A stretch of 64,000 nt of DNA from positions 3,019 through 67,018 of the forward strand of contig WYBL01000116.1 of the NCBI GenBank assembly GCA_011526565.1, in the 5' to 3' direction. The stretch comes from Acidobacteriota bacterium (GTDB lineage: Bacteria; Acidobacteriota; Vicinamibacteria; Fen-336). A program made the translations under genes and the position numbers. Every line of letters begins with the position of its first letter. Position 1 is the first letter of the stretch. This document shows positions 1-64,000 of the stretch, in pieces. The notes beneath the pieces are model-generated. The model searched no databases, had not been told where the DNA came from, and saw only the letters and a list, made by a program, of their open reading frames with translations.

Positions 1-826
1 CCGCGCGGTCGATCGCCAGCGAGACGTGGCGGTGCTCGATGCCGTCGGCCGAGCGCTTCGCGTCGAGGTCGGGCAGCGCCACGCCGGGGCCGCTGCGCGC
101 GGTCGAGGTCGCCACCAGCGCGGATGCCTTCTCCGGCACCCGGGTCGCGAACTTCGACAGCGGCACCACCTCGTCGACCAGCCGCCACTGCACCGCGCGC
201 TTGCCCTTCACGCCTTCACCGAGGGACGAGAACACGTCGGCCAGGTCGCGCCGCACCTTGCGCTTGTCGGTGACGCGGGTCAGGCCGCCGGTGCCGGGCA
301 GCACGCCGAGCAGGCTGACCTCGGGCAGGCTGACCGCCGAGTTCGAGTCGTCGACGAGCAGGATCTCGTCGCAGGCGAGCGCCAGCTCGTAGCCGCCGCC
401 GGCGCAGGCGCCGTTGACCGCCGCCAGCGACTTGAGCCCCGAGTGCGCCGAGGCGTCCTCGATCGCGAGCCGCGTCTCGTTGGTGAACTTGCAGAAGTTG
501 ACCTTGAACGCGTGGGTCGAGCTGCCCAGCATGTAGATGTTGGCGCCCGAGCAGAAGATGCGGTCCTTGCCCGACGAGATCACGACCACCCGCACCTCGG
601 GGTGCTCGAAGCGCAGGCGCTGGATCGCGTCGGCCAGCTCGATGTCGACGCCGAGGTCGTAGCTGTTGGTCTTGAGCGTGTAGCCCTCGCGCAGCGGGCG
701 CTCCTCGACGACGTCCATCACCAGGCGGGCGACGGGCGCTTCCACGTGCAGCTTCCAGTGCACGTAGCGCGAGGGGTGGGTGTCGAAGCGGACGGGGGCC
801 GCGGGCTCCGGGGCGTGGTGGTCCAT
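1..826 (-). CDS. boxC: benzoyl-CoA-dihydrodiol lyase BoxC, N-terminal ~275 codons (gene continues beyond the left edge)
   Basis: Absent from the ORF track because it runs off the edge. Reverse translation from ATG (CAT at 824-826) reads MDHHAPEPAAPVRFDTHPSRYVHWKLHVEAPVARLVMDV..NSYDLGVDIELADAIQRLRFEHPEVRVVVISSGKDRIFCSGANIYMLG..KVNFCKFTNETR..GGGYELALACDEILLVDD..LPEVSLLGVLPGTGGLTRVTDKRKVRRDLAD. This matches my memory of the BoxC crotonase-fold N-terminus. The + ORF 26..904 is Arg/Gly/Ala junk. Confidence 0.8.
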   Translation of the reverse strand, partial: MDHHAPEPAAPVRFDTHPSRYVHWKLHVEAPVARLVMDVVEERPLREGYTLKTNSYDLGVDIELADAIQRLRFEHPEVRVVVISSGKDRIFCSGANIYMLGSSTHAFKVNFCKFTNETRLAIEDASAHSGLKSLAAVNGACAGGGYELALACDEILLVDDSNSAVSLPEVSLLGVLPGTGGLTRVTDKRKVRRDLADVFSSLGEGVKGKRAVQWRLVDEVVPLSKFATRVPEKASALVATSTARSGPGVALPDLDAKRSADGIEHRHVSLAIDRA

Positions 827-864
827 GCGCTTTCGAGGCTAGCCCCGGGGCCCGGGACTGTCAA

Positions 865-907
865 GCAGTATAGTGCTTGGCGTCGACGCAGAAGTGCATT
901 ATAGTGC
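865..907. promoter_or_regulatory. paired 12-bp quasi-palindromic boxes flanking a perfect 10-bp palindrome; candidate BoxR/BzdR-type operator in the boxC-boxR divergent region
   Basis: Seen directly: GCAGTATAGTGC (865-876) and GCATTATAGTGC (896-907). They start 31 bp apart and each is one mismatch from the palindrome GCACTATAGTGC. They bracket GCGTCGACGC (880-889). The boxes lie 39-81 bp upstream of the boxC ATG and just upstream of the boxR ATG. Confidence 0.45.
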
Positions 908-915
908 TGCTCGCC

Positions 916-1692
916 ATGGAACGCGCGGACCTGCTCGCCGAACTCGGCCACCGGGTGCGCGAGCGCCGCACGGAGCGCGGGTTGACGCTGCGCGAGCTGG
1001 CGACGCGGGCGGGGCTGTCGCCGCGCTTCGTGGCCGAGGTGGAGGCGGGGCGCGGCAACCCGTCGGTGGCCAGCCTGGCCGCGCTGGCCGAGGGGCTGGA
1101 GACCTCCGCGGCGGCGCTGCTCTCGACCCCCGCCGCGGCCGCGGCCGGCGGCCCGCGGCTGCTGGCGCTGCTCGGGCTGCGCGGCGCAGGCAAGAGCAGC
1201 GTGGGCCGCCGGGCGGCGCGGCAGTTGCGGCTGCCATTCGTCGAGCTCGACCGCCGCATCGAGGAGGCCTGCGGCCTGACCCTCGACGAGGTCTTCGCGC
1301 TGCACGGCGAGCCCTACTACCGCCGCCTCGAGCGCGAGGCGCTGGAGGCCGTGCTGCGCGAGAAGCGGCCGCTGGTGCTGGCCACCGGCGGCGGTCTCGT
1401 CGCTGCCGCCGACACCTTCGGCCGGCTGCGCGAGCGCGCGGCGACCGTTTGGCTGCGGGCGCGCCCGGAGGACCACTGGAACCGCGTCGTGCAGCAGGGC
1501 GACCGGCGGCCGATGGCCGATCACCCCGAGGCGATGGCCGAGCTGCGGCGGCTGCTGGCCGCGCGCGAGCCGCTCTACGCGCTGGCCGACGCGGTCGTCG
1601 ACACCTCCCGCCTGGGGCTCGAGGCCGCGACGCGGGCCGTCGTCCAGGCTTTCTCGCGAAAGGGGGCGCGCGGCGGGGCGGAAGCTGTCTAG
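916..1692 (+). CDS. boxR: BzdR/BoxR-type transcriptional regulator (XRE HTH fused to shikimate-kinase-like domain)
   Basis: Track ORF 877..1692; I prefer ATG 916 (MERADLLAELGHRVRERR). It has an XRE-type HTH (RGLTLRELATRAGLSPRFVAEVEAGRGNPSVASLAALA) followed by a P-loop shikimate-kinase-like domain (LLGLRGAGKSSVGR..LPFVELD..ATGGG). It is divergent from boxC. Confidence 0.75.
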   Translation: MERADLLAELGHRVRERRTERGLTLRELATRAGLSPRFVAEVEAGRGNPSVASLAALAEGLETSAAALLSTPAAAAAGGPRLLALLGLRGAGKSSVGRRAARQLRLPFVELDRRIEEACGLTLDEVFALHGEPYYRRLEREALEAVLREKRPLVLATGGGLVAAADTFGRLRERAATVWLRARPEDHWNRVVQQGDRRPMADHPEAMAELRRLLAAREPLYALADAVVDTSRLGLEAATRAVVQAFSRKGARGGAEAV

Positions 1693-1704
1693 AATCGGCG
1701 GATC

Positions 1705-3195
1705 TTGAGCAACATCGTCAAGGAGCTGAAGGCGGATCTCACCCTCCGCTCGCTGCAGGACATCCTGAAGCCTTCGGAGCTGGCTTCGATCCGCCGCGGG
1801 CCGGCGCCGAGCCCTGCCGAGCAGAAGGCGCGGCAGAAGCTCGAGATCGTGCTCAAGGTCAGCGAGATGCTCTCGAACCCGGCAGCGGCCGACCGGCTGC
1901 CCGACGAGATCGTCGCCATCCTGCCGCAGATCGTCCCGGTCGAACGCACGGTGCTGGTGCTGGCCGACGAGGCGGGCGAGTTGCAGGCGCACAAGGCGTG
2001 GGTCGCGCCGGGCGTCGGCGCCGAGGCGGGCGTGTTCAGCCGCCAGATCGTGCGCTACGCGATGGACAACGCCGTCGCGGTGCTGTCGATGGACGCGGCC
2101 GGCGACTCGCGTTTCGACGCCGCCGGCTCGATCCAGGCCCAGCACATCCGCGCCTCGATGTGCGCCCCGCTGCGCGGCCGCCAGCGCATGCTGGGCGCGC
2201 TGGTCGCCGACAACGTCACTCGCACCGAGATGTTCGGCGAAGACGACCTGCGGCTGCTGGCCGGGTTCGCCAACCAGGCCGCAATCGCCCTCGAGAACGC
2301 CGAACTCGCCCGCAGCCTGGCCGAGCAGGCGCGGCGCCGCGAGGCGGAGCTGACGGGCCTGGTGGAGGAGCGCACCGCCAACCTGCGCGAGGAGAAGGAG
2401 CGCGCCGAGTCCGCCCGAGCCGAGGCGGATCGCCTGCGCGAAGTGGCGGAGGCCGCCACCCACGAGGCCGAGGAGGCGAGCCGCTCGAAGAGCCGCTTCC
2501 TGGCCAACATGAGCCACGAGTTGCGCACGCCGATGAACGCCATCATCGGCTACACCGACCTGCTCCTCGAAGAAGCCGCCGACGCCGGCGACGAGAGCCA
2601 GGTGCGAGACCTGAAGAAGATCGGCGGCGCGGCCAAGCACCTGCTGGCGCTGATCAACGACATCCTCGACATCTCCAAGATCGAGGCCGGCAAGATGACG
2701 CTGACGGTCGAAGACTTCGACCTCGCGACCCAGATCGGCCAGATCCAGGACACGCTGCGCCCGCTGGTGGCGCAGAAGGACAACCAGCTCGAGGTCACCT
2801 GCCCGCCCTCGCTGCCGATGCGGGCTGACGAGACGCGGGTGCGCCAGGTCCTCTACAACCTGCTCTCGAACGCCTGCAAGTTCACCGAGAAGGGGCGCAT
2901 CCGGCTCGACGTGCGCCACGAGCCGGACGGCTCCGGGCCGGGCTGGGTGGTCGTCGCGGTCGCCGATTCCGGGATCGGCATGACCCCGGAGCAGACCGGA
3001 CGCCTGTTCCAGGCCTTCGTGCAGGCGGACGACTCCACCTCGCGTCGCTTCGGCGGCACCGGCCTCGGCCTCGCGATCAGCCGCCATTTCTGCCGGATGA
3101 TGGGCGGCGACGTGACCGTCACCAGCGAACTGGGCCGCGGTTCGGTCTTCACCGTGCGCCTCCCCGCCGTCGTCACCCTGGCCTCCACCGAGTAG
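1705..3195 (+). CDS. sensor histidine kinase with N-terminal GAF domain
   Basis: Track ORF with TTG start. Contains a GAF-like region ([31 protein letters not shown]), a coiled coil, the H-box [21 protein letters not shown], and HATPase boxes [18 protein letters not shown] and [11 protein letters not shown]. Confidence 0.85.
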
Positions 3196-3271
3196 CCGCG
3201 AGCCGACGCGCACGAACTGCGCGCCAGAGACGGGCATACGCCTTGCTAAGTGGCCACTTTGGTGCGTGGAC

Positions 3272-3300
3272 TTGACACCACGATGCCGACGCCTTAACTT
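3272..3300 (+). promoter_or_regulatory. sigma70-like promoter candidate for the TonB receptor/ABC operon
   Basis: TTGACA (3272-3277), a 17-nt spacer, then TAACTT (3295-3300). It sits about 55 nt upstream of ATG 3354 in a locally AT-richer 158-bp intergenic region. Confidence 0.35.
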
Positions 3301-3353
3301 TTGCGCGAAAGTTGAAACGGGATTTCACTTTCGATATCAGAACGGAGATCTCG

Positions 3354-5744
3354 ATGAATCGCCCCCTCGCCCTGCTGACGGCCGTGCTGGCCGCCCTCCT
3401 CCCCGCCAGCGGGATCCTGGCACAGTCCACGGGCTCGGTCTCGGGCCGGGTCGTCGACGAGACCGGCGCGGTGCTCCCCTACGCCCGGGTCACCGTGCGG
3501 CTCGCCGCGCTCGGGTTCGAGAAGAGCGCGACGACCGACGAGGCCGGGCAGTTCCGGCTCGAGCTGCCCGCAGGCGCCTACGAGGTGACCGCGGAGATCG
3601 ACGGCTTCTCGCTGTCGCGCAAGAAGGTCGAGGTCGGCAGCCGGCCCGCCGAGGTGCGCTTCACGCTGCACCCCGGCGGCTTCGACGAAGAAATGACCGT
3701 GGTCGGCGCCAGCATCCTCGGCGGCCCCGAGACCGTGCGCCGGATACCGGGGTCGATCGAGGTGCTGCCGCCCGAGTTGCTCGAGTCGGCCCGCGTGCGC
3801 GACGTCTCCGAGGCGCTGCGCAAGGCCAGCGGCGTCACCGTGCGCGACGAGGAGGGCTTCGCGCTGCGGCCCAACATCGGCATCCGCGGCCTCAACCCGA
3901 CGCGCTCGACCAAGACGCTGCTGCTCGAGGACGGGTTGCCGCTGTCCTACGCGCCGTACGGCGACAACTCGAGCTACTACCACCCGCCGATCGAGCGCTT
4001 CGAAAGCGTGGAGATCCTGAAGGGCGCGGGGCAGATCAGCTACGGTCCCGTCACGGTCGGCGGGGTCGTCAACTACCTGACCCCCGAGCCGCCCCGCGAC
4101 CTGCGGGCCACCGCCCGCGTCACCGCCGGCAACCGCGACTACCTGAACGCCCACGCCAGTGCGGGCGGCACCTTCGGCCGCGCCGGACTGCTGCTCGACG
4201 TGATGCGCAAGGGCGGCGACGGCTCCCGCGACGCCGTCCACTCCGACCTCACCGACGCCACCTTGAAGGCCGTCTTCGCCCTTTCGACCCGCCACACCGT
4301 GACCCTGAAGGGCAACTTCTACGGCGAGGACTCGCAGGTCACCTACTCCGGTCTCCGGCTCGCGGAGTGGGAGGCCGACCCGCGCCAGAACCCGTTCCTG
4401 AACGACGACTTCACGGGCCGCCGCTTCGGCGTCTCGGCTCGCCACAACGCCCTCGTCGGCAGCGGCCTGCTGCTCTCGACCCAGGCCTACCACTCGACCT
4501 TCAGCCGCGACTGGTGGCGCCAGTCGTCGAACTCCGGGCAGCGCCCCAACGACGCGTCCGACCCGAACTGCCGCGGCATGGCCAACCTGCTGACCACCTG
4601 CGGCAACGAGGGCCGGCTGCGCGACTACGACACCACCGGCATCGAGACGCGGCTGCGTTTCGGCCACGGCCTGTTCGGCGCTCGCGGCGAGGCGGAGGTC
4701 GGCCTGCGCGCCCACTTCGAGGTGCAGGAGCGGATCCAGAAGAACGGCGACACGCCGACCGCCCGCGACGGCCGCGTCGTCGAGGACAACCGCCGCGAGA
4801 ACTCCGCCTGGTCCGGCTTCCTCCAGGAGCGCATCCTGCTGGGCCGCTTCACCGTCACGCCCGGCCTGCGCTTCGAGGCGATCGACTACGAGCGCACCAA
4901 CCGACTCGCCAACGGCGGCGCCGGCGCCACCGGCAGCACCTCGCTCACGCAGTGGGTGCCGGGCCTCGGCGTGGCGTGGAACGTCGACGACCGCTTCGCG
5001 CTGTTCGGCGGAGCGCACCGCGGCTTCGCCCCGCCGCGCACCGAGGACATCGTCAGCAACGCCGGCGGCACGGTCGACCTCGACCCCGAGCTGTCCTGGA
5101 ACTTCGAACTCGGCCTGCGTGGCGCGCCGCGCCCCGGCGTGCGCTTCGACGCCACCTGGTTCCGCATGGACTACGAGAACCAGATCGTGCCGGCCAGCCT
5201 CGCGGGAGGCCTCGGCGCCGCGCTGACCAACGGCGGCGCGACGCTGCACCAGGGCTTCGAGGTGGGCGCGCGGGTCGACAGCGGCACCCTGACGGGCAGC
5301 GAGCACAACGTCTTCGCCCGGCTCGCCTACACCGCCGTGCCGACGGCCCGCTTCGAGGGCGAGCGTTTCAGCAACGTGCCCGGTTTCGCGACCACCCGCG
5401 TCACCGGCAACCGCCTGCCCTACTCCCCCGAGCACGCGCTCAACGCGATGGTCGGCTACCGCCACCCGCGCGGCGTGCAGGCCCAGCTCGAGGCGGTGGT
5501 GACGAGCGCCCAGTTCGCCGACGACCTCAATACCGTCGCGTCTTCGGCGGACGGCCAGCGCGGCCGCATCGACGGCCACACGATCTGGAACGCGACGCTC
5601 TCGTACGACGTCAAGGCGCTCGACGGCAGCCTGTTCGTGGCCGTCAAGAACCTGACCGACGAGCTCTACCTCGCCGACCGCAGCCGCGGCATGCTGCCCG
5701 GCCTGCCGCGCCTCGTGCAGGCGGGCTTCGTCGCCCGTTTCTAG
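3354..5744 (+). CDS. TonB-dependent receptor with CarboxypepD_reg-like N-terminal domain
   Basis: Track ORF 3312..5744, with the start moved to ATG 3354 (signal peptide MNRPLALLTAVLAALLPASGILAQ). Contains GSVSGRVVDETGAVLPYARVTV (CarboxypepD_reg-like), a plug (ARVRDVSEALRKASGVTV..IRGLN) and a barrel ending ..VQAGFVARF. Confidence 0.85.
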   Translation: MNRPLALLTAVLAALLPASGILAQSTGSVSGRVVDETGAVLPYARVTVRLAALGFEKSATTDEAGQFRLELPAGAYEVTAEIDGFSLSRKKVEVGSRPAEVRFTLHPGGFDEEMTVVGASILGGPETVRRIPGSIEVLPPELLESARVRDVSEALRKASGVTVRDEEGFALRPNIGIRGLNPTRSTKTLLLEDGLPLSYAPYGDNSSYYHPPIERFESVEILKGAGQISYGPVTVGGVVNYLTPEPPRDLRATARVTAGNRDYLNAHASAGGTFGRAGLLLDVMRKGGDGSRDAVHSDLTDATLKAVFALSTRHTVTLKGNFYGEDSQVTYSGLRLAEWEADPRQNPFLNDDFTGRRFGVSARHNALVGSGLLLSTQAYHSTFSRDWWRQSSNSGQRPNDASDPNCRGMANLLTTCGNEGRLRDYDTTGIETRLRFGHGLFGARGEAEVGLRAHFEVQERIQKNGDTPTARDGRVVEDNRRENSAWSGFLQERILLGRFTVTPGLRFEAIDYERTNRLANGGAGATGSTSLTQWVPGLGVAWNVDDRFALFGGAHRGFAPPRTEDIVSNAGGTVDLDPELSWNFELGLRGAPRPGVRFDATWFRMDYENQIVPASLAGGLGAALTNGGATLHQGFEVGARVDSGTLTGSEHNVFARLAYTAVPTARFEGERFSNVPGFATTRVTGNRLPYSPEHALNAMVGYRHPRGVQAQLEAVVTSAQFADDLNTVASSADGQRGRIDGHTIWNATLSYDVKALDGSLFVAVKNLTDELYLADRSRGMLPGLPRLVQAGFVARF

Positions 5745-5762
5745 GCGAAGATCCGCGGCGCC

Positions 5763-6644
5763 ATGAAGCTCGTCCGCCTCGCCTCCCTCGTCGCCCTCGC
5801 CGGCGCCCTGCCGCTCGCCGGCGGGGGCTCGCTGCACGCCTCCGAGAAGCTCGTCGTCGCCCTCAAGCCGGACAAGAACCCGGAGCAGATGCTGGCCGAG
5901 CGCCGCGCGCTCGCCGACTACCTGCAGGGCGCGCTGGGGCGCCCTGCCGAGGTGATCGTGCCGCTGTCGGCGGCGGTGATCCTCGAGGGGCTCGCCAACG
6001 GCACGCTGGACCTCGCCTACCTCTCGGCCTCGGACATGCTCAACGCGCGCCGCGCTCGGATCGCGGACGTGCTGCTGGCCGGCGAGATCGGCGGCCGGCC
6101 CGAGTACCGCAGCTACTGGGTGGCGCTCGCCGACAAGCCGTTCGCGAGGGTCGACGACCTGCGCGGCCGCCGCGTCGCGTTCTCCTCGCGCACCTCGACC
6201 TCGGGCTACGTGATCCCCCACGCCGACCTGGTCCGCAAGGGGCTGCTCGAGGCCGGTGCGTCACCCGAGGAGTTCTTCGGCGCCGGCAACGCCTGGTACG
6301 GCAGCGGCTACGTCTCCGCCGTGGAGCGCGTGCTCTCGGGCGAGGCCGAGGCGGCGGCGATCAGCTACTACGTGCTCGACGAGGACAAGCACCTGAACCT
6401 GGAGCAGCGCCGGCGCCTGAAGAAGGTGGCGGAGCAGAGCCCGGTGCCGACCCACGTGCTGGCCGTGCGGCGCACGCTGCCCGGCGCGCCGCGCGAGGCC
6501 CTGCGCCGCGCACTGCTGGCGCTGAACGAGCCGGCCCGCGCCGCGCTGCGCGACAAGGTGTTCACGTCGAAGCTGGTCGCCGTCGACGAGGCGAAGCACC
6601 TGGCGCCGCTCGAAGAGGCCCAGCGGCTGATCGGCGCCCGGTAG
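5763..6644 (+). CDS. PhnD-like (phosphonate/phosphite-type) ABC substrate-binding protein
   Basis: Signal peptide followed by a PhnD/PF12974-like fold (LVVALKPDKNPEQM..LANGTLDLAYLSA..FSSRTSTSGYVIPH). The ligand is not determinable from sequence. Confidence 0.7.
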   Translation: MKLVRLASLVALAGALPLAGGGSLHASEKLVVALKPDKNPEQMLAERRALADYLQGALGRPAEVIVPLSAAVILEGLANGTLDLAYLSASDMLNARRARIADVLLAGEIGGRPEYRSYWVALADKPFARVDDLRGRRVAFSSRTSTSGYVIPHADLVRKGLLEAGASPEEFFGAGNAWYGSGYVSAVERVLSGEAEAAAISYYVLDEDKHLNLEQRRRLKKVAEQSPVPTHVLAVRRTLPGAPREALRRALLALNEPARAALRDKVFTSKLVAVDEAKHLAPLEEAQRLIGAR

Positions 6645-6647
6645 AGC

Positions 6648-7358
6648 TTGGCGGCGATCACGGCGCCGGCCCCCGGCGCCCCTCACCTGAGCCTGCGCGG
6701 GCTGGGCCTGCGCCGGGGCGAACGCTGGCTGTTCCGCGGCCTCGACCTCGAGGTGCGCCGGGGCGAGTTCCTCGCCGTCACCGGGCCCTCGGGCGCCGGC
6801 AAGTCGAGCCTGGTGGCGGCGCTCGCGGGACTGCTGCCCGCCTCCGAAGGCGGCCTGAGCTGGTGCGACGCCGCCGGCGCCGCGCAGCCGCCCGCCGCCC
6901 TGCGCGGGCGGCTCGGGCTCGTGTTCCAGGACCTGAGGCTGGTGCCGACGCTGCCGCTGCTCGACAACGTGTGCCTGGCCCGGCTCGGGCGTCACCCCTG
7001 GTGGCGCACGCTGGCCGGCGCGCCGCGCGAGGGCGAAGCGCGGGCGCGCGCGCTGCTGGGCGCGCTGGGCCTCGCCGAGGTCGCGGAGCGCACGGCGGCG
7101 TTGTGCTCGGGGGGCGAGCAGCAGCGCGCGGCGCTGGCCCGCGGCCTGTGCCTCGAACCCGAGGCCGTGCTCGCGGACGAGCCGGTCTCGGCGCTCGATC
7201 CCGACGGCGCCCGGCGTGCGCTCGGCGTGCTGCGCGACGAGGCGCGCGCCCGCGGCCTGACCGTCGTCTGCGTGCTGCACGACCGGCCCCACGTCGAGGA
7301 GTTCGCCGACCGCGCGCTGGTGATCGACCCGGCGCTGCCCGCGGGGTTCGCGCTGTGA
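6648..7358 (+). CDS. ABC transporter ATP-binding protein (PhnC-like)
   Basis: TTG start 3 nt after the upstream stop. Walker A GPSGAGKSS, signature CSGGEQQRAALAR, Walker B VLADEPVSALD. Confidence 0.8.
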   Translation: MAAITAPAPGAPHLSLRGLGLRRGERWLFRGLDLEVRRGEFLAVTGPSGAGKSSLVAALAGLLPASEGGLSWCDAAGAAQPPAALRGRLGLVFQDLRLVPTLPLLDNVCLARLGRHPWWRTLAGAPREGEARARALLGALGLAEVAERTAALCSGGEQQRAALARGLCLEPEAVLADEPVSALDPDGARRALGVLRDEARARGLTVVCVLHDRPHVEEFADRALVIDPALPAGFAL

Positions 7359-8173
7359 GCGCCCCGAAGCGCGGCCGCGCGCTCTACGAGCGGCTCGACC
7401 TCGAGACCGTGCTCGCCCTGCTGCTGGCCGCTGCGGCAGTGTGGTCGCTGCCGGTGCTGCGCGGCTCGGGGCGCGACCTCGACCACTGGGCCAACCTGAA
7501 GCGCTTCCTGGGCCGCTTCCTGCCGCCCGACCTCTCCGTGCTGCCCGACGTCGCGGCCGCGCTGGGCGAGACGTTCCGCATCGCCGTGCTGGCCACGCTG
7601 TTCGCGGTCGCCCTGTCGTTGCCGCTCGCGCTGTGCGCGGCGCGCACGGTGTCGCCGCGGCCGCTCGCGCTGCTGGCGCGCCTCGCGATGAACATGGTGC
7701 GCACGCTGCCGAGCCTGGTGTGGGCGCTGGTCGCGGTCGCGGTGGTCGGTGCCAACCCGCTGGCCGGCGTGGTGGCGCTGACGTTCTACTCCGTCGGCTA
7801 CCTGGGCAAGTTCTTCGCCGACGCCTTCGAGTCGGTCGACCTGAAGGTGGCTGCCGGCCTGCGCGCGCTGGGGGCCCACCCGATCCAGGCCTTCCAGTAC
7901 GGCCTGTGGCCGCAGGCGCGGCCGCTCGTGTGGAGCCAGTCGCTGTGGATGCTGGAGTACAACCTGCGCTCCGCGGCGATCGTCGGCTACGTCGGCGCCG
8001 GCGGCATCGGCGTCCAGCTCCACGCCTACCAGGAGTACTACCAGTGGGACCGCTTCGCGACGGTGCTGCTGTGCATCCTGGCCCTGGTGATCGCGCTCGA
8101 CCTGGTCGGCGAGCGCCTGCGCGCGCGCCTGCTGCGCCGCACGGGCTCGGCCGAGACGCTCGCCGCGGACTGA
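7355..8173 (+). CDS. ABC transporter permease (PhnE-like)
   Basis: These are the last 273 codons of the artefactual 1635-aa ORF 3266..8173. GTG 7355 overlaps the upstream TGA (GTGA). It is a hydrophobic permease (NMVRTLPSLVWALVAV, LKVAAGLRALGAHPIQAFQYGLWPQ). Confidence 0.75.
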   Translation: MSAPKRGRALYERLDLETVLALLLAAAAVWSLPVLRGSGRDLDHWANLKRFLGRFLPPDLSVLPDVAAALGETFRIAVLATLFAVALSLPLALCAARTVSPRPLALLARLAMNMVRTLPSLVWALVAVAVVGANPLAGVVALTFYSVGYLGKFFADAFESVDLKVAAGLRALGAHPIQAFQYGLWPQARPLVWSQSLWMLEYNLRSAAIVGYVGAGGIGVQLHAYQEYYQWDRFATVLLCILALVIALDLVGERLRARLLRRTGSAETLAAD

Positions 8174-8177
8174 AGCG

Positions 8178-9418
<1,241 letters not shown>

Positions 9419-9422
<4 letters not shown>

Positions 9423-11029
9423 CGCGCAGCCCCCGGCTGGAGCAGCGTGAAGCCCTCCTTCGCCTTCGCCTCGGCGACGATCCGCCGCACGTCCTCCAGC
9501 AGCCGCTTCGCGTCGTAGACGATGCCGTCCTTGATCGTGTAGCGCACGCCGCCGACACGGACCGGCTCGTTCTTCGCGTCGAGCTCGATCGCCCCGGTGC
9601 CGTACAGGGAGCCGAGGTGGGCCAGCGGGTTCTTCGAAAGCACCACCAGGTCGGCCTTCTTGCCGACCTCGACCGAGCCCACGTCCTTCGCGCGGCCGAG
9701 CGCCTCCGCGCCCTTCAGCGTCGCCGCGCGCAGCACCTCGAGCGGGTGGAAGCCCGCCTCGCGCAGCAGCTCCAGCTCGCGCACGTAGTCGAAGCCGTAG
9801 AGCTTGTAGATGAAGCCCGAGTCGGAGCCGGTGGTGACGCTGCCGCCGCGGTTCTTGTACTCGTTCACGAACGCCATCCACAGCCGGTAGTTCTCGCGCC
9901 AGGCCACCTCGTCCTCGGTGGTCCAGTAGAACCAGTACGAGCCGTGGGCCTTGCGCGAGGGCTGGTAGAAGCGCCACAGCGAGGGCAGCGTGTGCTCCTC
10001 GTGCCACTCGGCGCGGCGGGCCCGCATCAGGTCGCGGCTGGCCTCGTAGATCGTGAAGGTGGGATCGAGGTTGAAGCCGAGCGAGACGAGCTCGTCCATC
10101 ACCGCGTTCCACTTCGGGCTGAACGGCGCCGCCGCCTGCTTCCACAGCCGGCCGGCCTCGCCGAAGCGGTGCTGCTCGTCGTTGTAGTTGTAGCCGGCCG
10201 GAAAGTCCTGGACGGTGCGGCCCTCGAACAGCGCCTCGGGCAGCCCGTACCAGTGCTCCATGCCGTGCAGGCCCATGCGCGCGGCGTCGAGCACGTTGAC
10301 GCGCGCGACGCCCAGTTGCGCCAGGTGGGCCGTGGTGCGGATGCCCTGCTTCCGCGCCTCGTCGATGGTGGCCGCCATGATCGCCGGCGGCAGCGAGGTC
10401 AGCTTGAGGCCGTCGGCGCCCTGCTTCGCGACCGAGGCCACCCACGCCCGCGCCGCCTCGGGGGTGCTCGCCGGCGCCTTCAGGCCCTGGCTCCACCACG
10501 CGTAGGCCTCGATCCGCGGCGCCGTGATCTCGTTGCGCGCGCTCTTCGCCTTCGCCTCCAGCACCCAATCGAGCCCGTTGCCGGCCCCGGGATCGCGGAT
10601 CGTCGTCACGCCGTGGGCCATCCACAGCTTGAAGACGTACTCGGCAGGCGTGCCCTGCTCGCGGCCGCCGATGTGGGCGTGGGCGTCGACGAAGCCGGGG
10701 ATCACGAAGTGGCCGTCGAGCTCGCGGACCTCGTCGCCGGGTTCCGCCTTGGGCCGCCGCGACGGGTCGATCGGCACGCCGGGGAAGCCGACGCTCTGGA
10801 TCTTCGCGATGCGGTCCTTCTCGATGACGATGTCGACGGGGCCCACCGGCGGAGCCCCGGTGCCGTCGATCAGCGTCACGCCGCGCAGGATCAGCCGCCC
10901 CCACGGCCCCTCGCCTTCGGCCCTGGGGGGCGCCTTGGGAATGCCCCGCGCCTCCTCCTCGTCGGCCCCCGCGCCGCCGGCGAACAGCGCCAGCCCCGCG
11001 CACAGGACCAGTGACAGCCAGCGGTTCAT
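9419..11029 (-). CDS. secreted metal-dependent amidohydrolase family protein
   Basis: Signal peptide MNRWLSLVLCAGLALFAGGAGA, with SD GGAGG 7 nt upstream. Amidohydrolase motifs PGFVDAHAHIGG and TTGSDSGF. Confidence 0.8.
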
Positions 11030-11049
11030 CGCGCGACCTCCGGGACCTC

Positions 11050-13182
11050 TCAGAATCGCAGTTCGGCCGACAGCTCCACGCGCCGCCCGTCGACCGGAAG
11101 CCGCAGCGGGACGTACACGTAGCTGGCGGCCTGCAGTCCCTCCTCGTCCAGCGCGTTGCGCAGGTCGAGGTGGAACGTCACCGGGTAGACGAGGCGGGTC
11201 TTGTAGGACACCCGCGCGTTCATCGTCAGGAACTTGCCGGCCTCGCCGGCGCCGCGGGCCGAGTCGACGGCATGGGGCCCCATGAAGCGCACGGCGTAGG
11301 AGCCGGTCCAGTCACCGAACCGCTGCGAGAAACCGATCGAGCCGAGCAGGGCCGAACTGGCGGGCAGCTTCTCCTCGGGCCCGCCATCCACCTGCTGCCG
11401 GGAGCGGGCCCAGGCCAGGTTCAGGTACGCCGAGGTGCCGCGGTCCCGGAAGCGCATCGCGGCGCCCACGCCGGAGGAGCGGACGACGCCGCGCGATTGG
11501 TACTGCAGCAGGCCGACCAGGTCCTCGGCGGTGCCGGAGCGGCCGACGATGCCGCCCTGCACCTCGGACGGCGCGCCGATCTCGACGCCCTGGATCAGGC
11601 CGTCGAGCCGCGAGCGGAACGCATAACCCTGGACCGCGACGCGCGGAGAGGCGCTCCAGATGGTCGACAGCTCCCACGACTCGATCTCCTCGGACTCGAG
11701 CGAGGGGTTCGGGATCTGGGTCTCGAAGTCGTCCTCGTAGGACGCCTCGAAGATGGTCGGCGGGCGGAAGCCGCGGCCGTAGAGCGCCTTCAGCGACAGC
11801 GTCGGGTCGGGCTTGAAGATCGCCGCCACCCGCGGCTGGGCCTTGGAGCCACCGGGGTCGGTGTCGGCCCAGTTGCCGCCCAGCACCAGCGTGAAGCGCT
11901 CGGTCGGCCGCCACTCCTCCTGGGCGTAGAGCACGGCGAAGCGGCCGGTCGTCTGCTGCTCGGTGACCGCGCTGCCGCCGGCGCCGACGAGCGGACGCAA
12001 CTGGAAGTCGCGACCCAGGCTGCGGTGCCGGATCTCGCCGCCGACGGTCACGAAGTGGCTGCCGAGGCGGCGCGAGAAGCGCAACTCGCCGCCGGTGTCG
12101 CGCGAGTCGGTGTTGAGGGCGAAGCGGTAGCCTGGCGCCGGCGGGAACACCGTGGGGTCGGCGTACGGGTCGCGCTCGCGATAGGTGTAGATGTCGTGGA
12201 ACGCGCGGGCCGCAACGTCCCAGCCGCTGGCCAGCCTGCGGTCCCACTTGACCTCGAGCAGGGTGCGGTGGTCGCGCTGGGTCTGGCCCGCGCCGAACAC
12301 CGTGCCGTAGGGCGCGTAGGCGCCCTCCTTCTCCCGCACGCCGGTGCGCGCCATCAGCGACCAGTCGCCGCGGCTCGCGGTCACGAACGCGAACGGCGCC
12401 TTCTCCGAGTCGACTCCTTCGGCGCGCCCGCCCCAGGCCGTGGAGCCGTCGAAGCGGACCGGGAACCCGGCGTCCTCCTCGGGCAGGTCGATCTCCTCGC
12501 CCGCCGAGCCGTAGTACCCGGCCGCCACCAGCACCTTCCACTCGCGCGGGTCGTCTCCGCCCGTCAACCCGGAGCCGCCCCAGGACACGACGCCGCTTCC
12601 CGTCGCCTGGTTCCCGCCGGTCACTCGCACCCGCCAGCCGGCGAGAGCCTCCGAGGCGCCGTTCCCGGTGACCACGTTCACGATGCCGTACAGGCTGTAG
12701 CCCCCGTACAGGAGCGACGACGGGCCGTAGACGATCTCGATACGCTCGACCAGGTCGAGCGGCACCAGCATCTCGCGGCCGACGCCGCCGAAGCTCGACC
12801 ACGGCTCGTTGACCGGGTGGCCGTTGAGCATGACGAGGATGCGGGTGTTGAAGTCCTCGAAGAAGAACAGCCCGCGCGAGCCGACCAGGTCGTAGCGCTT
12901 GTCGGACAGCGTGAAGTTGCCGAGCGAGGCGTAGTTGAGCACCTCGGACAGCGTGCGGAAGCCCCAGCGCTCGATGTCCTCGCGGGACAGGATGGTGACG
13001 GTGGCCGGGGTTTCCTTGGGGTCCTCGGCGTGCTTGGAGACGCCCTCGATCCGCTCGTTGTTGAAGTACTGGGCGGCCTGCTCGAAGAAGTCCTCCTGGG
13101 CTGTCGCGACGGGCGGACACAGCAGGGTCCAGGCGCCGAGCGCCAGGGCGCCGGCGAGCCGGGCGGGGCTAGCGCTGCGCAC
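11050..13182 (-). CDS. TonB-dependent receptor
   Basis: GTG start and a signal peptide ending ..ATAQ. Plug (ATVTILSREDIERWGFRTLSEVLNYASLGNF) and a barrel ending ..ELSAELRF. Confidence 0.85.
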   Translation of the reverse strand: MRSASPARLAGALALGAWTLLCPPVATAQEDFFEQAAQYFNNERIEGVSKHAEDPKETPATVTILSREDIERWGFRTLSEVLNYASLGNFTLSDKRYDLVGSRGLFFFEDFNTRILVMLNGHPVNEPWSSFGGVGREMLVPLDLVERIEIVYGPSSLLYGGYSLYGIVNVVTGNGASEALAGWRVRVTGGNQATGSGVVSWGGSGLTGGDDPREWKVLVAAGYYGSAGEEIDLPEEDAGFPVRFDGSTAWGGRAEGVDSEKAPFAFVTASRGDWSLMARTGVREKEGAYAPYGTVFGAGQTQRDHRTLLEVKWDRRLASGWDVAARAFHDIYTYRERDPYADPTVFPPAPGYRFALNTDSRDTGGELRFSRRLGSHFVTVGGEIRHRSLGRDFQLRPLVGAGGSAVTEQQTTGRFAVLYAQEEWRPTERFTLVLGGNWADTDPGGSKAQPRVAAIFKPDPTLSLKALYGRGFRPPTIFEASYEDDFETQIPNPSLESEEIESWELSTIWSASPRVAVQGYAFRSRLDGLIQGVEIGAPSEVQGGIVGRSGTAEDLVGLLQYQSRGVVRSSGVGAAMRFRDRGTSAYLNLAWARSRQQVDGGPEEKLPASSALLGSIGFSQRFGDWTGSYAVRFMGPHAVDSARGAGEAGKFLTMNARVSYKTRLVYPVTFHLDLRNALDEEGLQAASYVYVPLRLPVDGRRVELSAELRF

Positions 13183-14011
13183 CGAGAGCCTCCGGATTCG
13201 CCCCGATGGCCTCCGCGGCCTTGCGGGACACCACGACCTGCATCTGGTCCACCTCGATGCGTTTCTTGCCCACCGTCTGCGGCTGCTGGGCCGCCTCGGT
13301 CGCGGCCTTCGCCATCGCCGCCGGCGGCGCGACCAGCGCCAGCGTCACGCCCTCGCGGGTCAGGCCCTCGAGGAACCCGACCGTCGGCTTCTTCGCCGCC
13401 TGGGACTGCTCGACGACGTACTCGACCGACTCGCGGCTGGTGGTGACCGGGTCCCCGATCGCCAGCAGCAGGGCGTCGACCTTGCCGAGCGCCGGCTTCA
13501 CGGAGCGGTACAGGTCTCCCGTCGAGTTCACGGTGACGGGCACCACCGCCACCCCGGCGGCCTCGCCGGCCTTGACGAAGCCCAGCGCGATCTCGCGGTT
13601 GCGGGCCGGCGTGAAGACGAAGCCGACCGCCTTCGCCTTCAGCGTGTCGCGCAGGTACTCGAACACCTTGTCGAGCCGCGGGTAGAAGGAGATGTAGGTG
13701 CCCGGGGTGCGGACCTGGGCGGGGTTGGCGACGCCCAGCGACACGACCGCGGCGCCTCGCGCCTCGGCCGCCACCTCGGCGGACTTGGGCCCGACGGCGA
13801 ACAGCACCCGCTGGCCCTTCGACTCGCGGGCGAGGCGAGAGGAGTCCGCGAGGTCGTCGCCGGTCAGCTCCACGACGCGGGCTTCGCCGGACAGCGCGCG
13901 CACGATGGCGTCGGTCAGGCCGAAACTCTCGCTGCGCGGCTTGAGCACCACCGAGCCGGTGGCGGGAGCCGCGAGCGAGGCGACCAGCAGGAGCCGGGCT
14001 GCAAGCGTCAC
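13169..14011 (-). CDS. periplasmic ABC_sub_bind (PF04392-like) substrate-binding protein
   Basis: Track ORF 13169..14155 trimmed to GTG 14011 (signal peptide VTLAARLLLVASLAAPATG), because the first 48 codons would cross the divergent promoter region. The family resemblance is from memory. Its 3' end overlaps the receptor gene start by 14 nt. Confidence 0.65.
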   Translation of the reverse strand: MTLAARLLLVASLAAPATGSVVLKPRSESFGLTDAIVRALSGEARVVELTGDDLADSSRLARESKGQRVLFAVGPKSAEVAAEARGAAVVSLGVANPAQVRTPGTYISFYPRLDKVFEYLRDTLKAKAVGFVFTPARNREIALGFVKAGEAAGVAVVPVTVNSTGDLYRSVKPALGKVDALLLAIGDPVTTSRESVEYVVEQSQAAKKPTVGFLEGLTREGVTLALVAPPAAMAKAATEAAQQPQTVGKKRIEVDQMQVVVSRKAAEAIGANPEALGAQR

Positions 14012-14105
14012 GTTCCGCGGAGGATAGCCGATTCCGGGGCGGACCCGGGCGGGCGTCGACGAGGCCCCGTCGGTGCTGTTACAGTGCGCGCGGTTTCCCA
14101 AGGGA

Positions 14106-15647
14106 ATGAAGCTGCTCCAGGACCTCTCGATCCGGCGCAAGCTGATCGCCATCATCCTGATGACGACCAGCGCGGTCTTCCTGCTGACCGCGGTCGCCTT
14201 CTTCAGCTACGACCTCGTCACCCTGCGCGGGCGCATGGTCGAAGAACTGAAGGTGATGGCGCGCCTGGTCGACGCCAACACCCAGGCCCTGCTCCTCTTC
14301 AACGAGCAGGACGAGGCGCGGGCCCGGCTGGAGTCGCTGGCCGCGCAGCCGCGGCTGCTCTCGGCCCGGCTGCTGACCCCCGACGGCAAGGTCCTCGCCG
14401 AATACGTGGCCAAGAGCCGCGAGGGACCGATGGGCGGGCCGCCCGAGGTGGAGACCGTGCGCGACCAGGAGCTGCACCGCTTCCTGCCCGGAACCCTGCT
14501 GCCGCGCCGCCTGGTCCTGTCGCGCCCGATCTACATCGGCCAGGACCAGTTCGCGGGCTGGGTCTACCTCGAGTCCGACACCCGCGAGCTGACGGCCCGG
14601 CTGTGGAACTACTTCGGCGTCACGGCGCTGATCATGCTGGCGGCCTCCGGCCTCGCGTTCCTGCTCTCCTCGCGGCTGCAGGGCCTGGTCTCGGAGCCGA
14701 TCCTTCACCTCGTGCAGGTGGCCGGCGAGGTCTCCCACAAGCAGGACTACCGGGTGCGGGCGACGCGGCGCGGCGACGACGAGGTCGGCAAGCTGGTCGA
14801 CGCCTTCAACGAGATGCTGGTCCAGATCGAGCGCCGCGACGAGGCCCTCGTCGAAGCGCGCGACCAGGCCTACGAGGTGAGCCGGACCAAGAGCGCGTTC
14901 CTGGCCAACATGAGCCACGAGTTGCGCACGCCGCTCAACGCCATCATCGGCTACACGGAGATGCTGCGCGAGGAGGCGGAAGAAGTCGGCCAGGAGGACT
15001 TCATCCCCGACCTGGTCAAGATCCACTCGGCCGGCAAGCACCTGCTGGGGCTGATCAACGACATCCTCGATCTGTCGAAGATCGAGGCCGGCAAGATGAC
15101 CGTGCACGCCGAGCTGTTCGACGTGGCGGGCGTCGTGCGCGACGTCGCCTCCACCGTGCAGCCGCTGTTCGACAAGAACGGCAACGTCCTGGTCGTCGAG
15201 ACCGGCGACGGGCTCGGCGACATGAGTTCCGACGTCACCCGCGTGCGCCAGGTGCTGCTCAACCTGCTGTCGAACGCCTCGAAGTTCACGTCGGCGGGCC
15301 GTGTCCACATGCGGGTCGGCAAGTTCGAGCGCGACGGCGCCGACTGGGTCCGCTTCGCGGTCCAGGACTCGGGCATCGGCATGACCCCGGAGCAGCTCGC
15401 CAAGCTGTTCCAGCCGTTCAGCCAGGCCGATTCCTCGACGACCCGCAAGTACGGCGGCACCGGGCTCGGCCTCGCGATCAGCCGCCGCTTCTGCCACATG
15501 ATGGGCGGCGACATCGCGGTGACCAGCGAGATCGGCAAGGGCTCGACCTTCACCGTCGAGTTGCCCGTGGCGATGCCCGAGCCCGCGGCCTCCTCCGCCG
15601 TGCGGGCGCGGGCCGCGGCCGAGCCGAGGCCCGCCACCGGGCGCTAG
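14106..15647 (+). CDS. sensor histidine kinase, CHASE8-like N-terminal sensor + HAMP
   Basis: ATG 14106 ([37 protein letters not shown]). Contains a single-TM sensor module resembling CHASE8, a second TM with HAMP ([13 protein letters not shown]), the H-box [21 protein letters not shown], and HATPase boxes [18 protein letters not shown] and [11 protein letters not shown]. Confidence 0.85.
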
Positions 15648-15654
15648 ACCGCCT

Positions 15655-18600
15655 TCAGCTCGTCACCGTCCGCAGCCGCTCGCACAGCACGCGGATCACG
15701 CCCCGCACGACCTCGATGCGGTCGGCCATCAGCTCGTACAGCGCCTCCTGCTCGAGCCGGAACAGGTGGGTGGCGCCGATCGCCAGCACCGACGCCGAGC
15801 GCGGCTCCGGGTCCAGCGCGGCCATCTCGCCGAAGATCTCGCGCGGGCCCAGCTCGCGCAGCACGCGGCCCTCGTTGACGACCCGCACCCCGCCTTCGAC
15901 GACGATGTAGAGCGCCGACCCCATGTCGCCCTTCTCGAACACGATGCCGCCGGGGCCGACGTCGACCTCCTCGAGCCGCGAGGCCACCTCGGCCAGGATC
16001 TCGTCGGGCGTCTCGCGGAAGATCGACACGCTCTTCAGGATGATCACCTTCTCGACCGTGGTCAGCATCGACGTCCCTCCCGACAGCTCCGCCTCGTAGC
16101 GCGCGATCAACCGCTCGGCCTCGTCGAGCGCGAGGCCGGTGGCCGGCTGGCGCCGCCGCGGCAGCCGGGTCAGCACCTCGCGCACGATCGTCTCGTCGGC
16201 TGGCACGCGGGGCGCCAGCGCCAGCAGCCCCGGCAGGTCCGCCTCGACCGCAGCCTGCAAGGCGCAGGCGCGCAGCCAGGGCGCCGTCGCCTCGTCCGTC
16301 ACCAGTCGCTCGAGCCGCGCGGCGAAGCCCAGGAGTTGATGCGGGAAGGTCGCGCCCAACTTGCGCAGTCGCTCGGCATGCGCCACGTCCTCGAGCAGCG
16401 GCACCACCAGCTTGCCGACGTCGGGGGTCACAAGGCTGTCGACCAGTTCCACCGCCTGGGCCCGCTTCTCCGGCCGGCGGCTCGACAGGTTGACGCGGGC
16501 GCGCAGCACCGGGTCGGGCGGGTAGACGAAACCGAGCAGGCAGAAGACCCGCTCGCGAGCCCTGCCGAACGCGTGGTCCAGCGTGCTCGCGAGCAGCGCG
16601 CCCCGGGCCTCCGCGCGCACGTCCTCGAGCATCGCCAGCACCACCACCGCGTCGCGCACCTCGCGGGCGATCCGTTCCTTCACCTGCGGCACGGCAGCCG
16701 GCGCCGCCTCGAAGCCTGTCGTCGCCAGCGAGGACAGCAGCGACAGTCGCACCTCGGGATCGTCGTGGTCGGCGCACAGCCACAGGAACTCGCGGGCGCG
16801 GGCCCCGCCGATCTGCCCGATCAGGCGCGCGACCCGGCGCTGCGCCGAGCGCCGCCGCTGCTCGTCGGCGGCGTGGAAGGCCTGCTCGAGGTCCGGGAGC
16901 ACGGCGGGGCCCGAGGCGACCAGCGCCGCCATCGCCGCGGAACGGTGGGCGGGCAGGTCGAGGCTGCGCAACAGCAGCGGCAGCAGCCGCGGGTTGCGGA
17001 GCCGACCCGCGGCCCACAACGCGGCGCGCCGCACGGCCGGCTCGCGGTCGGCGAGCAACGCGATCAGCGGCCGGTAGAAGCTGGCCTGGCCGACCTCGCC
17101 GATCACCCGGGCCGCCTCCTCGCGGGCGACCGGTTCTTCGGCGCGGGCCATCGTCACCAGCCGCTCGCCGGCGGCCAGCACGCCTTCGATGCCGCCGTGG
17201 CGCAGCAGCGCCACCAGCGCTCCGCACCGGGCCTCCACCTCGGGGGCGTCGAGCGAGAGCATCACCCGCTCGACGTCCTCGGGTTCGCCGATCGCAGCCA
17301 GCGCCCGCAACGCCGCGCCGCGCGCCGCCGCATCCTCCTCCGCCACCGCCGCCAGCCGCACGGCCCCGAGCGCCGCGCGCAGGCCCAGCCGTTCCACACG
17401 CAGCGAGGCATCGCGGCGCACCGCGGGGTCCTGGTGGCCGAGTTGAGCGACCACGGCGCTCTCCAGCGACGGGTGGCCCAGTTCCTCGAGCACGCCGAGG
17501 CAGTAGGCGACCTCCTCGGGGCGCGGCGAGTGCAGCCCCTTCTGCAGCACGGCCAGGCTGGAGGCGTCGAGCGCCAGCGAGACCCCCTGCAGGTGGCGGC
17601 TCTCCAGCGCGCGGCGCAGCTTCTCGGTGTAGGCGCCGCGGAGCGTGGCGGCGACGACGACCCAGCCGAGCACCAGCAGTCCGAGCAGCGCGCACAGCTC
17701 GACGGCGCCGAAGCCGAGGCCGCCGACCAGGGCCAGCAACGCAATGCCGGCGACGCCGCCGGCCAGCGGGCCGACGATGCCTTCCACCGCGGTCTGCGCC
17801 CGCACCCGGGCCGCGCCGGGCAGCGGCTGGTAGAGCAGCAGCACCGCGCTGCGGTCGATCGAGTCGCGCAGCGACTGGTCGACCAGCTTGGTCAGCGCCA
17901 GCAGCGCGAAGAGCAGGGCCGTCGGAGCCGCCAGCGCACCCGCGCCGACGACGCCGAGGCAGCCGAGCCCGATCGCCGCCGGCATGAACTGCAGCGCCCC
18001 GAGCCCGAAGCGGGCCAGCGCCCGACCCGCCAGCGCTCGAGCCAGCAGGGTGATGGCCGCGACGCTGCCGTTGAACACGCCGATGAACGCGGTCAGGTCG
18101 CGCTCGGCGGGGTAGCGCGCCGCAGCCAGCGCGTAGAAGGCGTTGTCGAGGAAGTAGTAGGCGACGTACGACAGCGCCACGAGGGCGAACAGCAGCCGCA
18201 GGTAGCCGCTGCGCAGCCCGCCGCCGGAGCGGGCGGCGTGGGAGCGGTCCTCCTCGCCGCCGGCCGCCTCGAGCAGCGGGAAGCGCCGCGTCACCACTCG
18301 CAGCAGGGCCAGGCACCCGACCACGGCGGCGGCCGAGACCCACAGCAGGTCGGCGGTGCCGAAGCGCGCCACGAACAGCGGCACCAGCAGGCCCGTGAGC
18401 GCCCCGGCGGCGAGCTCTCCGGCGCCGATCGGCCCGAACAGCCGCTTGCCCTGGCGCACGTTGAGCAGCGAGCCCGAGAGCCCCCAGAACTCGAGCGTCA
18501 GCAGCACGCCCTCGACCTCGGCCCACACCGGCAGGACCAGCGCGACGGGCACGACGTGTCCCATGCCCAGCGCGCCGCGCAGCGTCAGCAGCGTGACCAG

Positions 18601-18879
18601 CACGACCAGCAGGTCGACGGCCAGCAGCGTGCGCAGGCCGACGCGCGCGGACAGGCGCAGGCGCAGGAAGCCGGTGACCGGGATCGCGATCGCCGCCGCG
18701 ATGTAGACCCAGGGCAGGTGGCGGGCGTCGCTGTGCGACAGGAACAGCGCCATGCCCGCGGTGCTGGTCAGGTTGCGCGGCACGCCGATGCAGAAGGAGT
18801 GGAGCATCAGCAGCCAGACGAGGCGCTCCTCCTCCGGGCGCACGTCCAGCATCGTGGCGATCGCCCTGCGCAGCCCCAT
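15655..18879 (-). CDS. polytopic transporter-like domain (MFS / TLC ATP:ADP-antiporter-like) fused to HEAT repeats and a C-terminal cyclic-nucleotide-binding domain
   Basis: This is the only protein-like frame among three >1000-codon ORFs here. It has about 12 hydrophobic helices, central HEAT/PBS-lyase-like repeats (DPAVRRDA, EPAVRRAALWAAGRL), and a C-terminal cNMP domain (FRETPDEILAEV..FGEMAALDPEPRSASVLA). Confidence 0.8.
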   Translation of the reverse strand: MGLRRAIATMLDVRPEEERLVWLLMLHSFCIGVPRNLTSTAGMALFLSHSDARHLPWVYIAAAIAIPVTGFLRLRLSARVGLRTLLAVDLLVVLVTLLTLRGALGMGHVVPVALVLPVWAEVEGVLLTLEFWGLSGSLLNVRQGKRLFGPIGAGELAAGALTGLLVPLFVARFGTADLLWVSAAAVVGCLALLRVVTRRFPLLEAAGGEEDRSHAARSGGGLRSGYLRLLFALVALSYVAYYFLDNAFYALAAARYPAERDLTAFIGVFNGSVAAITLLARALAGRALARFGLGALQFMPAAIGLGCLGVVGAGALAAPTALLFALLALTKLVDQSLRDSIDRSAVLLLYQPLPGAARVRAQTAVEGIVGPLAGGVAGIALLALVGGLGFGAVELCALLGLLVLGWVVVAATLRGAYTEKLRRALESRHLQGVSLALDASSLAVLQKGLHSPRPEEVAYCLGVLEELGHPSLESAVVAQLGHQDPAVRRDASLRVERLGLRAALGAVRLAAVAEEDAAARGAALRALAAIGEPEDVERVMLSLDAPEVEARCGALVALLRHGGIEGVLAAGERLVTMARAEEPVAREEAARVIGEVGQASFYRPLIALLADREPAVRRAALWAAGRLRNPRLLPLLLRSLDLPAHRSAAMAALVASGPAVLPDLEQAFHAADEQRRRSAQRRVARLIGQIGGARAREFLWLCADHDDPEVRLSLLSSLATTGFEAAPAAVPQVKERIAREVRDAVVVLAMLEDVRAEARGALLASTLDHAFGRARERVFCLLGFVYPPDPVLRARVNLSSRRPEKRAQAVELVDSLVTPDVGKLVVPLLEDVAHAERLRKLGATFPHQLLGFAARLERLVTDEATAPWLRACALQAAVEADLPGLLALAPRVPADETIVREVLTRLPRRRQPATGLALDEAERLIARYEAELSGGTSMLTTVEKVIILKSVSIFRETPDEILAEVASRLEEVDVGPGGIVFEKGDMGSALYIVVEGGVRVVNEGRVLRELGPREIFGEMAALDPEPRSASVLAIGATHLFRLEQEALYELMADRIEVVRGVIRVLCERLRTVTS

Positions 18880-18921
18880 GGGAACCCGCGAACGATAACC
18901 GATCGCGGCCCGGCCCCTGCG

Positions 18922-19383
18922 CTACCTCGGGCGGTAGCGCTCGATCCGCCCCCGGCAGCGCGGGCTCCCGCAGCGACAGGCGAAGCTCCAGCGCGGGTCC
19001 CAGAAGTAGTGCTCGGGGAAGCGGGCGAAGAGACGGGCGTCGGCCCACTCGTAGTCGATCGTCAGCTCGGTCCCGGCGGCCACGTCGCGCAGGGTGGCGA
19101 GGTCGCGGTCGGAGCGGATCTCGGCATTGGGCTCGCAGCCGTGGTTGACGTAACGGGCGAGCGTCAGCGGCACCGTCCACTCGAACGGCGCGAAGGAGTT
19201 GACGTAGACGATCTCCGCCTCCGGCACCTCGGTCCACGGCAGGTCGGGCCCGAGGAAACGGGTGAAGACCGTGCCGGCCGGCAGGCCGACCCGCGCGAAG
19301 ATCCCGGTGTGGCCCGCCGTCACCTCCCGCGCCTCCACGAAGCTCGCCTCGAGGGCCCGGGTGGCCGCGATGGCCGCCTTCAC
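18922..19383 (-). CDS. SET domain protein (putative lysine N-methyltransferase)
   Basis: GTG 19383 overlaps the upstream TGA (GTGA). SET motifs RYVNHGCEPNAEI and GTELTIDY, plus a post-SET Cys cluster CRCGSPRCRG. Confidence 0.8.
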   Translation of the reverse strand: MKAAIAATRALEASFVEAREVTAGHTGIFARVGLPAGTVFTRFLGPDLPWTEVPEAEIVYVNSFAPFEWTVPLTLARYVNHGCEPNAEIRSDRDLATLRDVAAGTELTIDYEWADARLFARFPEHYFWDPRWSFACRCGSPRCRGRIERYRPR

Positions 19384-20573
19384 AACGCGATCTCGCGCAC
19401 CGGGCCACGCAGGCAGTGGTCGGAGGCCATCGAGGATCCGTAGGCGCCGGCGGGCAGCAACGCCAGCAGGTCGCCCTCCTCGATCGCCGGCAGCGGCAGG
19501 TCGCGGGCGAAGATGTCGTTCGATTCGTTGATGTTGCCCGCGACCGAGACCGGCCCGGCGACCGGCGCCAGCGGGCGGTCGACGTGGGCGATCTCGACCG
19601 GCAGTCCGTAGTGGGCGGCGTACAGGTTGACGTTGTGGCCGGCGTCGACGCCGATCCACACCGTGCCCGACTTCTCCTCGACCGTGTTGACCTCCACGAC
19701 GAGCACCCCCGCCGCGTCGACCAGCAGCGTGCCCGGCTCGCAGGCGACCGTCACGCCCAGCGGCCCGAGGTGGCGCGCGGCGGCCTCCGCCCACTCCTCC
19801 GCCATCACCGGGTCGTCCACGGCGCGGCGGCGGGCGCCGAGGCCGCCGCCCAGGTTCACGGAACGGACGTCCGGCAGCCGCCGCGCGAAGCCCGCGAGCT
19901 TCTCCATCACCCACTCGAGCTTGTGCAGCGCGCCGCGCTGGATGCCCCAGCCGCAGTGCACGTGCAACCGGTCGACGACGAGGCCCGCGGCGCCGGCGGC
20001 CTCCACCGCCGCGTCGAAGGCGTCGTGGGCGAAGCCGAACTTGGTGTTGCCGTAGGCCAGCTTGGGGTGGCTGCCGTAGCCGATGTCGACGGCGCAGTCG
20101 AGCCGCAGGCCGATCGCCGTGCCGCGCGGCACGCGGCGCCCCCAGCGGCGGATCGCCGACAGCGAGTCGAGGTTGAGGCCCGCGCCCTCCGCGGCGAAGA
20201 AGTCGAGGTCGCGGTCGCTCAGCATCGAGGCGGTGACCGAGATCTCGTCGGCCGCGAAGCCCGTCTCGCGCGCGAGCGCGAACTCGCGCGGGGAGCAGGC
20301 GTCGATGCCGACGTCGCCGCAGCCGCGGATCGTCGCGAGCACCGGCCGGAAGCGGTTGGCCTTCATCGCGTAGTAGAGCCGGAACGGCAGGCCGCGCGAG
20401 GCGAAGGCCGCGCGCAACTCGTCGACGCGGCGGCGCACCTTGGCCAGGCTGTAGACGTAGAGCGGGGTGCCGTGCTCGGCCGCCAGCTCGCGCAGCGATC
20501 GGCCGTCGAAGCTGAGGCCCGCGGCTTCGGCGCGCAGGCCGTTGCCGGCCCACCAGGCGGGGATCGTGCTCAC
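19380..20573 (-). CDS. group IV (alanine-racemase-fold) PLP-dependent decarboxylase, DAP/Orn decarboxylase-like, atypical active site
   Basis: Track ORF trimmed to GTG 20573 (VSTIPAWWAGNG); the 79 upstream codons are Arg/Pro junk. It has the PLP-Lys motif YYAMKAN, GGGLG, EPGT and AGAYGSSMAS. The usually conserved CES(G)D Cys reads NESND here (Asn codon 19527-19529). Confidence 0.8.
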   Translation of the reverse strand: MSTIPAWWAGNGLRAEAAGLSFDGRSLRELAAEHGTPLYVYSLAKVRRRVDELRAAFASRGLPFRLYYAMKANRFRPVLATIRGCGDVGIDACSPREFALARETGFAADEISVTASMLSDRDLDFFAAEGAGLNLDSLSAIRRWGRRVPRGTAIGLRLDCAVDIGYGSHPKLAYGNTKFGFAHDAFDAAVEAAGAAGLVVDRLHVHCGWGIQRGALHKLEWVMEKLAGFARRLPDVRSVNLGGGLGARRRAVDDPVMAEEWAEAAARHLGPLGVTVACEPGTLLVDAAGVLVVEVNTVEEKSGTVWIGVDAGHNVNLYAAHYGLPVEIAHVDRPLAPVAGPVSVAGNINESNDIFARDLPLPAIEEGDLLALLPAGAYGSSMASDHCLRGPVREIAL

Positions 20574-20637
20574 GTTCGGGCTCGCGCAGAGTATAGGCGC
20601 GGCCCGGGCACGCGCCGGGCCGCGGCCGTGACCCCGC

Positions 20638-24525
<3,888 letters not shown>

Positions 24526-24535
24526 CCCGACGAGC

Positions 24536-26185
24536 TTAGGGTGAGACGGCCCCCCAGTCGATCTCGTAGAGGCGATCGCCGTCTTCGGCGACGTGGACGA
24601 GGACGAACGTGCGCGCGGCGTCCATCGCGGGCACCAGCCGCCCCAGCGTCGGGAAGGCCCCCGCGCGCACGACCACGTAGCGGGTGTCGGGGAACCGCTC
24701 GCGGAGCAGCCGGAGCGGCCGCGAGGCGTCGACGTCGCCGGGGTCGCCGCGGCGCCAGTGGTTGCGCACCTGGCGCTGCAGCGCGAGGTTGTAGGGCGGG
24801 CCGAACGCGGCGAGGCCGTTGACGAACGGGTAGCCCGTGCGCGCGGCCCACACCAGCAGGTCCGGGTTGGTCGGAGCCACCTCGAGCACGGGCGCCCGCG
24901 GGCGGCGCACGAGCTCGGCGTAGACCGGGGCCAGTCCCGGCGCCACCTCGCGCACCTTCTGTGGCGGCGACCAGGCCTCGGCGGCGGCGGCGGCCAGCAG
25001 CAGCGATCCGAGCAGGGCGCCGCGTCCAGGGGGCTGATCGGCCCGCAGTCGCGCCGTGGCAAGACCGGCCATCACCGCCAGCAGCATCAGGGCCAGCGCG
25101 CCGAAGCTGCACGGGTGCCGCATCTGCTCGAAGCCGGGCAGGAACGAGAGCAGCGCCCACGGGCCGGGGAACTCGAGGCCGGGCAGGATCACCCGCGGGC
25201 CGAAGGAGAGCGCGAAGAGGATGGCCGCGAGAGCGGCCCACAGCCGCACCCCGGGCACCCGCCGCCGCAGGCCCTCGATCGCCAGCAGCGGCGCCACCAC
25301 GCCGGGGAAGGCGGCCTCGCCGCCGGTGCCCAGCAGCGCGCCCCACAGGTAGCCGGTGCTGGTCAGGTCGCGGGCGGGCTGGAAGGAGTACGTGACCGCT
25401 TCGGCCGCCGAGCGCTGCATCGGGATCAGCTCCGCGAGCGCGGCGAAGGCCCGCAGGTAGGGCCACGTGAGCACCAGCGCGATCGCCGCGGCCGCGGCGG
25501 CGTGGGCGAAGAAGCGCCGGTCGCCGAAGCGGCGCCAGTGCGCCGCGCCGAACAGCACGGCGAAGACGGCGAGGATCAGGGCGTAGTAGCCCGAGGACTG
25601 CGCGCTCAGCGAGAACGACACCCCGGCCAGCATGGCGTCGCGGGCGCGGGGCTTCTCCGCGAGGCGCGTGATCGCCAGCAGGAACAGCGCGATCCAGCCC
25701 GTCGAGATCAGGTTGAGGTGGGGCAGGTGCAGGGTCTGGTGCGAGTCGTGGGTCGCCATCAGGCCCGCCAGCGCGCCGGCCAGGCGGTCGCCCGTGCGGT
25801 CGTGGACCAGCTTGTGGAACGCCCAGCCCGAGAACGCCAGCGCGAACAGCGTGGCCAGGTTGAACAGCGGGATCGGATCGTCGATCAGCAGCCGCAGCGG
25901 CCAGACGAGGATGCCCGATCCCAGCGCGAAGTCGGCGTACAGCAGCGACCAGGGCGAGGGGTGGAAGACGTTCGCGTGGAAGAACGAGTCGCGGAGCAGG
26001 TGCCCGGTGGTCCAGTGGACCGCGAACATCTCCATCGCCGGGTCGGTCCCGGCCAGCGTCGCGCCGAAGAGATCGCGACCGAGCGGCCAGGTGAACGCGA
26101 CGGCCAGCGCCAGGAAGCCGGCGGCGACTGCGAGTTCGACCGCGAAAGGAGCCACCCCCTCCCGCAACCGGCCAGCTCTCTCCAC
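24536..26185 (-). CDS. polytopic membrane protein, possibly GT-C-type glycosyltransferase-like
   Basis: 549 aa with at least 10 hydrophobic helices and a soluble C-terminal region. The N-terminus [21 protein letters not shown] resembles PMT_2/GT-C-like membrane proteins, but I did not assign a family. Confidence 0.6.
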
Positions 26186-26255
26186 CGTGCCCCCACGAGG
26201 AGCGTCGATCCTACTAGAATCCGCGCTCCGCGCTTGGGGACGGAGGCGAAGGACC

Positions 26256-26675
26256 TTGGATCACGGACGGCGGACGTCGATGGCGGCGATGGCGGCGGGA
26301 CTGCTGGCGGCGTGCGGCGGTAGCGGGGGCGACTCGCCCACCGGCCCGACCCAGCTCGTGGTCGAGGACATCACGATCGGCACCGGGGCCACCGCGGCCG
26401 TCGGCGACACGGTCACCGTGCACTACGTCGGCACGCTGCTCAACGGCACGCAGTTCGACAGCTCGTATCCCTCGGGACGGCCGTTCACCTTCCGCATCGG
26501 CGCCGGCCAGGTGATCCAGGGCTGGGAGCAGGGCGTGCCCGGCATGCGCGTCGGCGGCAAGCGGCGGCTGACGATCCCGCCGAGCCTCGGCTACGGCAGC
26601 CAGGCCAACGGCCCGATCCCTGCCAACTCGACGCTGCGCTTCGAGATCGAGCTGCTGTCGATCGCCGGCAAGTGA
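26256..26675 (+). CDS. FKBP-type peptidyl-prolyl cis-trans isomerase (lipoprotein)
   Basis: TTG 26256 with GGAGG 8 nt upstream (ATG 26280 is an alternative). Lipobox-like AAGLLAACGG. FKBP core VTVHYVGTLLNGTQFDSS..GAGQVIQGWEQG..GGKRRLTIPPSLGYG. Confidence 0.85.
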   Translation: MDHGRRTSMAAMAAGLLAACGGSGGDSPTGPTQLVVEDITIGTGATAAVGDTVTVHYVGTLLNGTQFDSSYPSGRPFTFRIGAGQVIQGWEQGVPGMRVGGKRRLTIPPSLGYGSQANGPIPANSTLRFEIELLSIAGK

Positions 26676-26749
26676 TCCCCGACGCGCCGCGTCAGCGCTT
26701 CTGACGCACCGCGCGTGCTCGTGATGCCCTATCCTTCGCGGACCCCGCG

Positions 26750-28609
26750 ATGGACGAGAATCCCCACGCCTCCCGCCACCAGACCGAACTGCTGCTGCAC
26801 GGGCTGCGCGCCCTGTTCGGCGAGGTCGACGAGACGTTCCTCGCCGAACTGCGCCCGCGCCTCGACTGGATCGAGCTGGCCGGCGGCGAGACGCTGTTCC
26901 GCCAGGGCGAGCGCGCCGACGACATCTACTTCGTGATCAGCGGGCGCCTGCGCGCCCACGTCGCGGACGAAGAGGGCGAGCGCGTGCTCGGCGAGATCAT
27001 GCGCGGCGAGACGATCGGCGAGATGGCGATCTTCACCGGCGAGCCGCGCTCGGCGTCGATCACCGCCGTGCGCGACAGCGTGCTCGTCAGGCTGTCGCGT
27101 CCCGCGTTCGAGGCGTTGCTCGGCTCCCACCCGCTGTTGTCGATCAACGTGACGCGGCTGATCATCGACCGCCTGAAGCGCTCCAGCCACCCGCGCAACG
27201 CGGCGCGGCGCCCGGTCAACCTGTGCCTGCTGCCGATCACGCCTGGCGCCGACGGCGAGGAACTCGGCCGCGCGCTGGTCGGGCGGCTGGGGCGCTACGG
27301 CCGCGCCGTGCTGCTGACCAGCGCCGGCGTCAACGCCCAGCACGGGCCGGACGTCGCGCAGGCCGACAAGTCGCGGCCCGACGACTACCGCCGGCTGACC
27401 CGCTGGCTCGACGAGGTCGAGGCCCAGCACGACTTCCTGGTCTTCGTCGCCGACCGCGAGGCCAGCGAGTGGTCGCGCCGCTCGCTGCGCCACTCGGACG
27501 AGGTGCTGCTGCTGTGCGAGGCGGGTGCGGAGCCCGCCGTGCACCCGATGGAGCGCGACTTCCTGGAGGGCCCGGGCCGGGTCGGCGGCGCGAGCCAGAC
27601 GCTGGTGCTGCTCCACCCGCCGGGCACCACCTTCCCGCGCGGCACGAAGCGCTGGCTGGACCGCCGGCCCGTCGCCCGCCACTTCCACGTGCGCCCCCAC
27701 CTCGAGCGCGACGTCGCGCGGCTCGGCCGCATCCTCTCGGGCCACGCGATCGGCCTCGTCTTCAGCGGCGGCGGCGCCCGCGGCTTCGCGCATCTCGGCG
27801 TGCTGCGCGCGCTGGAGGAGCACGGCGTCGCGATCGACTACGTCGGCGGCACCAGCATCGGCGGGGTGATGGCCGCGCTGTGCGGCTTCGACCAGCCGGC
27901 GATGCAGGCGATCCACAACGCCCGCCGCGCCTTCAAGGCCGACCCCACGAGCGACTACAACATCGTGCCGATGATCTCGTTCATCCGCGGCCGCAAGCTG
28001 AAGCGGATCATCGAGCAGGCGGTCGAGGAGGCGGTCGGTTCGCCGTGCGACCTCGAGGACTGCTGGAAGACGGTGTTCTGCATCGCCACCAACTTCTCGC
28101 GCTCGACGGAGATGGTGCTGACCCGCGGCGACCTGGCGCGCCAGGTGCGGGCCTCGGTCTCGATCCCCGCCGCGCTGCCGCCGGTGATCCACGACGGCGA
28201 CCTGCTGGTCGACGGCGGCTGCTTCAACAACTTCCCCACCGACGTGATGGGCCGGCTCGGGGTCGGCAGGGTGATCGGAGTCGACCTGATCAAGGACGTG
28301 CGGCGGCGCCAGGAGATCGACGAGGTGCCCGGCAACTGGGACCTGCTGCGCGACAAGCTGCGCGGCCGCCGCCGCCGTTACCGGCTGCCGTCGCTGACCG
28401 CCGTGCTGCTGATGTCGACGATCCTGTACTCCAACTCGCGCCGCAAGCAGACGAAGCAGTACACCGACCTCTACTTCAACCCGGAGATGGGGCGGGTCGG
28501 CCTGCTCGAGTGGGGCCGCTTCGAGTCGATCGTCGAGCTCGGCTACCTCCACGCGAAGGAGGTGCTCGGCCGCATGACCGACGCGGAGCTCGCCCCCTAC
28601 CGCGACTGA
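26750..28609 (+). CDS. cyclic-nucleotide-binding domain + patatin-like phospholipase (NTE-like)
   Basis: N-terminal cNMP domain (LFRQGERADDIYFVISGRLR..FGEMAIFTGEPRSASITA). Patatin domain with GLVFSGGGARGFAHLGVLRAL, GTSIGG (GxSxG) and LVDGG. Confidence 0.85.
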   Translation: MDENPHASRHQTELLLHGLRALFGEVDETFLAELRPRLDWIELAGGETLFRQGERADDIYFVISGRLRAHVADEEGERVLGEIMRGETIGEMAIFTGEPRSASITAVRDSVLVRLSRPAFEALLGSHPLLSINVTRLIIDRLKRSSHPRNAARRPVNLCLLPITPGADGEELGRALVGRLGRYGRAVLLTSAGVNAQHGPDVAQADKSRPDDYRRLTRWLDEVEAQHDFLVFVADREASEWSRRSLRHSDEVLLLCEAGAEPAVHPMERDFLEGPGRVGGASQTLVLLHPPGTTFPRGTKRWLDRRPVARHFHVRPHLERDVARLGRILSGHAIGLVFSGGGARGFAHLGVLRALEEHGVAIDYVGGTSIGGVMAALCGFDQPAMQAIHNARRAFKADPTSDYNIVPMISFIRGRKLKRIIEQAVEEAVGSPCDLEDCWKTVFCIATNFSRSTEMVLTRGDLARQVRASVSIPAALPPVIHDGDLLVDGGCFNNFPTDVMGRLGVGRVIGVDLIKDVRRRQEIDEVPGNWDLLRDKLRGRRRRYRLPSLTAVLLMSTILYSNSRRKQTKQYTDLYFNPEMGRVGLLEWGRFESIVELGYLHAKEVLGRMTDAELAPYRD

Positions 28610-28616
28610 AGGCCGC

Positions 28617-29153
28617 TCACAGGTCGTCCTTCAGGAACGCCTCGCGGGCCGTGACCTTGGTCTCGACCAGGTCGGCGTTCGAGAGCCCGATCGCCAGCGC
28701 CACCTTGCGCACGAAGTACTCCTCGTGGCCCGCGAGCTCGGCGTCGGCATAGGCCAGGCGCCACAGGTTGAGCACGATCTCGCGGCGCTGCGGCATGTCG
28801 GCGTTGGCGCGGATCGCGTTGAGCAGCTCCGGCAGCGGCGTGCGTCCGACCTTGTCCTCGGCGACCCGCACCAGCATCAGCGCGGCGTCCCCGCGCAGGC
28901 CGAGGGCGCGCTCGAGGGCCGCCATCAGGGCCAGGTGCTCGTCCGTCTTCAGCTCGTGGTCGGCGCGGGCCACCTGCAGGAACAGCACGGCGGTGGCGAG
29001 CTGGACCGCCTCCGGGGAGAGGTCGACGGGCGGTGCCCCGACGAGGGCGCTGGCGAACGCCTGGCGCGCGGCCGCGCGCCGCCCCTCGAAGACGTCGGTG
29101 ATCGCGGCGAGCAGGGCGCCCTCCAGCTCGTCCGGCACCAGGTGGTCGAGCAT
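28617..29153 (-). CDS. TerB-family (tellurite-resistance TerB-like) protein
   Basis: 178-aa helical protein. ARADHELKTDEHLALMAALERALGL and EIVLNLWRLAYADAELAGHEEYFVRKVALAIGL fit the TerB repeat pattern. Confidence 0.65.
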   Translation of the reverse strand: MLDHLVPDELEGALLAAITDVFEGRRAAARQAFASALVGAPPVDLSPEAVQLATAVLFLQVARADHELKTDEHLALMAALERALGLRGDAALMLVRVAEDKVGRTPLPELLNAIRANADMPQRREIVLNLWRLAYADAELAGHEEYFVRKVALAIGLSNADLVETKVTAREAFLKDDL

Positions 29154-29204
29154 GTCCGCCTCCCCGACCGCGACCCTACGAAGTCTGCGCCCCCCGCGTC
29201 AACC

Positions 29205-29576
29205 TCAGATCCGCTCGGGGTCGCGCACCGTGCGCGCCTCGACGACCTCGCCCGTGTTGACGACGCCGCGGCGCTCGAACAGCAACACGTGGCACTCGGC
29301 GTCGGCGACCGGCCGGTGCTCGACGCCGCGCGGCACGACCAGCAGTTGCGAGGGCCCCAGCTCGGCGACGCCGTCGCGGAACTCGATGCGCAGGCGGCCG
29401 GAGAGGACCAGGAACAGCTCGTCTTCGGCCTCGTGGCGGTGCCACACGAACTCCCCGTGCAGCTTCGCCAGCTTGACGTCGTAGCCGTCGACCTCGGCGA
29501 TCCGCTTCGGGGTCCAGGTCTCGGAGAACGAGGCGAGCTTGGCGCCGAGGTCGACGACGGGCGGGACCCCGTTCAA
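29205..29576 (-). CDS. cupin domain protein
   Basis: This is the 3' part of ORF 29205..30158. The proposed TTG 29576 overlaps the upstream TGA (TTGA). Cupin motifs WHRHEAEDELFLVLSGRLRIEF and VVPRGVEHRP. The start is uncertain. Confidence 0.65.
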   Translation of the reverse strand: MNGVPPVVDLGAKLASFSETWTPKRIAEVDGYDVKLAKLHGEFVWHRHEAEDELFLVLSGRLRIEFRDGVAELGPSQLLVVPRGVEHRPVADAECHVLLFERRGVVNTGEVVEARTVRDPERI

Positions 29577-30073
29577 CCGCGCGACTCGCGCCAGGCGGCG
29601 ACGTTGCGCTCGATCTGCCGCGCGTGGTTCTCCACGTGGGCGGCGTAGGAGCGCAGCCAGTCGCACGCCGAGTACGGGCCCGACTCGGTGTGGCGGCCCG
29701 CGCGCGCCCACGCCGCGTCCGGCAGTCTTCGGGCGAGGGCCGCCGTGTGCGCGCGCACGGCGTCGACCACCGCGAGGGCGACCTCCGCCGGGTGCGCGTG
29801 GTAGTCGTGCTCGCGGGCCCACGCCTCCTGGTCGTAGCCGACGATCAGCGGCTCCTTCTCCGTGACCAGATACCGCAGGCGCAGCGCCGCGTTGGCCTCG
29901 GAGTCGGCGCAGTGCACGACCACCTCGTGGGCCGACCACGTGCCGGGCCCCGGCCGCCATTGGCGGGCCTCGGCGGGCACCACCTCCCAGGCCGCGCGCA
30001 GCCGCGCCGGCCCCTTCTCGTACTGGCGCAGCAGGGGCTCGCGTTCGGCCGCAGTCAGGACACCCGTGCTCAT
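29573..30073 (-). CDS. DinB-family protein
   Basis: 166 aa with His-containing helices (WSAHEVVVHCADSE, YAAHVENHARQI), typical of DinB_2 four-helix bundles. Confidence 0.7.
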   Translation of the reverse strand: MSTGVLTAAEREPLLRQYEKGPARLRAAWEVVPAEARQWRPGPGTWSAHEVVVHCADSEANAALRLRYLVTEKEPLIVGYDQEAWAREHDYHAHPAEVALAVVDAVRAHTAALARRLPDAAWARAGRHTESGPYSACDWLRSYAAHVENHARQIERNVAAWRESRG

Positions 30074-30105
30074 CGAACTCCTCCGGCTCGCCCCCGGGGA
30101 ATCGT

Positions 30106-31149
30106 TCAGCGCTTCTTCGGCGCCTCGACGATGCGCAGCAGGTCGGAGAGCAGCGCATACGCGGTCTGGTCGACCCCGCCGCGGCCCTCGACGATCGCCA
30201 CCTCGCGCATCAGGTCGGTCTCCAGCACCAGCACGCCGTCGACGTCGTCGAGCGCCAGCGGGTCGCCGGCCGGTACCGCTTCCGGCCCGACCGAGATGCG
30301 GACGCGGCCGGCCTCGCGGCGGGCGCGGGCGACCAGCCGCAGCCGCTCGCCGCGGGCGCGGGCCTCGCGGGCCTCGCGCTCCACGCCCGGCCCGATCCCG
30401 GCCCGCACGACGTCCGCGGGCTCCACGTCGGCGTCGAGCAGCGCGTTGGCCAGCGCGCAGGCCTTGACGGCGGCGTCCCAGCCGTCGACGTCGAGCGAGG
30501 GGTCGGCCTCGGCCACGCCCAGCTTCTGCGCGTCGGCCAGCGCCTCCTCGTAGCTGAGGCCGCGCGAGGCGTCGGAGAGGATGCGGGTGGTCGTCGAGTT
30601 GAGCAGGCCACGGAAGCCGTTGACCTTCGCGCCGCGCAGGCAGGTCTCGACCAGGTTGAAGATCGGGGCGCCGTCCATCACCACGCCCTCGTGCAGGAAG
30701 TGCACTTTCTTCGACCGGGCCAGCGCCATCAGCTTCTTGCGGGCGAACGCGACCGGGCCCTTGTTGGCCGTGATCACGTGGAGGCCGCGGCCCAGCGCCG
30801 CGCGGATGTGGGCCGTGGCCGGCTCTCCGCCACGCACGTCGAGCGTGGAGATCTCGATCACCACGTCGGCGGGCACCGACTTCACGAACTCGAGCGCCGA
30901 AGCCGGCGCCTTGCGCCCGCGGTGCAGCGGCTCGAGCGAGCGCCCGGCCTTGACCAGGTGCAGGGCCTTGCCGAGCGGCAGCCCCTTCGGGTCGATCGCG
31001 GTCCCGTGGCGACGGGTGGCGATGCCCGTGATCGTGACCGCCACCCCCGCGGCCTTCAACTCCTTGCCGTAGCGACCGGCGAGCTGCTCCGCGAAGTAGC
31101 GACCGACGTTGCCGAACCCGACCAGGGCCAGACGCAGCGGACGTGCCAT
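30106..31149 (-). CDS. homoserine dehydrogenase family protein (no ACT domain)
   Basis: NAD-binding LALVGFGNVGR, then ITANKGPVA, HEGVVMDGAPIFNL and GLLNSTTTRILS. Confidence 0.75.
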   Translation of the reverse strand: MARPLRLALVGFGNVGRYFAEQLAGRYGKELKAAGVAVTITGIATRRHGTAIDPKGLPLGKALHLVKAGRSLEPLHRGRKAPASALEFVKSVPADVVIEISTLDVRGGEPATAHIRAALGRGLHVITANKGPVAFARKKLMALARSKKVHFLHEGVVMDGAPIFNLVETCLRGAKVNGFRGLLNSTTTRILSDASRGLSYEEALADAQKLGVAEADPSLDVDGWDAAVKACALANALLDADVEPADVVRAGIGPGVEREAREARARGERLRLVARARREAGRVRISVGPEAVPAGDPLALDDVDGVLVLETDLMREVAIVEGRGGVDQTAYALLSDLLRIVEAPKKR

Positions 31150-31306
31150 AACGAGGCGGGATTGTAACCGCGGCGGCGTCTTTTTGCCCCCGGGCGGTTG
31201 CCGGGCCGGGAGCGGTCGGCTACTTTAGGGGGGTCCGTGCTCTCGCGGACCCGATGTGCGGGTGGCTTTCGCGCAGATCCTGCGGGAAGTCGCCCTAGGA
31301 GTGTGC

Positions 31307-32200
31307 ATGACGTCATTGCCGTTCCGGCGCCCGAGCGCCGCGCTCCTCCTGCTCCTGCTGACCTCGTGCGGCGGGGGCGGTTCTTCTCCGGCCGCACCCA
31401 GCACTCCTCCGACGGGCAACACCACTCCGACCCCCACGCCGGCGCCGACCGCGACGCCGACTCCCACCCCGGGCGGCGGCACCGCGGCCGCGAGCTGCAC
31501 CGCCCTCGGCTACGGCGTCTGGGACGCCCCCTGCTCGCGCAGCGGCGGTCAGTTCACGGAAGTCGTGATGTCCGCCATCAACCAGCTCCAGCGGGAGAAG
31601 CCGGGCCTGTTCGACACCACGCAGTTCGCGGGGGGCAACCCCGAGCAGTGGCGGGTGCTCGACGCGTCCGCCTACTACCAGGGCGTGATGGAGGTCCTCG
31701 GCCGCAACGGCTACTGCGCGAACCTGCTGGCCACCACGATCTCGGTCAAGACCTCCAACTCCTTCTCGGAGGACTTCGACGTGATGCTCAGCTCGGGCCA
31801 CGTCCGGCGAGGCGAGGCGGCCTACCGCAACACCTGCCAGCCCGCCAACTTCCCCGCCAACCCGGTCGAGATGATCAACCGCGTCCGGGTCGGCTTCTTC
31901 GAGATCCGCTGCCCCGACGGGCGCACGCCGCCCCGCAACGGCGAGAACACGCTGCCGATCGGCTGCCTCGGCACCGTCACGGCGACGCCCAAGGACAGGG
32001 ACGACCACGACGTGCCGGCCTCCGTCCACGGCCCCGACATCGAGTGGGAGCTGCTCCAGGACGGCTTCATCGCCGACATCGGCGACGACCCGGTCAGCAA
32101 GTTCAACATGTTCGTCTCGGCCCACAACCCCGGAAGCTTCGAGCTGTGCGCCACCGTGCAGACGATCCGCGGCTGCATGAGGGGCACGGTCATCGAGTAG
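31307..32200 (+). CDS. lipoprotein of unknown function
   Basis: ATG 31307 with AGGAG upstream. Lipobox LLLLLLTSCGG, a Thr/Pro-rich linker, then a Cys-containing domain of about 230 aa that I cannot assign. Confidence 0.65.
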   Translation: MTSLPFRRPSAALLLLLLTSCGGGGSSPAAPSTPPTGNTTPTPTPAPTATPTPTPGGGTAAASCTALGYGVWDAPCSRSGGQFTEVVMSAINQLQREKPGLFDTTQFAGGNPEQWRVLDASAYYQGVMEVLGRNGYCANLLATTISVKTSNSFSEDFDVMLSSGHVRRGEAAYRNTCQPANFPANPVEMINRVRVGFFEIRCPDGRTPPRNGENTLPIGCLGTVTATPKDRDDHDVPASVHGPDIEWELLQDGFIADIGDDPVSKFNMFVSAHNPGSFELCATVQTIRGCMRGTVIE

Positions 32201-32209
32201 GAGGAGATC

Positions 32210-33325
32210 ATGGTTCTCGGCCTGTTCGGGGGAACCGACGTCGGGGACCTGATCGCGAAGAAGAAGTACGCGCGGGCCATCGAGGTCCTCGGCGAGCAGC
32301 TTCGCCGGGGCACCTCGGACCCGCGCGTCCGCAACCAGCTCGCGGACGTGCTGATCATGGCCGGCCGCGAGAAGGAAGCGGTGCCGGTGCTGATCGAGCT
32401 GGCGGACGAGTACGCCCGCGTCAACCAGGCCCCGCGCGCGATCGCGCTGCTCAAGAAGATCGAGCGCATCGACCCCGGCCGTCGCGACGTCGACCAGAAG
32501 CTGGCCTCGCTGATCCGCGACAAGAAGCCGAAGGCCAAGGCCCCGGCGGGCGGCGGCTGGCAGCCCTACGAGGAAGGCGGCCTGAGCACCGGCGGCTCGG
32601 TGTTCGACGCCTCCCACTTCGAGCCCTCGCCGTACACGGGCCAGGAGTCGGTCGCCGCGGCGAAGAAGGCGTCGTGGGAACCCGACATCGGGACCCGGAA
32701 GGAGGAGGCGCCCGGCGCGCCTGCGCCCCCCGACTTCCCTGCGATCCAGCTCCCGCCCGAGCCCGACGAGCCGCCGATGTTCTCGCAGGAGATGTTCCGC
32801 GGCCAGGTGCTCGACGTGATCCAGCAGGTGCTGCAGTCGCCTGCCGTGCCACCCCCGGCGCCACTCGCGACCGCGCCGGCCGTGACGGCCGAAGGCGAAG
32901 AGCCGCTGATCGAGGTCGAGCCGGAGCCGGAACTCGTGACGAGCCCGCTGTTCGGCGACATGTCGGAGGACGAGCTGATCGCGTTCATGCGCGGCCTGCG
33001 GCTGCTGAGCTTCGAGCCCGGCGACGTGATCCTGACCGAGGGCCACCCGGGCGACTCGCTGTTCGTGGTCTCGAGCGGCCTGGTCAAGGCCTTCGTCAAG
33101 GACCAGGGAGCCACCGGCCAGCGCCTCGCCCGCACGATGAAGGACGGCGACTTCTTCGGCGAGATCTCGATCCTGTCGGGCAAGCCGCGCACCGCGACGG
33201 TCACCGCGGCGACCCGCGTCGAGCTGCTGGAGATGGACCGCCCGACGCTCGACGAGATGCTGAAGCAGTACCCGCGCATCATGCAGGTCCTGCAGGACTT
33301 CTACGTCGCCCGCGCGACGGCCTGA
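32210..33325 (+). CDS. TPR-like helical module + low-complexity linker + C-terminal cyclic-nucleotide-binding domain
   Basis: N-terminus KKKYARAIEVLGEQL..ADVLIMAGREKEAVPVLIELADEY..AIALLKKIERIDPGRRDV. cNMP domain PLFGDMSEDELIAF..FGEISILSGKPRTATVTA. It is a paralogue of the modules in 34752..37451. Confidence 0.8.
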   Translation: MVLGLFGGTDVGDLIAKKKYARAIEVLGEQLRRGTSDPRVRNQLADVLIMAGREKEAVPVLIELADEYARVNQAPRAIALLKKIERIDPGRRDVDQKLASLIRDKKPKAKAPAGGGWQPYEEGGLSTGGSVFDASHFEPSPYTGQESVAAAKKASWEPDIGTRKEEAPGAPAPPDFPAIQLPPEPDEPPMFSQEMFRGQVLDVIQQVLQSPAVPPPAPLATAPAVTAEGEEPLIEVEPEPELVTSPLFGDMSEDELIAFMRGLRLLSFEPGDVILTEGHPGDSLFVVSSGLVKAFVKDQGATGQRLARTMKDGDFFGEISILSGKPRTATVTAATRVELLEMDRPTLDEMLKQYPRIMQVLQDFYVARATA

Positions 33326-33363
33326 AGCGGGGCCTCTCGCGAGGCGAATCGAAGGGGACTGCC

Positions 33364-34158
33364 ATGATCCGGGATACGCTCCGCCGTCTCCGGCGACGCT
33401 TCGGCCGTGATCAGGAGCGCGAGGCGGAGAACATGGCTCGCGCCTACGTCGCCGAGCACCCGCGACTCGCTGAAGTCCTGGCCCACGCGGATCGGGTGTC
33501 GGGTTCGACCGGCGTCCAGCTCGCGGACTCGGTGTTCCTCCACAAGGCCGTGCTGCGGCTGCGCCCGACCACGGTCCTCGAATGCGGCACCGGGCGGTCG
33601 ACCTTCGTACTGGCTCAGGCCATGGCCGAAGCGGCGCAGCCGGGGACCCGTCCGCGCCTGGTGTCGATGGAACACGACCGGGCGTGGTTCGAGGCGGCGC
33701 TTCGTGCGTTCCCGAAGGACGAGTTCCCGTTCGTCGAGATCGTCCACTCGCCCCAGGCGCTCCACGGGTACTCGTTCGTTCGCGGCACGGTGTACAGCAG
33801 CGTGCCGACGGCGCCCTATGACCTGGTCTTCGTCGACGGCCCGGGGCAAGAAATGAGCAGCGTGCATCCGCACACGATGTGCAATCTCGATTTCATCCGC
33901 CTCGTGGAGCAATCCGACAGGCCCGTGCGGGCGATCATCGACAACCGAAAGCACACGGTGCTCGCATACACGGTGATCCTTGGCCGCGCCAAGGTGCGCT
34001 TCTTCCCCGGCGGCCGAGGGCAGGGGAGCCTCGGCATCGTGGCACCGGTAACCCGCAAGGACCTCCTGCTGGCGGACAAGATGGCCATGCGCAAGACGCT
34101 GTTTCCGGAGTTCGTGCGCATCGGAGGCGACACGCCGCTGGCCTTCCTGGAAGGCTGA
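33364..34158 (+). CDS. class I SAM-dependent methyltransferase-like protein
   Basis: These are the last 264 codons of ORF 31198..34158, starting at ATG 33364. Motif I-like VLECGTGRSTFVLAQA, and DLVFVDGP. Confidence 0.6.
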   Translation: MIRDTLRRLRRRFGRDQEREAENMARAYVAEHPRLAEVLAHADRVSGSTGVQLADSVFLHKAVLRLRPTTVLECGTGRSTFVLAQAMAEAAQPGTRPRLVSMEHDRAWFEAALRAFPKDEFPFVEIVHSPQALHGYSFVRGTVYSSVPTAPYDLVFVDGPGQEMSSVHPHTMCNLDFIRLVEQSDRPVRAIIDNRKHTVLAYTVILGRAKVRFFPGGRGQGSLGIVAPVTRKDLLLADKMAMRKTLFPEFVRIGGDTPLAFLEG

Positions 34159-34203
34159 CGTTCGTCAGGAAGCTGGGGCCTCGACCGGCGCCCGGCGGCG
34201 TGG

Positions 34204-34755
34204 TCAGCGCGCGGGCGGGGACGGGGGCGCGGGGCAGGCGGACACCCCGCGCTCCGCGCGGCGGGCCTCCAGCGCCTGCCCGATGCGGGCGAGCTGCTCC
34301 GCGCCCAGGTGCCGCTGCAACGTCTCGTAGAAGGCGCGCTCCTCGTAGCGGACGTGGTCGTCGAGCAGCGGGCCGAGTTCGGCGCACACCGGCCGGAGGT
34401 CGTCGCCGCGAACGAGCGCCGTGGCGAGCGACGCGGCCAGGGCCTCCATCTCGCGGTGCTCGTCCGCGATCCGCCGCACGCCCTCGGGGTCGAAGCCGCG
34501 CGCCGCGGGCAGCAGCTCCTGCTCCTCGTCGGCGAAGTGGCCGCGCATCTCCGCCTCCCAGGTCGCGAGGAACGCGCGGGCCGCGGCGACGACGGCCGGG
34601 TCGCCCGCGGGCCGCTGCGCGGCGCGCTTGAGGTCGAGGGCGCGGACCAGCACGCCATGGTGCTCGCGGGAGAGGGCGACGAGGGCGGGATCGCGGCGCA
34701 GGCCGCGGGTGCCGGGAGCCAGCGCGGGCACGACCCGCGGCGGGCGTTCGCTCAC
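34204..34755 (-). CDS. hemerythrin HHE cation-binding domain protein
   Basis: GTG 34755 overlaps the stop of the upstream gene (GTGA). Contains REHHGVL, HFADEEQELLP, DEHREME and DDHVRYEERAFY. Confidence 0.7.
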   Translation of the reverse strand: MSERPPRVVPALAPGTRGLRRDPALVALSREHHGVLVRALDLKRAAQRPAGDPAVVAAARAFLATWEAEMRGHFADEEQELLPAARGFDPEGVRRIADEHREMEALAASLATALVRGDDLRPVCAELGPLLDDHVRYEERAFYETLQRHLGAEQLARIGQALEARRAERGVSACPAPPSPPAR

Positions 34756-37451
34756 GCCGGGGGCTGGCCGCGCAGCTGCGCAGCCTCGGCGCTCTGCGCG
34801 CGCTCGCGGGCGAACGCTTCCAGCACCTCGCGCATGCGCGGGTGGCTCGCGGTACACGCCTCGAGCGCCTCGCGGGTCAGCTCCAGCAGCTCGCCCCGGG
34901 TCGAGGCGATCACGGTCGCGCGCCGCGGGCCACCCGAGAGCGCGGCCATCTCGCCGAAGAAGGCGCCGTCGCGCAGCACCGCCAGGCGCGCGTCGTGGCC
35001 GCGCGGGGTGCGCACGAACACCTTGACCACGCCGGTGGCGAGGATGAACAGGCTGCCGCCGGGCTCGCCTTCGCTGATCAGGATCTCGCCCGGCTCGATC
35101 GGCACCAGCCGGAGCTGCTGGACGAGCGCCAGCAGCTCTTCTTCGGTGAAGCCCTCGAACAGCGGGCTGCCGCGCAGGCCGCTGTCGTAGGAGCGGGCGG
35201 CCGCCGGCGCCGCCTGCGCGCCCAGCGTCGGCGTGCGCTGCACCTGGTCGCGCACGACGTCGACGAGCCAGTCGGCGAAGCTCGCCTCGGTGCGCGGGCC
35301 GCGCGCGGGCGCGGGGGCGACGGGTGGCGGCGGGGCGGGCACGGGCGGGGCCGGCTCGGCGGCGGCGGTCGCCCGCGGCCGCTTGAGCGGCGCGAGGTTG
35401 ACCTCCTCGACGTAGCGCCGCTGCAGTCCCTCGATCTTCTTGAGGATCGCGATCGCCTTCTCGGGGAACCCGCCGCGCACGAGCTCGTCGGCGAGGCCCA
35501 CCAGCACCGCGACCGCGTCCTCCTCCTTGCCCGCTCGCAGCAGCGCGTCGGCCAGCCGCAACTGCATCTTGGGGTCCCACTGGCTGGCGCCGAAGTGGGC
35601 GAGCAGCACCTCGGTGGCACGCCGCCGGGTGTTCTCCGCGTCGAGCGCGACCGCGCGCACCGCGGCGTTGGCGGGCGAACTGGCGCGCGCGATGTAGGCC
35701 GCCTCCAGCCGGTCGCGCACCCGCGGGTGCACGGCGGCCATCGCGTCGAGCGTGGGCTTCGACAGCTCGAGGCACTCGACCCAGTCGGCGGCGACGACGG
35801 TCGCGGAACGCGGGCGGCCGGAGAGCGCGGAGACCTCGCCGAACCAGTCGCCCTCGAGGAGGCGCGCGACCTCGACGTTGCGGCCGACCGGGTTGCGCAC
35901 GTAGACCCGCAGCTCGCCGGTCGTGAGCAGGAACAGGCTGTTGCCCGGCGCGCCCTCGCTGACCAGCACGTCGCCCGGGTCCCACGTGCGCAGCGTCAGG
36001 CCTTCGACGACGGCCATCAGCTCGTCCTGCTTGAGGTCGCCGAACAGGGGCGTGGCCAGCAGGCGCCGGCTCATCTCCAGGTAGTGGCGAGCGTCGACAC
36101 GAACGGGGTGCGCCTCTTCGTCGAGCGCGTCGATCTCGGGCTCGACGGGTTTCGCGACCGGTTCGCCGGGCCGCTTCAGCACGTCCTGGACGAGGTCGAG
36201 GAGCTGGTCGTGGAACTCCGCCTCGTCGAGGCCCTCCGAGCCCTCGGGCTCGGGCAGCAGCTCGATCAGCGACTCGGGAGGCGCTTCGTCTTCGGCCTCC
36301 GGCTCCACTTCCGGGGAGGGCTCGACTTCTGCCGCCACCGGCGCCGCGGCGTCCACCGGTTGCGCTTGCTCCACCTGCAGCGCCGGCGCCGCGGGCTCGG
36401 GCGCTGCCGCGGCAATCGGCTCAGGCTCCACCGTGGGCTCGGCGGCAGGCTCGGTCTCGGGCTCGGTCTCGGGCTCGGTGTCGACCTCGGGCTCGGCTTC
36501 CGGCTCCGGCTCGATGCGCGGCTCCTCATCGCCCTCGCGGCTCAGGAACCCGCGCAGCGCGCCCTTGAAGCGATCGACGCCGGACTCCTCGGCGTCGGGG
36601 CTCGCGGCTTCGGGCGCGGGCGCGTCCGCGGCGGCCAGCGCGGGCTCGGGTGCTTCGGCCGGGACCGGCTCGGGTGCGGAGGGCGCCGCGGGCTCCGCGG
36701 GCTTCTCGTCGTCGACGAGCGACGACAGGAAGCGGCGGAACACGGAGCGCAGGCGACCGCCCGCGGGCTTCGCCGGCTCGGCCGGCGCCTCCGGCTCCGG
36801 CACCGGCTCGGCCTCGGGTTCGGGCTCAGGCACGGGCTCGGCCTCGGGTTCCTCGGCCCGAGCTTCGGCGGCCTGCTGCGCGGGCGACGGCGGGACCTCG
36901 GCCGCGGCTGGCGCAGGTGGCGTGGGCACCGGAACCGCGGCCGCCTCGTCGGGCGGCAGCGGCCCGCCGATCTCGGGCGGCAGCGCCGTGAAGTCGGGCA
37001 CTGCCATCCGCGACAGCGTCTCGTCGCCGGGCGCCTCGCCGATCTCCTCGATCCCGAACAGGGGCGCCGGGGCGGGTCGCGGCGTCGGGGTCGGCGTCGA
37101 GCTGCCCGCAGCCGACTGGCGCGCCTGCTCCTCGACCAGCGCGGCCATCCGCTCCGCGACGTCGGCGCGCCCCGGGTCGACCTTCTCGACGCGCTTGAGG
37201 ATCGCGATCGCCTTGGCGACGAAGCCGTCGCGGCGCAGCTCGTCGACCAGCGCCAGCAGGATCGGGCATGCCTCGTTCGGGCGGCCCGCCTGGATCAGCA
37301 GGTCCGCGAGCTGGAGGCGCACCTTCTCCGAGGGCGCCTTGCCCTCGAGCTGCTCGCGCAGCGTCTCGATCGCCTTCGCCCGCCGCTTGCGGGCGAGGAT
37401 CTCGGAGACGTTCGACTCGATCGGCGAGTTGAGCCAGTCGATCGGCGGCAT
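34752..37451 (-). CDS. large signalling protein: 2 x (TPR-like module + cyclic-nucleotide-binding domain) separated by a long acidic Pro/Glu/Ala linker
   Basis: Start taken at ATG 37451 (MPPIDWLNSPIE); ATG 37514 is an alternative. Modules: AKAIETLREQL..ADLLIQAGRPNEACPILLALVDEL..AIAILKRVEKVDPGRADV, and a second copy LADALLRAGKEEDAVAVLVGLADEL..AIAILKKIEGL. cNMP domains: PLFGDLKQDEL..FGEVSALSGRPRSATVVA and PLFEGFTEEEL..FGEMAALSGGPRRATVIA. Confidence 0.8.
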   Translation of the reverse strand: MPPIDWLNSPIESNVSEILARKRRAKAIETLREQLEGKAPSEKVRLQLADLLIQAGRPNEACPILLALVDELRRDGFVAKAIAILKRVEKVDPGRADVAERMAALVEEQARQSAAGSSTPTPTPRPAPAPLFGIEEIGEAPGDETLSRMAVPDFTALPPEIGGPLPPDEAAAVPVPTPPAPAAAEVPPSPAQQAAEARAEEPEAEPVPEPEPEAEPVPEPEAPAEPAKPAGGRLRSVFRRFLSSLVDDEKPAEPAAPSAPEPVPAEAPEPALAAADAPAPEAASPDAEESGVDRFKGALRGFLSREGDEEPRIEPEPEAEPEVDTEPETEPETEPAAEPTVEPEPIAAAAPEPAAPALQVEQAQPVDAAAPVAAEVEPSPEVEPEAEDEAPPESLIELLPEPEGSEGLDEAEFHDQLLDLVQDVLKRPGEPVAKPVEPEIDALDEEAHPVRVDARHYLEMSRRLLATPLFGDLKQDELMAVVEGLTLRTWDPGDVLVSEGAPGNSLFLLTTGELRVYVRNPVGRNVEVARLLEGDWFGEVSALSGRPRSATVVAADWVECLELSKPTLDAMAAVHPRVRDRLEAAYIARASSPANAAVRAVALDAENTRRRATEVLLAHFGASQWDPKMQLRLADALLRAGKEEDAVAVLVGLADELVRGGFPEKAIAILKKIEGLQRRYVEEVNLAPLKRPRATAAAEPAPPVPAPPPPVAPAPARGPRTEASFADWLVDVVRDQVQRTPTLGAQAAPAAARSYDSGLRGSPLFEGFTEEELLALVQQLRLVPIEPGEILISEGEPGGSLFILATGVVKVFVRTPRGHDARLAVLRDGAFFGEMAALSGGPRRATVIASTRGELLELTREALEACTASHPRMREVLEAFARERAQSAEAAQLRGQPPA
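36448..36483. repeat. 12-bp x3 microsatellite (GGCTCGGTCTCG) within the acidic-linker coding region
   Basis: Units at 36448-36459, 36460-36471 and 36472-36483, the last with 1 mismatch. They encode ..TEPETEPETEP.. on the minus strand. A second 17-bp direct repeat GGCTCGGCCTCGGGTTC occurs twice near 36800-36850. Confidence 0.8.
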
Positions 37452-37524
37452 CGTGGTAACCCGTTGAAGGTGAGCGGCCGAGGCGAGGCTATGCGCCACG
37501 CGGCCGGGGGTCAACCGGCCAAAC

Positions 37525-37540
37525 TTGACTTTTTAGTCCA
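37525..37540. promoter_or_regulatory. imperfect palindrome TTGACTTTTTAGTCCA overlapping a -35-like TTGACT upstream of sufB; candidate Rrf2-regulator site
   Basis: GACT-N4-AGTC arms at 37527-37538 lie in the AT-richest part of the 152-bp region upstream of sufB. An Rrf2 regulator is encoded at the end of the operon. E. coli IscR type-1 sites have GACT-N5-AGTC (from memory), so the spacing differs by 1. Confidence 0.3.
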
Positions 37541-37603
37541 GATTGCCGATTCTTGGGTCTGCGCCCTCCCCGAGCGCGGCATCGGAAGGACTTCCCGCCC
37601 GCC

Positions 37604-39043
<1,440 letters not shown>

Positions 39044-39065
39044 CGGCAACAGGAATCGAAGAGAG

Positions 39066-39832
<767 letters not shown>

Positions 39833-39836
<4 letters not shown>

Positions 39837-41253
39837 GCACGGTGGAACCGGCCGCGCCGGACGCGACCACCCCGGCTCCGGCCCCCGCGGCCGCGCCGAG
39901 CGCTGTCGAGGTGCGCGAGACCCAGCGCGAGGCTTCACGGCGCGACGAAATCGCACCCTGGCTCGTGGCGCTCGAGGCGCTGCGCCGAAAGGGAGAGCCG
40001 GAGTGGCTGGCCGCGCAGCGCGACGACGCCACGGCCCGCTTCGCGCGCCTCGGCTTCCCCACCACCCGCGACGAGGCCTGGCGCCAGACCAGCGTCGCGG
40101 CGCTGGCGCGCACCCGCTTCGACAACGCGACCCGCGGCGCGCTCGACGACGCGCTCGAATCGATGCCCGCGTTCCGCTTCGGCGGAGCGTTCGCCGGCCG
40201 CGAGGCGGTGTTCGTCAACGGCCGCTTCATGCCCGAGCTCTCCAGCCTCGGCAAGCTGGCCCGGGTGCGGGTGCGACCGCTGCGCCAGGTGCTCGCGGAC
40301 GACCCCGACGCGCTGTGCGGCCTGATCGGCGCGGCGGCCGACGACGACAAGCACCCGTTCCTGGCCCTGAACCTCGCCGCCTTCCAGGACGGCGCGGTGG
40401 TCGAGGTGCCCGAGCGATACACGGTCCACGGCCCGATCCACCTGCTCTTCATCAGCACCGGCGGCGCGGCCAGCCATCCGCGGGTGCTGATCGGCCTCAA
40501 CCGCAACTCCCAGGCGACGGTCGTCGAGAGCTACGTCAGCCCGCGCGGCGCCCACTCGTTCTGCAACGCGGCCACCGAGGTGCTGCTCGGCGACGGCGCC
40601 GTGCTCGACCACGTGCGGCTGCAGGCGGAGTCGGAGAAGGCCTACCACGTCGCCACCACCGCGACCCGGGTCAGCCGCAGCGCCACCTACCGCAGCCACG
40701 CGCTGACGCTGGGTGCGGCTCTCTCCCGCCACGACCTCGGCGTGCGGCTCGAGGGCGAAGGCGCCGACGTCGAACTGCACGGCCTGTTCGTCTCCGACGA
40801 CGCCCAGCTCCACGACACCCACTCGAAGCTCGACCACGTCGCCCCGCACGGCACCTCGCGCGAGGTCTACAAGGGCGTGCTCGGCGGCCGCGCTCGCGGC
40901 GTCAAGAACGGGCTGATCGTGGTGCGCCCCGGCGCCCAGAAGACCGACGCCCAGCAACAGAGCCGCAACCTGCTGCTCTCGCGCGAGGCGCTGGTCCACG
41001 CCACGCCGCAGCTCCTGATCCACGCCGACGACGTCAAGTGCAAGCACGGCGCGACCACGGGCCAGATCGAGGACGCGCCGCTGTTCTACCTGCGGTCGCG
41101 CGGCCTCGACGAGGAGGCGGCCCGCGCGCTGCTGGTGTGGGCGTTCGCGGCCGACGTGGTGTCGAAGCTGAAGGTGGCGCCGGTCCGCGAGTCGGTCGAG
41201 CGCTTCCTGCGCGAGCGGCTGCCGGCGGCCGGCGCGGTGCCCGGGACCCGCGC

Positions 41254-41257
<4 letters not shown>
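39833..41257 (+). CDS. sufD: Fe-S cluster assembly protein SufD
   Basis: ATG 39833 overlaps the sufC stop (ATGA). The C-terminal beta-helix region (SRNLLLSREALVHATPQLLIHADDVKCKHGATTGQIEDAPLFYLRSRGL) is typical of SufD. Confidence 0.9.
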
Positions 41258-42506
<1,249 letters not shown>

Positions 42507-42507
<1 letters not shown>

Positions 42508-42965
42508 TGTCCGACCTGCGCGAGCTGTACCAGGAGGTCATCCTGGACCACACGAAGAAGCCGCGCAACAAGCGGCCGATGCCCGATGCCACCGGCCACA
42601 GCGACGGCATGAACCCGCTGTGCGGCGACAAGGCGACGGTGTACGTGAAGGTCGAGGACGGGCGCGTCGTCGACGTCTCGTTCGAGGGCCAGGGCTGCTC
42701 GATCTCGACCGCCTCGGCCTCGATGATGACCGAGGCGGTGCGCGGCAAGACGCCCGCCGAGGTCGACGCGCTGTTCGAGCGCTTCCACGCCCTCGTCACA
42801 GCCCCGCCCGACCAGGCGGGCCGCGACGCCGCTCCCGAGCTCGGCAAGCTGGCCGTGTTCGCGGGCGTGTGCGAGTTCCCCGTGCGCGTGAAGTGCGCGT
42901 CGCTCGCGTGGCACACGCTGAAGGCCGCGCTCGCCGGCAACGGCACGCCGGTCAGCACCGAGTAG
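42507..42965 (+). CDS. sufU: SufU/IscU-type Fe-S scaffold / sulfur-transfer protein
   Basis: ATG 42507 overlaps the sufS TGA by 1 nt. The conserved Cys residues are in NPLCGD, GQGCSISTAS and VKCASLAW. Confidence 0.85.
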
Positions 42966-42975
42966 GAGCCCCATC

Positions 42976-43518
42976 ATGATGAGACAGGCCAAGACGCTGT
43001 CCCGCGACATCGAGGCGACGGCGATCCCCTACGGCGACAAGATCCCGCTCAAGGCGGGCGCGATGGTCTACATCACCCAGGCCCTCGGTGGCACCTGGAC
43101 CGCGATGACCGACCACGGCTACATGGTGCGCATCGAGGCCACCGACGCCGACGCCATCGGCGAGAAGGCCGACCAGGGCCCGAGCCCCGAGGACCTCGCC
43201 AGCAAGCCGCTCGACCAGCTCTGCTGGGACCAGCTCAAGACCTGCTTCGACCCCGAGATCCCGGTCAACATCGTCGACCTCGGCCTCGTCTACGAGTGCG
43301 TGATCAGCGACCGGCCCGAGGGCGGCAAGAAGGTGGCGATCCGCTTCACGCTGACCGCCCCCGGCTGCGGCATGGGCGACTACCTGAAGGCCGACATCGA
43401 GCGCAAGATCGCGAGCATCCCCGGCGTCGACGAGTTCGACGTGCAGCTCGCCTTCGAGCCCCAGTGGAACCAGGCCATGATGAGCGACGCCGCGCGGCTG
43501 CAGCTCGGCCTGATGTGA
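42976..43518 (+). CDS. sufT: SufT-like Fe-S assembly protein (DUF59/MIP18 domain)
   Basis: C-terminal DUF59 core (CFDPEIPVNIVDLGLVY..FTLTAPGCGMG) with an N-terminal extension as in SufT-type proteins. It sits in the suf operon. Confidence 0.75.
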   Translation: MMRQAKTLSRDIEATAIPYGDKIPLKAGAMVYITQALGGTWTAMTDHGYMVRIEATDADAIGEKADQGPSPEDLASKPLDQLCWDQLKTCFDPEIPVNIVDLGLVYECVISDRPEGGKKVAIRFTLTAPGCGMGDYLKADIERKIASIPGVDEFDVQLAFEPQWNQAMMSDAARLQLGLM

Positions 43519-43537
43519 GGGGCGCGAGGCCCGCCGC

Positions 43538-43990
43538 TTGAAGCTCTCGTCCCAGGAGGAGTACGGCCTGCGCTGCCTGCTCCAGCTCGCCCGCGCGGGC
43601 GACGCCGCCAGCCTGACCATCGCGGAGCTGAGCAAGCGCGAGGGCCTGTCGGCCCCCAACGTCGCCAAGATGCTGCGCCTGCTGCGCCGCTCCGGCTTCG
43701 TGCGTGCCACCCGCGGCCAGCAGGGCGGCTACGCCCTCGCCCGCCCCGCGGCGACGATCAGCGTCGGCGAAGCCCTCTCCGCCCTCGGCGGCCGCATCTT
43801 CGACGAAGGCTTCTGCGACCGCCACGCGGGCGCCGAAGCCTCCTGCGCCCACCTCGACGGCTGCTCGATCAAGCCCGTCCTGCAGCGCCTCCAGGAAGTC
43901 GTCGACTCGGTCCTCGGCCACATGACCCTGTCCGAGCTGCTGAGCCCGCAGGCCCCCCTGATCCGTCTCCAGTCCCGAAGACCGGCCTGA
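43538..43990 (+). CDS. Rrf2-family transcriptional regulator (IscR-like, Cys-cluster)
   Basis: TTG start. wHTH LTIAELSKREGLSAPNVAKMLRLLRRSGFVRATRGQQGGYALARP, and a three-Cys cluster FCDRHAGAEASCAHLDGC. Confidence 0.85.
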   Translation: MKLSSQEEYGLRCLLQLARAGDAASLTIAELSKREGLSAPNVAKMLRLLRRSGFVRATRGQQGGYALARPAATISVGEALSALGGRIFDEGFCDRHAGAEASCAHLDGCSIKPVLQRLQEVVDSVLGHMTLSELLSPQAPLIRLQSRRPA

Positions 43991-44002
43991 AACGTCCGGC
44001 CC

Positions 44003-44401
44003 TCAGCACCACTTGAAGAAGGGCACGATCGGGCCGCGCCGGGCACCGAGCCAGAACCCGCAGTCGACTTCCATCGACGCCACCTTCGCGTCTCGCAACT
44101 CGATCTCGGAGTGACCGGCGGCGTCCGCCAGGGCGCGAGCGAGACGCCCGAGCATCACGGCGCGGGACCGGACGTTGGCTCGGGCCTTCTTCCAGTCCTG
44201 GCCGATGGCGTGCTCGGCGAAGAAGAACGTCCTCGTGTAGTGCCCGATCCACCAGCCCCGGGCGTCGTCTCCGATAGGGAACGCCTGCTTGCTGCCCGGC
44301 TTCTTGCCGACGCCTCTGCCGACCATCGGTAGCACGTCGGCCTCGAAGCGCGCCTTCATGCGCTGGGTCTCGACGCTCGGGTCAATCGTGATCGTACCCA
44401 T
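44003..44401 (-). CDS. hypothetical protein (132 aa), last gene of the sigma/kinase operon
   Basis: Track ORF trimmed to ATG 44401, which has GGAGG 5 nt upstream. Sequence MGTITIDPSVETQRMKARFEADVLPMV..WWIGHYTRTFFFAEHAIGQDWKKA..PFFKWC. I recognise no family. Confidence 0.6.
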   Translation of the reverse strand: MGTITIDPSVETQRMKARFEADVLPMVGRGVGKKPGSKQAFPIGDDARGWWIGHYTRTFFFAEHAIGQDWKKARANVRSRAVMLGRLARALADAAGHSEIELRDAKVASMEVDCGFWLGARRGPIVPFFKWC

Positions 44402-44461
44402 ATCACCCTCCACGGTGGTCCTGTCCACAAGAACGGCAGCCCGGCGCGATACGAACGACGG

Positions 44462-47047
44462 TCAATGCCAGAGCGCCTTGGCGAAACCGCGGGCGTCCCT
44501 AACGGACCGCCGGCCCGGCACCGCGGCAAGAGCGCCCCGAAGAAGACTCGCGAGCCACTCCGGTGTGCGGCTGGCGTCCAGGCGTGCGGGAGAGCCCTGG
44601 CGGACCGTGCGCAGCGTGATCTCCTCGGTAGCCCCCTGGAATGGATGGCTCCCTGCAATCGCCTCGTAGATCACGACCGCCAGCGCCCAGACGTCCCACT
44701 CGGGCGAAGGCGCCACGCCCTCCCAGGCTTCCGGCGGAAGGTAGCGGGGAGTGCCTGCGACACAACCTTCCTGGTCCGCAGACAGCTCCATGAGGTGCGC
44801 GAGGCCGAAATCCAGGAGCTTGGGCGGGCCGGCAACCTGGAATCCGACATTCCCCGGCTTGATGTCACGGTGGAGCAGGCCCTCATCGTGGAGGTCGGCG
44901 AGCGTCGTGGCCAGGGCGCGGCCGAGGCTGAGGCTGGCTTCCAGACCCAGCGGGCCCCGCGTCAGGCGGTCCGCGAGCGTCTCGCCCGCGAGGTACTCCA
45001 CGACCAAGAACGGCACGCCCTTCCAGGTTTCTGCCCCGAACAGGGTCGCCACGCCGGGGTGGTTGATCGACGCCATCACGCGCGCCTCGGATCGCAGCCG
45101 TGCCGCCAGTGCCGGGGACGATCGCGGGAGCGTCTTCAGGGCCACGGTGCGCCCGAGAGTCGTGTCTTCTGCCTCGTAGACGACGCCCATGCCACCCTGA
45201 CCGACGCGCCGAACCAGCCGGAACTTGCCCAGCGCGATGCGCGGCAAGGCCGCCTGCCGACTTCGATCGGCGCCGCACTCGCAGCGCGGTTCGGAGTGAG
45301 CGCGAACTCGCGTGCAGGCGTCGCATTCCAGACCCGGCTCGTCGTCCCACTCCCCGCCCTCGGCGGCGCCCGGCTGCGGCACGCGAGCGATCGCGATTCC
45401 CGCAGCGGACGCGAGACTGTGAGCGAGTTCCTGCGCTCCGCGGTCCCAAGGCTCCTCGGACACGCGTTCGCCGAGGGCCAGGATGGCCGCCGGCTGTCCC
45501 GTGCTGCCCATCACGGGAACGACCAAGGTCACGCCGAGGTCGCTGCTCCATGCACGGTCGTCGTCAGGGAGCAAGGCCAGGAGGCGCGGTGTGATCTCCA
45601 GCGGGCGCGGGTCGGCGTCGAGCATCGCCACGATCGCGCTGCTCGCACTGAGTGGCCGGCAGGCGGAATCGCCCCCAGCGAACGTGCCGCTCGAGTTCCT
45701 CGTCAGAACGCGAACCTGGGTCGCCCCCAACGACATCCTCACCTCGCCTGTGAGGGCCGCCGCGACGTCGCGCTGACCCCGGGCCGCGCTCAGCGCGGTC
45801 AGCAGGCGTTGCAGCCCCGCGCCGCGGTCTCCATCGCCACGCGAGAACAGCCGATCGAGCCCGGCCTGGATCGGCCTGCGAAGCACCCGCAGGACTGTCG
45901 AGAGCGCGAGGGCCGCCAGCAGGCCCTTGCCCGGCCCCGCTCCGAGCAACTCGGCGAGCGGTCGATGGCGCTCGGCGAACAGGTATAGGGCCAACAGCAG
46001 GGCTGGCAGGAACACCAGCAAGTGAAGCGTCGTGCGGGCCAGTGCATGAGAGAGCGCACGCCGCGCCAGGAGGCGGAGGCCGAGGACGCGGCCCGCCGCT
46101 ACGGCTGCAGCGGTCGTCACGGGCAGCGACAGGAGGCCTCCATAGACGATGGTGTCCGTGGCGGCCTCGTACCGATCGACCCAGCGCTCCGCACCCGGCA
46201 CCAGGACCGAAACCAGCGTCAGGAGTACGAGCGGCGCTAGGCCGACGAAGACGGCCACGACGAAGCCGGCCACCCGACGCCCCTCGTCGCCGCTGGCAAG
46301 CCGCGCCTTGCGCAGGGCCAGACGAGCTCCGAGGGCCATGACCGAGAACTGCGCGGCCCAGAACAAGCGACCGCGGCCGTCACCGCCGTCGCGGCCGACG
46401 ACGATCAGCGCCTCACCCAGCGGGCTACCCGAGGCCAGCACTGCAACCGGGGTCACCAGGAAGAGGAACAGACCCAGGGCCGCTGCCGCCTTCTCCAACC
46501 GGACCAGCCCAACCTGTGCCGGCAGGTGGGCTGGCGCGGCGGGGAATCGCAGCAGGAGCGCGAGGAAGGTCGCCGCGAGGAATGCGTCGGGCTGCAGGCC
46601 CGCAAGGAGCGATACGCCGCTGGCCGCGCCCGAAGTGGCGGCGGCGATCGGCCTCGTGGCGAACGTCGCCGCCACGACGACGTAGAAGACGCCGAGACGG
46701 ATCGCGCGAGGGTCGCGGTCTCCGGAGTAGAGGAGCGCGGCACCGGAAAAGCCGAAAACCAGGAGTGGTCCGATGAGTCCGAAGTCCGAGTTCGCGATCG
46801 CCAGCCCGAGCCCTGACAAAGCGCGCGTCGCAGCGAGTAGGCAGAGCAGGCGGAACCCGAGGGACAACGGGTCCGAGACCGAGGCGCTCGCCACCCTGGC
46901 TCGCGCCCGGACGTTTTCGGCAACCGCCTCGAGTACGGTCGCGGTTCGCGACGGCAGCGCGACTCCGCGGTAGGCATCGCGCCAGTCCAGCGGTGCGCCA
47001 TCGGCCGCCGCCGCGGCGAGCCGCACGAGCGCGCCCTCAGGCTCCAT
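44462..47047 (-). CDS. Ser/Thr protein kinase with C-terminal kinase domain, N-terminal polytopic membrane region, GAF-like domain and Cys4 ribbon
   Basis: ATG 47047 (MEPEGALVRL) overlaps the sigma gene stop by 11 nt; the track start 47065 is a TTG. There are about 8-10 hydrophobic helices, then a Cys ribbon ECDACTRVRAHSEPRCECG. Kinase motifs: GQGGMGVVY, VALK, HRDIKPGN, DFGLA, GTPRYLPPE. Confidence 0.85.
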   Translation of the reverse strand: MEPEGALVRLAAAAADGAPLDWRDAYRGVALPSRTATVLEAVAENVRARARVASASVSDPLSLGFRLLCLLAATRALSGLGLAIANSDFGLIGPLLVFGFSGAALLYSGDRDPRAIRLGVFYVVVAATFATRPIAAATSGAASGVSLLAGLQPDAFLAATFLALLLRFPAAPAHLPAQVGLVRLEKAAAALGLFLFLVTPVAVLASGSPLGEALIVVGRDGGDGRGRLFWAAQFSVMALGARLALRKARLASGDEGRRVAGFVVAVFVGLAPLVLLTLVSVLVPGAERWVDRYEAATDTIVYGGLLSLPVTTAAAVAAGRVLGLRLLARRALSHALARTTLHLLVFLPALLLALYLFAERHRPLAELLGAGPGKGLLAALALSTVLRVLRRPIQAGLDRLFSRGDGDRGAGLQRLLTALSAARGQRDVAAALTGEVRMSLGATQVRVLTRNSSGTFAGGDSACRPLSASSAIVAMLDADPRPLEITPRLLALLPDDDRAWSSDLGVTLVVPVMGSTGQPAAILALGERVSEEPWDRGAQELAHSLASAAGIAIARVPQPGAAEGGEWDDEPGLECDACTRVRAHSEPRCECGADRSRQAALPRIALGKFRLVRRVGQGGMGVVYEAEDTTLGRTVALKTLPRSSPALAARLRSEARVMASINHPGVATLFGAETWKGVPFLVVEYLAGETLADRLTRGPLGLEASLSLGRALATTLADLHDEGLLHRDIKPGNVGFQVAGPPKLLDFGLAHLMELSADQEGCVAGTPRYLPPEAWEGVAPSPEWDVWALAVVIYEAIAGSHPFQGATEEITLRTVRQGSPARLDASRTPEWLASLLRGALAAVPGRRSVRDARGFAKALWH

Positions 47048-47636
47048 CGCCCATCGCCTTCGCAAGCTTGGCGAGCGCGCGCGCCACGACCATCCGGGCC
47101 GAGTCCGAAGAGGGCTTGCCCAGTGCCAGCGCGATCTGCTCGTAGCTGTATCCCATCTCGACCCGGGCGACGACCGCCTGCTGCTCGGGAGCCGGCAACT
47201 CGGCCAGGGCGGCCTGGTAGCGGCCCCGAAGTTCGGCGTCGGCGAAGAGGGAGTCCGGCCCTGGCTCCCGGCTCGCCATCTCGTCGCCGATCTCGTCGAC
47301 AGGCGGCCGGCGCGCGGCCCGACGGACGTGGTCGCGAACCCGGTTGACGACGGCCGTGCGGAGGTACGCCCCCAGCGCGCCGCGTCGGCGCGCGTCGAAG
47401 CGATCGAGATTCCGGACGGCCCCGATCAGCGTCTCCTGGACGATGTCTGCGGTGTCGCCCAGCGCGCGCGCCCACCCCGGCAGCCGCCCGCGGGCGAACC
47501 GGAGCAGCCCGGGCATCTCCCGCTCCAGCAGCCGCTCGAGGGCGGAGCGATTCCCGCGCCGCGCCAGGCTGAGCAGGCGCACGGTGGTCGGGGCCGGGGA
47601 GAGAGGGGCCTCGGTCAAGGGATCACGACTCCGCAC
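47037..47636 (-). CDS. ECF-type RNA polymerase sigma factor
   Basis: Region 2 (ALERLLEREMPGLLRFARGRL..DTADIVQETLIGAVRNLDRFD) and region 4 (LPAPEQQAVVARVEMGYSYEQIALALGKPSSDSARMVVARALAKL). The start is uncertain: GTG 47636 is preferred and ATG 47717 is the track option. Confidence 0.8.
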   Translation of the reverse strand: MRSRDPLTEAPLSPAPTTVRLLSLARRGNRSALERLLEREMPGLLRFARGRLPGWARALGDTADIVQETLIGAVRNLDRFDARRRGALGAYLRTAVVNRVRDHVRRAARRPPVDEIGDEMASREPGPDSLFADAELRGRYQAALAELPAPEQQAVVARVEMGYSYEQIALALGKPSSDSARMVVARALAKLAKAMGDGA

Positions 47637-47689
47637 AGTGACTTCCCAGATTCTGACGACGGAGTGTACATGCACCCGGCGTGCTGTTC

Positions 47690-47726
47690 GGAACTCCGGT
47701 GAGGGACGTTGTTCCATTCAAGTTCC
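47690..47726. promoter_or_regulatory. GGAAC / GTTCC motif cluster in the divergent sigma-operon intergenic region (ECF-type -35 candidates)
   Basis: GGAAC at 47690-47694 (+). GTTCC at 47711-47715 and 47722-47726, which read GGAAC on the minus strand. A CGT element lies between them. The spacing to CGTC-like -10 elements is only 12-13 nt, shorter than the usual 16-17. Confidence 0.25.
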
Positions 47727-47756
47727 CCGTTCGCGCCGTGGACAAGGAGGCGTGCC

Positions 47757-48809
47757 ATGCCGACCGTCAGTTGGCTCACGAAGATCACGGACTTCGTCAA
47801 CCTCGGGAAGATCCTGGTCGACGCGGGTCCCGGCTTCATTCTGGCCCTGGCGCTCTACGTCGGCCTTGGGACGGCCCTCAACCTCCCCCTCATTCCTGTG
47901 CACGGCCATGACGCGGTCGAGAGCCGCCTTGCCGGCGAGCTCGAGAAGCGGAGGCAGGAGGAGGAGGGGCTCGAAGGCCAGGCCCTGCACGCCGAGCAGG
48001 GCCGGGAGGCCGCAGCCGCGGCGGTGAGCGGGGCCGAGGCAGCGCTGACTCGCGCGAAAGCGTCGCCCCTGGGGGGAAAGGCCGAGAGGCGGCTCGTGGT
48101 CGAGCTCCAACGGCTGCAGGGAGACCTGAGGGAGAAGCAACGTAGCGCGAAGGCCGCCGAGCGGAAGCTGCGACAGGGCAGCGAAGCCGTCGCTGAAGCC
48201 AAGGCGGCCCTCGCCGACGCGAAGAAGGCACAGGTGACGAGCGTCGCCGATCTGCTCTCGAGGGTGCTCGAGCACCTGGTCGCACTCGGCCTCGTGGGCT
48301 ACGTTCTCGGCACCCTGCTCAGCCCCGTCAATCGTTGGGTCTTTCTCGACACGATGGGGTCCGATCCCGCCAGCAACGGACTCGATGGCCGACCCTCTTC
48401 CTACTTCGTCGGAAAGGGGGTGGTGTCGCAGACCGAACTCGATGGCCTGGTGACTTCCTACTACCGGTTCGCCGAAGCGAGCGCCAACATGATCCTCCCG
48501 ATCCTGGCGCTTGCCCTCGCGGTCGGCATCGAACGCCGGAGTTCGGTGGCTTCGACTCCCTGGACCTCAGGCGCCGCGGCGCTGCTCGTCTTGGCGTTCG
48601 TTGTGTTCCTGGCCGTCACAGGCCGGCGCCGCTACCGCGACTACAAGACCCGCGTCCACTCGTTCATCACGGGGCGGCTCGAGAAGGTCCAGGCGGCGGA
48701 CGACGATCGCCGGCAGGGGCTGGAGAAGGCCAGGACGCTCGAACAGGTCGTCAAGCTCGCCGAGGAGCTGCTCAAGAAGACGGCCAAGCCCGGGAGCCCA
48801 ACCGCGTGA
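47757..48809 (+). CDS. membrane protein with central coiled coil, unknown function
   Basis: ATG 47757 with AAGGAGG (47744-47750) upstream. Four hydrophobic helices flank an Ala/Glu/Lys/Arg-rich coiled coil of about 100 aa (RLAGELEKRRQEEEGLEGQ..AEAKAALADAKKAQ). Confidence 0.7.
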   Translation: MPTVSWLTKITDFVNLGKILVDAGPGFILALALYVGLGTALNLPLIPVHGHDAVESRLAGELEKRRQEEEGLEGQALHAEQGREAAAAAVSGAEAALTRAKASPLGGKAERRLVVELQRLQGDLREKQRSAKAAERKLRQGSEAVAEAKAALADAKKAQVTSVADLLSRVLEHLVALGLVGYVLGTLLSPVNRWVFLDTMGSDPASNGLDGRPSSYFVGKGVVSQTELDGLVTSYYRFAEASANMILPILALALAVGIERRSSVASTPWTSGAAALLVLAFVVFLAVTGRRRYRDYKTRVHSFITGRLEKVQAADDDRRQGLEKARTLEQVVKLAEELLKKTAKPGSPTA

Positions 48810-49837
48810 TTCTCCTGTTCACCCTGGCGCAGCGCCTTCGACAGCGGTACGGCGAGGCCCACTGGGACCGCCTGCGGGCCTCGTTGGTCGACCTCGCCGA
48901 CGCCTACACCCTGACTCACGGGGCCGCAGCGCTGTGCCTGCCCGACGAGTTCTGGCCTCCAGGCTCGGACGCCAACGCCGTCGAGCTGATCCGTTCCGAG
49001 CTGGAGGCGCGGGCCCCGATCGAAGCGCTCGTGATCATCGGCGGCGACTCCGTAGTCCCGTTCGGGAGGGCGCCCAATCCCGTCGCCGATCGCGTCGCCG
49101 ATCCTGATTCCCTGGTCCTCAGCGACGCGGTCTACGGATCACCGTGGAGTCTTGCAGGAGCCCGCGTGCCCGTGGCGAGAATCCCCGACAGCGACCCGCC
49201 AGAACTGGGTGAACTGCTGTCGCTCCTCGAGGCGGCCCGGCCGGATTCCCGTGGCTCGTCTCGACGGGGCGCATTCGCGGTCGCGAATCCGGAGTGGGAA
49301 GCAGCGACCTGGAGGGCGCTCAAGGGTCACCGGCCGACCGTGCGAGTCGCTCCCCACTGGCACGGCGGTGATCCGGAGTGGCCATCCAACGACGCCGCCC
49401 TCCTCTACTTCAACCTCCACGGGTTCGCTCGACGACCCGAGTGGTTCGGATTCCACGACCGCAGCGGATGGACTCCCGTGCTGCGGCCCGGGAACATCCA
49501 ACGCGAGGCGGTCGCGGGCGCGATCGTCTTCGTGGAGAACTGCTACGGCGGCAACACCGTCGGCCGGTCACGACGCTCCAGCATCTCGCTGGCCCTGCTC
49601 GCCTGTGGCGCGCGGGCGATCATCGCCACCGCAGGCCTGGCGTTCGGAAGCCACCTGCCTTCCATGGAGCACAACGCCGACGCGCTGGCCAGCGCGACAC
49701 TCTCCGCCCTTTCCACTGGCGCCTCGGTTGGCGCAGCGCTGGACCGGGCGCGGCAAGCTCTGCCGGGCGACGACGCGTTCGCAGCCAAGACCCGATCCCA
49801 ATTCCTGATCTTCGGCGATCCCCTCGCCACCCTCTGA
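48806..49837 (+). CDS. clan CD cysteine-peptidase-like protein (gingipain C25 / caspase-like His-Cys dyad), no signal peptide
   Basis: GTG 48806 overlaps the upstream TGA (GTGA). Contains EALVIIGGDSVVPF, SDAVYG..VPVARIP, the His motif LLYFNLHGF, and the Cys motif AIVFVENCYGG after a hydrophobic strand. This order is typical of clan CD. The call is by eye only. Confidence 0.6.
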   Translation: MILLFTLAQRLRQRYGEAHWDRLRASLVDLADAYTLTHGAAALCLPDEFWPPGSDANAVELIRSELEARAPIEALVIIGGDSVVPFGRAPNPVADRVADPDSLVLSDAVYGSPWSLAGARVPVARIPDSDPPELGELLSLLEAARPDSRGSSRRGAFAVANPEWEAATWRALKGHRPTVRVAPHWHGGDPEWPSNDAALLYFNLHGFARRPEWFGFHDRSGWTPVLRPGNIQREAVAGAIVFVENCYGGNTVGRSRRSSISLALLACGARAIIATAGLAFGSHLPSMEHNADALASATLSALSTGASVGAALDRARQALPGDDAFAAKTRSQFLIFGDPLATL

Positions 49838-49850
49838 TCGGAGACTCGCG

Positions 49851-51707
49851 ATGAGACTGGAATACGTGCTCGCCCTGACCCTCGGAGTCGCTCCGGGCGC
49901 CGCAGCCGAGTCCAACGACCGAAAGGCAAGCCAGTACGTCGTCTTCGACGCTCGGTCCGGCGGCAAGGGGCTTCACCGGTGTGTCGGCAGCCCGGGTGCG
50001 GACTGCCGCGCGCCGAAGACCGACTTCTTCGACAGCCAGGACATCGTCCTGTTCCAGCTCGTCGGCGCTCCCTGCAACACCCGATGGACGTTTCAGCTCG
50101 GCGACGTGGCCGTCCCGGAACCCGAGCCGGGGATACGCGGCCTGGGCGACATGCCATCGCTGGCCAAGGCTCTTGCCGGACCGCCACCGGCGCACGGTTC
50201 TGATGCTCCAGCAGCGCAAGCGGCCGACTCGTGGTCCATCGAAGACATCCTCGGTCGGCTCGTCTCCCGGGAAGGGATCCAGGGCCTCCGGCTCGACATC
50301 GAGGGAGAGAAAGCCAGGCTCGAATCTGAGATCAGGAACCTGGCTGCCGCCGTCGCCGCGTACGAGTACGACGTCCGCATCTTCCTCGCCGACGCCGCGG
50401 TCGAGAACGCGGTTGCCGCGGTTCGCGCGGTCGAGGATGCGGCCGGCAAGCCTCCTGCGGCGGGATGCTCCGGCGCGTACCAGTTGCGCGAAGCTGCGGA
50501 GATGGCCGAGGCGGAACTCTCCCGTGTGGAGGCAAACATCACAACCTCAGGCTTGGGGAGCAAGGCCAGCACTCTGCGGGAGCGGCTGCGCGTGCTCGGA
50601 GCCGAGATTGGCCTTCACGCAGCCCGGGTGGACAGGGCACGCGCCGCGGTCGAGATCGCCCGCTCGGGCCTTGGCTGGGAATGCGAAGCCGCGCCGCAGA
50701 CCACGTCGGCCACCGAATGCGACGCTCCTGTCGAGGTGGGCCTGGAACGCTTGAAGCGAGCGGTGGCCGCCTACGGTGCGACCGCTACGGGCGAGGCTCT
50801 GCGCCGGATATACGACCACTACGAGACGGAGAGGCCTCGCGTCCGATACGCCCTTATGCAAGACCTCGCCGAGCTCGGGGTCGCGCTTTCGAGCACGGCC
50901 GTCGATGGCCAGTTGGGCGCGCAGCGGGATAGCGTTCGTCGCTCCTCGGCATCGCTCGAGACGTGGGGGGCTGGGGCCGACGACCGCCTCCGCGACATGC
51001 GGAAGGCGCTCCGACGCCACTTCGCCGATTCCACCTACGCCTCGACCGTCGACGTGCGCCCTCGATTCACGGGGAACACCGTCCTGAGTCTCAAGGTGCG
51101 GCGCCAGGTATTCGATCCGCTCGCGCCGCCGGCCACCGAGCCTCCCGCCGCCGTCGAAGTGGCGAGTGCATCCTACGAGGTGCACAAGCGGTACCTCTTC
51201 AACGTCGGCGGCGGATTCATGATCAGCGGCATCGGGAACAGGGAATACGCCGTCCGGCAGTATCGACGCCTGGATGCCGACGGGCAGCCCGTCTCCGACG
51301 ACGACGGACCAATCTTCGACAAGAAGCTCGTCGAGTCGGGCTCGGATGACCGGTCGCAGGATTTCGCCCTGACCTTCACCGCCTACCTTCCGCGCCGTCT
51401 CGACACTTTCCACGCGTCGGCGGCGCGCCGACCCACGACTGGGTTGATGGTGGGCTTCTCACTCGAGAAGCCCACGGACAACCTGTACGCGGGCCTCGTT
51501 CTTCAGCCGACCCTGGGCATCCAACTGACGGCCGGGGTTCACTTCGGAAAGCGCTCGGCCCCACAGGATGGCATCGTCCCCGAGGTCACCGTGCTCCCGG
51601 CCGACACGACAGCGCCGCCGATACGAGACGAGTGGGCGAGGGCGCTCTTCTTCAGTATCGGGTTCGACGCCAGCGTGTTCTCGCGGTTGTTCGGGTCGTC
51701 CGAGTAG
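49851..51707 (+). CDS. secreted protein of unknown function (618 aa)
   Basis: Signal-like MRLEYVLALTLGVAPGAAAE, a long helical middle, and a C-terminal third with alternating beta-like segments (GLMVGFSLEK, AGLVLQPTLGIQLTAGVHFG, ALFFSIGFDASVF). Confidence 0.65.
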   Translation: MRLEYVLALTLGVAPGAAAESNDRKASQYVVFDARSGGKGLHRCVGSPGADCRAPKTDFFDSQDIVLFQLVGAPCNTRWTFQLGDVAVPEPEPGIRGLGDMPSLAKALAGPPPAHGSDAPAAQAADSWSIEDILGRLVSREGIQGLRLDIEGEKARLESEIRNLAAAVAAYEYDVRIFLADAAVENAVAAVRAVEDAAGKPPAAGCSGAYQLREAAEMAEAELSRVEANITTSGLGSKASTLRERLRVLGAEIGLHAARVDRARAAVEIARSGLGWECEAAPQTTSATECDAPVEVGLERLKRAVAAYGATATGEALRRIYDHYETERPRVRYALMQDLAELGVALSSTAVDGQLGAQRDSVRRSSASLETWGAGADDRLRDMRKALRRHFADSTYASTVDVRPRFTGNTVLSLKVRRQVFDPLAPPATEPPAAVEVASASYEVHKRYLFNVGGGFMISGIGNREYAVRQYRRLDADGQPVSDDDGPIFDKKLVESGSDDRSQDFALTFTAYLPRRLDTFHASAARRPTTGLMVGFSLEKPTDNLYAGLVLQPTLGIQLTAGVHFGKRSAPQDGIVPEVTVLPADTTAPPIRDEWARALFFSIGFDASVFSRLFGSSE

Positions 51708-51808
51708 TCGGGGGGCGAGAATCACCTGGGGTGTCAACGTCGGGCGAGCGCGCACGAGACCTGGGCAAGGAGGGACAGGCGCGGGTTCGGGCTGGGAGCG
51801 GATCCTGG

Positions 51809-52585
51809 TCAGCGAGCGGGTGCGGGAGGCTCTGCGAAGATCGCGGCGACGAGGTCGAGGCGGCCCGCTTTCCACTTGGCAAAGAGCCAGTTGACCTCCG
51901 GGGCGAGGCTGGCCGCGGCGATGCGTTCCTGGAGGGGCCCCAGCGCTGCGCGAAGGCCGAGCGTGGCTTCGCCGGCCAGGATCTGGAGCTGGGGCCTTCC
52001 TCGCTCCTGCTTGACCGCGGCCACCAGGAAGCCGTCGCCGAGTTCTTTCGGGACTTGCACCTTGGCCGCGCGCAGCAAGGGACCCTGCGGTGGTGCGCCT
52101 GGGTCGCCCGGGCACAGGGTCAGCTTCAGGTCGTGGTCGGCGGGGAGTTCGAGTTCCTTGGGGCTGAGGCCGCGCAGGCTCGACTCGGCGCTTGCGACCA
52201 CCGCCACCGCGCCGCTGCCGCTCGGCCGGTACACCACCCGCCAGTGCGGTGCTGTCCCGCTCCCGTCCTCGTGGGTGGAGACCGCGGTGGAGGCTGACTG
52301 ACCCGCGATCCAACCCGGGTTGTATCCGCAGTCGAGCGAGCCCGACCAGGTGCCGACGCCCGGCTCGCGCCAGCAGACGAAGTGGCCCTGGAACTCGCCG
52401 CACGAGCCACTCGTGCACCACAGGTTCCCGTCGCACCAGGCCTCGACCTGGGCGCAGGGCCACGGCGGCAACCAGCGCTGGCACTCGACCACGCAGTGAT
52501 CGGCGGCCGCGGGCGCGGTCGCCGAGACCAACGTCAGCGTGAGGAAGAGGTCCGTGATTCGAAGCCTTCTTCTCATGCTTCTCAT
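51809..52585 (-). CDS. secreted Cys-rich protein of unknown function
   Basis: ATG 52585 overlaps the upstream stop (ATGA). Signal peptide MRSMRRRLRITDLFLTLTLVSATAPAAA. The N-terminal domain has 10 Cys (DHCVVECQRWLPPWPCAQVEAWCDGNLWCTSGSCGEFQGHFVCW..LDCG). Confidence 0.65.
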   Translation of the reverse strand: MRSMRRRLRITDLFLTLTLVSATAPAAADHCVVECQRWLPPWPCAQVEAWCDGNLWCTSGSCGEFQGHFVCWREPGVGTWSGSLDCGYNPGWIAGQSASTAVSTHEDGSGTAPHWRVVYRPSGSGAVAVVASAESSLRGLSPKELELPADHDLKLTLCPGDPGAPPQGPLLRAAKVQVPKELGDGFLVAAVKQERGRPQLQILAGEATLGLRAALGPLQERIAAASLAPEVNWLFAKWKAGRLDLVAAIFAEPPAPAR

Positions 52586-52977
52586 CCCTGCCGCCCGCGC
52601 GTGACCACCTCGACCGTGCCGCCGGGCCGCAGGATCAGCTCGATCCGCGCCGCATCCGAGACTTGAAGCACCTGAGTCCACCGCTCCGCCCTCCCGTCGT
52701 TCGACCAACTCACCGTCGCCTGCACGACGCCGGCGTGCGCCCGCACCCGGAGCCTCGGCCCCGTGCCCGTCTCGTGCCCGAGCAACTCGGCCCGCACGCA
52801 CGCCGCATCCACCCTCAGCGTGACGCCAGACGCAGCCCCCGGCCCGCCATTCACGACCTCGACGAGCACTCTGTCGCCGAGGAGGCGGGCGCCGAGCCGC
52901 GGCGCGGCGGCGAGCCCCGCCCCGACCACTGCGAGCGAAGCGACGGCCGCCCAGCGCAACGCCAGGTGGCCACTCAT
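52582..52977 (-). CDS. small signal-anchored protein of unknown function
   Basis: ATG 52977 overlaps the upstream TGA (ATGA). Sequence MSGHLALRWAAVASLAVVGAGLAAAP, then a beta-rich region of about 100 aa. The 89 upstream codons of the track ORF are Arg/Pro junk. Confidence 0.6.
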   Translation of the reverse strand: MSGHLALRWAAVASLAVVGAGLAAAPRLGARLLGDRVLVEVVNGGPGAASGVTLRVDAACVRAELLGHETGTGPRLRVRAHAGVVQATVSWSNDGRAERWTQVLQVSDAARIELILRPGGTVEVVTRGRQG

Positions 52978-54338
52978 GGCTTCTGGTAGCCGTAGAGCTC
53001 GCGTCGAGCGCCGGCAACCGGGGACATCCAGTCGTCGATCGGGAGACCGGGGAGCGGGCGGCCCCAGAGGTCGCCCCACCTCGCGCCTCGGAGGAAGCTG
53101 ATCGTCCAGCGCTGGACGAGATTCATCAGCGGGAGCGCGGCGTGCAGGGTCATGCCCTTGCGGAACGGGAGGTTCTCGCCGACTCCGAGGAACCCGCCGA
53201 AGTCGCGCTCCGCGACGCCGACCACGGAATCCCGGTCCGCCCACTCAGGAACCGCCCCGTGCAACGGCACGGTACCGTCGCCGAGGTTGTCGCGCCAGGC
53301 GTCGACGTCGGCCGGGGCCCCGTCTTCGCCGCGGTACTCCTGCGACTCCACGTCGAACGCGAAGCGGCCGTCGGCCGCCAGCTTCACACGATGCGCCGTG
53401 CGCTCGTCCAGGCCCACGATCAGCAGCCACTGGCCCGGCTCGGCGAGGGCCGCGCTCGGGTCCTCCTCGTTGACGCTCGCGAGGAAGCTGCGCCCGTCTT
53501 CGAGGCGCTCGCGGAGGTACTTCCACGCGGACTTCATGCGCTGCTCGGCGTTGGAGTTCCTGGGGTCGGTGCTGTGCGTCCGGATGAAGTCGGCGACCGA
53601 CTCGACGATGCTCTCCTGCCAGTTCTTCGCGTTGAAGATCGCCTTCCCCGAGTGCCCCGCCAGCGCTCCTTCGAAGTACGGCAACAGGTGGTAGATCGCG
53701 GGCGTCATGCGGGCCGCCAGGCGCTCGCTGTGCTGCGGCGAGCCGACCATCGAGCCTTCGCCCGTGGCCAGCTTGATCACCGCGTCGACCGCTCCCTGGA
53801 AGGGCGTTCCGATCGTCACCACGCGTCGAACCAGCGGCTTGCCGTTCGGGCCCTTGCAACCCTTGGCGAGAGCCGATGCGATCACCAGACCGCCCATCGA
53901 GTGGCCCACGAGGTCGACCGTCGTCGCCTTCTCTTTCGCGTAGCTCTTCAGGAGGTTGGTGCGGTCGATCACCTCGCGCACGAACTCGCAGAGCTGGTCC
54001 GCCACGACGCGGTTGTCGGCGCGCCAGTCGTAGGCGAACGGGAAGACGGGCACGACTGCCGTCGGCCCGCGATCTTCGCGCAGCGCCGATCGCAGCTCGC
54101 GGATGAACTCCGCGTAGCCCATCTCCGCCGCGTGCGAGGGGACGATCTTCGCCGGCTCCACCGCCTCGAAGCGCAGGTCGTCCGGGTGCATCGCGATGCG
54201 GTGGAACTCCTTGATCGGCCGCCAGCGCAGCGCCTCGATCCCGGGGTCCCAGACGACCTCGGGCGTGGTGGGATAGACGTCGCGGAGCACGGACCCCGTG
54301 ATCCCGTGGACGACGATCACCGGTGGCTGCACCTTCAT
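52974..54338 (-). CDS. alpha/beta hydrolase, LCAT/PGAP1-like lipase/esterase, no signal peptide
   Basis: ATG 54338 with GGAGGG 8 nt upstream. Oxyanion-loop start VIVVHGITGS, nucleophile elbow LVGHSMGG, and Asp region LGDGTVPLHG. Confidence 0.75.
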   Translation of the reverse strand: MKVQPPVIVVHGITGSVLRDVYPTTPEVVWDPGIEALRWRPIKEFHRIAMHPDDLRFEAVEPAKIVPSHAAEMGYAEFIRELRSALREDRGPTAVVPVFPFAYDWRADNRVVADQLCEFVREVIDRTNLLKSYAKEKATTVDLVGHSMGGLVIASALAKGCKGPNGKPLVRRVVTIGTPFQGAVDAVIKLATGEGSMVGSPQHSERLAARMTPAIYHLLPYFEGALAGHSGKAIFNAKNWQESIVESVADFIRTHSTDPRNSNAEQRMKSAWKYLRERLEDGRSFLASVNEEDPSAALAEPGQWLLIVGLDERTAHRVKLAADGRFAFDVESQEYRGEDGAPADVDAWRDNLGDGTVPLHGAVPEWADRDSVVGVAERDFGGFLGVGENLPFRKGMTLHAALPLMNLVQRWTISFLRGARWGDLWGRPLPGLPIDDWMSPVAGARRELYGYQKP

Positions 54339-54444
54339 TGCCAGGCCCTCCAGACTCGCTCGTTCATAAAGTATACATAAAGCACACACGGAACGCTCGA
54401 TGGATCGGCTTTGAGCCCCGCGCGAAGGCTCGAGCCTCGGCCCT

Positions 54445-56760
54445 TCAGGGGCGGCGCAGGGTCTCCAACGGGGCTTGCCGTGACGCGGCGACTGCCGGTG
54501 CCAGCGAGGCGGCGGCGGCGCACAGAAGGGTGAACGCCGCCGATGCGGTCAGCGTCGTGAGTTCGAACGACGCCCACTGGAAATGAGCCGACTCGGCCCA
54601 CTGGCCCAGCCACACCGAGACGAGGGTTCCGATCCCGATGCCTGCCATGGCCAGCGTCGCCCCCTCGGCCGCCATCAGGATCGTCAACTCGCGGGGCCCT
54701 GCTCCGACGACGGCCCGGACCGCCATCTCGAAGCGGCGCATCGCGGCGAGGGAGTACACGACGGCAGAGACGCCGACGAGCGCCGCCCCAAGGCCGACGA
54801 GGGCGTACGTGCCGAGCAGTCGCACCTGCGCCAGGAGCGGCGCCTGTGCTCGGGCGACGAGATCCCCGGCGAACACCAGGCCATGGACCGAGGGGCTCTT
54901 CGCCGTCCCGCTGACGGCGTGGATCTGCCGAGCGGCCTCGCCGCAATCGTGGCAGCGCACCAGCAACCACTCCTCGTCGGGGTGGCGACCGCGGGCCGGC
55001 CGACTGCGCGGCAGGTAGCACTGGGGCAGGGGTTCCTGGGCAGCATCGATGCCTCGTACCGGTGCGACGACGCCGATGACCTCGCGCAGGGCCAGTTCGC
55101 CCTCGATGCGGATCTGACGACCCACGGCCGCGACAGCCTGCCCTGGCCGCCGCCCCTCGTCGGCGAACGCCAGGATCAGTACGTCCGCGTCTCCCGGCGC
55201 GAAAGCCCGCCCGGCGAGCAGCCGGATCCCGGTCGCGGCCAGGAAGTCGCCCTCCACGTGCCAGACCTGACAGAGGACCCTCCCGGCCTCCCCGTCGATC
55301 CACACGCCCCCTGCTGACGCGACACCTGGAGGCGCAGACGCGGTCGCCGCGGCCGACACTCCGGGAAGTTGCGCGACCTCGGCCATCAGGGCCTGAGGCG
55401 AGGCGCCCAGGCGCCCGAGCAGCAGGTTCTTCGATTCGTAGCCCAGAGGAATCTCGAGTGCTGCTCTCAGGGTCCATGCGGAGACCAGCGCGCCGTTGAG
55501 CAAGACGACCGCGATGACCGTCTGACTGATCACCAGGAGGCGGCGCGTCCACCGCACCTGCCCTGTGGACGCTCCCCCGCCGTCCCGCAGGCCTTCCGAC
55601 GGAGCCGCGCGCAATGCAACGGCCATCGCGCCGGCGGATGCGAGGAGGACGCTCGGGAACGCCAGACCGAGAGCCGCCCCGCTCGCGACGGCGACGAGAC
55701 GCTCGAGCGGCGGCTGGTGGACCCACCAGGCCGCGAATATCTCGCGTCCGCCGACGATCGAGAGGGAGGCGACCAGCGCCCCCACGACGCCCACTCCGAG
55801 GGCGAGGGAGAACGTCTCGCTGCCGAGCTGCAGCAGGAGGTTTCGCCGCGTCGCGCCGAGAGCCTGCCGCACGGCGAACTCGACGCGGCGCACCGACATC
55901 CGACCCAGCAAGAGAGTGCCCAGGCTCGCGACGGCGGTACCCAGGAGCAAGCCCGAGAGCGCCAGGAGCAGCAGCGCGGGCGCTATCACTCTCTCGCGCG
56001 CCACGTCCACCATCGGCCGGACGAACACGCGCTCGCCGAAGCGCACCCCGGTGCTGCGCGTGTAGAGGGCGTGCAGGCCGTGCAGCAAGCCCCCCAGTTG
56101 CGAACGCGCCGACTCGATGCTGGTCTCGGGCCGCAGGCGCCCGACCCAGCCGTCGCGTCGCACCAGGCCGAACGGATCGTCGTTGCCTCGGGCCCGCCCT
56201 CCTGCACGCGTGCGTGGCGTCCAGATCTCGGTGCCTCCCGGGAAGTCGAAGCCCGCCGGGGCGACACCGACGACGCGGTGAAGGGTGCCTTCCAGCAGGA
56301 TCTGCGCCCCGAGCACGGCCGCCCCGGGACCGAAGTGCCGGTCGCGGAAGGCGGCGCCCACAACGGCCACAGGTTCGTTCGATCGATCCTCCTCGACGCT
56401 GAATGCGCGCCCCGGCAAAGGAACGACCCCGAACACGCTGAAGAAGGCGGCGGAGACAGCGGTGGTCCTGACCTCTCTACGGTGGCCGTCCAGTCGGACC
56501 TCGACGAGTCCGGTCTCGTAGGTCGCCAACGCCGCGAGGCTTCGCGCCTGCCCCCAGTACTCGACGGGGTCCCCGACGAGAGGGTGCGCCATGTTCCCGA
56601 GATGCACGATGCGGTCCGCCGCGGGCACCCCGAGCGGGCGCAGGACCAAGGCATCGACGGCGGCCACCATCGCGCTCGCCACGCCGAGGACGACCCCGAG
56701 GGCGATGGCGACGACGGCCGTACCGCGATGGCGAAGGGCGAGCCGGGCATCGAGGCGCAC
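54445..56760 (-). CDS. duplicated FtsX/MacB-type ABC permease (ADOP family-like), no cognate ATPase nearby
   Basis: GTG start. It has two FtsX 4-TM modules, each preceded by a large periplasmic MacB_PCD-like domain. The N-terminus RLALRHRGTAVVAIALGVVLGVASAMVAAVDALVLRPLG fits the acidobacterial duplicated orphan permease pattern. Confidence 0.8.
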   Translation of the reverse strand: MRLDARLALRHRGTAVVAIALGVVLGVASAMVAAVDALVLRPLGVPAADRIVHLGNMAHPLVGDPVEYWGQARSLAALATYETGLVEVRLDGHRREVRTTAVSAAFFSVFGVVPLPGRAFSVEEDRSNEPVAVVGAAFRDRHFGPGAAVLGAQILLEGTLHRVVGVAPAGFDFPGGTEIWTPRTRAGGRARGNDDPFGLVRRDGWVGRLRPETSIESARSQLGGLLHGLHALYTRSTGVRFGERVFVRPMVDVARERVIAPALLLLALSGLLLGTAVASLGTLLLGRMSVRRVEFAVRQALGATRRNLLLQLGSETFSLALGVGVVGALVASLSIVGGREIFAAWWVHQPPLERLVAVASGAALGLAFPSVLLASAGAMAVALRAAPSEGLRDGGGASTGQVRWTRRLLVISQTVIAVVLLNGALVSAWTLRAALEIPLGYESKNLLLGRLGASPQALMAEVAQLPGVSAAATASAPPGVASAGGVWIDGEAGRVLCQVWHVEGDFLAATGIRLLAGRAFAPGDADVLILAFADEGRRPGQAVAAVGRQIRIEGELALREVIGVVAPVRGIDAAQEPLPQCYLPRSRPARGRHPDEEWLLVRCHDCGEAARQIHAVSGTAKSPSVHGLVFAGDLVARAQAPLLAQVRLLGTYALVGLGAALVGVSAVVYSLAAMRRFEMAVRAVVGAGPRELTILMAAEGATLAMAGIGIGTLVSVWLGQWAESAHFQWASFELTTLTASAAFTLLCAAAASLAPAVAASRQAPLETLRRP

Positions 56761-56787
56761 GGGAGATGGTAGCGGCCCAGTGCGGCC

Positions 56788-57015
56788 CTATGAACGAGGC
56801 GCCGGCTCCCAACGCCCGGCACGGCAGACGAGGATGCTGCTCTGGCCCCTGATCAGAGCACCCTCGGAATACGTGGCCCCCTCGAACGTGCATCCGGCGG
56901 GCTTGGCGGCAGGCAGCCCTGGCGACTGGTCGGAAGCCCTCCAGAGGGCGAGGGCAGCCAACAGACTGACGATGCCCAGGACCCCGATCGCCAGACGGAC
57001 GTGCGGCTGCTTCAC
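56788..57015 (-). CDS. small anchored protein with 2-Cys ecto-motif
   Basis: GTG 57015 lies 3 nt after the upstream stop, with GGAGG 8 nt upstream. Sequence KQPHVRLAIGVLGIVSLLAALALW, then CTFEGATYSEGALIRGQSSILVCRAGRWEP. Confidence 0.6.
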   Translation of the reverse strand: MKQPHVRLAIGVLGIVSLLAALALWRASDQSPGLPAAKPAGCTFEGATYSEGALIRGQSSILVCRAGRWEPAPRS

Positions 57016-57018
57016 AGT

Positions 57019-57618
57019 TCACCCCTCCTGTTCGACGCCATCCTCACGTTGCAGCCCCGGCAGACGAACTCCGAAATAGGCCTCCACTTCGCCCTGCAGC
57101 GCACCCGAGAGAGCACCGCCCCATATCTTCTCGACTCGTCCATCGGCGCTGACCACGATGAGGGTCGGCGTGGCCGCGAGCCCGAACTCCTGCGCGGTCG
57201 GACGTTCGAGACCGACAACTTCGAACCCCAGCAGTGTTTCCTCTGCTGTCACCTTCTCGCGGGACGCGCTCAAGGAAAGCCCTTTGAACTGATATCGCCC
57301 CGTGCTAGCGGCGGCCAGGACGCGGATGTTCGCGAGATTGCGACGGCACCAGACGCACTCCTCGGACTGCACGTAGAGAACACTCGGCAGGGCGCCTCCC
57401 AGCGTGAGCGGTTGTCCCCGTCCGTGGCGATCGGTTACCGGGATCTCCGGAACTTGCCTGCCGACACTCAGGGCCTTGGGAGGTCGACCCCGGTCATCAG
57501 GTGGTTGCCTGAGCTTGAGGCCGAGACCCACATTCGCGGCAAGGGAGGCGCCCAAGGCGATGAGCAACAGCGCCACGGCCAGATTGCTGTCGAGAAGCCG
57601 ATCCATGCAGGCTCGCAT
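57019..57618 (-). CDS. membrane-anchored thioredoxin-fold thiol:disulfide oxidoreductase (TlpA/redoxin-like, CVWC)
   Basis: ATG 57618 with AAAGGAGG upstream. TM anchor LAVALLLIALGASLAANVGLGL, then SVLYVQSEECVWCRRN (CxxC), and ATPTLIVVSADGRV (cis-Pro region). Confidence 0.75.
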   Translation of the reverse strand: MRACMDRLLDSNLAVALLLIALGASLAANVGLGLKLRQPPDDRGRPPKALSVGRQVPEIPVTDRHGRGQPLTLGGALPSVLYVQSEECVWCRRNLANIRVLAAASTGRYQFKGLSLSASREKVTAEETLLGFEVVGLERPTAQEFGLAATPTLIVVSADGRVEKIWGGALSGALQGEVEAYFGVRLPGLQREDGVEQEG

Positions 57619-57654
57619 GGTGGCACCTCCTTTCCGGGGGCTGACGGGTGGCGT

Positions 57655-57682
57655 ACTCCGGCCAGCTGGCGCTGGCCGGAGT
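57655..57682 (-). terminator. perfect 12-bp stem / 4-nt loop hairpin between the peptide gene and the thioredoxin-fold gene (attenuator or mRNA-stabiliser candidate)
   Basis: ACTCCGGCCAGC tggc GCTGGCCGGAGT, read directly. It ends 8 nt downstream of the peptide stop codon (57691-57693). No U-tract follows on the minus strand. Confidence 0.55.
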
Positions 57683-57690
57683 ACAGGTTG

Positions 57691-57957
57691 TCAGCAGAGC
57701 TCGCAGGATCCCCAGGTTCCGTCGCTCTTGCACTTCTGGCTCTTGCCGCTCGAGCAGACGCTCTGGACGCAGGAACCGGTGCTGTAGCAGACACCTGCGT
57801 ACTGGCAGTTGCAGCTACCGCCACTGCCCCCGCCATCCCCAGGATCCTGGTAGTACGGCCCATCGGCCAACACCGAAAACGCGCCGCCGGCACCGACGAT
57901 CATCAGCAGCGTCAGCGCCAGGACGAATCCCCTTCGCGCCCGTCGTGTCCTTCCCAT
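57691..57957 (-). CDS. secreted 8-cysteine peptide precursor (88 aa)
   Basis: SD GAGGGAG upstream of ATG 57957. Sec-type N-terminus MGRTRRARRGFVLALTLLMIVGAGGAFSVLA, spacer DGPYYQDPGDGGGSGGS, and core CNCQYAGVCYSTGSCVQSVCSSGKSQKCKSDGTWGSCELC. Confidence 0.65.
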   Translation of the reverse strand: MGRTRRARRGFVLALTLLMIVGAGGAFSVLADGPYYQDPGDGGGSGGSCNCQYAGVCYSTGSCVQSVCSSGKSQKCKSDGTWGSCELC

Positions 57958-57979
57958 CGTTCACTCCCTCTGGCGGGCT

Positions 57980-58252
57980 CACCCGCTGGGCCAAGTGTAT
58001 ACCAAGGGGCCGCTTTTCGACACCCTCTAGTCGATCATGAGCCGCGGCACTGACGGGTGCCCGCGAGTCACGCCGGGTAAGGGTCCGGCGGCGGAGTGAA
58101 TCCGCCGGCGGATTCTCTGGCGTCTGGGCGGGAGGACTTGGGCCCGCCCTCCCACCCGCTGACAGTCTCCACCCCCAAGCCCCCGGGCGCACGCCACGTG
58201 GTCCCTGCGCCGGCGGGGTGTTGTCCACGGGCACAACCACCCGGCTGACAGT
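57980..58252. repeat. three copies of CACCCG(G)CTG in the 304-bp intergenic region upstream of the peptide gene
   Basis: CACCCGCTG at 57980-57988 and 58153-58161, the latter extended to CACCCGCTGACAGT. CACCCGGCTGACAGT at 58238-58252. The spacings are 173 and 85 bp. The region also holds GC-rich hairpins at 58089-58107 and about 58216-58243. Confidence 0.5.
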
Positions 58253-58261
58253 GCGATCGCG

Positions 58262-58645
58262 TCAGGGGGCGGCGGAGGCTGGTTCAGCGCGCTGCCCCCC
58301 GCGCAGGCTGCCGAGCCGAGCGATGAGTACCTTGCATTTCAGGGCAGCGACTTGCCTGCGCCACTCGGGGCCCTGGTCCTGAAGCACGTTGAGGGCTCGC
58401 TCATAGCTCGCCTCGGCCTCTTGGAACGCGCCGCTATCGAAGTGAGTGTCCCCTTCCCGGGAGTACAGGCCGGCTGCACCTGCGAGCCCCGCCGATTCAC
58501 TGGACAAGTCCGTCTGCTGCGTGGGCATCACCCCGACCGGCAAGAGGAACATCAGCGGCAGCGCCACAACCGCAAGAAGGACCACTGCGGCACAACCGAC
58601 GGGAGTGATCCAACTTGTTCCGCGCCCCTCCGCAGACGTGGTCAC
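58262..58645 (-). CDS. single-pass membrane protein with TPR-like C-terminal helices
   Basis: GTG start. TM CAAVVLLAVVALPLMFLLPVGV, then GDTHFDSGAFQEAEASYERALNVLQDQG. Confidence 0.55.
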   Translation of the reverse strand: MTTSAEGRGTSWITPVGCAAVVLLAVVALPLMFLLPVGVMPTQQTDLSSESAGLAGAAGLYSREGDTHFDSGAFQEAEASYERALNVLQDQGPEWRRQVAALKCKVLIARLGSLRGGQRAEPASAAP

Positions 58646-58663
58646 TGGCTCTTGCGCTTTGCG

Positions 58664-59116
58664 TCACGCGCCGCAGGAGGTGGGGCTGGCCTGGAGTCGA
58701 TCGATCATCTCGATCGCCTTGAGCAGTTCTCTTTGGAGGACTTCGAGCGCCTTGGTGTTTTCGTCGTCCAGCTGCTTCTGCACGGTCCGGGCGTGGTCAA
58801 GGATCCTGTCGATTTCTGCAGACGCAGGTGCGTGGGCCTTCGCGAGTTCTTCGGCGGCGATCTGCTGGAACTTCGCGTCCGCGGCAAGCTGGCGGGCTAC
58901 TCCCTGCGCGATCGTCTCGCGGAGGCTGGAGAGTTGATACAGGATGCCCGCACCCCCACACAGCAGGCCCACGACCAGCCATGTCTTGAAGAACCGCACG
59001 ACACGCTCGCGGAGGTCCCACTCGACCTTCCGGATGGCGCGAAGCAGCAGTGCCGCTTCCTCCTCCGTCAGAGTGTCCGGCAAGGCCGGAGCCTTCGCTT
59101 TCTGGTCATCGCTCAT
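58664..59116 (-). CDS. single-pass membrane coiled-coil protein, unknown function
   Basis: MSDDQKAKAPALPDTLTEEEAALLLRAIRKVEWDL, TM WLVVGLLCGGAGILYQL, then a helical region (AEIDRILDHARTVQKQLDDENTKALEVLQRELLKAIEMIDRL). Confidence 0.6.
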   Translation of the reverse strand: MSDDQKAKAPALPDTLTEEEAALLLRAIRKVEWDLRERVVRFFKTWLVVGLLCGGAGILYQLSSLRETIAQGVARQLAADAKFQQIAAEELAKAHAPASAEIDRILDHARTVQKQLDDENTKALEVLQRELLKAIEMIDRLQASPTSCGA

Positions 59117-59134
59117 GTAACACCCCGTTTCCGA

Positions 59135-60253
59135 TCAAGCAGGCAGGCAACAGACGAATCCGCTGACCAGCCACAGGCCCAGCAAGCCGAGGGCTGTCAG
59201 AAGGAGGCCCAGTGCTCCGTAGCGCAGGAGGCCCGCGCGAAGCAGGCGCGGCGGTGGACGCCAAGGGGGCTCGGGCAGGGCTCGCGCGGGGACTGCGGCT
59301 GAGACGTGATCGCCTGGGACGCTGAGGAACGGTCCCCACGTGTGCTCGAAGACGTCCGGCATTCGAGCCTCGTCGAAGAAGTCGCTGTGGCTGAAGTCCG
59401 CGTCGAAGGCGTGGTGGATGCGAGCCCTGTCATCGAAACCGCGGCAGCCGGACGGGCCCGATTCGGGGATGAAGTAGACGGCGACGCTCGCCCACACGTC
59501 CCGGCCCGCCGCGTGACACAACACCGCTTCCACGCGGCCGGCTTCGATCAGCGGTGCCCAGCCGAAGTCCGGGCGGACGATGCTCCCCGCCAGGATCACC
59601 CGGCCCACTTCGATCGACGAGTCGGCCAGCAGAGCCTGGGCGAGCAGCCATGTGCCGAAGCTGTGGGCGATCACGTCCGGACGGCCACCAAACCCCGCCC
59701 CCAGGGCGCGCGCCTGGATCACGCGAAACCGCTGAACCAGATGTCGCACGAGCTGTCGCTGGCGGAATCTCACCAGCACCCCTGGCCTCACGACGCCGTA
59801 CTTGTAGACGAAGACCGGGACGGAGTGGCCGTAGGTCGTGGCGAGGTGCCAGGCGAGAGACTCCTGCCACGATCCGGTCGTGTTCATGCCATGGAGCGTG
59901 AGGACCCAGGGGACGTCGCGGGTCGGGGGCTCGTGGCGCTCGAAAAAGGTCTCGGGCCGGGGCTCGTCCCCCGGCGCGAAGACCCGCTCACATTCGGAGC
60001 ATGCGGGCGTCGAAGGCTCGTCCAGCTCGAGGCGCCGTTCGCACGGGCAGACGAATCCCGCGCGCGCCTGGAGAAGACCCGCGGCCGCAAGATCCGCGAG
60101 CAGCGCCGCGGCCTCAGTGAGCGGCGCGTTCGTCCGAGTTGCGAGGCTCTCCGCTGTGAGCGACAGCGGACCACCCGCCAGGAACGCCCCGCGGCACGAC
60201 TCGACCAGTCGCCCGGAATACCGCCCCGCAATGACAGGCCAGGGGTCCGTCAC
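59135..60253 (-). CDS. wHTH-like + Cys4 zinc-ribbon + alpha/beta hydrolase (HSFG nucleophile elbow) + C-terminal TM anchor
   Basis: GTG 60253 overlaps the upstream TGA (GTGA). Contains LSLTAESLATRTNAPLTEAAALLADLAAAGLL, then FVCPCERRLELDEPSTPACSEC, then the hydrolase core WVLTLHGMNTTGSWQ, DVIAHSFGTWL, HAAGRDVW and DFSHSDFF. The tail is LLRYGALGLLLTALGLLGLWLVSGFVCC. Confidence 0.7.
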   Translation of the reverse strand: MTDPWPVIAGRYSGRLVESCRGAFLAGGPLSLTAESLATRTNAPLTEAAALLADLAAAGLLQARAGFVCPCERRLELDEPSTPACSECERVFAPGDEPRPETFFERHEPPTRDVPWVLTLHGMNTTGSWQESLAWHLATTYGHSVPVFVYKYGVVRPGVLVRFRQRQLVRHLVQRFRVIQARALGAGFGGRPDVIAHSFGTWLLAQALLADSSIEVGRVILAGSIVRPDFGWAPLIEAGRVEAVLCHAAGRDVWASVAVYFIPESGPSGCRGFDDRARIHHAFDADFSHSDFFDEARMPDVFEHTWGPFLSVPGDHVSAAVPARALPEPPWRPPPRLLRAGLLRYGALGLLLTALGLLGLWLVSGFVCCLPA

Positions 60254-61302
60254 GCCGCTTCGACGACGCGGCTCAGCAAGTCCCACACCTCGCTGGAACG
60301 GAGCTGGGTGCGAATGTGGATGCGCCGCTCCAGGCTGAACAAGCCGAAGCGCACGGGCGTCAGGGGCGCCGCCCGCGGCCAGGTGAAGAGTCCCATTGTC
60401 GCGGTGAGCTTGTCTCGCCTCAGCGCTTTCCACGCCTGGCGGATGACTGTGGAGTCTGTGTAGGCGTGGTCCTTCTTGAGGCTCTCGAACGCGACAGACG
60501 CCAACCCGTCGTCCAGGCGCGCCTGTATCGGCTTGACGCTGACACCTCCCGCTCCCTCTGAGCCAGTCGCCTCGCTGGCCTGCGCCAGGCGCTTGACCGC
60601 ATCGGACAGCCCGATCGGCTCCAGCTTCCCGAGGTCGATCGCGGCCTTGACCGTCTCGGCGATGCGGGCCCGCGCCTCTTCGTGAGCGGCGCGGTTCCAG
60701 GGCACCTGCAGGAAGGCCGCGGCCAAACGTGGCTCTCGGTGCAACTCGAGCCTCATGAGCGTCCGGTCGCGGCGCTGGCGATACGCTTCGTAGCGGTAGA
60801 CCTCGCCGTCGTCCTCGGCTGCCGGAGCCTTGTCGCGCTCCTTCGTCCGCTCCCAGATCTCCAGACCCTTGTGCCAGACGAAGCGGATGGAATCCTCGGC
60901 CTGACGGATGCCGGTCAACTCCTGCTCGTCCGGGAAGGCGAGCGTGGAGGGGGCCCCGAGCAGGGATTCGAGCCCGGCGCGCGCAAGCCGCCGGCGCAAC
61001 TGGGGTTCCGAGGTGAATAGCGCGTCCGGCACCACGCTCGCCGGCAGCCACCAGAGGTAGATGTGCTGTTCGCCCCAGCCCTCGACGTGCGCCAGCCAGG
61101 ACTCGACATCCTCCAGCCGCAACTCGCCGTCGTCGACTGCTGCGGCGAGGTTGTGCGCGAAGTCCTCCTTCGTCCGTCCGATCGTCAGGCCCTTGTCGCG
61201 GAGCAGTTCCTTGATGAAGACGTTGCCTTGCGCCAGGACGATCCCCGAGACGAGTTCACGGAGCTGGGACTTCTCGCGCGGAGTCGGGCCCTTGCCCCCC
61301 AT
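60250..61302 (-). CDS. hypothetical soluble protein (350 aa)
   Basis: ATG 61302 with GGAGG 7 nt upstream. N-terminus LRELVSGIVLAQGNVFIKELLRDKGLTIGRTKEDFAHNLAAAVDDGELRLEDVESWLAHVEGWGEQHIYLW. I recognise no family. Confidence 0.65.
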   Translation of the reverse strand: MGGKGPTPREKSQLRELVSGIVLAQGNVFIKELLRDKGLTIGRTKEDFAHNLAAAVDDGELRLEDVESWLAHVEGWGEQHIYLWWLPASVVPDALFTSEPQLRRRLARAGLESLLGAPSTLAFPDEQELTGIRQAEDSIRFVWHKGLEIWERTKERDKAPAAEDDGEVYRYEAYRQRRDRTLMRLELHREPRLAAAFLQVPWNRAAHEEARARIAETVKAAIDLGKLEPIGLSDAVKRLAQASEATGSEGAGGVSVKPIQARLDDGLASVAFESLKKDHAYTDSTVIRQAWKALRRDKLTATMGLFTWPRAAPLTPVRFGLFSLERRIHIRTQLRSSEVWDLLSRVVEAA

Positions 61303-61306
61303 GGCG

Positions 61307-62518
61307 TCACCCCTCCGGGTTCACCTCGCGGACCAGGACCTTGGGCTCTCCCAGCAGATCCAGGTCCAACGTGAGCCTCGGCTGGCCGCCCGCGCGCGCG
61401 CTCGGATACACGAGCCCCGGGATGCGTTCGTCGCCGCTGCCCGCCACTTCGACCAGGAAGCCGCCCTGACCGGGATACACGACGAGAGCGCCCGGGTCGG
61501 CGTCGTCGAGGGCGACCACGCGATAGCCGAAGCGACCGGGATCGGCGTAGAGCTGTCGGGTGGTGATCGGATGATCGTAGGGGGTTCTCGGCAGCCCCTT
61601 GCCGCCATCCGCCGCGGCGGCCACGTCCAAGAAGACGTTGGCCGCATCGAAGCTCTTGCCTGCAACCTCGACCAGCGGCTCGACCCGATAGACCCGCAGC
61701 CACTTCTGGCACGCCGGACATTCCTTCTTGTCGGCCTCCTTAAGCGCGACACACGGTTCGGTCGGCGGAGCAGTGCAGACGTAGTAGAAGGCCGGGGCCG
61801 ACTGTGCCTCGGCAGCCGGGCCGGCGACCAGCGCGCCCGCGGTCAGGGCCAAGATCGGAGCCCTCCCGCCGGCGGCTTTGGCGATGGCGTTGATGAAGAC
61901 CTCGAGGACGCTTTTCAGGTTCTGGTAGAAGGTGGTCACGAAGAGGCCCGCGAGGAGCGCGAGCACCTGCCCTGCGGTCGTCGCCGTCGTGCCAGCCAGG
62001 AAGGCGAGCCCAAAGACGAGCCCGTAGCAGATCACTCCCGCCAGGGCCGCCAGGAAAAACGAAGCGAGCAGGCTCGGGAACGCCTGCTTGCCATCGGGCT
62101 GCAGGGCGCTGAGCCAGACCGACGCGCACCAACCGATCAGGCCACTGAGACAGAAGGCCGCGACCCACAAGCGCGGGTGCGGTCGCGACATTAGGAGGGT
62201 CCGAGCTACGGGCCGCTTCAGTTCGGCCGCATAGAGCTCCGGGAAGATGTGCCGTTGAGCAGCGTCCTCCTGGGTCATCTCGACGGCGCCGAGTCGTGTC
62301 GTTTCGTCGGGCCTCGGCGCGTGTTTGTCCCAGACTCGGATCGCCCAGTCGACCTGGGCGTAGAGCCAGACTGCACCCACGAACACGGCCACGGAGGCGA
62401 GCAACGTCCGGACCAAACGGTCTCGCTGAGACTTCTGTCGTCGCAACGCCGCACCTCCCGCGGACAGGGCCGGCCCTGGAACGGTTCGGGTATCATATAT
62501 ACGCTTTGCGTACCGCAT
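61307..62518 (-). CDS. polytopic membrane protein with C-terminal Cys-cluster domain, unknown function
   Basis: Track ORF 61307..62833 trimmed to ATG 62518 (MRYAKRIYDTRT); the upstream codons look non-coding and overlap a better + strand ORF. There are about 5 TM helices, then APAFYYVCTAPPTEPCVALKEADKKECPACQKW and a domain of about 120 aa. The start is uncertain. Confidence 0.6.
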   Translation of the reverse strand: MRYAKRIYDTRTVPGPALSAGGAALRRQKSQRDRLVRTLLASVAVFVGAVWLYAQVDWAIRVWDKHAPRPDETTRLGAVEMTQEDAAQRHIFPELYAAELKRPVARTLLMSRPHPRLWVAAFCLSGLIGWCASVWLSALQPDGKQAFPSLLASFFLAALAGVICYGLVFGLAFLAGTTATTAGQVLALLAGLFVTTFYQNLKSVLEVFINAIAKAAGGRAPILALTAGALVAGPAAEAQSAPAFYYVCTAPPTEPCVALKEADKKECPACQKWLRVYRVEPLVEVAGKSFDAANVFLDVAAAADGGKGLPRTPYDHPITTRQLYADPGRFGYRVVALDDADPGALVVYPGQGGFLVEVAGSGDERIPGLVYPSARAGGQPRLTLDLDLLGEPKVLVREVNPEG

Positions 62519-62527
62519 CGGCAACCG

Positions 62528-62923
62528 GTGGGTCCCGTGCCTGTACCGCTTCACGGACCGGAGCAGGCAGCCTCGGCGGCGGCCGGCAATGCGCTGGTGC
62601 TGGAAGCGTCCACGAAGTCTGCCGAGAAACTGGGGCGACACCTCAGCGCTTTTCACTTGAAGGTGAAGGCTCCTGACCGTGAGTTGCCCTTGGAGTCTGC
62701 CTTCCAGGGCAGCAAGGTGTTCGAACGCGGCGGCCCCTTCACGGATCTCTACGCCGCTGGGGCCGTGGATGCCAAGCGGGATCCTCGGCTGCGAGATTCG
62801 GGACGGGTCATTGCGTTCGATTTTGCGGGCCATCGCTTCCCGGTCGAGCCGCGCACCGCCTTCTACGACTGGCTCTACATCGACACGCGACGTCCACCTC
62901 CGCCCTGGTTCGGGGCCCTGTAG
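62528..62923 (+). CDS. small conserved-looking protein, family not identified (possibly truncated)
   Basis: This is the 3' two-thirds of ORF 62249..62923; GTG 62528 or 62537 are candidate starts. It is strongly protein-like (LPLESAFQGSKVFERGGPFTDLYAAGAVDAKRDPRLRDSGRVIAFDFAGHRFPVEPRTAFYDWLYI). It ends in a Pro-rich tail (DTRRPPPPWFGAL). Confidence 0.5.
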   Translation: MGPVPVPLHGPEQAASAAAGNALVLEASTKSAEKLGRHLSAFHLKVKAPDRELPLESAFQGSKVFERGGPFTDLYAAGAVDAKRDPRLRDSGRVIAFDFAGHRFPVEPRTAFYDWLYIDTRRPPPPWFGAL

Positions 62924-62995
62924 GCCTCGGCGCGCGGGGGATCGGGGACGAGGATGTGGCGGTAGCGAGGGGGGCTCCTCGGCCGTTGCCCTGGG

Positions 62996-63982
62996 TCAGC
63001 CCTTGCGACCCAGCCGGGCAGCGGCGCGCTGCCGTTCCTGCAAGGTGGCCCGGATGTCGGCCTCGCGAAGAGGCAGGCGCTCCGCGATCAGCGCCTCCTT
63101 GAGAGCCTCGTCTCCCGCTCGAGTGACCTCGGCATGGCTCAGACCGCTCGCCAGCCGCGCGAGCTTGGTCCAGGGGGTGCCCTGGATCGCGAGAGGACCG
63201 AGCCGGGAGCGGAGCAACTCGGCGACCTGCTTCTGGCTCGGCAGCTCGTAGTGGAGCACGTCGTCGAAGCGCCGCAGCAGCGCAGGGTCCAGGATCTGCC
63301 CGTGGTTGGTGGCCGCGAGGATCAGGCTGTTCGAGTGATCCTGCTCGATCATCTTCAGGAAGCTGTTCAGCACGCGCCGGATCTCGCCGACGTCGTTCGT
63401 CAACCCACGCTGCGAGCCGATCGCGTCGAACTCGTCGAAGAAGTACACGCCTCGCGTCTGGCCCGTGGCGTCGAAGACCTGCCGCAGCTTGGCGGCGGTC
63501 TCGCCGAGCATTTTGGTGATCAGGCCGTCGAGCCGGATCTGGAAAAGCGGGAGACCAAGCTCGCCTGCCAGCACTGAGGCCGTCAGCGTCTTGCCCGTAC
63601 CCGGAGGGCCGACCAAGAGCAGCTTGCGGCGCGGCGTGAGGCCGTGTTCGAGAATGCGCCCGGCGTGACGCTGCTCGCGCAGCACCCGGGTGAGCTGCCC
63701 TTCCAGCTCGGGCGCCAGGACCATCTGGCCGAGGCGGCTCGCCGGATAGGACACCTCGAGGAGGTGCGCGAGGTCCCCGCGGGGTCGCGCGATCGGGACG
63801 GGAGATGCGGCCCCGCGCCGCCGCTTGGCGTCGTCGATGACGGCCCGCAGTTCTTCCGCGAGCTTCCCGTGCCCAAGCCGCGCCTCGTGAGCAGCAACCT
63901 GCATCGCCACGGAGAAGAACCGTTGGTCGTCCCGCTCGACGAACGAGTCGAGCAGTGCCTTGAGCTGGTCAGCGCTGGCCAT
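62996..63982 (-). CDS. classical AAA+ ATPase (CDC48/FtsH-type module) with ~100-aa N-terminal helical domain
   Basis: Walker A GPPGTGKT, Walker B VYFFDEFD, sensor-1 ILAATN, and Arg finger region DPALLRRFD. Only 18 nt of upstream sequence remain in the window. Confidence 0.85.
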   Translation of the reverse strand: MASADQLKALLDSFVERDDQRFFSVAMQVAAHEARLGHGKLAEELRAVIDDAKRRRGAASPVPIARPRGDLAHLLEVSYPASRLGQMVLAPELEGQLTRVLREQRHAGRILEHGLTPRRKLLLVGPPGTGKTLTASVLAGELGLPLFQIRLDGLITKMLGETAAKLRQVFDATGQTRGVYFFDEFDAIGSQRGLTNDVGEIRRVLNSFLKMIEQDHSNSLILAATNHGQILDPALLRRFDDVLHYELPSQKQVAELLRSRLGPLAIQGTPWTKLARLASGLSHAEVTRAGDEALKEALIAERLPLREADIRATLQERQRAAARLGRKG

Positions 63983-64000
63983 GACTCGTTCCCCCCGGGC

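Follow-up and report, generated by a model that had tools for sequence, protein, structure and literature searches.

What does a string of small envelope genes do in an Acidobacteriota bacterium, and is it a functional unit at all? In the 64,000-nt stretch of DNA analysed here (the window), a gene for a secreted eight-Cys peptide, a stem-loop, a gene for a thioredoxin-like (Trx-like) protein, a gene for a 75-aa protein and a duplicated permease gene of the ADOP type all lie on the minus strand, just where an initial annotation had placed them. The lower GC content reported there for this segment is a modest drop, to 0.67–0.71 from 0.70–0.76 in the first 40 kb. The reading that we favour, and hold to be reasonably probable, is an envelope module of four genes centred on a Sec-exported, ribosomally made, disulfide-knotted mini-protein and its own folding enzyme, such mini-proteins being likely competition effectors.

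The peptide precursor gene (57691–57957, minus strand) encodes 88 aa from an ATG start, with a Shine–Dalgarno (SD) sequence, GAGGGAG, at 57964–57970. Its N-terminus has the n-h-c organisation of a signal peptide, with predicted cleavage between VLA and DG, and is followed by a Gly/Pro/Asp-rich linker and a Cys-enriched, DUF1496-like beta module with eight Cys. The SD, Sec-type N-terminus, spacer and eight-Cys core had all been recognised earlier, the core being 40 rather than 41 residues long; AlphaFold confidently predicts it to be a beta module (pLDDT ~85). The family is rare (about 14 clusters or representatives), and its alignments conserve the Cys and signal-peptide features. Among three close relatives dN/dS is 0.17–0.56 and all eight Cys are retained; these ratios point to purifying selection on the small ORF, one of the checks that had been proposed for it. 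Two properties sit less easily with the reading we favour: the Cys count is odd in a few members of the family, and, with a net charge of about −2, the mature peptide is slightly acidic as well as hydrophilic, whereas typical bacteriocins are cationic, which counts against a bacteriocin-like role.

The affinity of the peptide core is suggested by the adjacent 75-aa protein (56788–57015, minus strand), which is exported, has two Cys and begins with a hydrophobic segment that is either an anchor or a cleaved signal. At 23.2 bits against PF07383 (cutoff 20.2 bits) it is a bona fide DUF1496 member. The 88-aa peptide gives no direct Pfam match to PF07383, not reaching the gathering threshold, and weak DUF1496 matches occur in three of 16 members of its family (best E 0.016). 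The two neighbours align with each other in hhalign (E 2.5e-5, probability 75%), and the motif C-x-[YF]-x-G-x-x-Y-S-x-G-A...C...G-x-W is common to the peptide core and DUF1496, although the peptide has six extra Cys (eight versus two). We interpret the 88-aa peptide as a remote, Cys-enriched relative of DUF1496, which by the curated cutoff is not a member, and the 75-aa protein as a remote paralogue of its core module. This paralogy, with a DUF1496-like module in each protein, was overlooked in the initial annotation. A DUF1496 member on plasmid pOXA-48 is small, exported, abundant, highly expressed and N-terminally processed (bioRxiv 10.64898/2026.07.12.738056); the literature searched holds no mention of DUF1496 linked to Trx or ADOP genes.

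Between the two, and separated from the DUF1496 gene by the 3-nt gap described earlier, lies the Trx-like gene (57019–57618, minus strand; SD AAAGGAGG), encoding 199 aa with a CVWC motif. Its Pfam Thioredoxin_2 match is weak (21.4 bits, under the 27-bit cutoff). The AlphaFold model (pLDDT 77 overall, >84 across the domain) has a thioredoxin fold with an extra N-terminal beta-hairpin and a central insert; its best Foldseek matches are ResA, FetE, TlpA, CcmG and SdbA (E 5e-9 to 1e-7), and a profile search of the PDB returns Etrx2, SdbA and ResA (E 1e-7 to 1e-5). The thioredoxin fold assigned at the outset is borne out, and the model identifies the protein as a ResA/TlpA/SdbA-type fold, predicted to be a TlpA/ResA/DsbE-like extracytoplasmic oxidoreductase. 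It comprises an N-terminal TM helix with an invariant L..SL..N, the active site YV.S..C-V-W-C-RRN and a cis-Pro loop (T150-P151); C88, C91, T150-P151 and the TM-helix residues are invariant among eight Trx-like homologues.

The best structural matches (ResA, FetE, TlpA, CcmG) are mostly reductases, and this lends some weight to a periplasmic redox/metal module, in which a TlpA/ResA-type reductase would keep the Cys-rich peptide reduced, the peptide would bind or buffer metal (Cu, Fe) or scavenge oxidants, and the ADOP would be an associated envelope transporter. The Campylobacter fet cluster joins membrane thioredoxins to an ABC transporter for iron uptake, and the fold of TlpA/ResA-type proteins does not fix redox direction (PMC10783030). 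Several peptide families show CxC and CxxC spacings, and the signal of the window peptide includes an RR-G-F-V-L string resembling a Tat motif. We nevertheless regard this explanation as quite unlikely: most of the Cys counts are even, the model shows the core with confidence as a compact beta module, and the neighbourhood contains neither a metal permease or chaperone nor a His/Met-rich motif. Unrelated, hypervariable cores beside a conserved enzyme are likewise unexpected for a metal site. The enzyme itself also argues against it: the conserved Glu of ResA-type reductases (Glu80 equivalent) is replaced by Asn (C-x-W-C-R-R-N), and an aromatic residue precedes the second Cys, as is usual in oxidising and isomerising enzymes like DsbC (CGYC). 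SdbA, an oxidase, is among the nearest structures, and Mtb DsbE, also an oxidase, appears lower, at Foldseek rank 39. We infer that the Trx-like protein may act as an oxidase, not a reductase; neither DsbB nor VKOR, which could re-oxidise it, was seen in the locus, and this counts against the folding-enzyme reading.

How widely the pairing of peptide and enzyme recurs was assessed with a Trx motif scan of 185,579 species genomes, which returned 31 loci, every one in Acidobacteriota and every one with the active-site motif. At 19 of these 31 loci the Trx gene has small neighbouring ORFs that encode a signal peptide and six or more Cys; such ORFs number 25 in the 37 kb beside Trx genes versus 3 in 430 kb elsewhere. 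At L026, L030, L034, L043 and L051, five Trx loci where ample DNA lies upstream, there is no Cys-rich ORF, a point against the module that we favour. Among the cassette peptides there are at least four unrelated core families; the signal sequence is similar among families A, B and C, and tandem paralogues occur in L024, L032, L037 and L038. The Trx-like gene follows the peptide gene at every family-A locus with flanking sequence (the window clade, L021, L022, L023, L033, L035, L048, L058/L062, L060 and L063), so that the gene order, whose loss in relatives had been named as a possible objection, is kept for this pair. The full order of peptide, Trx, DUF1496 and ADOP is also found in L023, a low-GC locus of 43% identity. 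Terriglobales L027 has these genes too, and in L058/L062 they are rearranged to form divergent operons, while L021 has peptide, Trx and DUF1496 without an ADOP and L022 has peptide and Trx only. The gene string is supported as conserved and functional, not a chance adjacency. Also overlooked at first were that peptide and Trx form the invariant core of the locus and that the locus is one case of a cassette found across the phylum, in which the Cys-rich peptides come from many unrelated families. The cassette combines a conserved enzyme with hypervariable Cys-rich cores, a combination that makes secreted, bacteriocin-like competition effectors the most likely role; the peptide studied here is possibly one of them.

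The ADOP gene (54445–56760, minus strand; 771 aa) has the architecture of its type: a single polypeptide carries two MacB_PCD and two FtsX regions, and an ATPase is neither fused to it nor encoded next to it. The protein aligns end to end with TIGR03434 (E 4e-96; residues 12–769 on model positions 16–801), scoring 322.8 bits, under the curated 622.3-bit cutoff, and is best described as a divergent member of the ADOP superfamily on its sequence. As had been observed, this duplicated FtsX-type permease has no ATPase partner in the window, where the only ABC ATPase is SufC (39066–39836). Nor is there an HlyD-like adaptor, a nucleotide-binding domain (NBD) or an OMF/TolC-like protein near the ADOP, and the lack of a nearby outer-membrane route counts against our reading; of a MacAB-TolC-type tripartite exporter the neighbourhood holds the permease alone, and partners are possibly encoded elsewhere. 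Export of the peptide by the ADOP is speculative.

ADOP genes also flank cassettes in L023, L027, L035, L044 and L058/L062, and the DUF1496 gene adjoins the ADOP in the window clade, L023, L027 and L058/L062 (in the last in rearranged, divergent order). The co-occurrence that was initially proposed for scoring is invariant for the Trx-like gene and extends to the ADOP in a minority of Trx loci. The absence of the ADOP from most Trx loci and the high divergence of cassette-linked ADOPs from each other both weigh against the four-gene module, as does the abundance of ADOP paralogues in Acidobacteria. These points suit a smaller functional unit of peptide and Trx, perhaps with DUF1496, next to an unrelated ADOP and hydrolase; the ADOP would then be adjacent because its copy number is very high in Acidobacteria. 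Most of the 31 Trx loci carry DUF3738 or a 500–650-aa secreted protein and no ADOP, the ADOP-less L021 and the two-gene L022 fit as well, and the ADOPs of the window and L023 share no significant BLASTP similarity. We consider this smaller unit unlikely, though it merits real weight, because only short gaps separate the ADOP from its co-oriented neighbours in the window clade, L023, L027 and L044; in L035 it lies just upstream, and in the divergent order of L058/L062 it is still linked to DUF1496. It accompanies roughly five of nine independent family-A lineages, for which a rough chance estimate is a few percent. Beyond the ADOP, an LCAT-like alpha/beta hydrolase (52974–54338, minus strand; 454 aa as called in relatives; Pfam LCAT E 3e-12), with no signal peptide, is present in L001–L004 but not after the ADOP in L018 and L023; it adjoins the string in the window clade alone and stands outside the conserved module.

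A three-way DNA alignment reveals a conserved 5' leader (57958–58003, minus strand) that contains a 5-bp mini-hairpin (57973–57986) and the element TGGTATAC (57996–58003), a possible −10 region; its promoter role is inferred, and a sigma-70 consensus scan gave no match. Synteny with the relatives L001 and L018 ends just upstream of this leader. The upstream genes of the window differ from those of L001. Past the peptide gene, the stem-loop (57653–57684, minus strand) is perfect, as had been noted, with a stem of 14 rather than 12 bp and a 4-nt loop, and its distance from the stop codon is 6 rather than 8 nt. For the 81-nt region the folding energy is −43.9 kcal/mol (z −5.0), and none of 500 shuffles gave a stem as long as 14 bp. 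The alignment shows the stem-loop to be conserved in both L001 and L018; the loop varies, and one T-A pair is exchanged for G-C by a compensatory change. Comparable structures occur at 10 of 26 family loci versus none of 25 coding controls. No U-tract follows the stem-loop, and this and its patchy presence (10/26 loci) detract from the favoured reading; we propose that it acts as a partial terminator or mRNA 3'-end stabiliser.

Among known systems, the pediocin (PedC), sublancin (BdbA) and bacteroidetocin loci come nearest to this one. The pedABCD/papABCD operon of pediocin-type class IIa bacteriocins includes PedC, a thioredoxin-like accessory protein ensuring correct disulfides, and follows the same four-gene logic, in which a small secreted Cys peptide and a second small protein go together with a thioredoxin-fold accessory bearing CxxC and with a transporter in the membrane (PMC4919988). 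PedC and the Trx-like protein are alike at the level of shared fold, and as in class II loci a dedicated thioredoxin-like gene lies beside the structural gene. The locus differs in its n-h-c, Sec-type leader with an AXA-like site instead of a double-glycine leader, its ATPase-less duplicated FtsX/MacB permease instead of a C39-peptidase ABC exporter (neither a C39 peptidase nor an ABC exporter lies within ~10 kb), its four putative disulfides instead of two, the lack of a YGNGV motif and its diderm Acidobacteriota host. Bacteroidetocins (proposed class IIf) require a dedicated thiol oxidoreductase for toxin activity and resemble the locus in their Gram-negative host, in a Cys-peptide gene beside a thiol oxidoreductase, a membrane protein and a transporter, and in flanking genes that vary between strains (PMC6671954); theirs is a GG leader, a C39 ABC transporter and four Cys, in contrast to the Sec signal, eight Cys, DUF1496-like fold and ADOP permease here. 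The sublancin (sunA-sunT-bdbA-sunS-bdbB) and BlpG(St) operons likewise contain dedicated thiol-disulfide oxidoreductases (cited in PMC4919988). Sublancin is also glycosylated and has the DsbB-like partner BdbB, and neither such a partner nor a modifying enzyme is found here. The heat-stable enterotoxin STII passes through Sec, then DsbA, then MacAB-TolC, and is likewise a small Sec-signal peptide with periplasmic disulfides and a MacB-family permease implicated in onward transport (PMC5985334); it uses housekeeping DsbA and a complete MacA-MacB(NBD)-TolC pump, unlike the dedicated oxidoreductase here and a permease with no nucleotide-binding domain, adaptor or outer-membrane partner in the window. 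LanM/LanKC, YcaO and radical-SAM enzymes, reported absent at the outset, indeed have no Pfam match among the window genes at 52.9–62.8 kb, hence none within ~10 kb, and are likewise missing from the precomputed Pfam of this neighbourhood in L002–L004; the locus lacks the modifying enzyme of lanthipeptides and of YcaO- or radical-SAM-modified peptides.

The peptide might instead be a signal or ligand, with DUF1496 and ADOP as a BceAB-like sensing module relaying to a regulator encoded elsewhere. FtsX/MacB-family permeases serve in peptide sensing and in mechanotransmission (BceAB, FtsEX; PMC5985334), the peptide is hydrophilic, and its module resembles small disulfide-stabilised binding modules (weak VWC and FnI matches). 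We find this very improbable: no kinase or regulator is conserved beside the module, the genes upstream differing between the window and L001, and hypervariable cores and tandem paralogues are more in keeping with effectors than with signals.

For the four-gene module that we favour, we envision transcription starting just upstream of the peptide gene, with the stem-loop probably stopping or stabilising most transcripts, so that the peptide message would exceed that of the downstream genes. As sequence and model suggest, the 88-aa precursor would cross the inner membrane via Sec and be cut after VLA into a 57-aa product, a flexible Gly/Pro/Asp tail joined to the 40-aa, eight-Cys, DUF1496-related beta module, in which the membrane-anchored CVWC ResA/TlpA-fold protein would form or shuffle four disulfides, if its presumed redox direction is right. 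More speculatively, the two-Cys DUF1496 paralogue and the ADOP may act on the mature peptide in the envelope, either protecting the producer or moving the peptide from the periplasm by means of an ATPase encoded elsewhere; they would be lineage-specific handling or immunity partners. The recurring pairing of peptide and enzyme suggests an undescribed family of mini-proteins that are secreted and may serve as weapons against competing organisms.

The gene string on the minus strand at 54445-57957, which the initial annotation had read as a candidate locus for the production and export of a disulfide-rich peptide, contains every feature listed for it. The string opens with the peptide ORF (57691-57957), which encodes 88 residues arranged as signal, linker and core (MGRTRRARRGFVLALTLLMIVGAGGAFSVLA, DGPYYQDPGDGGGSGGS and CNCQYAGVCYSTGSCVQSVCSSGKSQKCKSDGTWGSCELC, respectively), and is followed, 6 nt past the peptide stop codon, by a stem-loop (57653-57684; GTACTCCGGCCAGC-GCCA-GCTGGCCGGAGTAC). 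The stem is perfect, as described, and at 14 bp instead of 12 is stronger than first noted. Downstream on the same strand lie the gene for a membrane-anchored, thioredoxin-like protein with a CVWC motif (Trx; 57019-57618), a 75-aa ORF after a gap of 3 nt (56788-57015), a 771-aa permease after 27 nt (54445-56760) and an LCAT-like hydrolase after 106 nt (52974-54338). In the source databases, the three small proteins are annotated as hypothetical and the 771-aa protein as a putative or generic ABC permease. The observation behind the original proposal is confirmed; its interpretation is supported in part and can be considerably extended.

The peptide begins with a signal of the classical n-h-c type ending in a V-L-A site, continues through a Gly/Pro/Asp linker into a 40-residue core that holds eight cysteines, and has no match in Pfam and no NCBIfam model. 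Sixteen metagenomic contigs encode an identical peptide, close variants (86-93% identity) retain all eight cysteines, and dN/dS lies at 0.17-0.56, next to 0.16-0.55 for its three neighbours; given this conservation and the dN/dS values, we rejected the possibility that the small ORF is a high-GC non-coding artefact. A word-index protein search with the peptide as query returned its 93% relative and nothing more distant, and HMMER, run exhaustively over 1.8 billion representatives, yielded 14 clusters at E < 1e-3. All family members are 76-93 aa long, with a signal peptide ending at an AXA-like site and the core motif C-x-Y-x-G-x-x-Y-S-x-G-A-C-[VI]-x-S-x-C...Q-x-C...G-x-W..C. Certain members have four cysteines only, so that the window peptide represents a cysteine-enriched version. 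In the AlphaFold model the core (residues 50-88) forms four short strands, with a pLDDT of about 85. The n-region at residues 4-13 (window 57930-57950), RRARRGFVL, is like a twin-arginine (Tat) motif; Sec export is assumed for the peptide because more distant family members have single K/R residues only.

The 199-aa Trx protein has only a weak Pfam match, to Thioredoxin_2, and no NCBIfam model. Eight homologues have in common an N-terminal TM helix with an invariant L..SL..N, an active site YV-x-S-x-x-C-x-[WF]-C and a T-P cis-Pro loop; polar residues S25 and N29 of the helix are invariant. The AlphaFold model places the domain above a pLDDT of 84, and its top Foldseek matches are ResA, FetE, CcmG, TlpA, SdbA and Etrx2, with which a profile search of PDB sequences agrees. 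This fold class comprises reductases (ResA, CcmG, TlpA) but oxidases too, as SdbA acts in disulfide formation in secreted proteins (PMC5112981) and both SdbA and Mtb DsbE are oxidases (PMC10783030). Within the Trx sequence, the aromatic residue before the second cysteine and an Asn at the position equivalent to ResA Glu80 hint at an oxidising or isomerising enzyme. An aromatic residue likewise precedes the second cysteine in the DsbC active site, CGYC.

Upstream of each of two Trx homologues (P0004 and P0005, 39% identical) lies an unrelated small ORF that encodes a signal peptide and eight or six cysteines. A search of 185,579 species-representative genomes used a degenerate DNA pattern that encodes [LVF]YV-x-S-[PE]-x-C-x-WC-x-x-[ND]-x-x-N. 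The 31 matches all fall in Acidobacteriota MAGs (Terriglobia, Bryobacterales, Solibacteraceae, Pyrinomonadaceae, Blastocatellia and Vicinamibacterales) and are without exception true members of the Trx family (E 1e-19 to 1e-59). Under a fixed rule (a hydrophobic segment, then a tail of 28-95 aa with at least six cysteines), Cys-rich ORFs occur at 19 of these 31 loci, directly upstream of Trx and in one case downstream. The 37 kb searched beside Trx contain 25 of them, whereas 430 kb from other parts of these loci contain 3. The other 12 loci include five that are truncated on the upstream side and two (L027 and L048) with peptides of family A, the window peptide's own family, that have 4-5 cysteines; by the rule, a Cys-rich ORF beside Trx is genuinely absent from 5 of the 31. 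At least four unrelated core families are represented, namely A (DUF1496-like), B, C ('SCTCGGG...') and D ('CC..S.DCPG...'), plus singletons, and no Cys-rich peptide family at the Trx loci has a Pfam model. Tandem paralogues are found at L024 (three copies) and at L032, L037 and L038 (two each); at L024 (991-2701), three paralogous peptides with 8-10 cysteines are arranged around a single Trx gene. A further locus, L039 (oriented 1813-3917), has two Cys-rich ORFs flanking a tandem array of three Trx paralogues.

Comparison of the peptide N-termini from L024, L029, L040, L042, L047, L053, L022 and L021 reveals that families A, B and C, with their unrelated cores, have a common signal, M-x-L-[KR]-x-K...L-P-x-L-A-L-x-A-Y-F-L..P..A-x-A. 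This shared signal and the Trx TM helix might recognise each other inside the membrane. The gene downstream of Trx co-varies with the peptide family: family C is partnered by secreted proteins of ~630-650 aa and family D by proteins of ~510 aa, with DUF3738 or ADOP (duplicated MacB/FtsX permease) partners at other loci. Directly 3' of Trx, secreted proteins of ~630-650 aa are encoded at L036, L042, L047, L048, L050 and L053 and those of ~490-525 aa at L025, L034, L037, L041, L043 and L049, neither of these two large families having a Pfam domain; a DUF3738 protein occupies the slot at L012-L017, L033 and probably L031. The analysis shows a small secreted Cys-rich protein, itself conserved, encoded next to a conserved extracytoplasmic thioredoxin-fold CxxC protein, a statistical linkage of the two across the phylum and a recurrent linkage of DUF1496 plus ADOP within family-A loci. 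We are highly confident that the cassette of peptide plus Trx is real and functional.

The 75-aa protein scores above the curated Pfam threshold for DUF1496 (PF07383) and has no NCBIfam model. It carries the core motif of the peptide, as C-T-F-E-G-A-T-Y-S-E-G-A-L...C-R-A-G-R-W; the two align at E 2.5e-5 when their profiles are compared, and 3 of 16 peptide-family members give weak PF07383 matches. Judged by these alignments, the peptide and the 75-aa protein are remote paralogues. The sole paper found on DUF1496 describes a protein of the pOXA-48 plasmid that is abundant and N-terminally processed (bioRxiv 10.64898/2026.07.12.738056). At L056 and L061, a ~235-aa protein combines an N-terminal DUF1496-like motif (YSGDTYSAGSCIATYC) with a C-terminal segment resembling a PEP-CTERM sorting signal; the small DUF1496-like module is therefore also found fused to larger exported proteins.

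Peptide, Trx, DUF1496 and ADOP genes are kept together in L001 (peptide 93% identical), along with the hydrolase, and in L018 (Trx 83% identical). Homology begins ~45 nt 5' of the peptide start codon, and the module therefore starts there. At synonymous sites, the peptide gene of the window (57691-57957) diverges from that of L001 (2579-2845) by 0.18, Trx by 0.013, DUF1496 by 0.05 and ADOP by 0.03; together with the differing upstream genes of L001, these values suggest either that a recombination boundary lies at or close to the hairpin or that the peptide gene turns over faster. The more distant L023 (43% identity, much lower GC) encodes peptide, Trx (CKFC), a 69-aa DUF1496 protein and a 766-aa ADOP, L021 has peptide, Trx (CAWC) and DUF1496 and then a glycosyltransferase, and L022 has peptide and Trx (CGWC) only. 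In L027 (Terriglobales) the order is ADOP, peptide-like ORF, Trx, DUF1496, ADOP and a second peptide-like ORF. A metagenome scan with a hand-made degenerate DNA pattern for peptide loci gave nine matches, four of which (L058, L060, L062 and L063) are true peptide-family loci, each with a Trx gene 3' of the peptide; in L058 and L062, the upstream neighbours are DUF1496 and ADOP, encoded on the opposite strand, so that the four genes are together in a rearranged, divergent order. The L056 and L061 matches encode the larger protein, which matches the peptide profile weakly, and were not counted as peptide loci; the remaining three were due to chance. A search of the genome-contig collection with an alignment of the 75-aa protein gave no confirmed relative, so the window's own species is seemingly absent from that collection. 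The ADOPs of cassette loci are very divergent from each other, and their association with the cassette is either old or repeatedly re-created.

The 81-nt hairpin region folds at -43.9 kcal/mol (z = -5.0), and the length of its 14-bp perfect stem was matched in none of 500 shuffles. A terminator consensus scan misses the hairpin because it has no T-run (no U-tract). Its sequence was not found as a dispersed repeat in the window, and Rfam and tRNA scans of the whole window gave no match; the hairpin is therefore not a known RNA. In L001 and L018 the stem is kept while three of the four loop positions vary and one stem pair changes from T-A to G-C. As a test for the longest perfect stem proved too strict for imperfect hairpins (4/26 loci), we used MFE z-scores: within 90 nt after the peptide gene, the 26 family loci have a mean z of -1.58, with 10 below -2, against a mean of -0.05 and 0/25 below -2 for length-matched segments within the Trx coding sequence. 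A stem-loop between the structural and downstream genes is recurrent, not universal, and non-homologous between loci. It is plausible that the hairpin sets stoichiometry, either by terminating part of the transcripts or by stabilising the 3' end. Immediately 5' of the peptide Shine-Dalgarno, a 5-bp GC mini-hairpin (57973-57986) is maintained in L001 and L018 with different loop sequences and register, and may have a role in translation or stability.

The permease comprises 2x MacB_PCD plus FtsX and matches ADOP (TIGR03434) end-to-end at a sub-threshold score. It has no ATPase partner in the window, as originally stated, and is therefore an orphan: SufC (39066-39836, plus strand), the sole ABC ATPase of the 64 kb, lies 15 kb away in a suf Fe-S cluster operon (37553-42507). 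That operon also holds a SufB/D-type ORF (37553-39043, plus strand) and a class-V aminotransferase/SufS-like ORF whose 5' end is probably over-extended (40003-42507, plus strand). Elsewhere in the window, a large ORF (44462-47065, minus strand) encodes a Ser/Thr protein kinase domain at its C-terminal end (Pkinase in Pfam, E 5e-37). The hydrolase, of the LCAT/PGAP1-like alpha/beta type, has no signal peptide and is probably cytoplasmic. The ADOP-hydrolase order recalls YbbAP-TesA, where a permease is paired with a lipid hydrolase (PMC12646458). We rejected the hydrolase as a permease partner of this kind, given the missing signal peptide and its conservation after ADOP in the window clade only (the window locus and its close relatives L001-L004); it is not conserved in L018 or L023.

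In its logic, the locus comes closest to pedABCD and its PedC (PMC4919988), to the oxidoreductases known from sublancin and as BlpG (cited in PMC4919988) and to the four-gene bacteroidetocin loci, in which a thiol oxidoreductase is required for activity (PMC6671954). Neither a double-glycine leader, nor a C39 ABC exporter, nor the YGNGV motif of class IIa was found at the locus, which therefore works like those bacteriocin loci without being a member; its product is also not a RiPP in the enzyme-defined sense. We rate it as an oxidoreductase-assisted secreted-peptide locus, a variant of known logic distinguished by predicted export through Sec, three to six putative disulfides, a fold that is DUF1496-like in the window instance, restriction to Acidobacteriota and a recurring link to an orphan permease family. 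A literature search found no paper on the cassette, on ADOP function or on DUF3738.

We envision that the peptide would be exported by Sec and cleaved after Ala31, that Trx would make or isomerise its four disulfides, and that the hairpin would attenuate the transcript. More speculatively, DUF1496 and ADOP could protect the producer or could expel the peptide from the periplasm, and either role would need an ATPase encoded elsewhere. Precedents for protection within the MacB/FtsX superfamily are BceAB-type resistance and YknWXYZ, which acts against SDP. Expulsion has a precedent in STII, which passes through Sec, then DsbA, then MacAB-TolC (PMC5985334). Any specific role for ADOP would be the claim in which we place the least confidence of all.

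That the cassette peptides are antimicrobial or competition effectors is a tentative reading, to which we give slightly under an even chance. The combination of hypervariable cores with a conserved signal and enzyme, the paralogues in tandem and the family-specific partner genes resemble toxins or effectors more than housekeeping systems, as does the site beside a variable, defence-type region. A 328-aa AAA ATPase (62996-63982, minus strand) has a PADLOC match (E 1e-70) to IetA, a component of the anti-phage system Ietas, the window ending before a possible IetS, and the ORF beside it (62249-62923, plus strand) has a counterpart with a NADAR-DarT1 Pfam hit in L002 and L003; it is from these neighbours that the cassette is seen to adjoin such a region. 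Two points argue against a classical bacteriocin: the hydrophilic, slightly acidic character of the mature peptide and the fact that the locus encodes no outer-membrane route.

Acidobacteriota are among the most abundant soil bacteria, and ADOP, DUF3738 and DUF1496 are counted among their lineage-specific gene families. The cassette may belong to an undescribed, phylum-specific system, and a new effector class, of Sec-exported mini-proteins with three to six disulfides, each with a dedicated membrane-anchored oxidoreductase and with downstream partners for immunity or handling; we consider this broader reading doubtful, at roughly one chance in three. Signals and folding enzyme would be conserved while Cys-rich cores are hypervariable and tandem paralogues arise, as in conotoxin or defensin evolution, and the variable partners (DUF1496 plus ADOP, DUF3738, and the 500-650-aa secreted proteins) would be cognate immunity or handling factors. 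If true, this would give the large orphan ADOP and DUF3738 families their first functional context. The cassette supplies a first testable hypothesis for a subset of ADOP permeases and DUF1496 proteins, and its conserved folding enzyme offers a genome-mining handle for stable disulfide-knotted mini-proteins, candidate antimicrobials or binders. It would stand as the Sec-dependent, diderm counterpart of the oxidoreductase-assisted bacteriocin loci of Firmicutes and Bacteroidetes.
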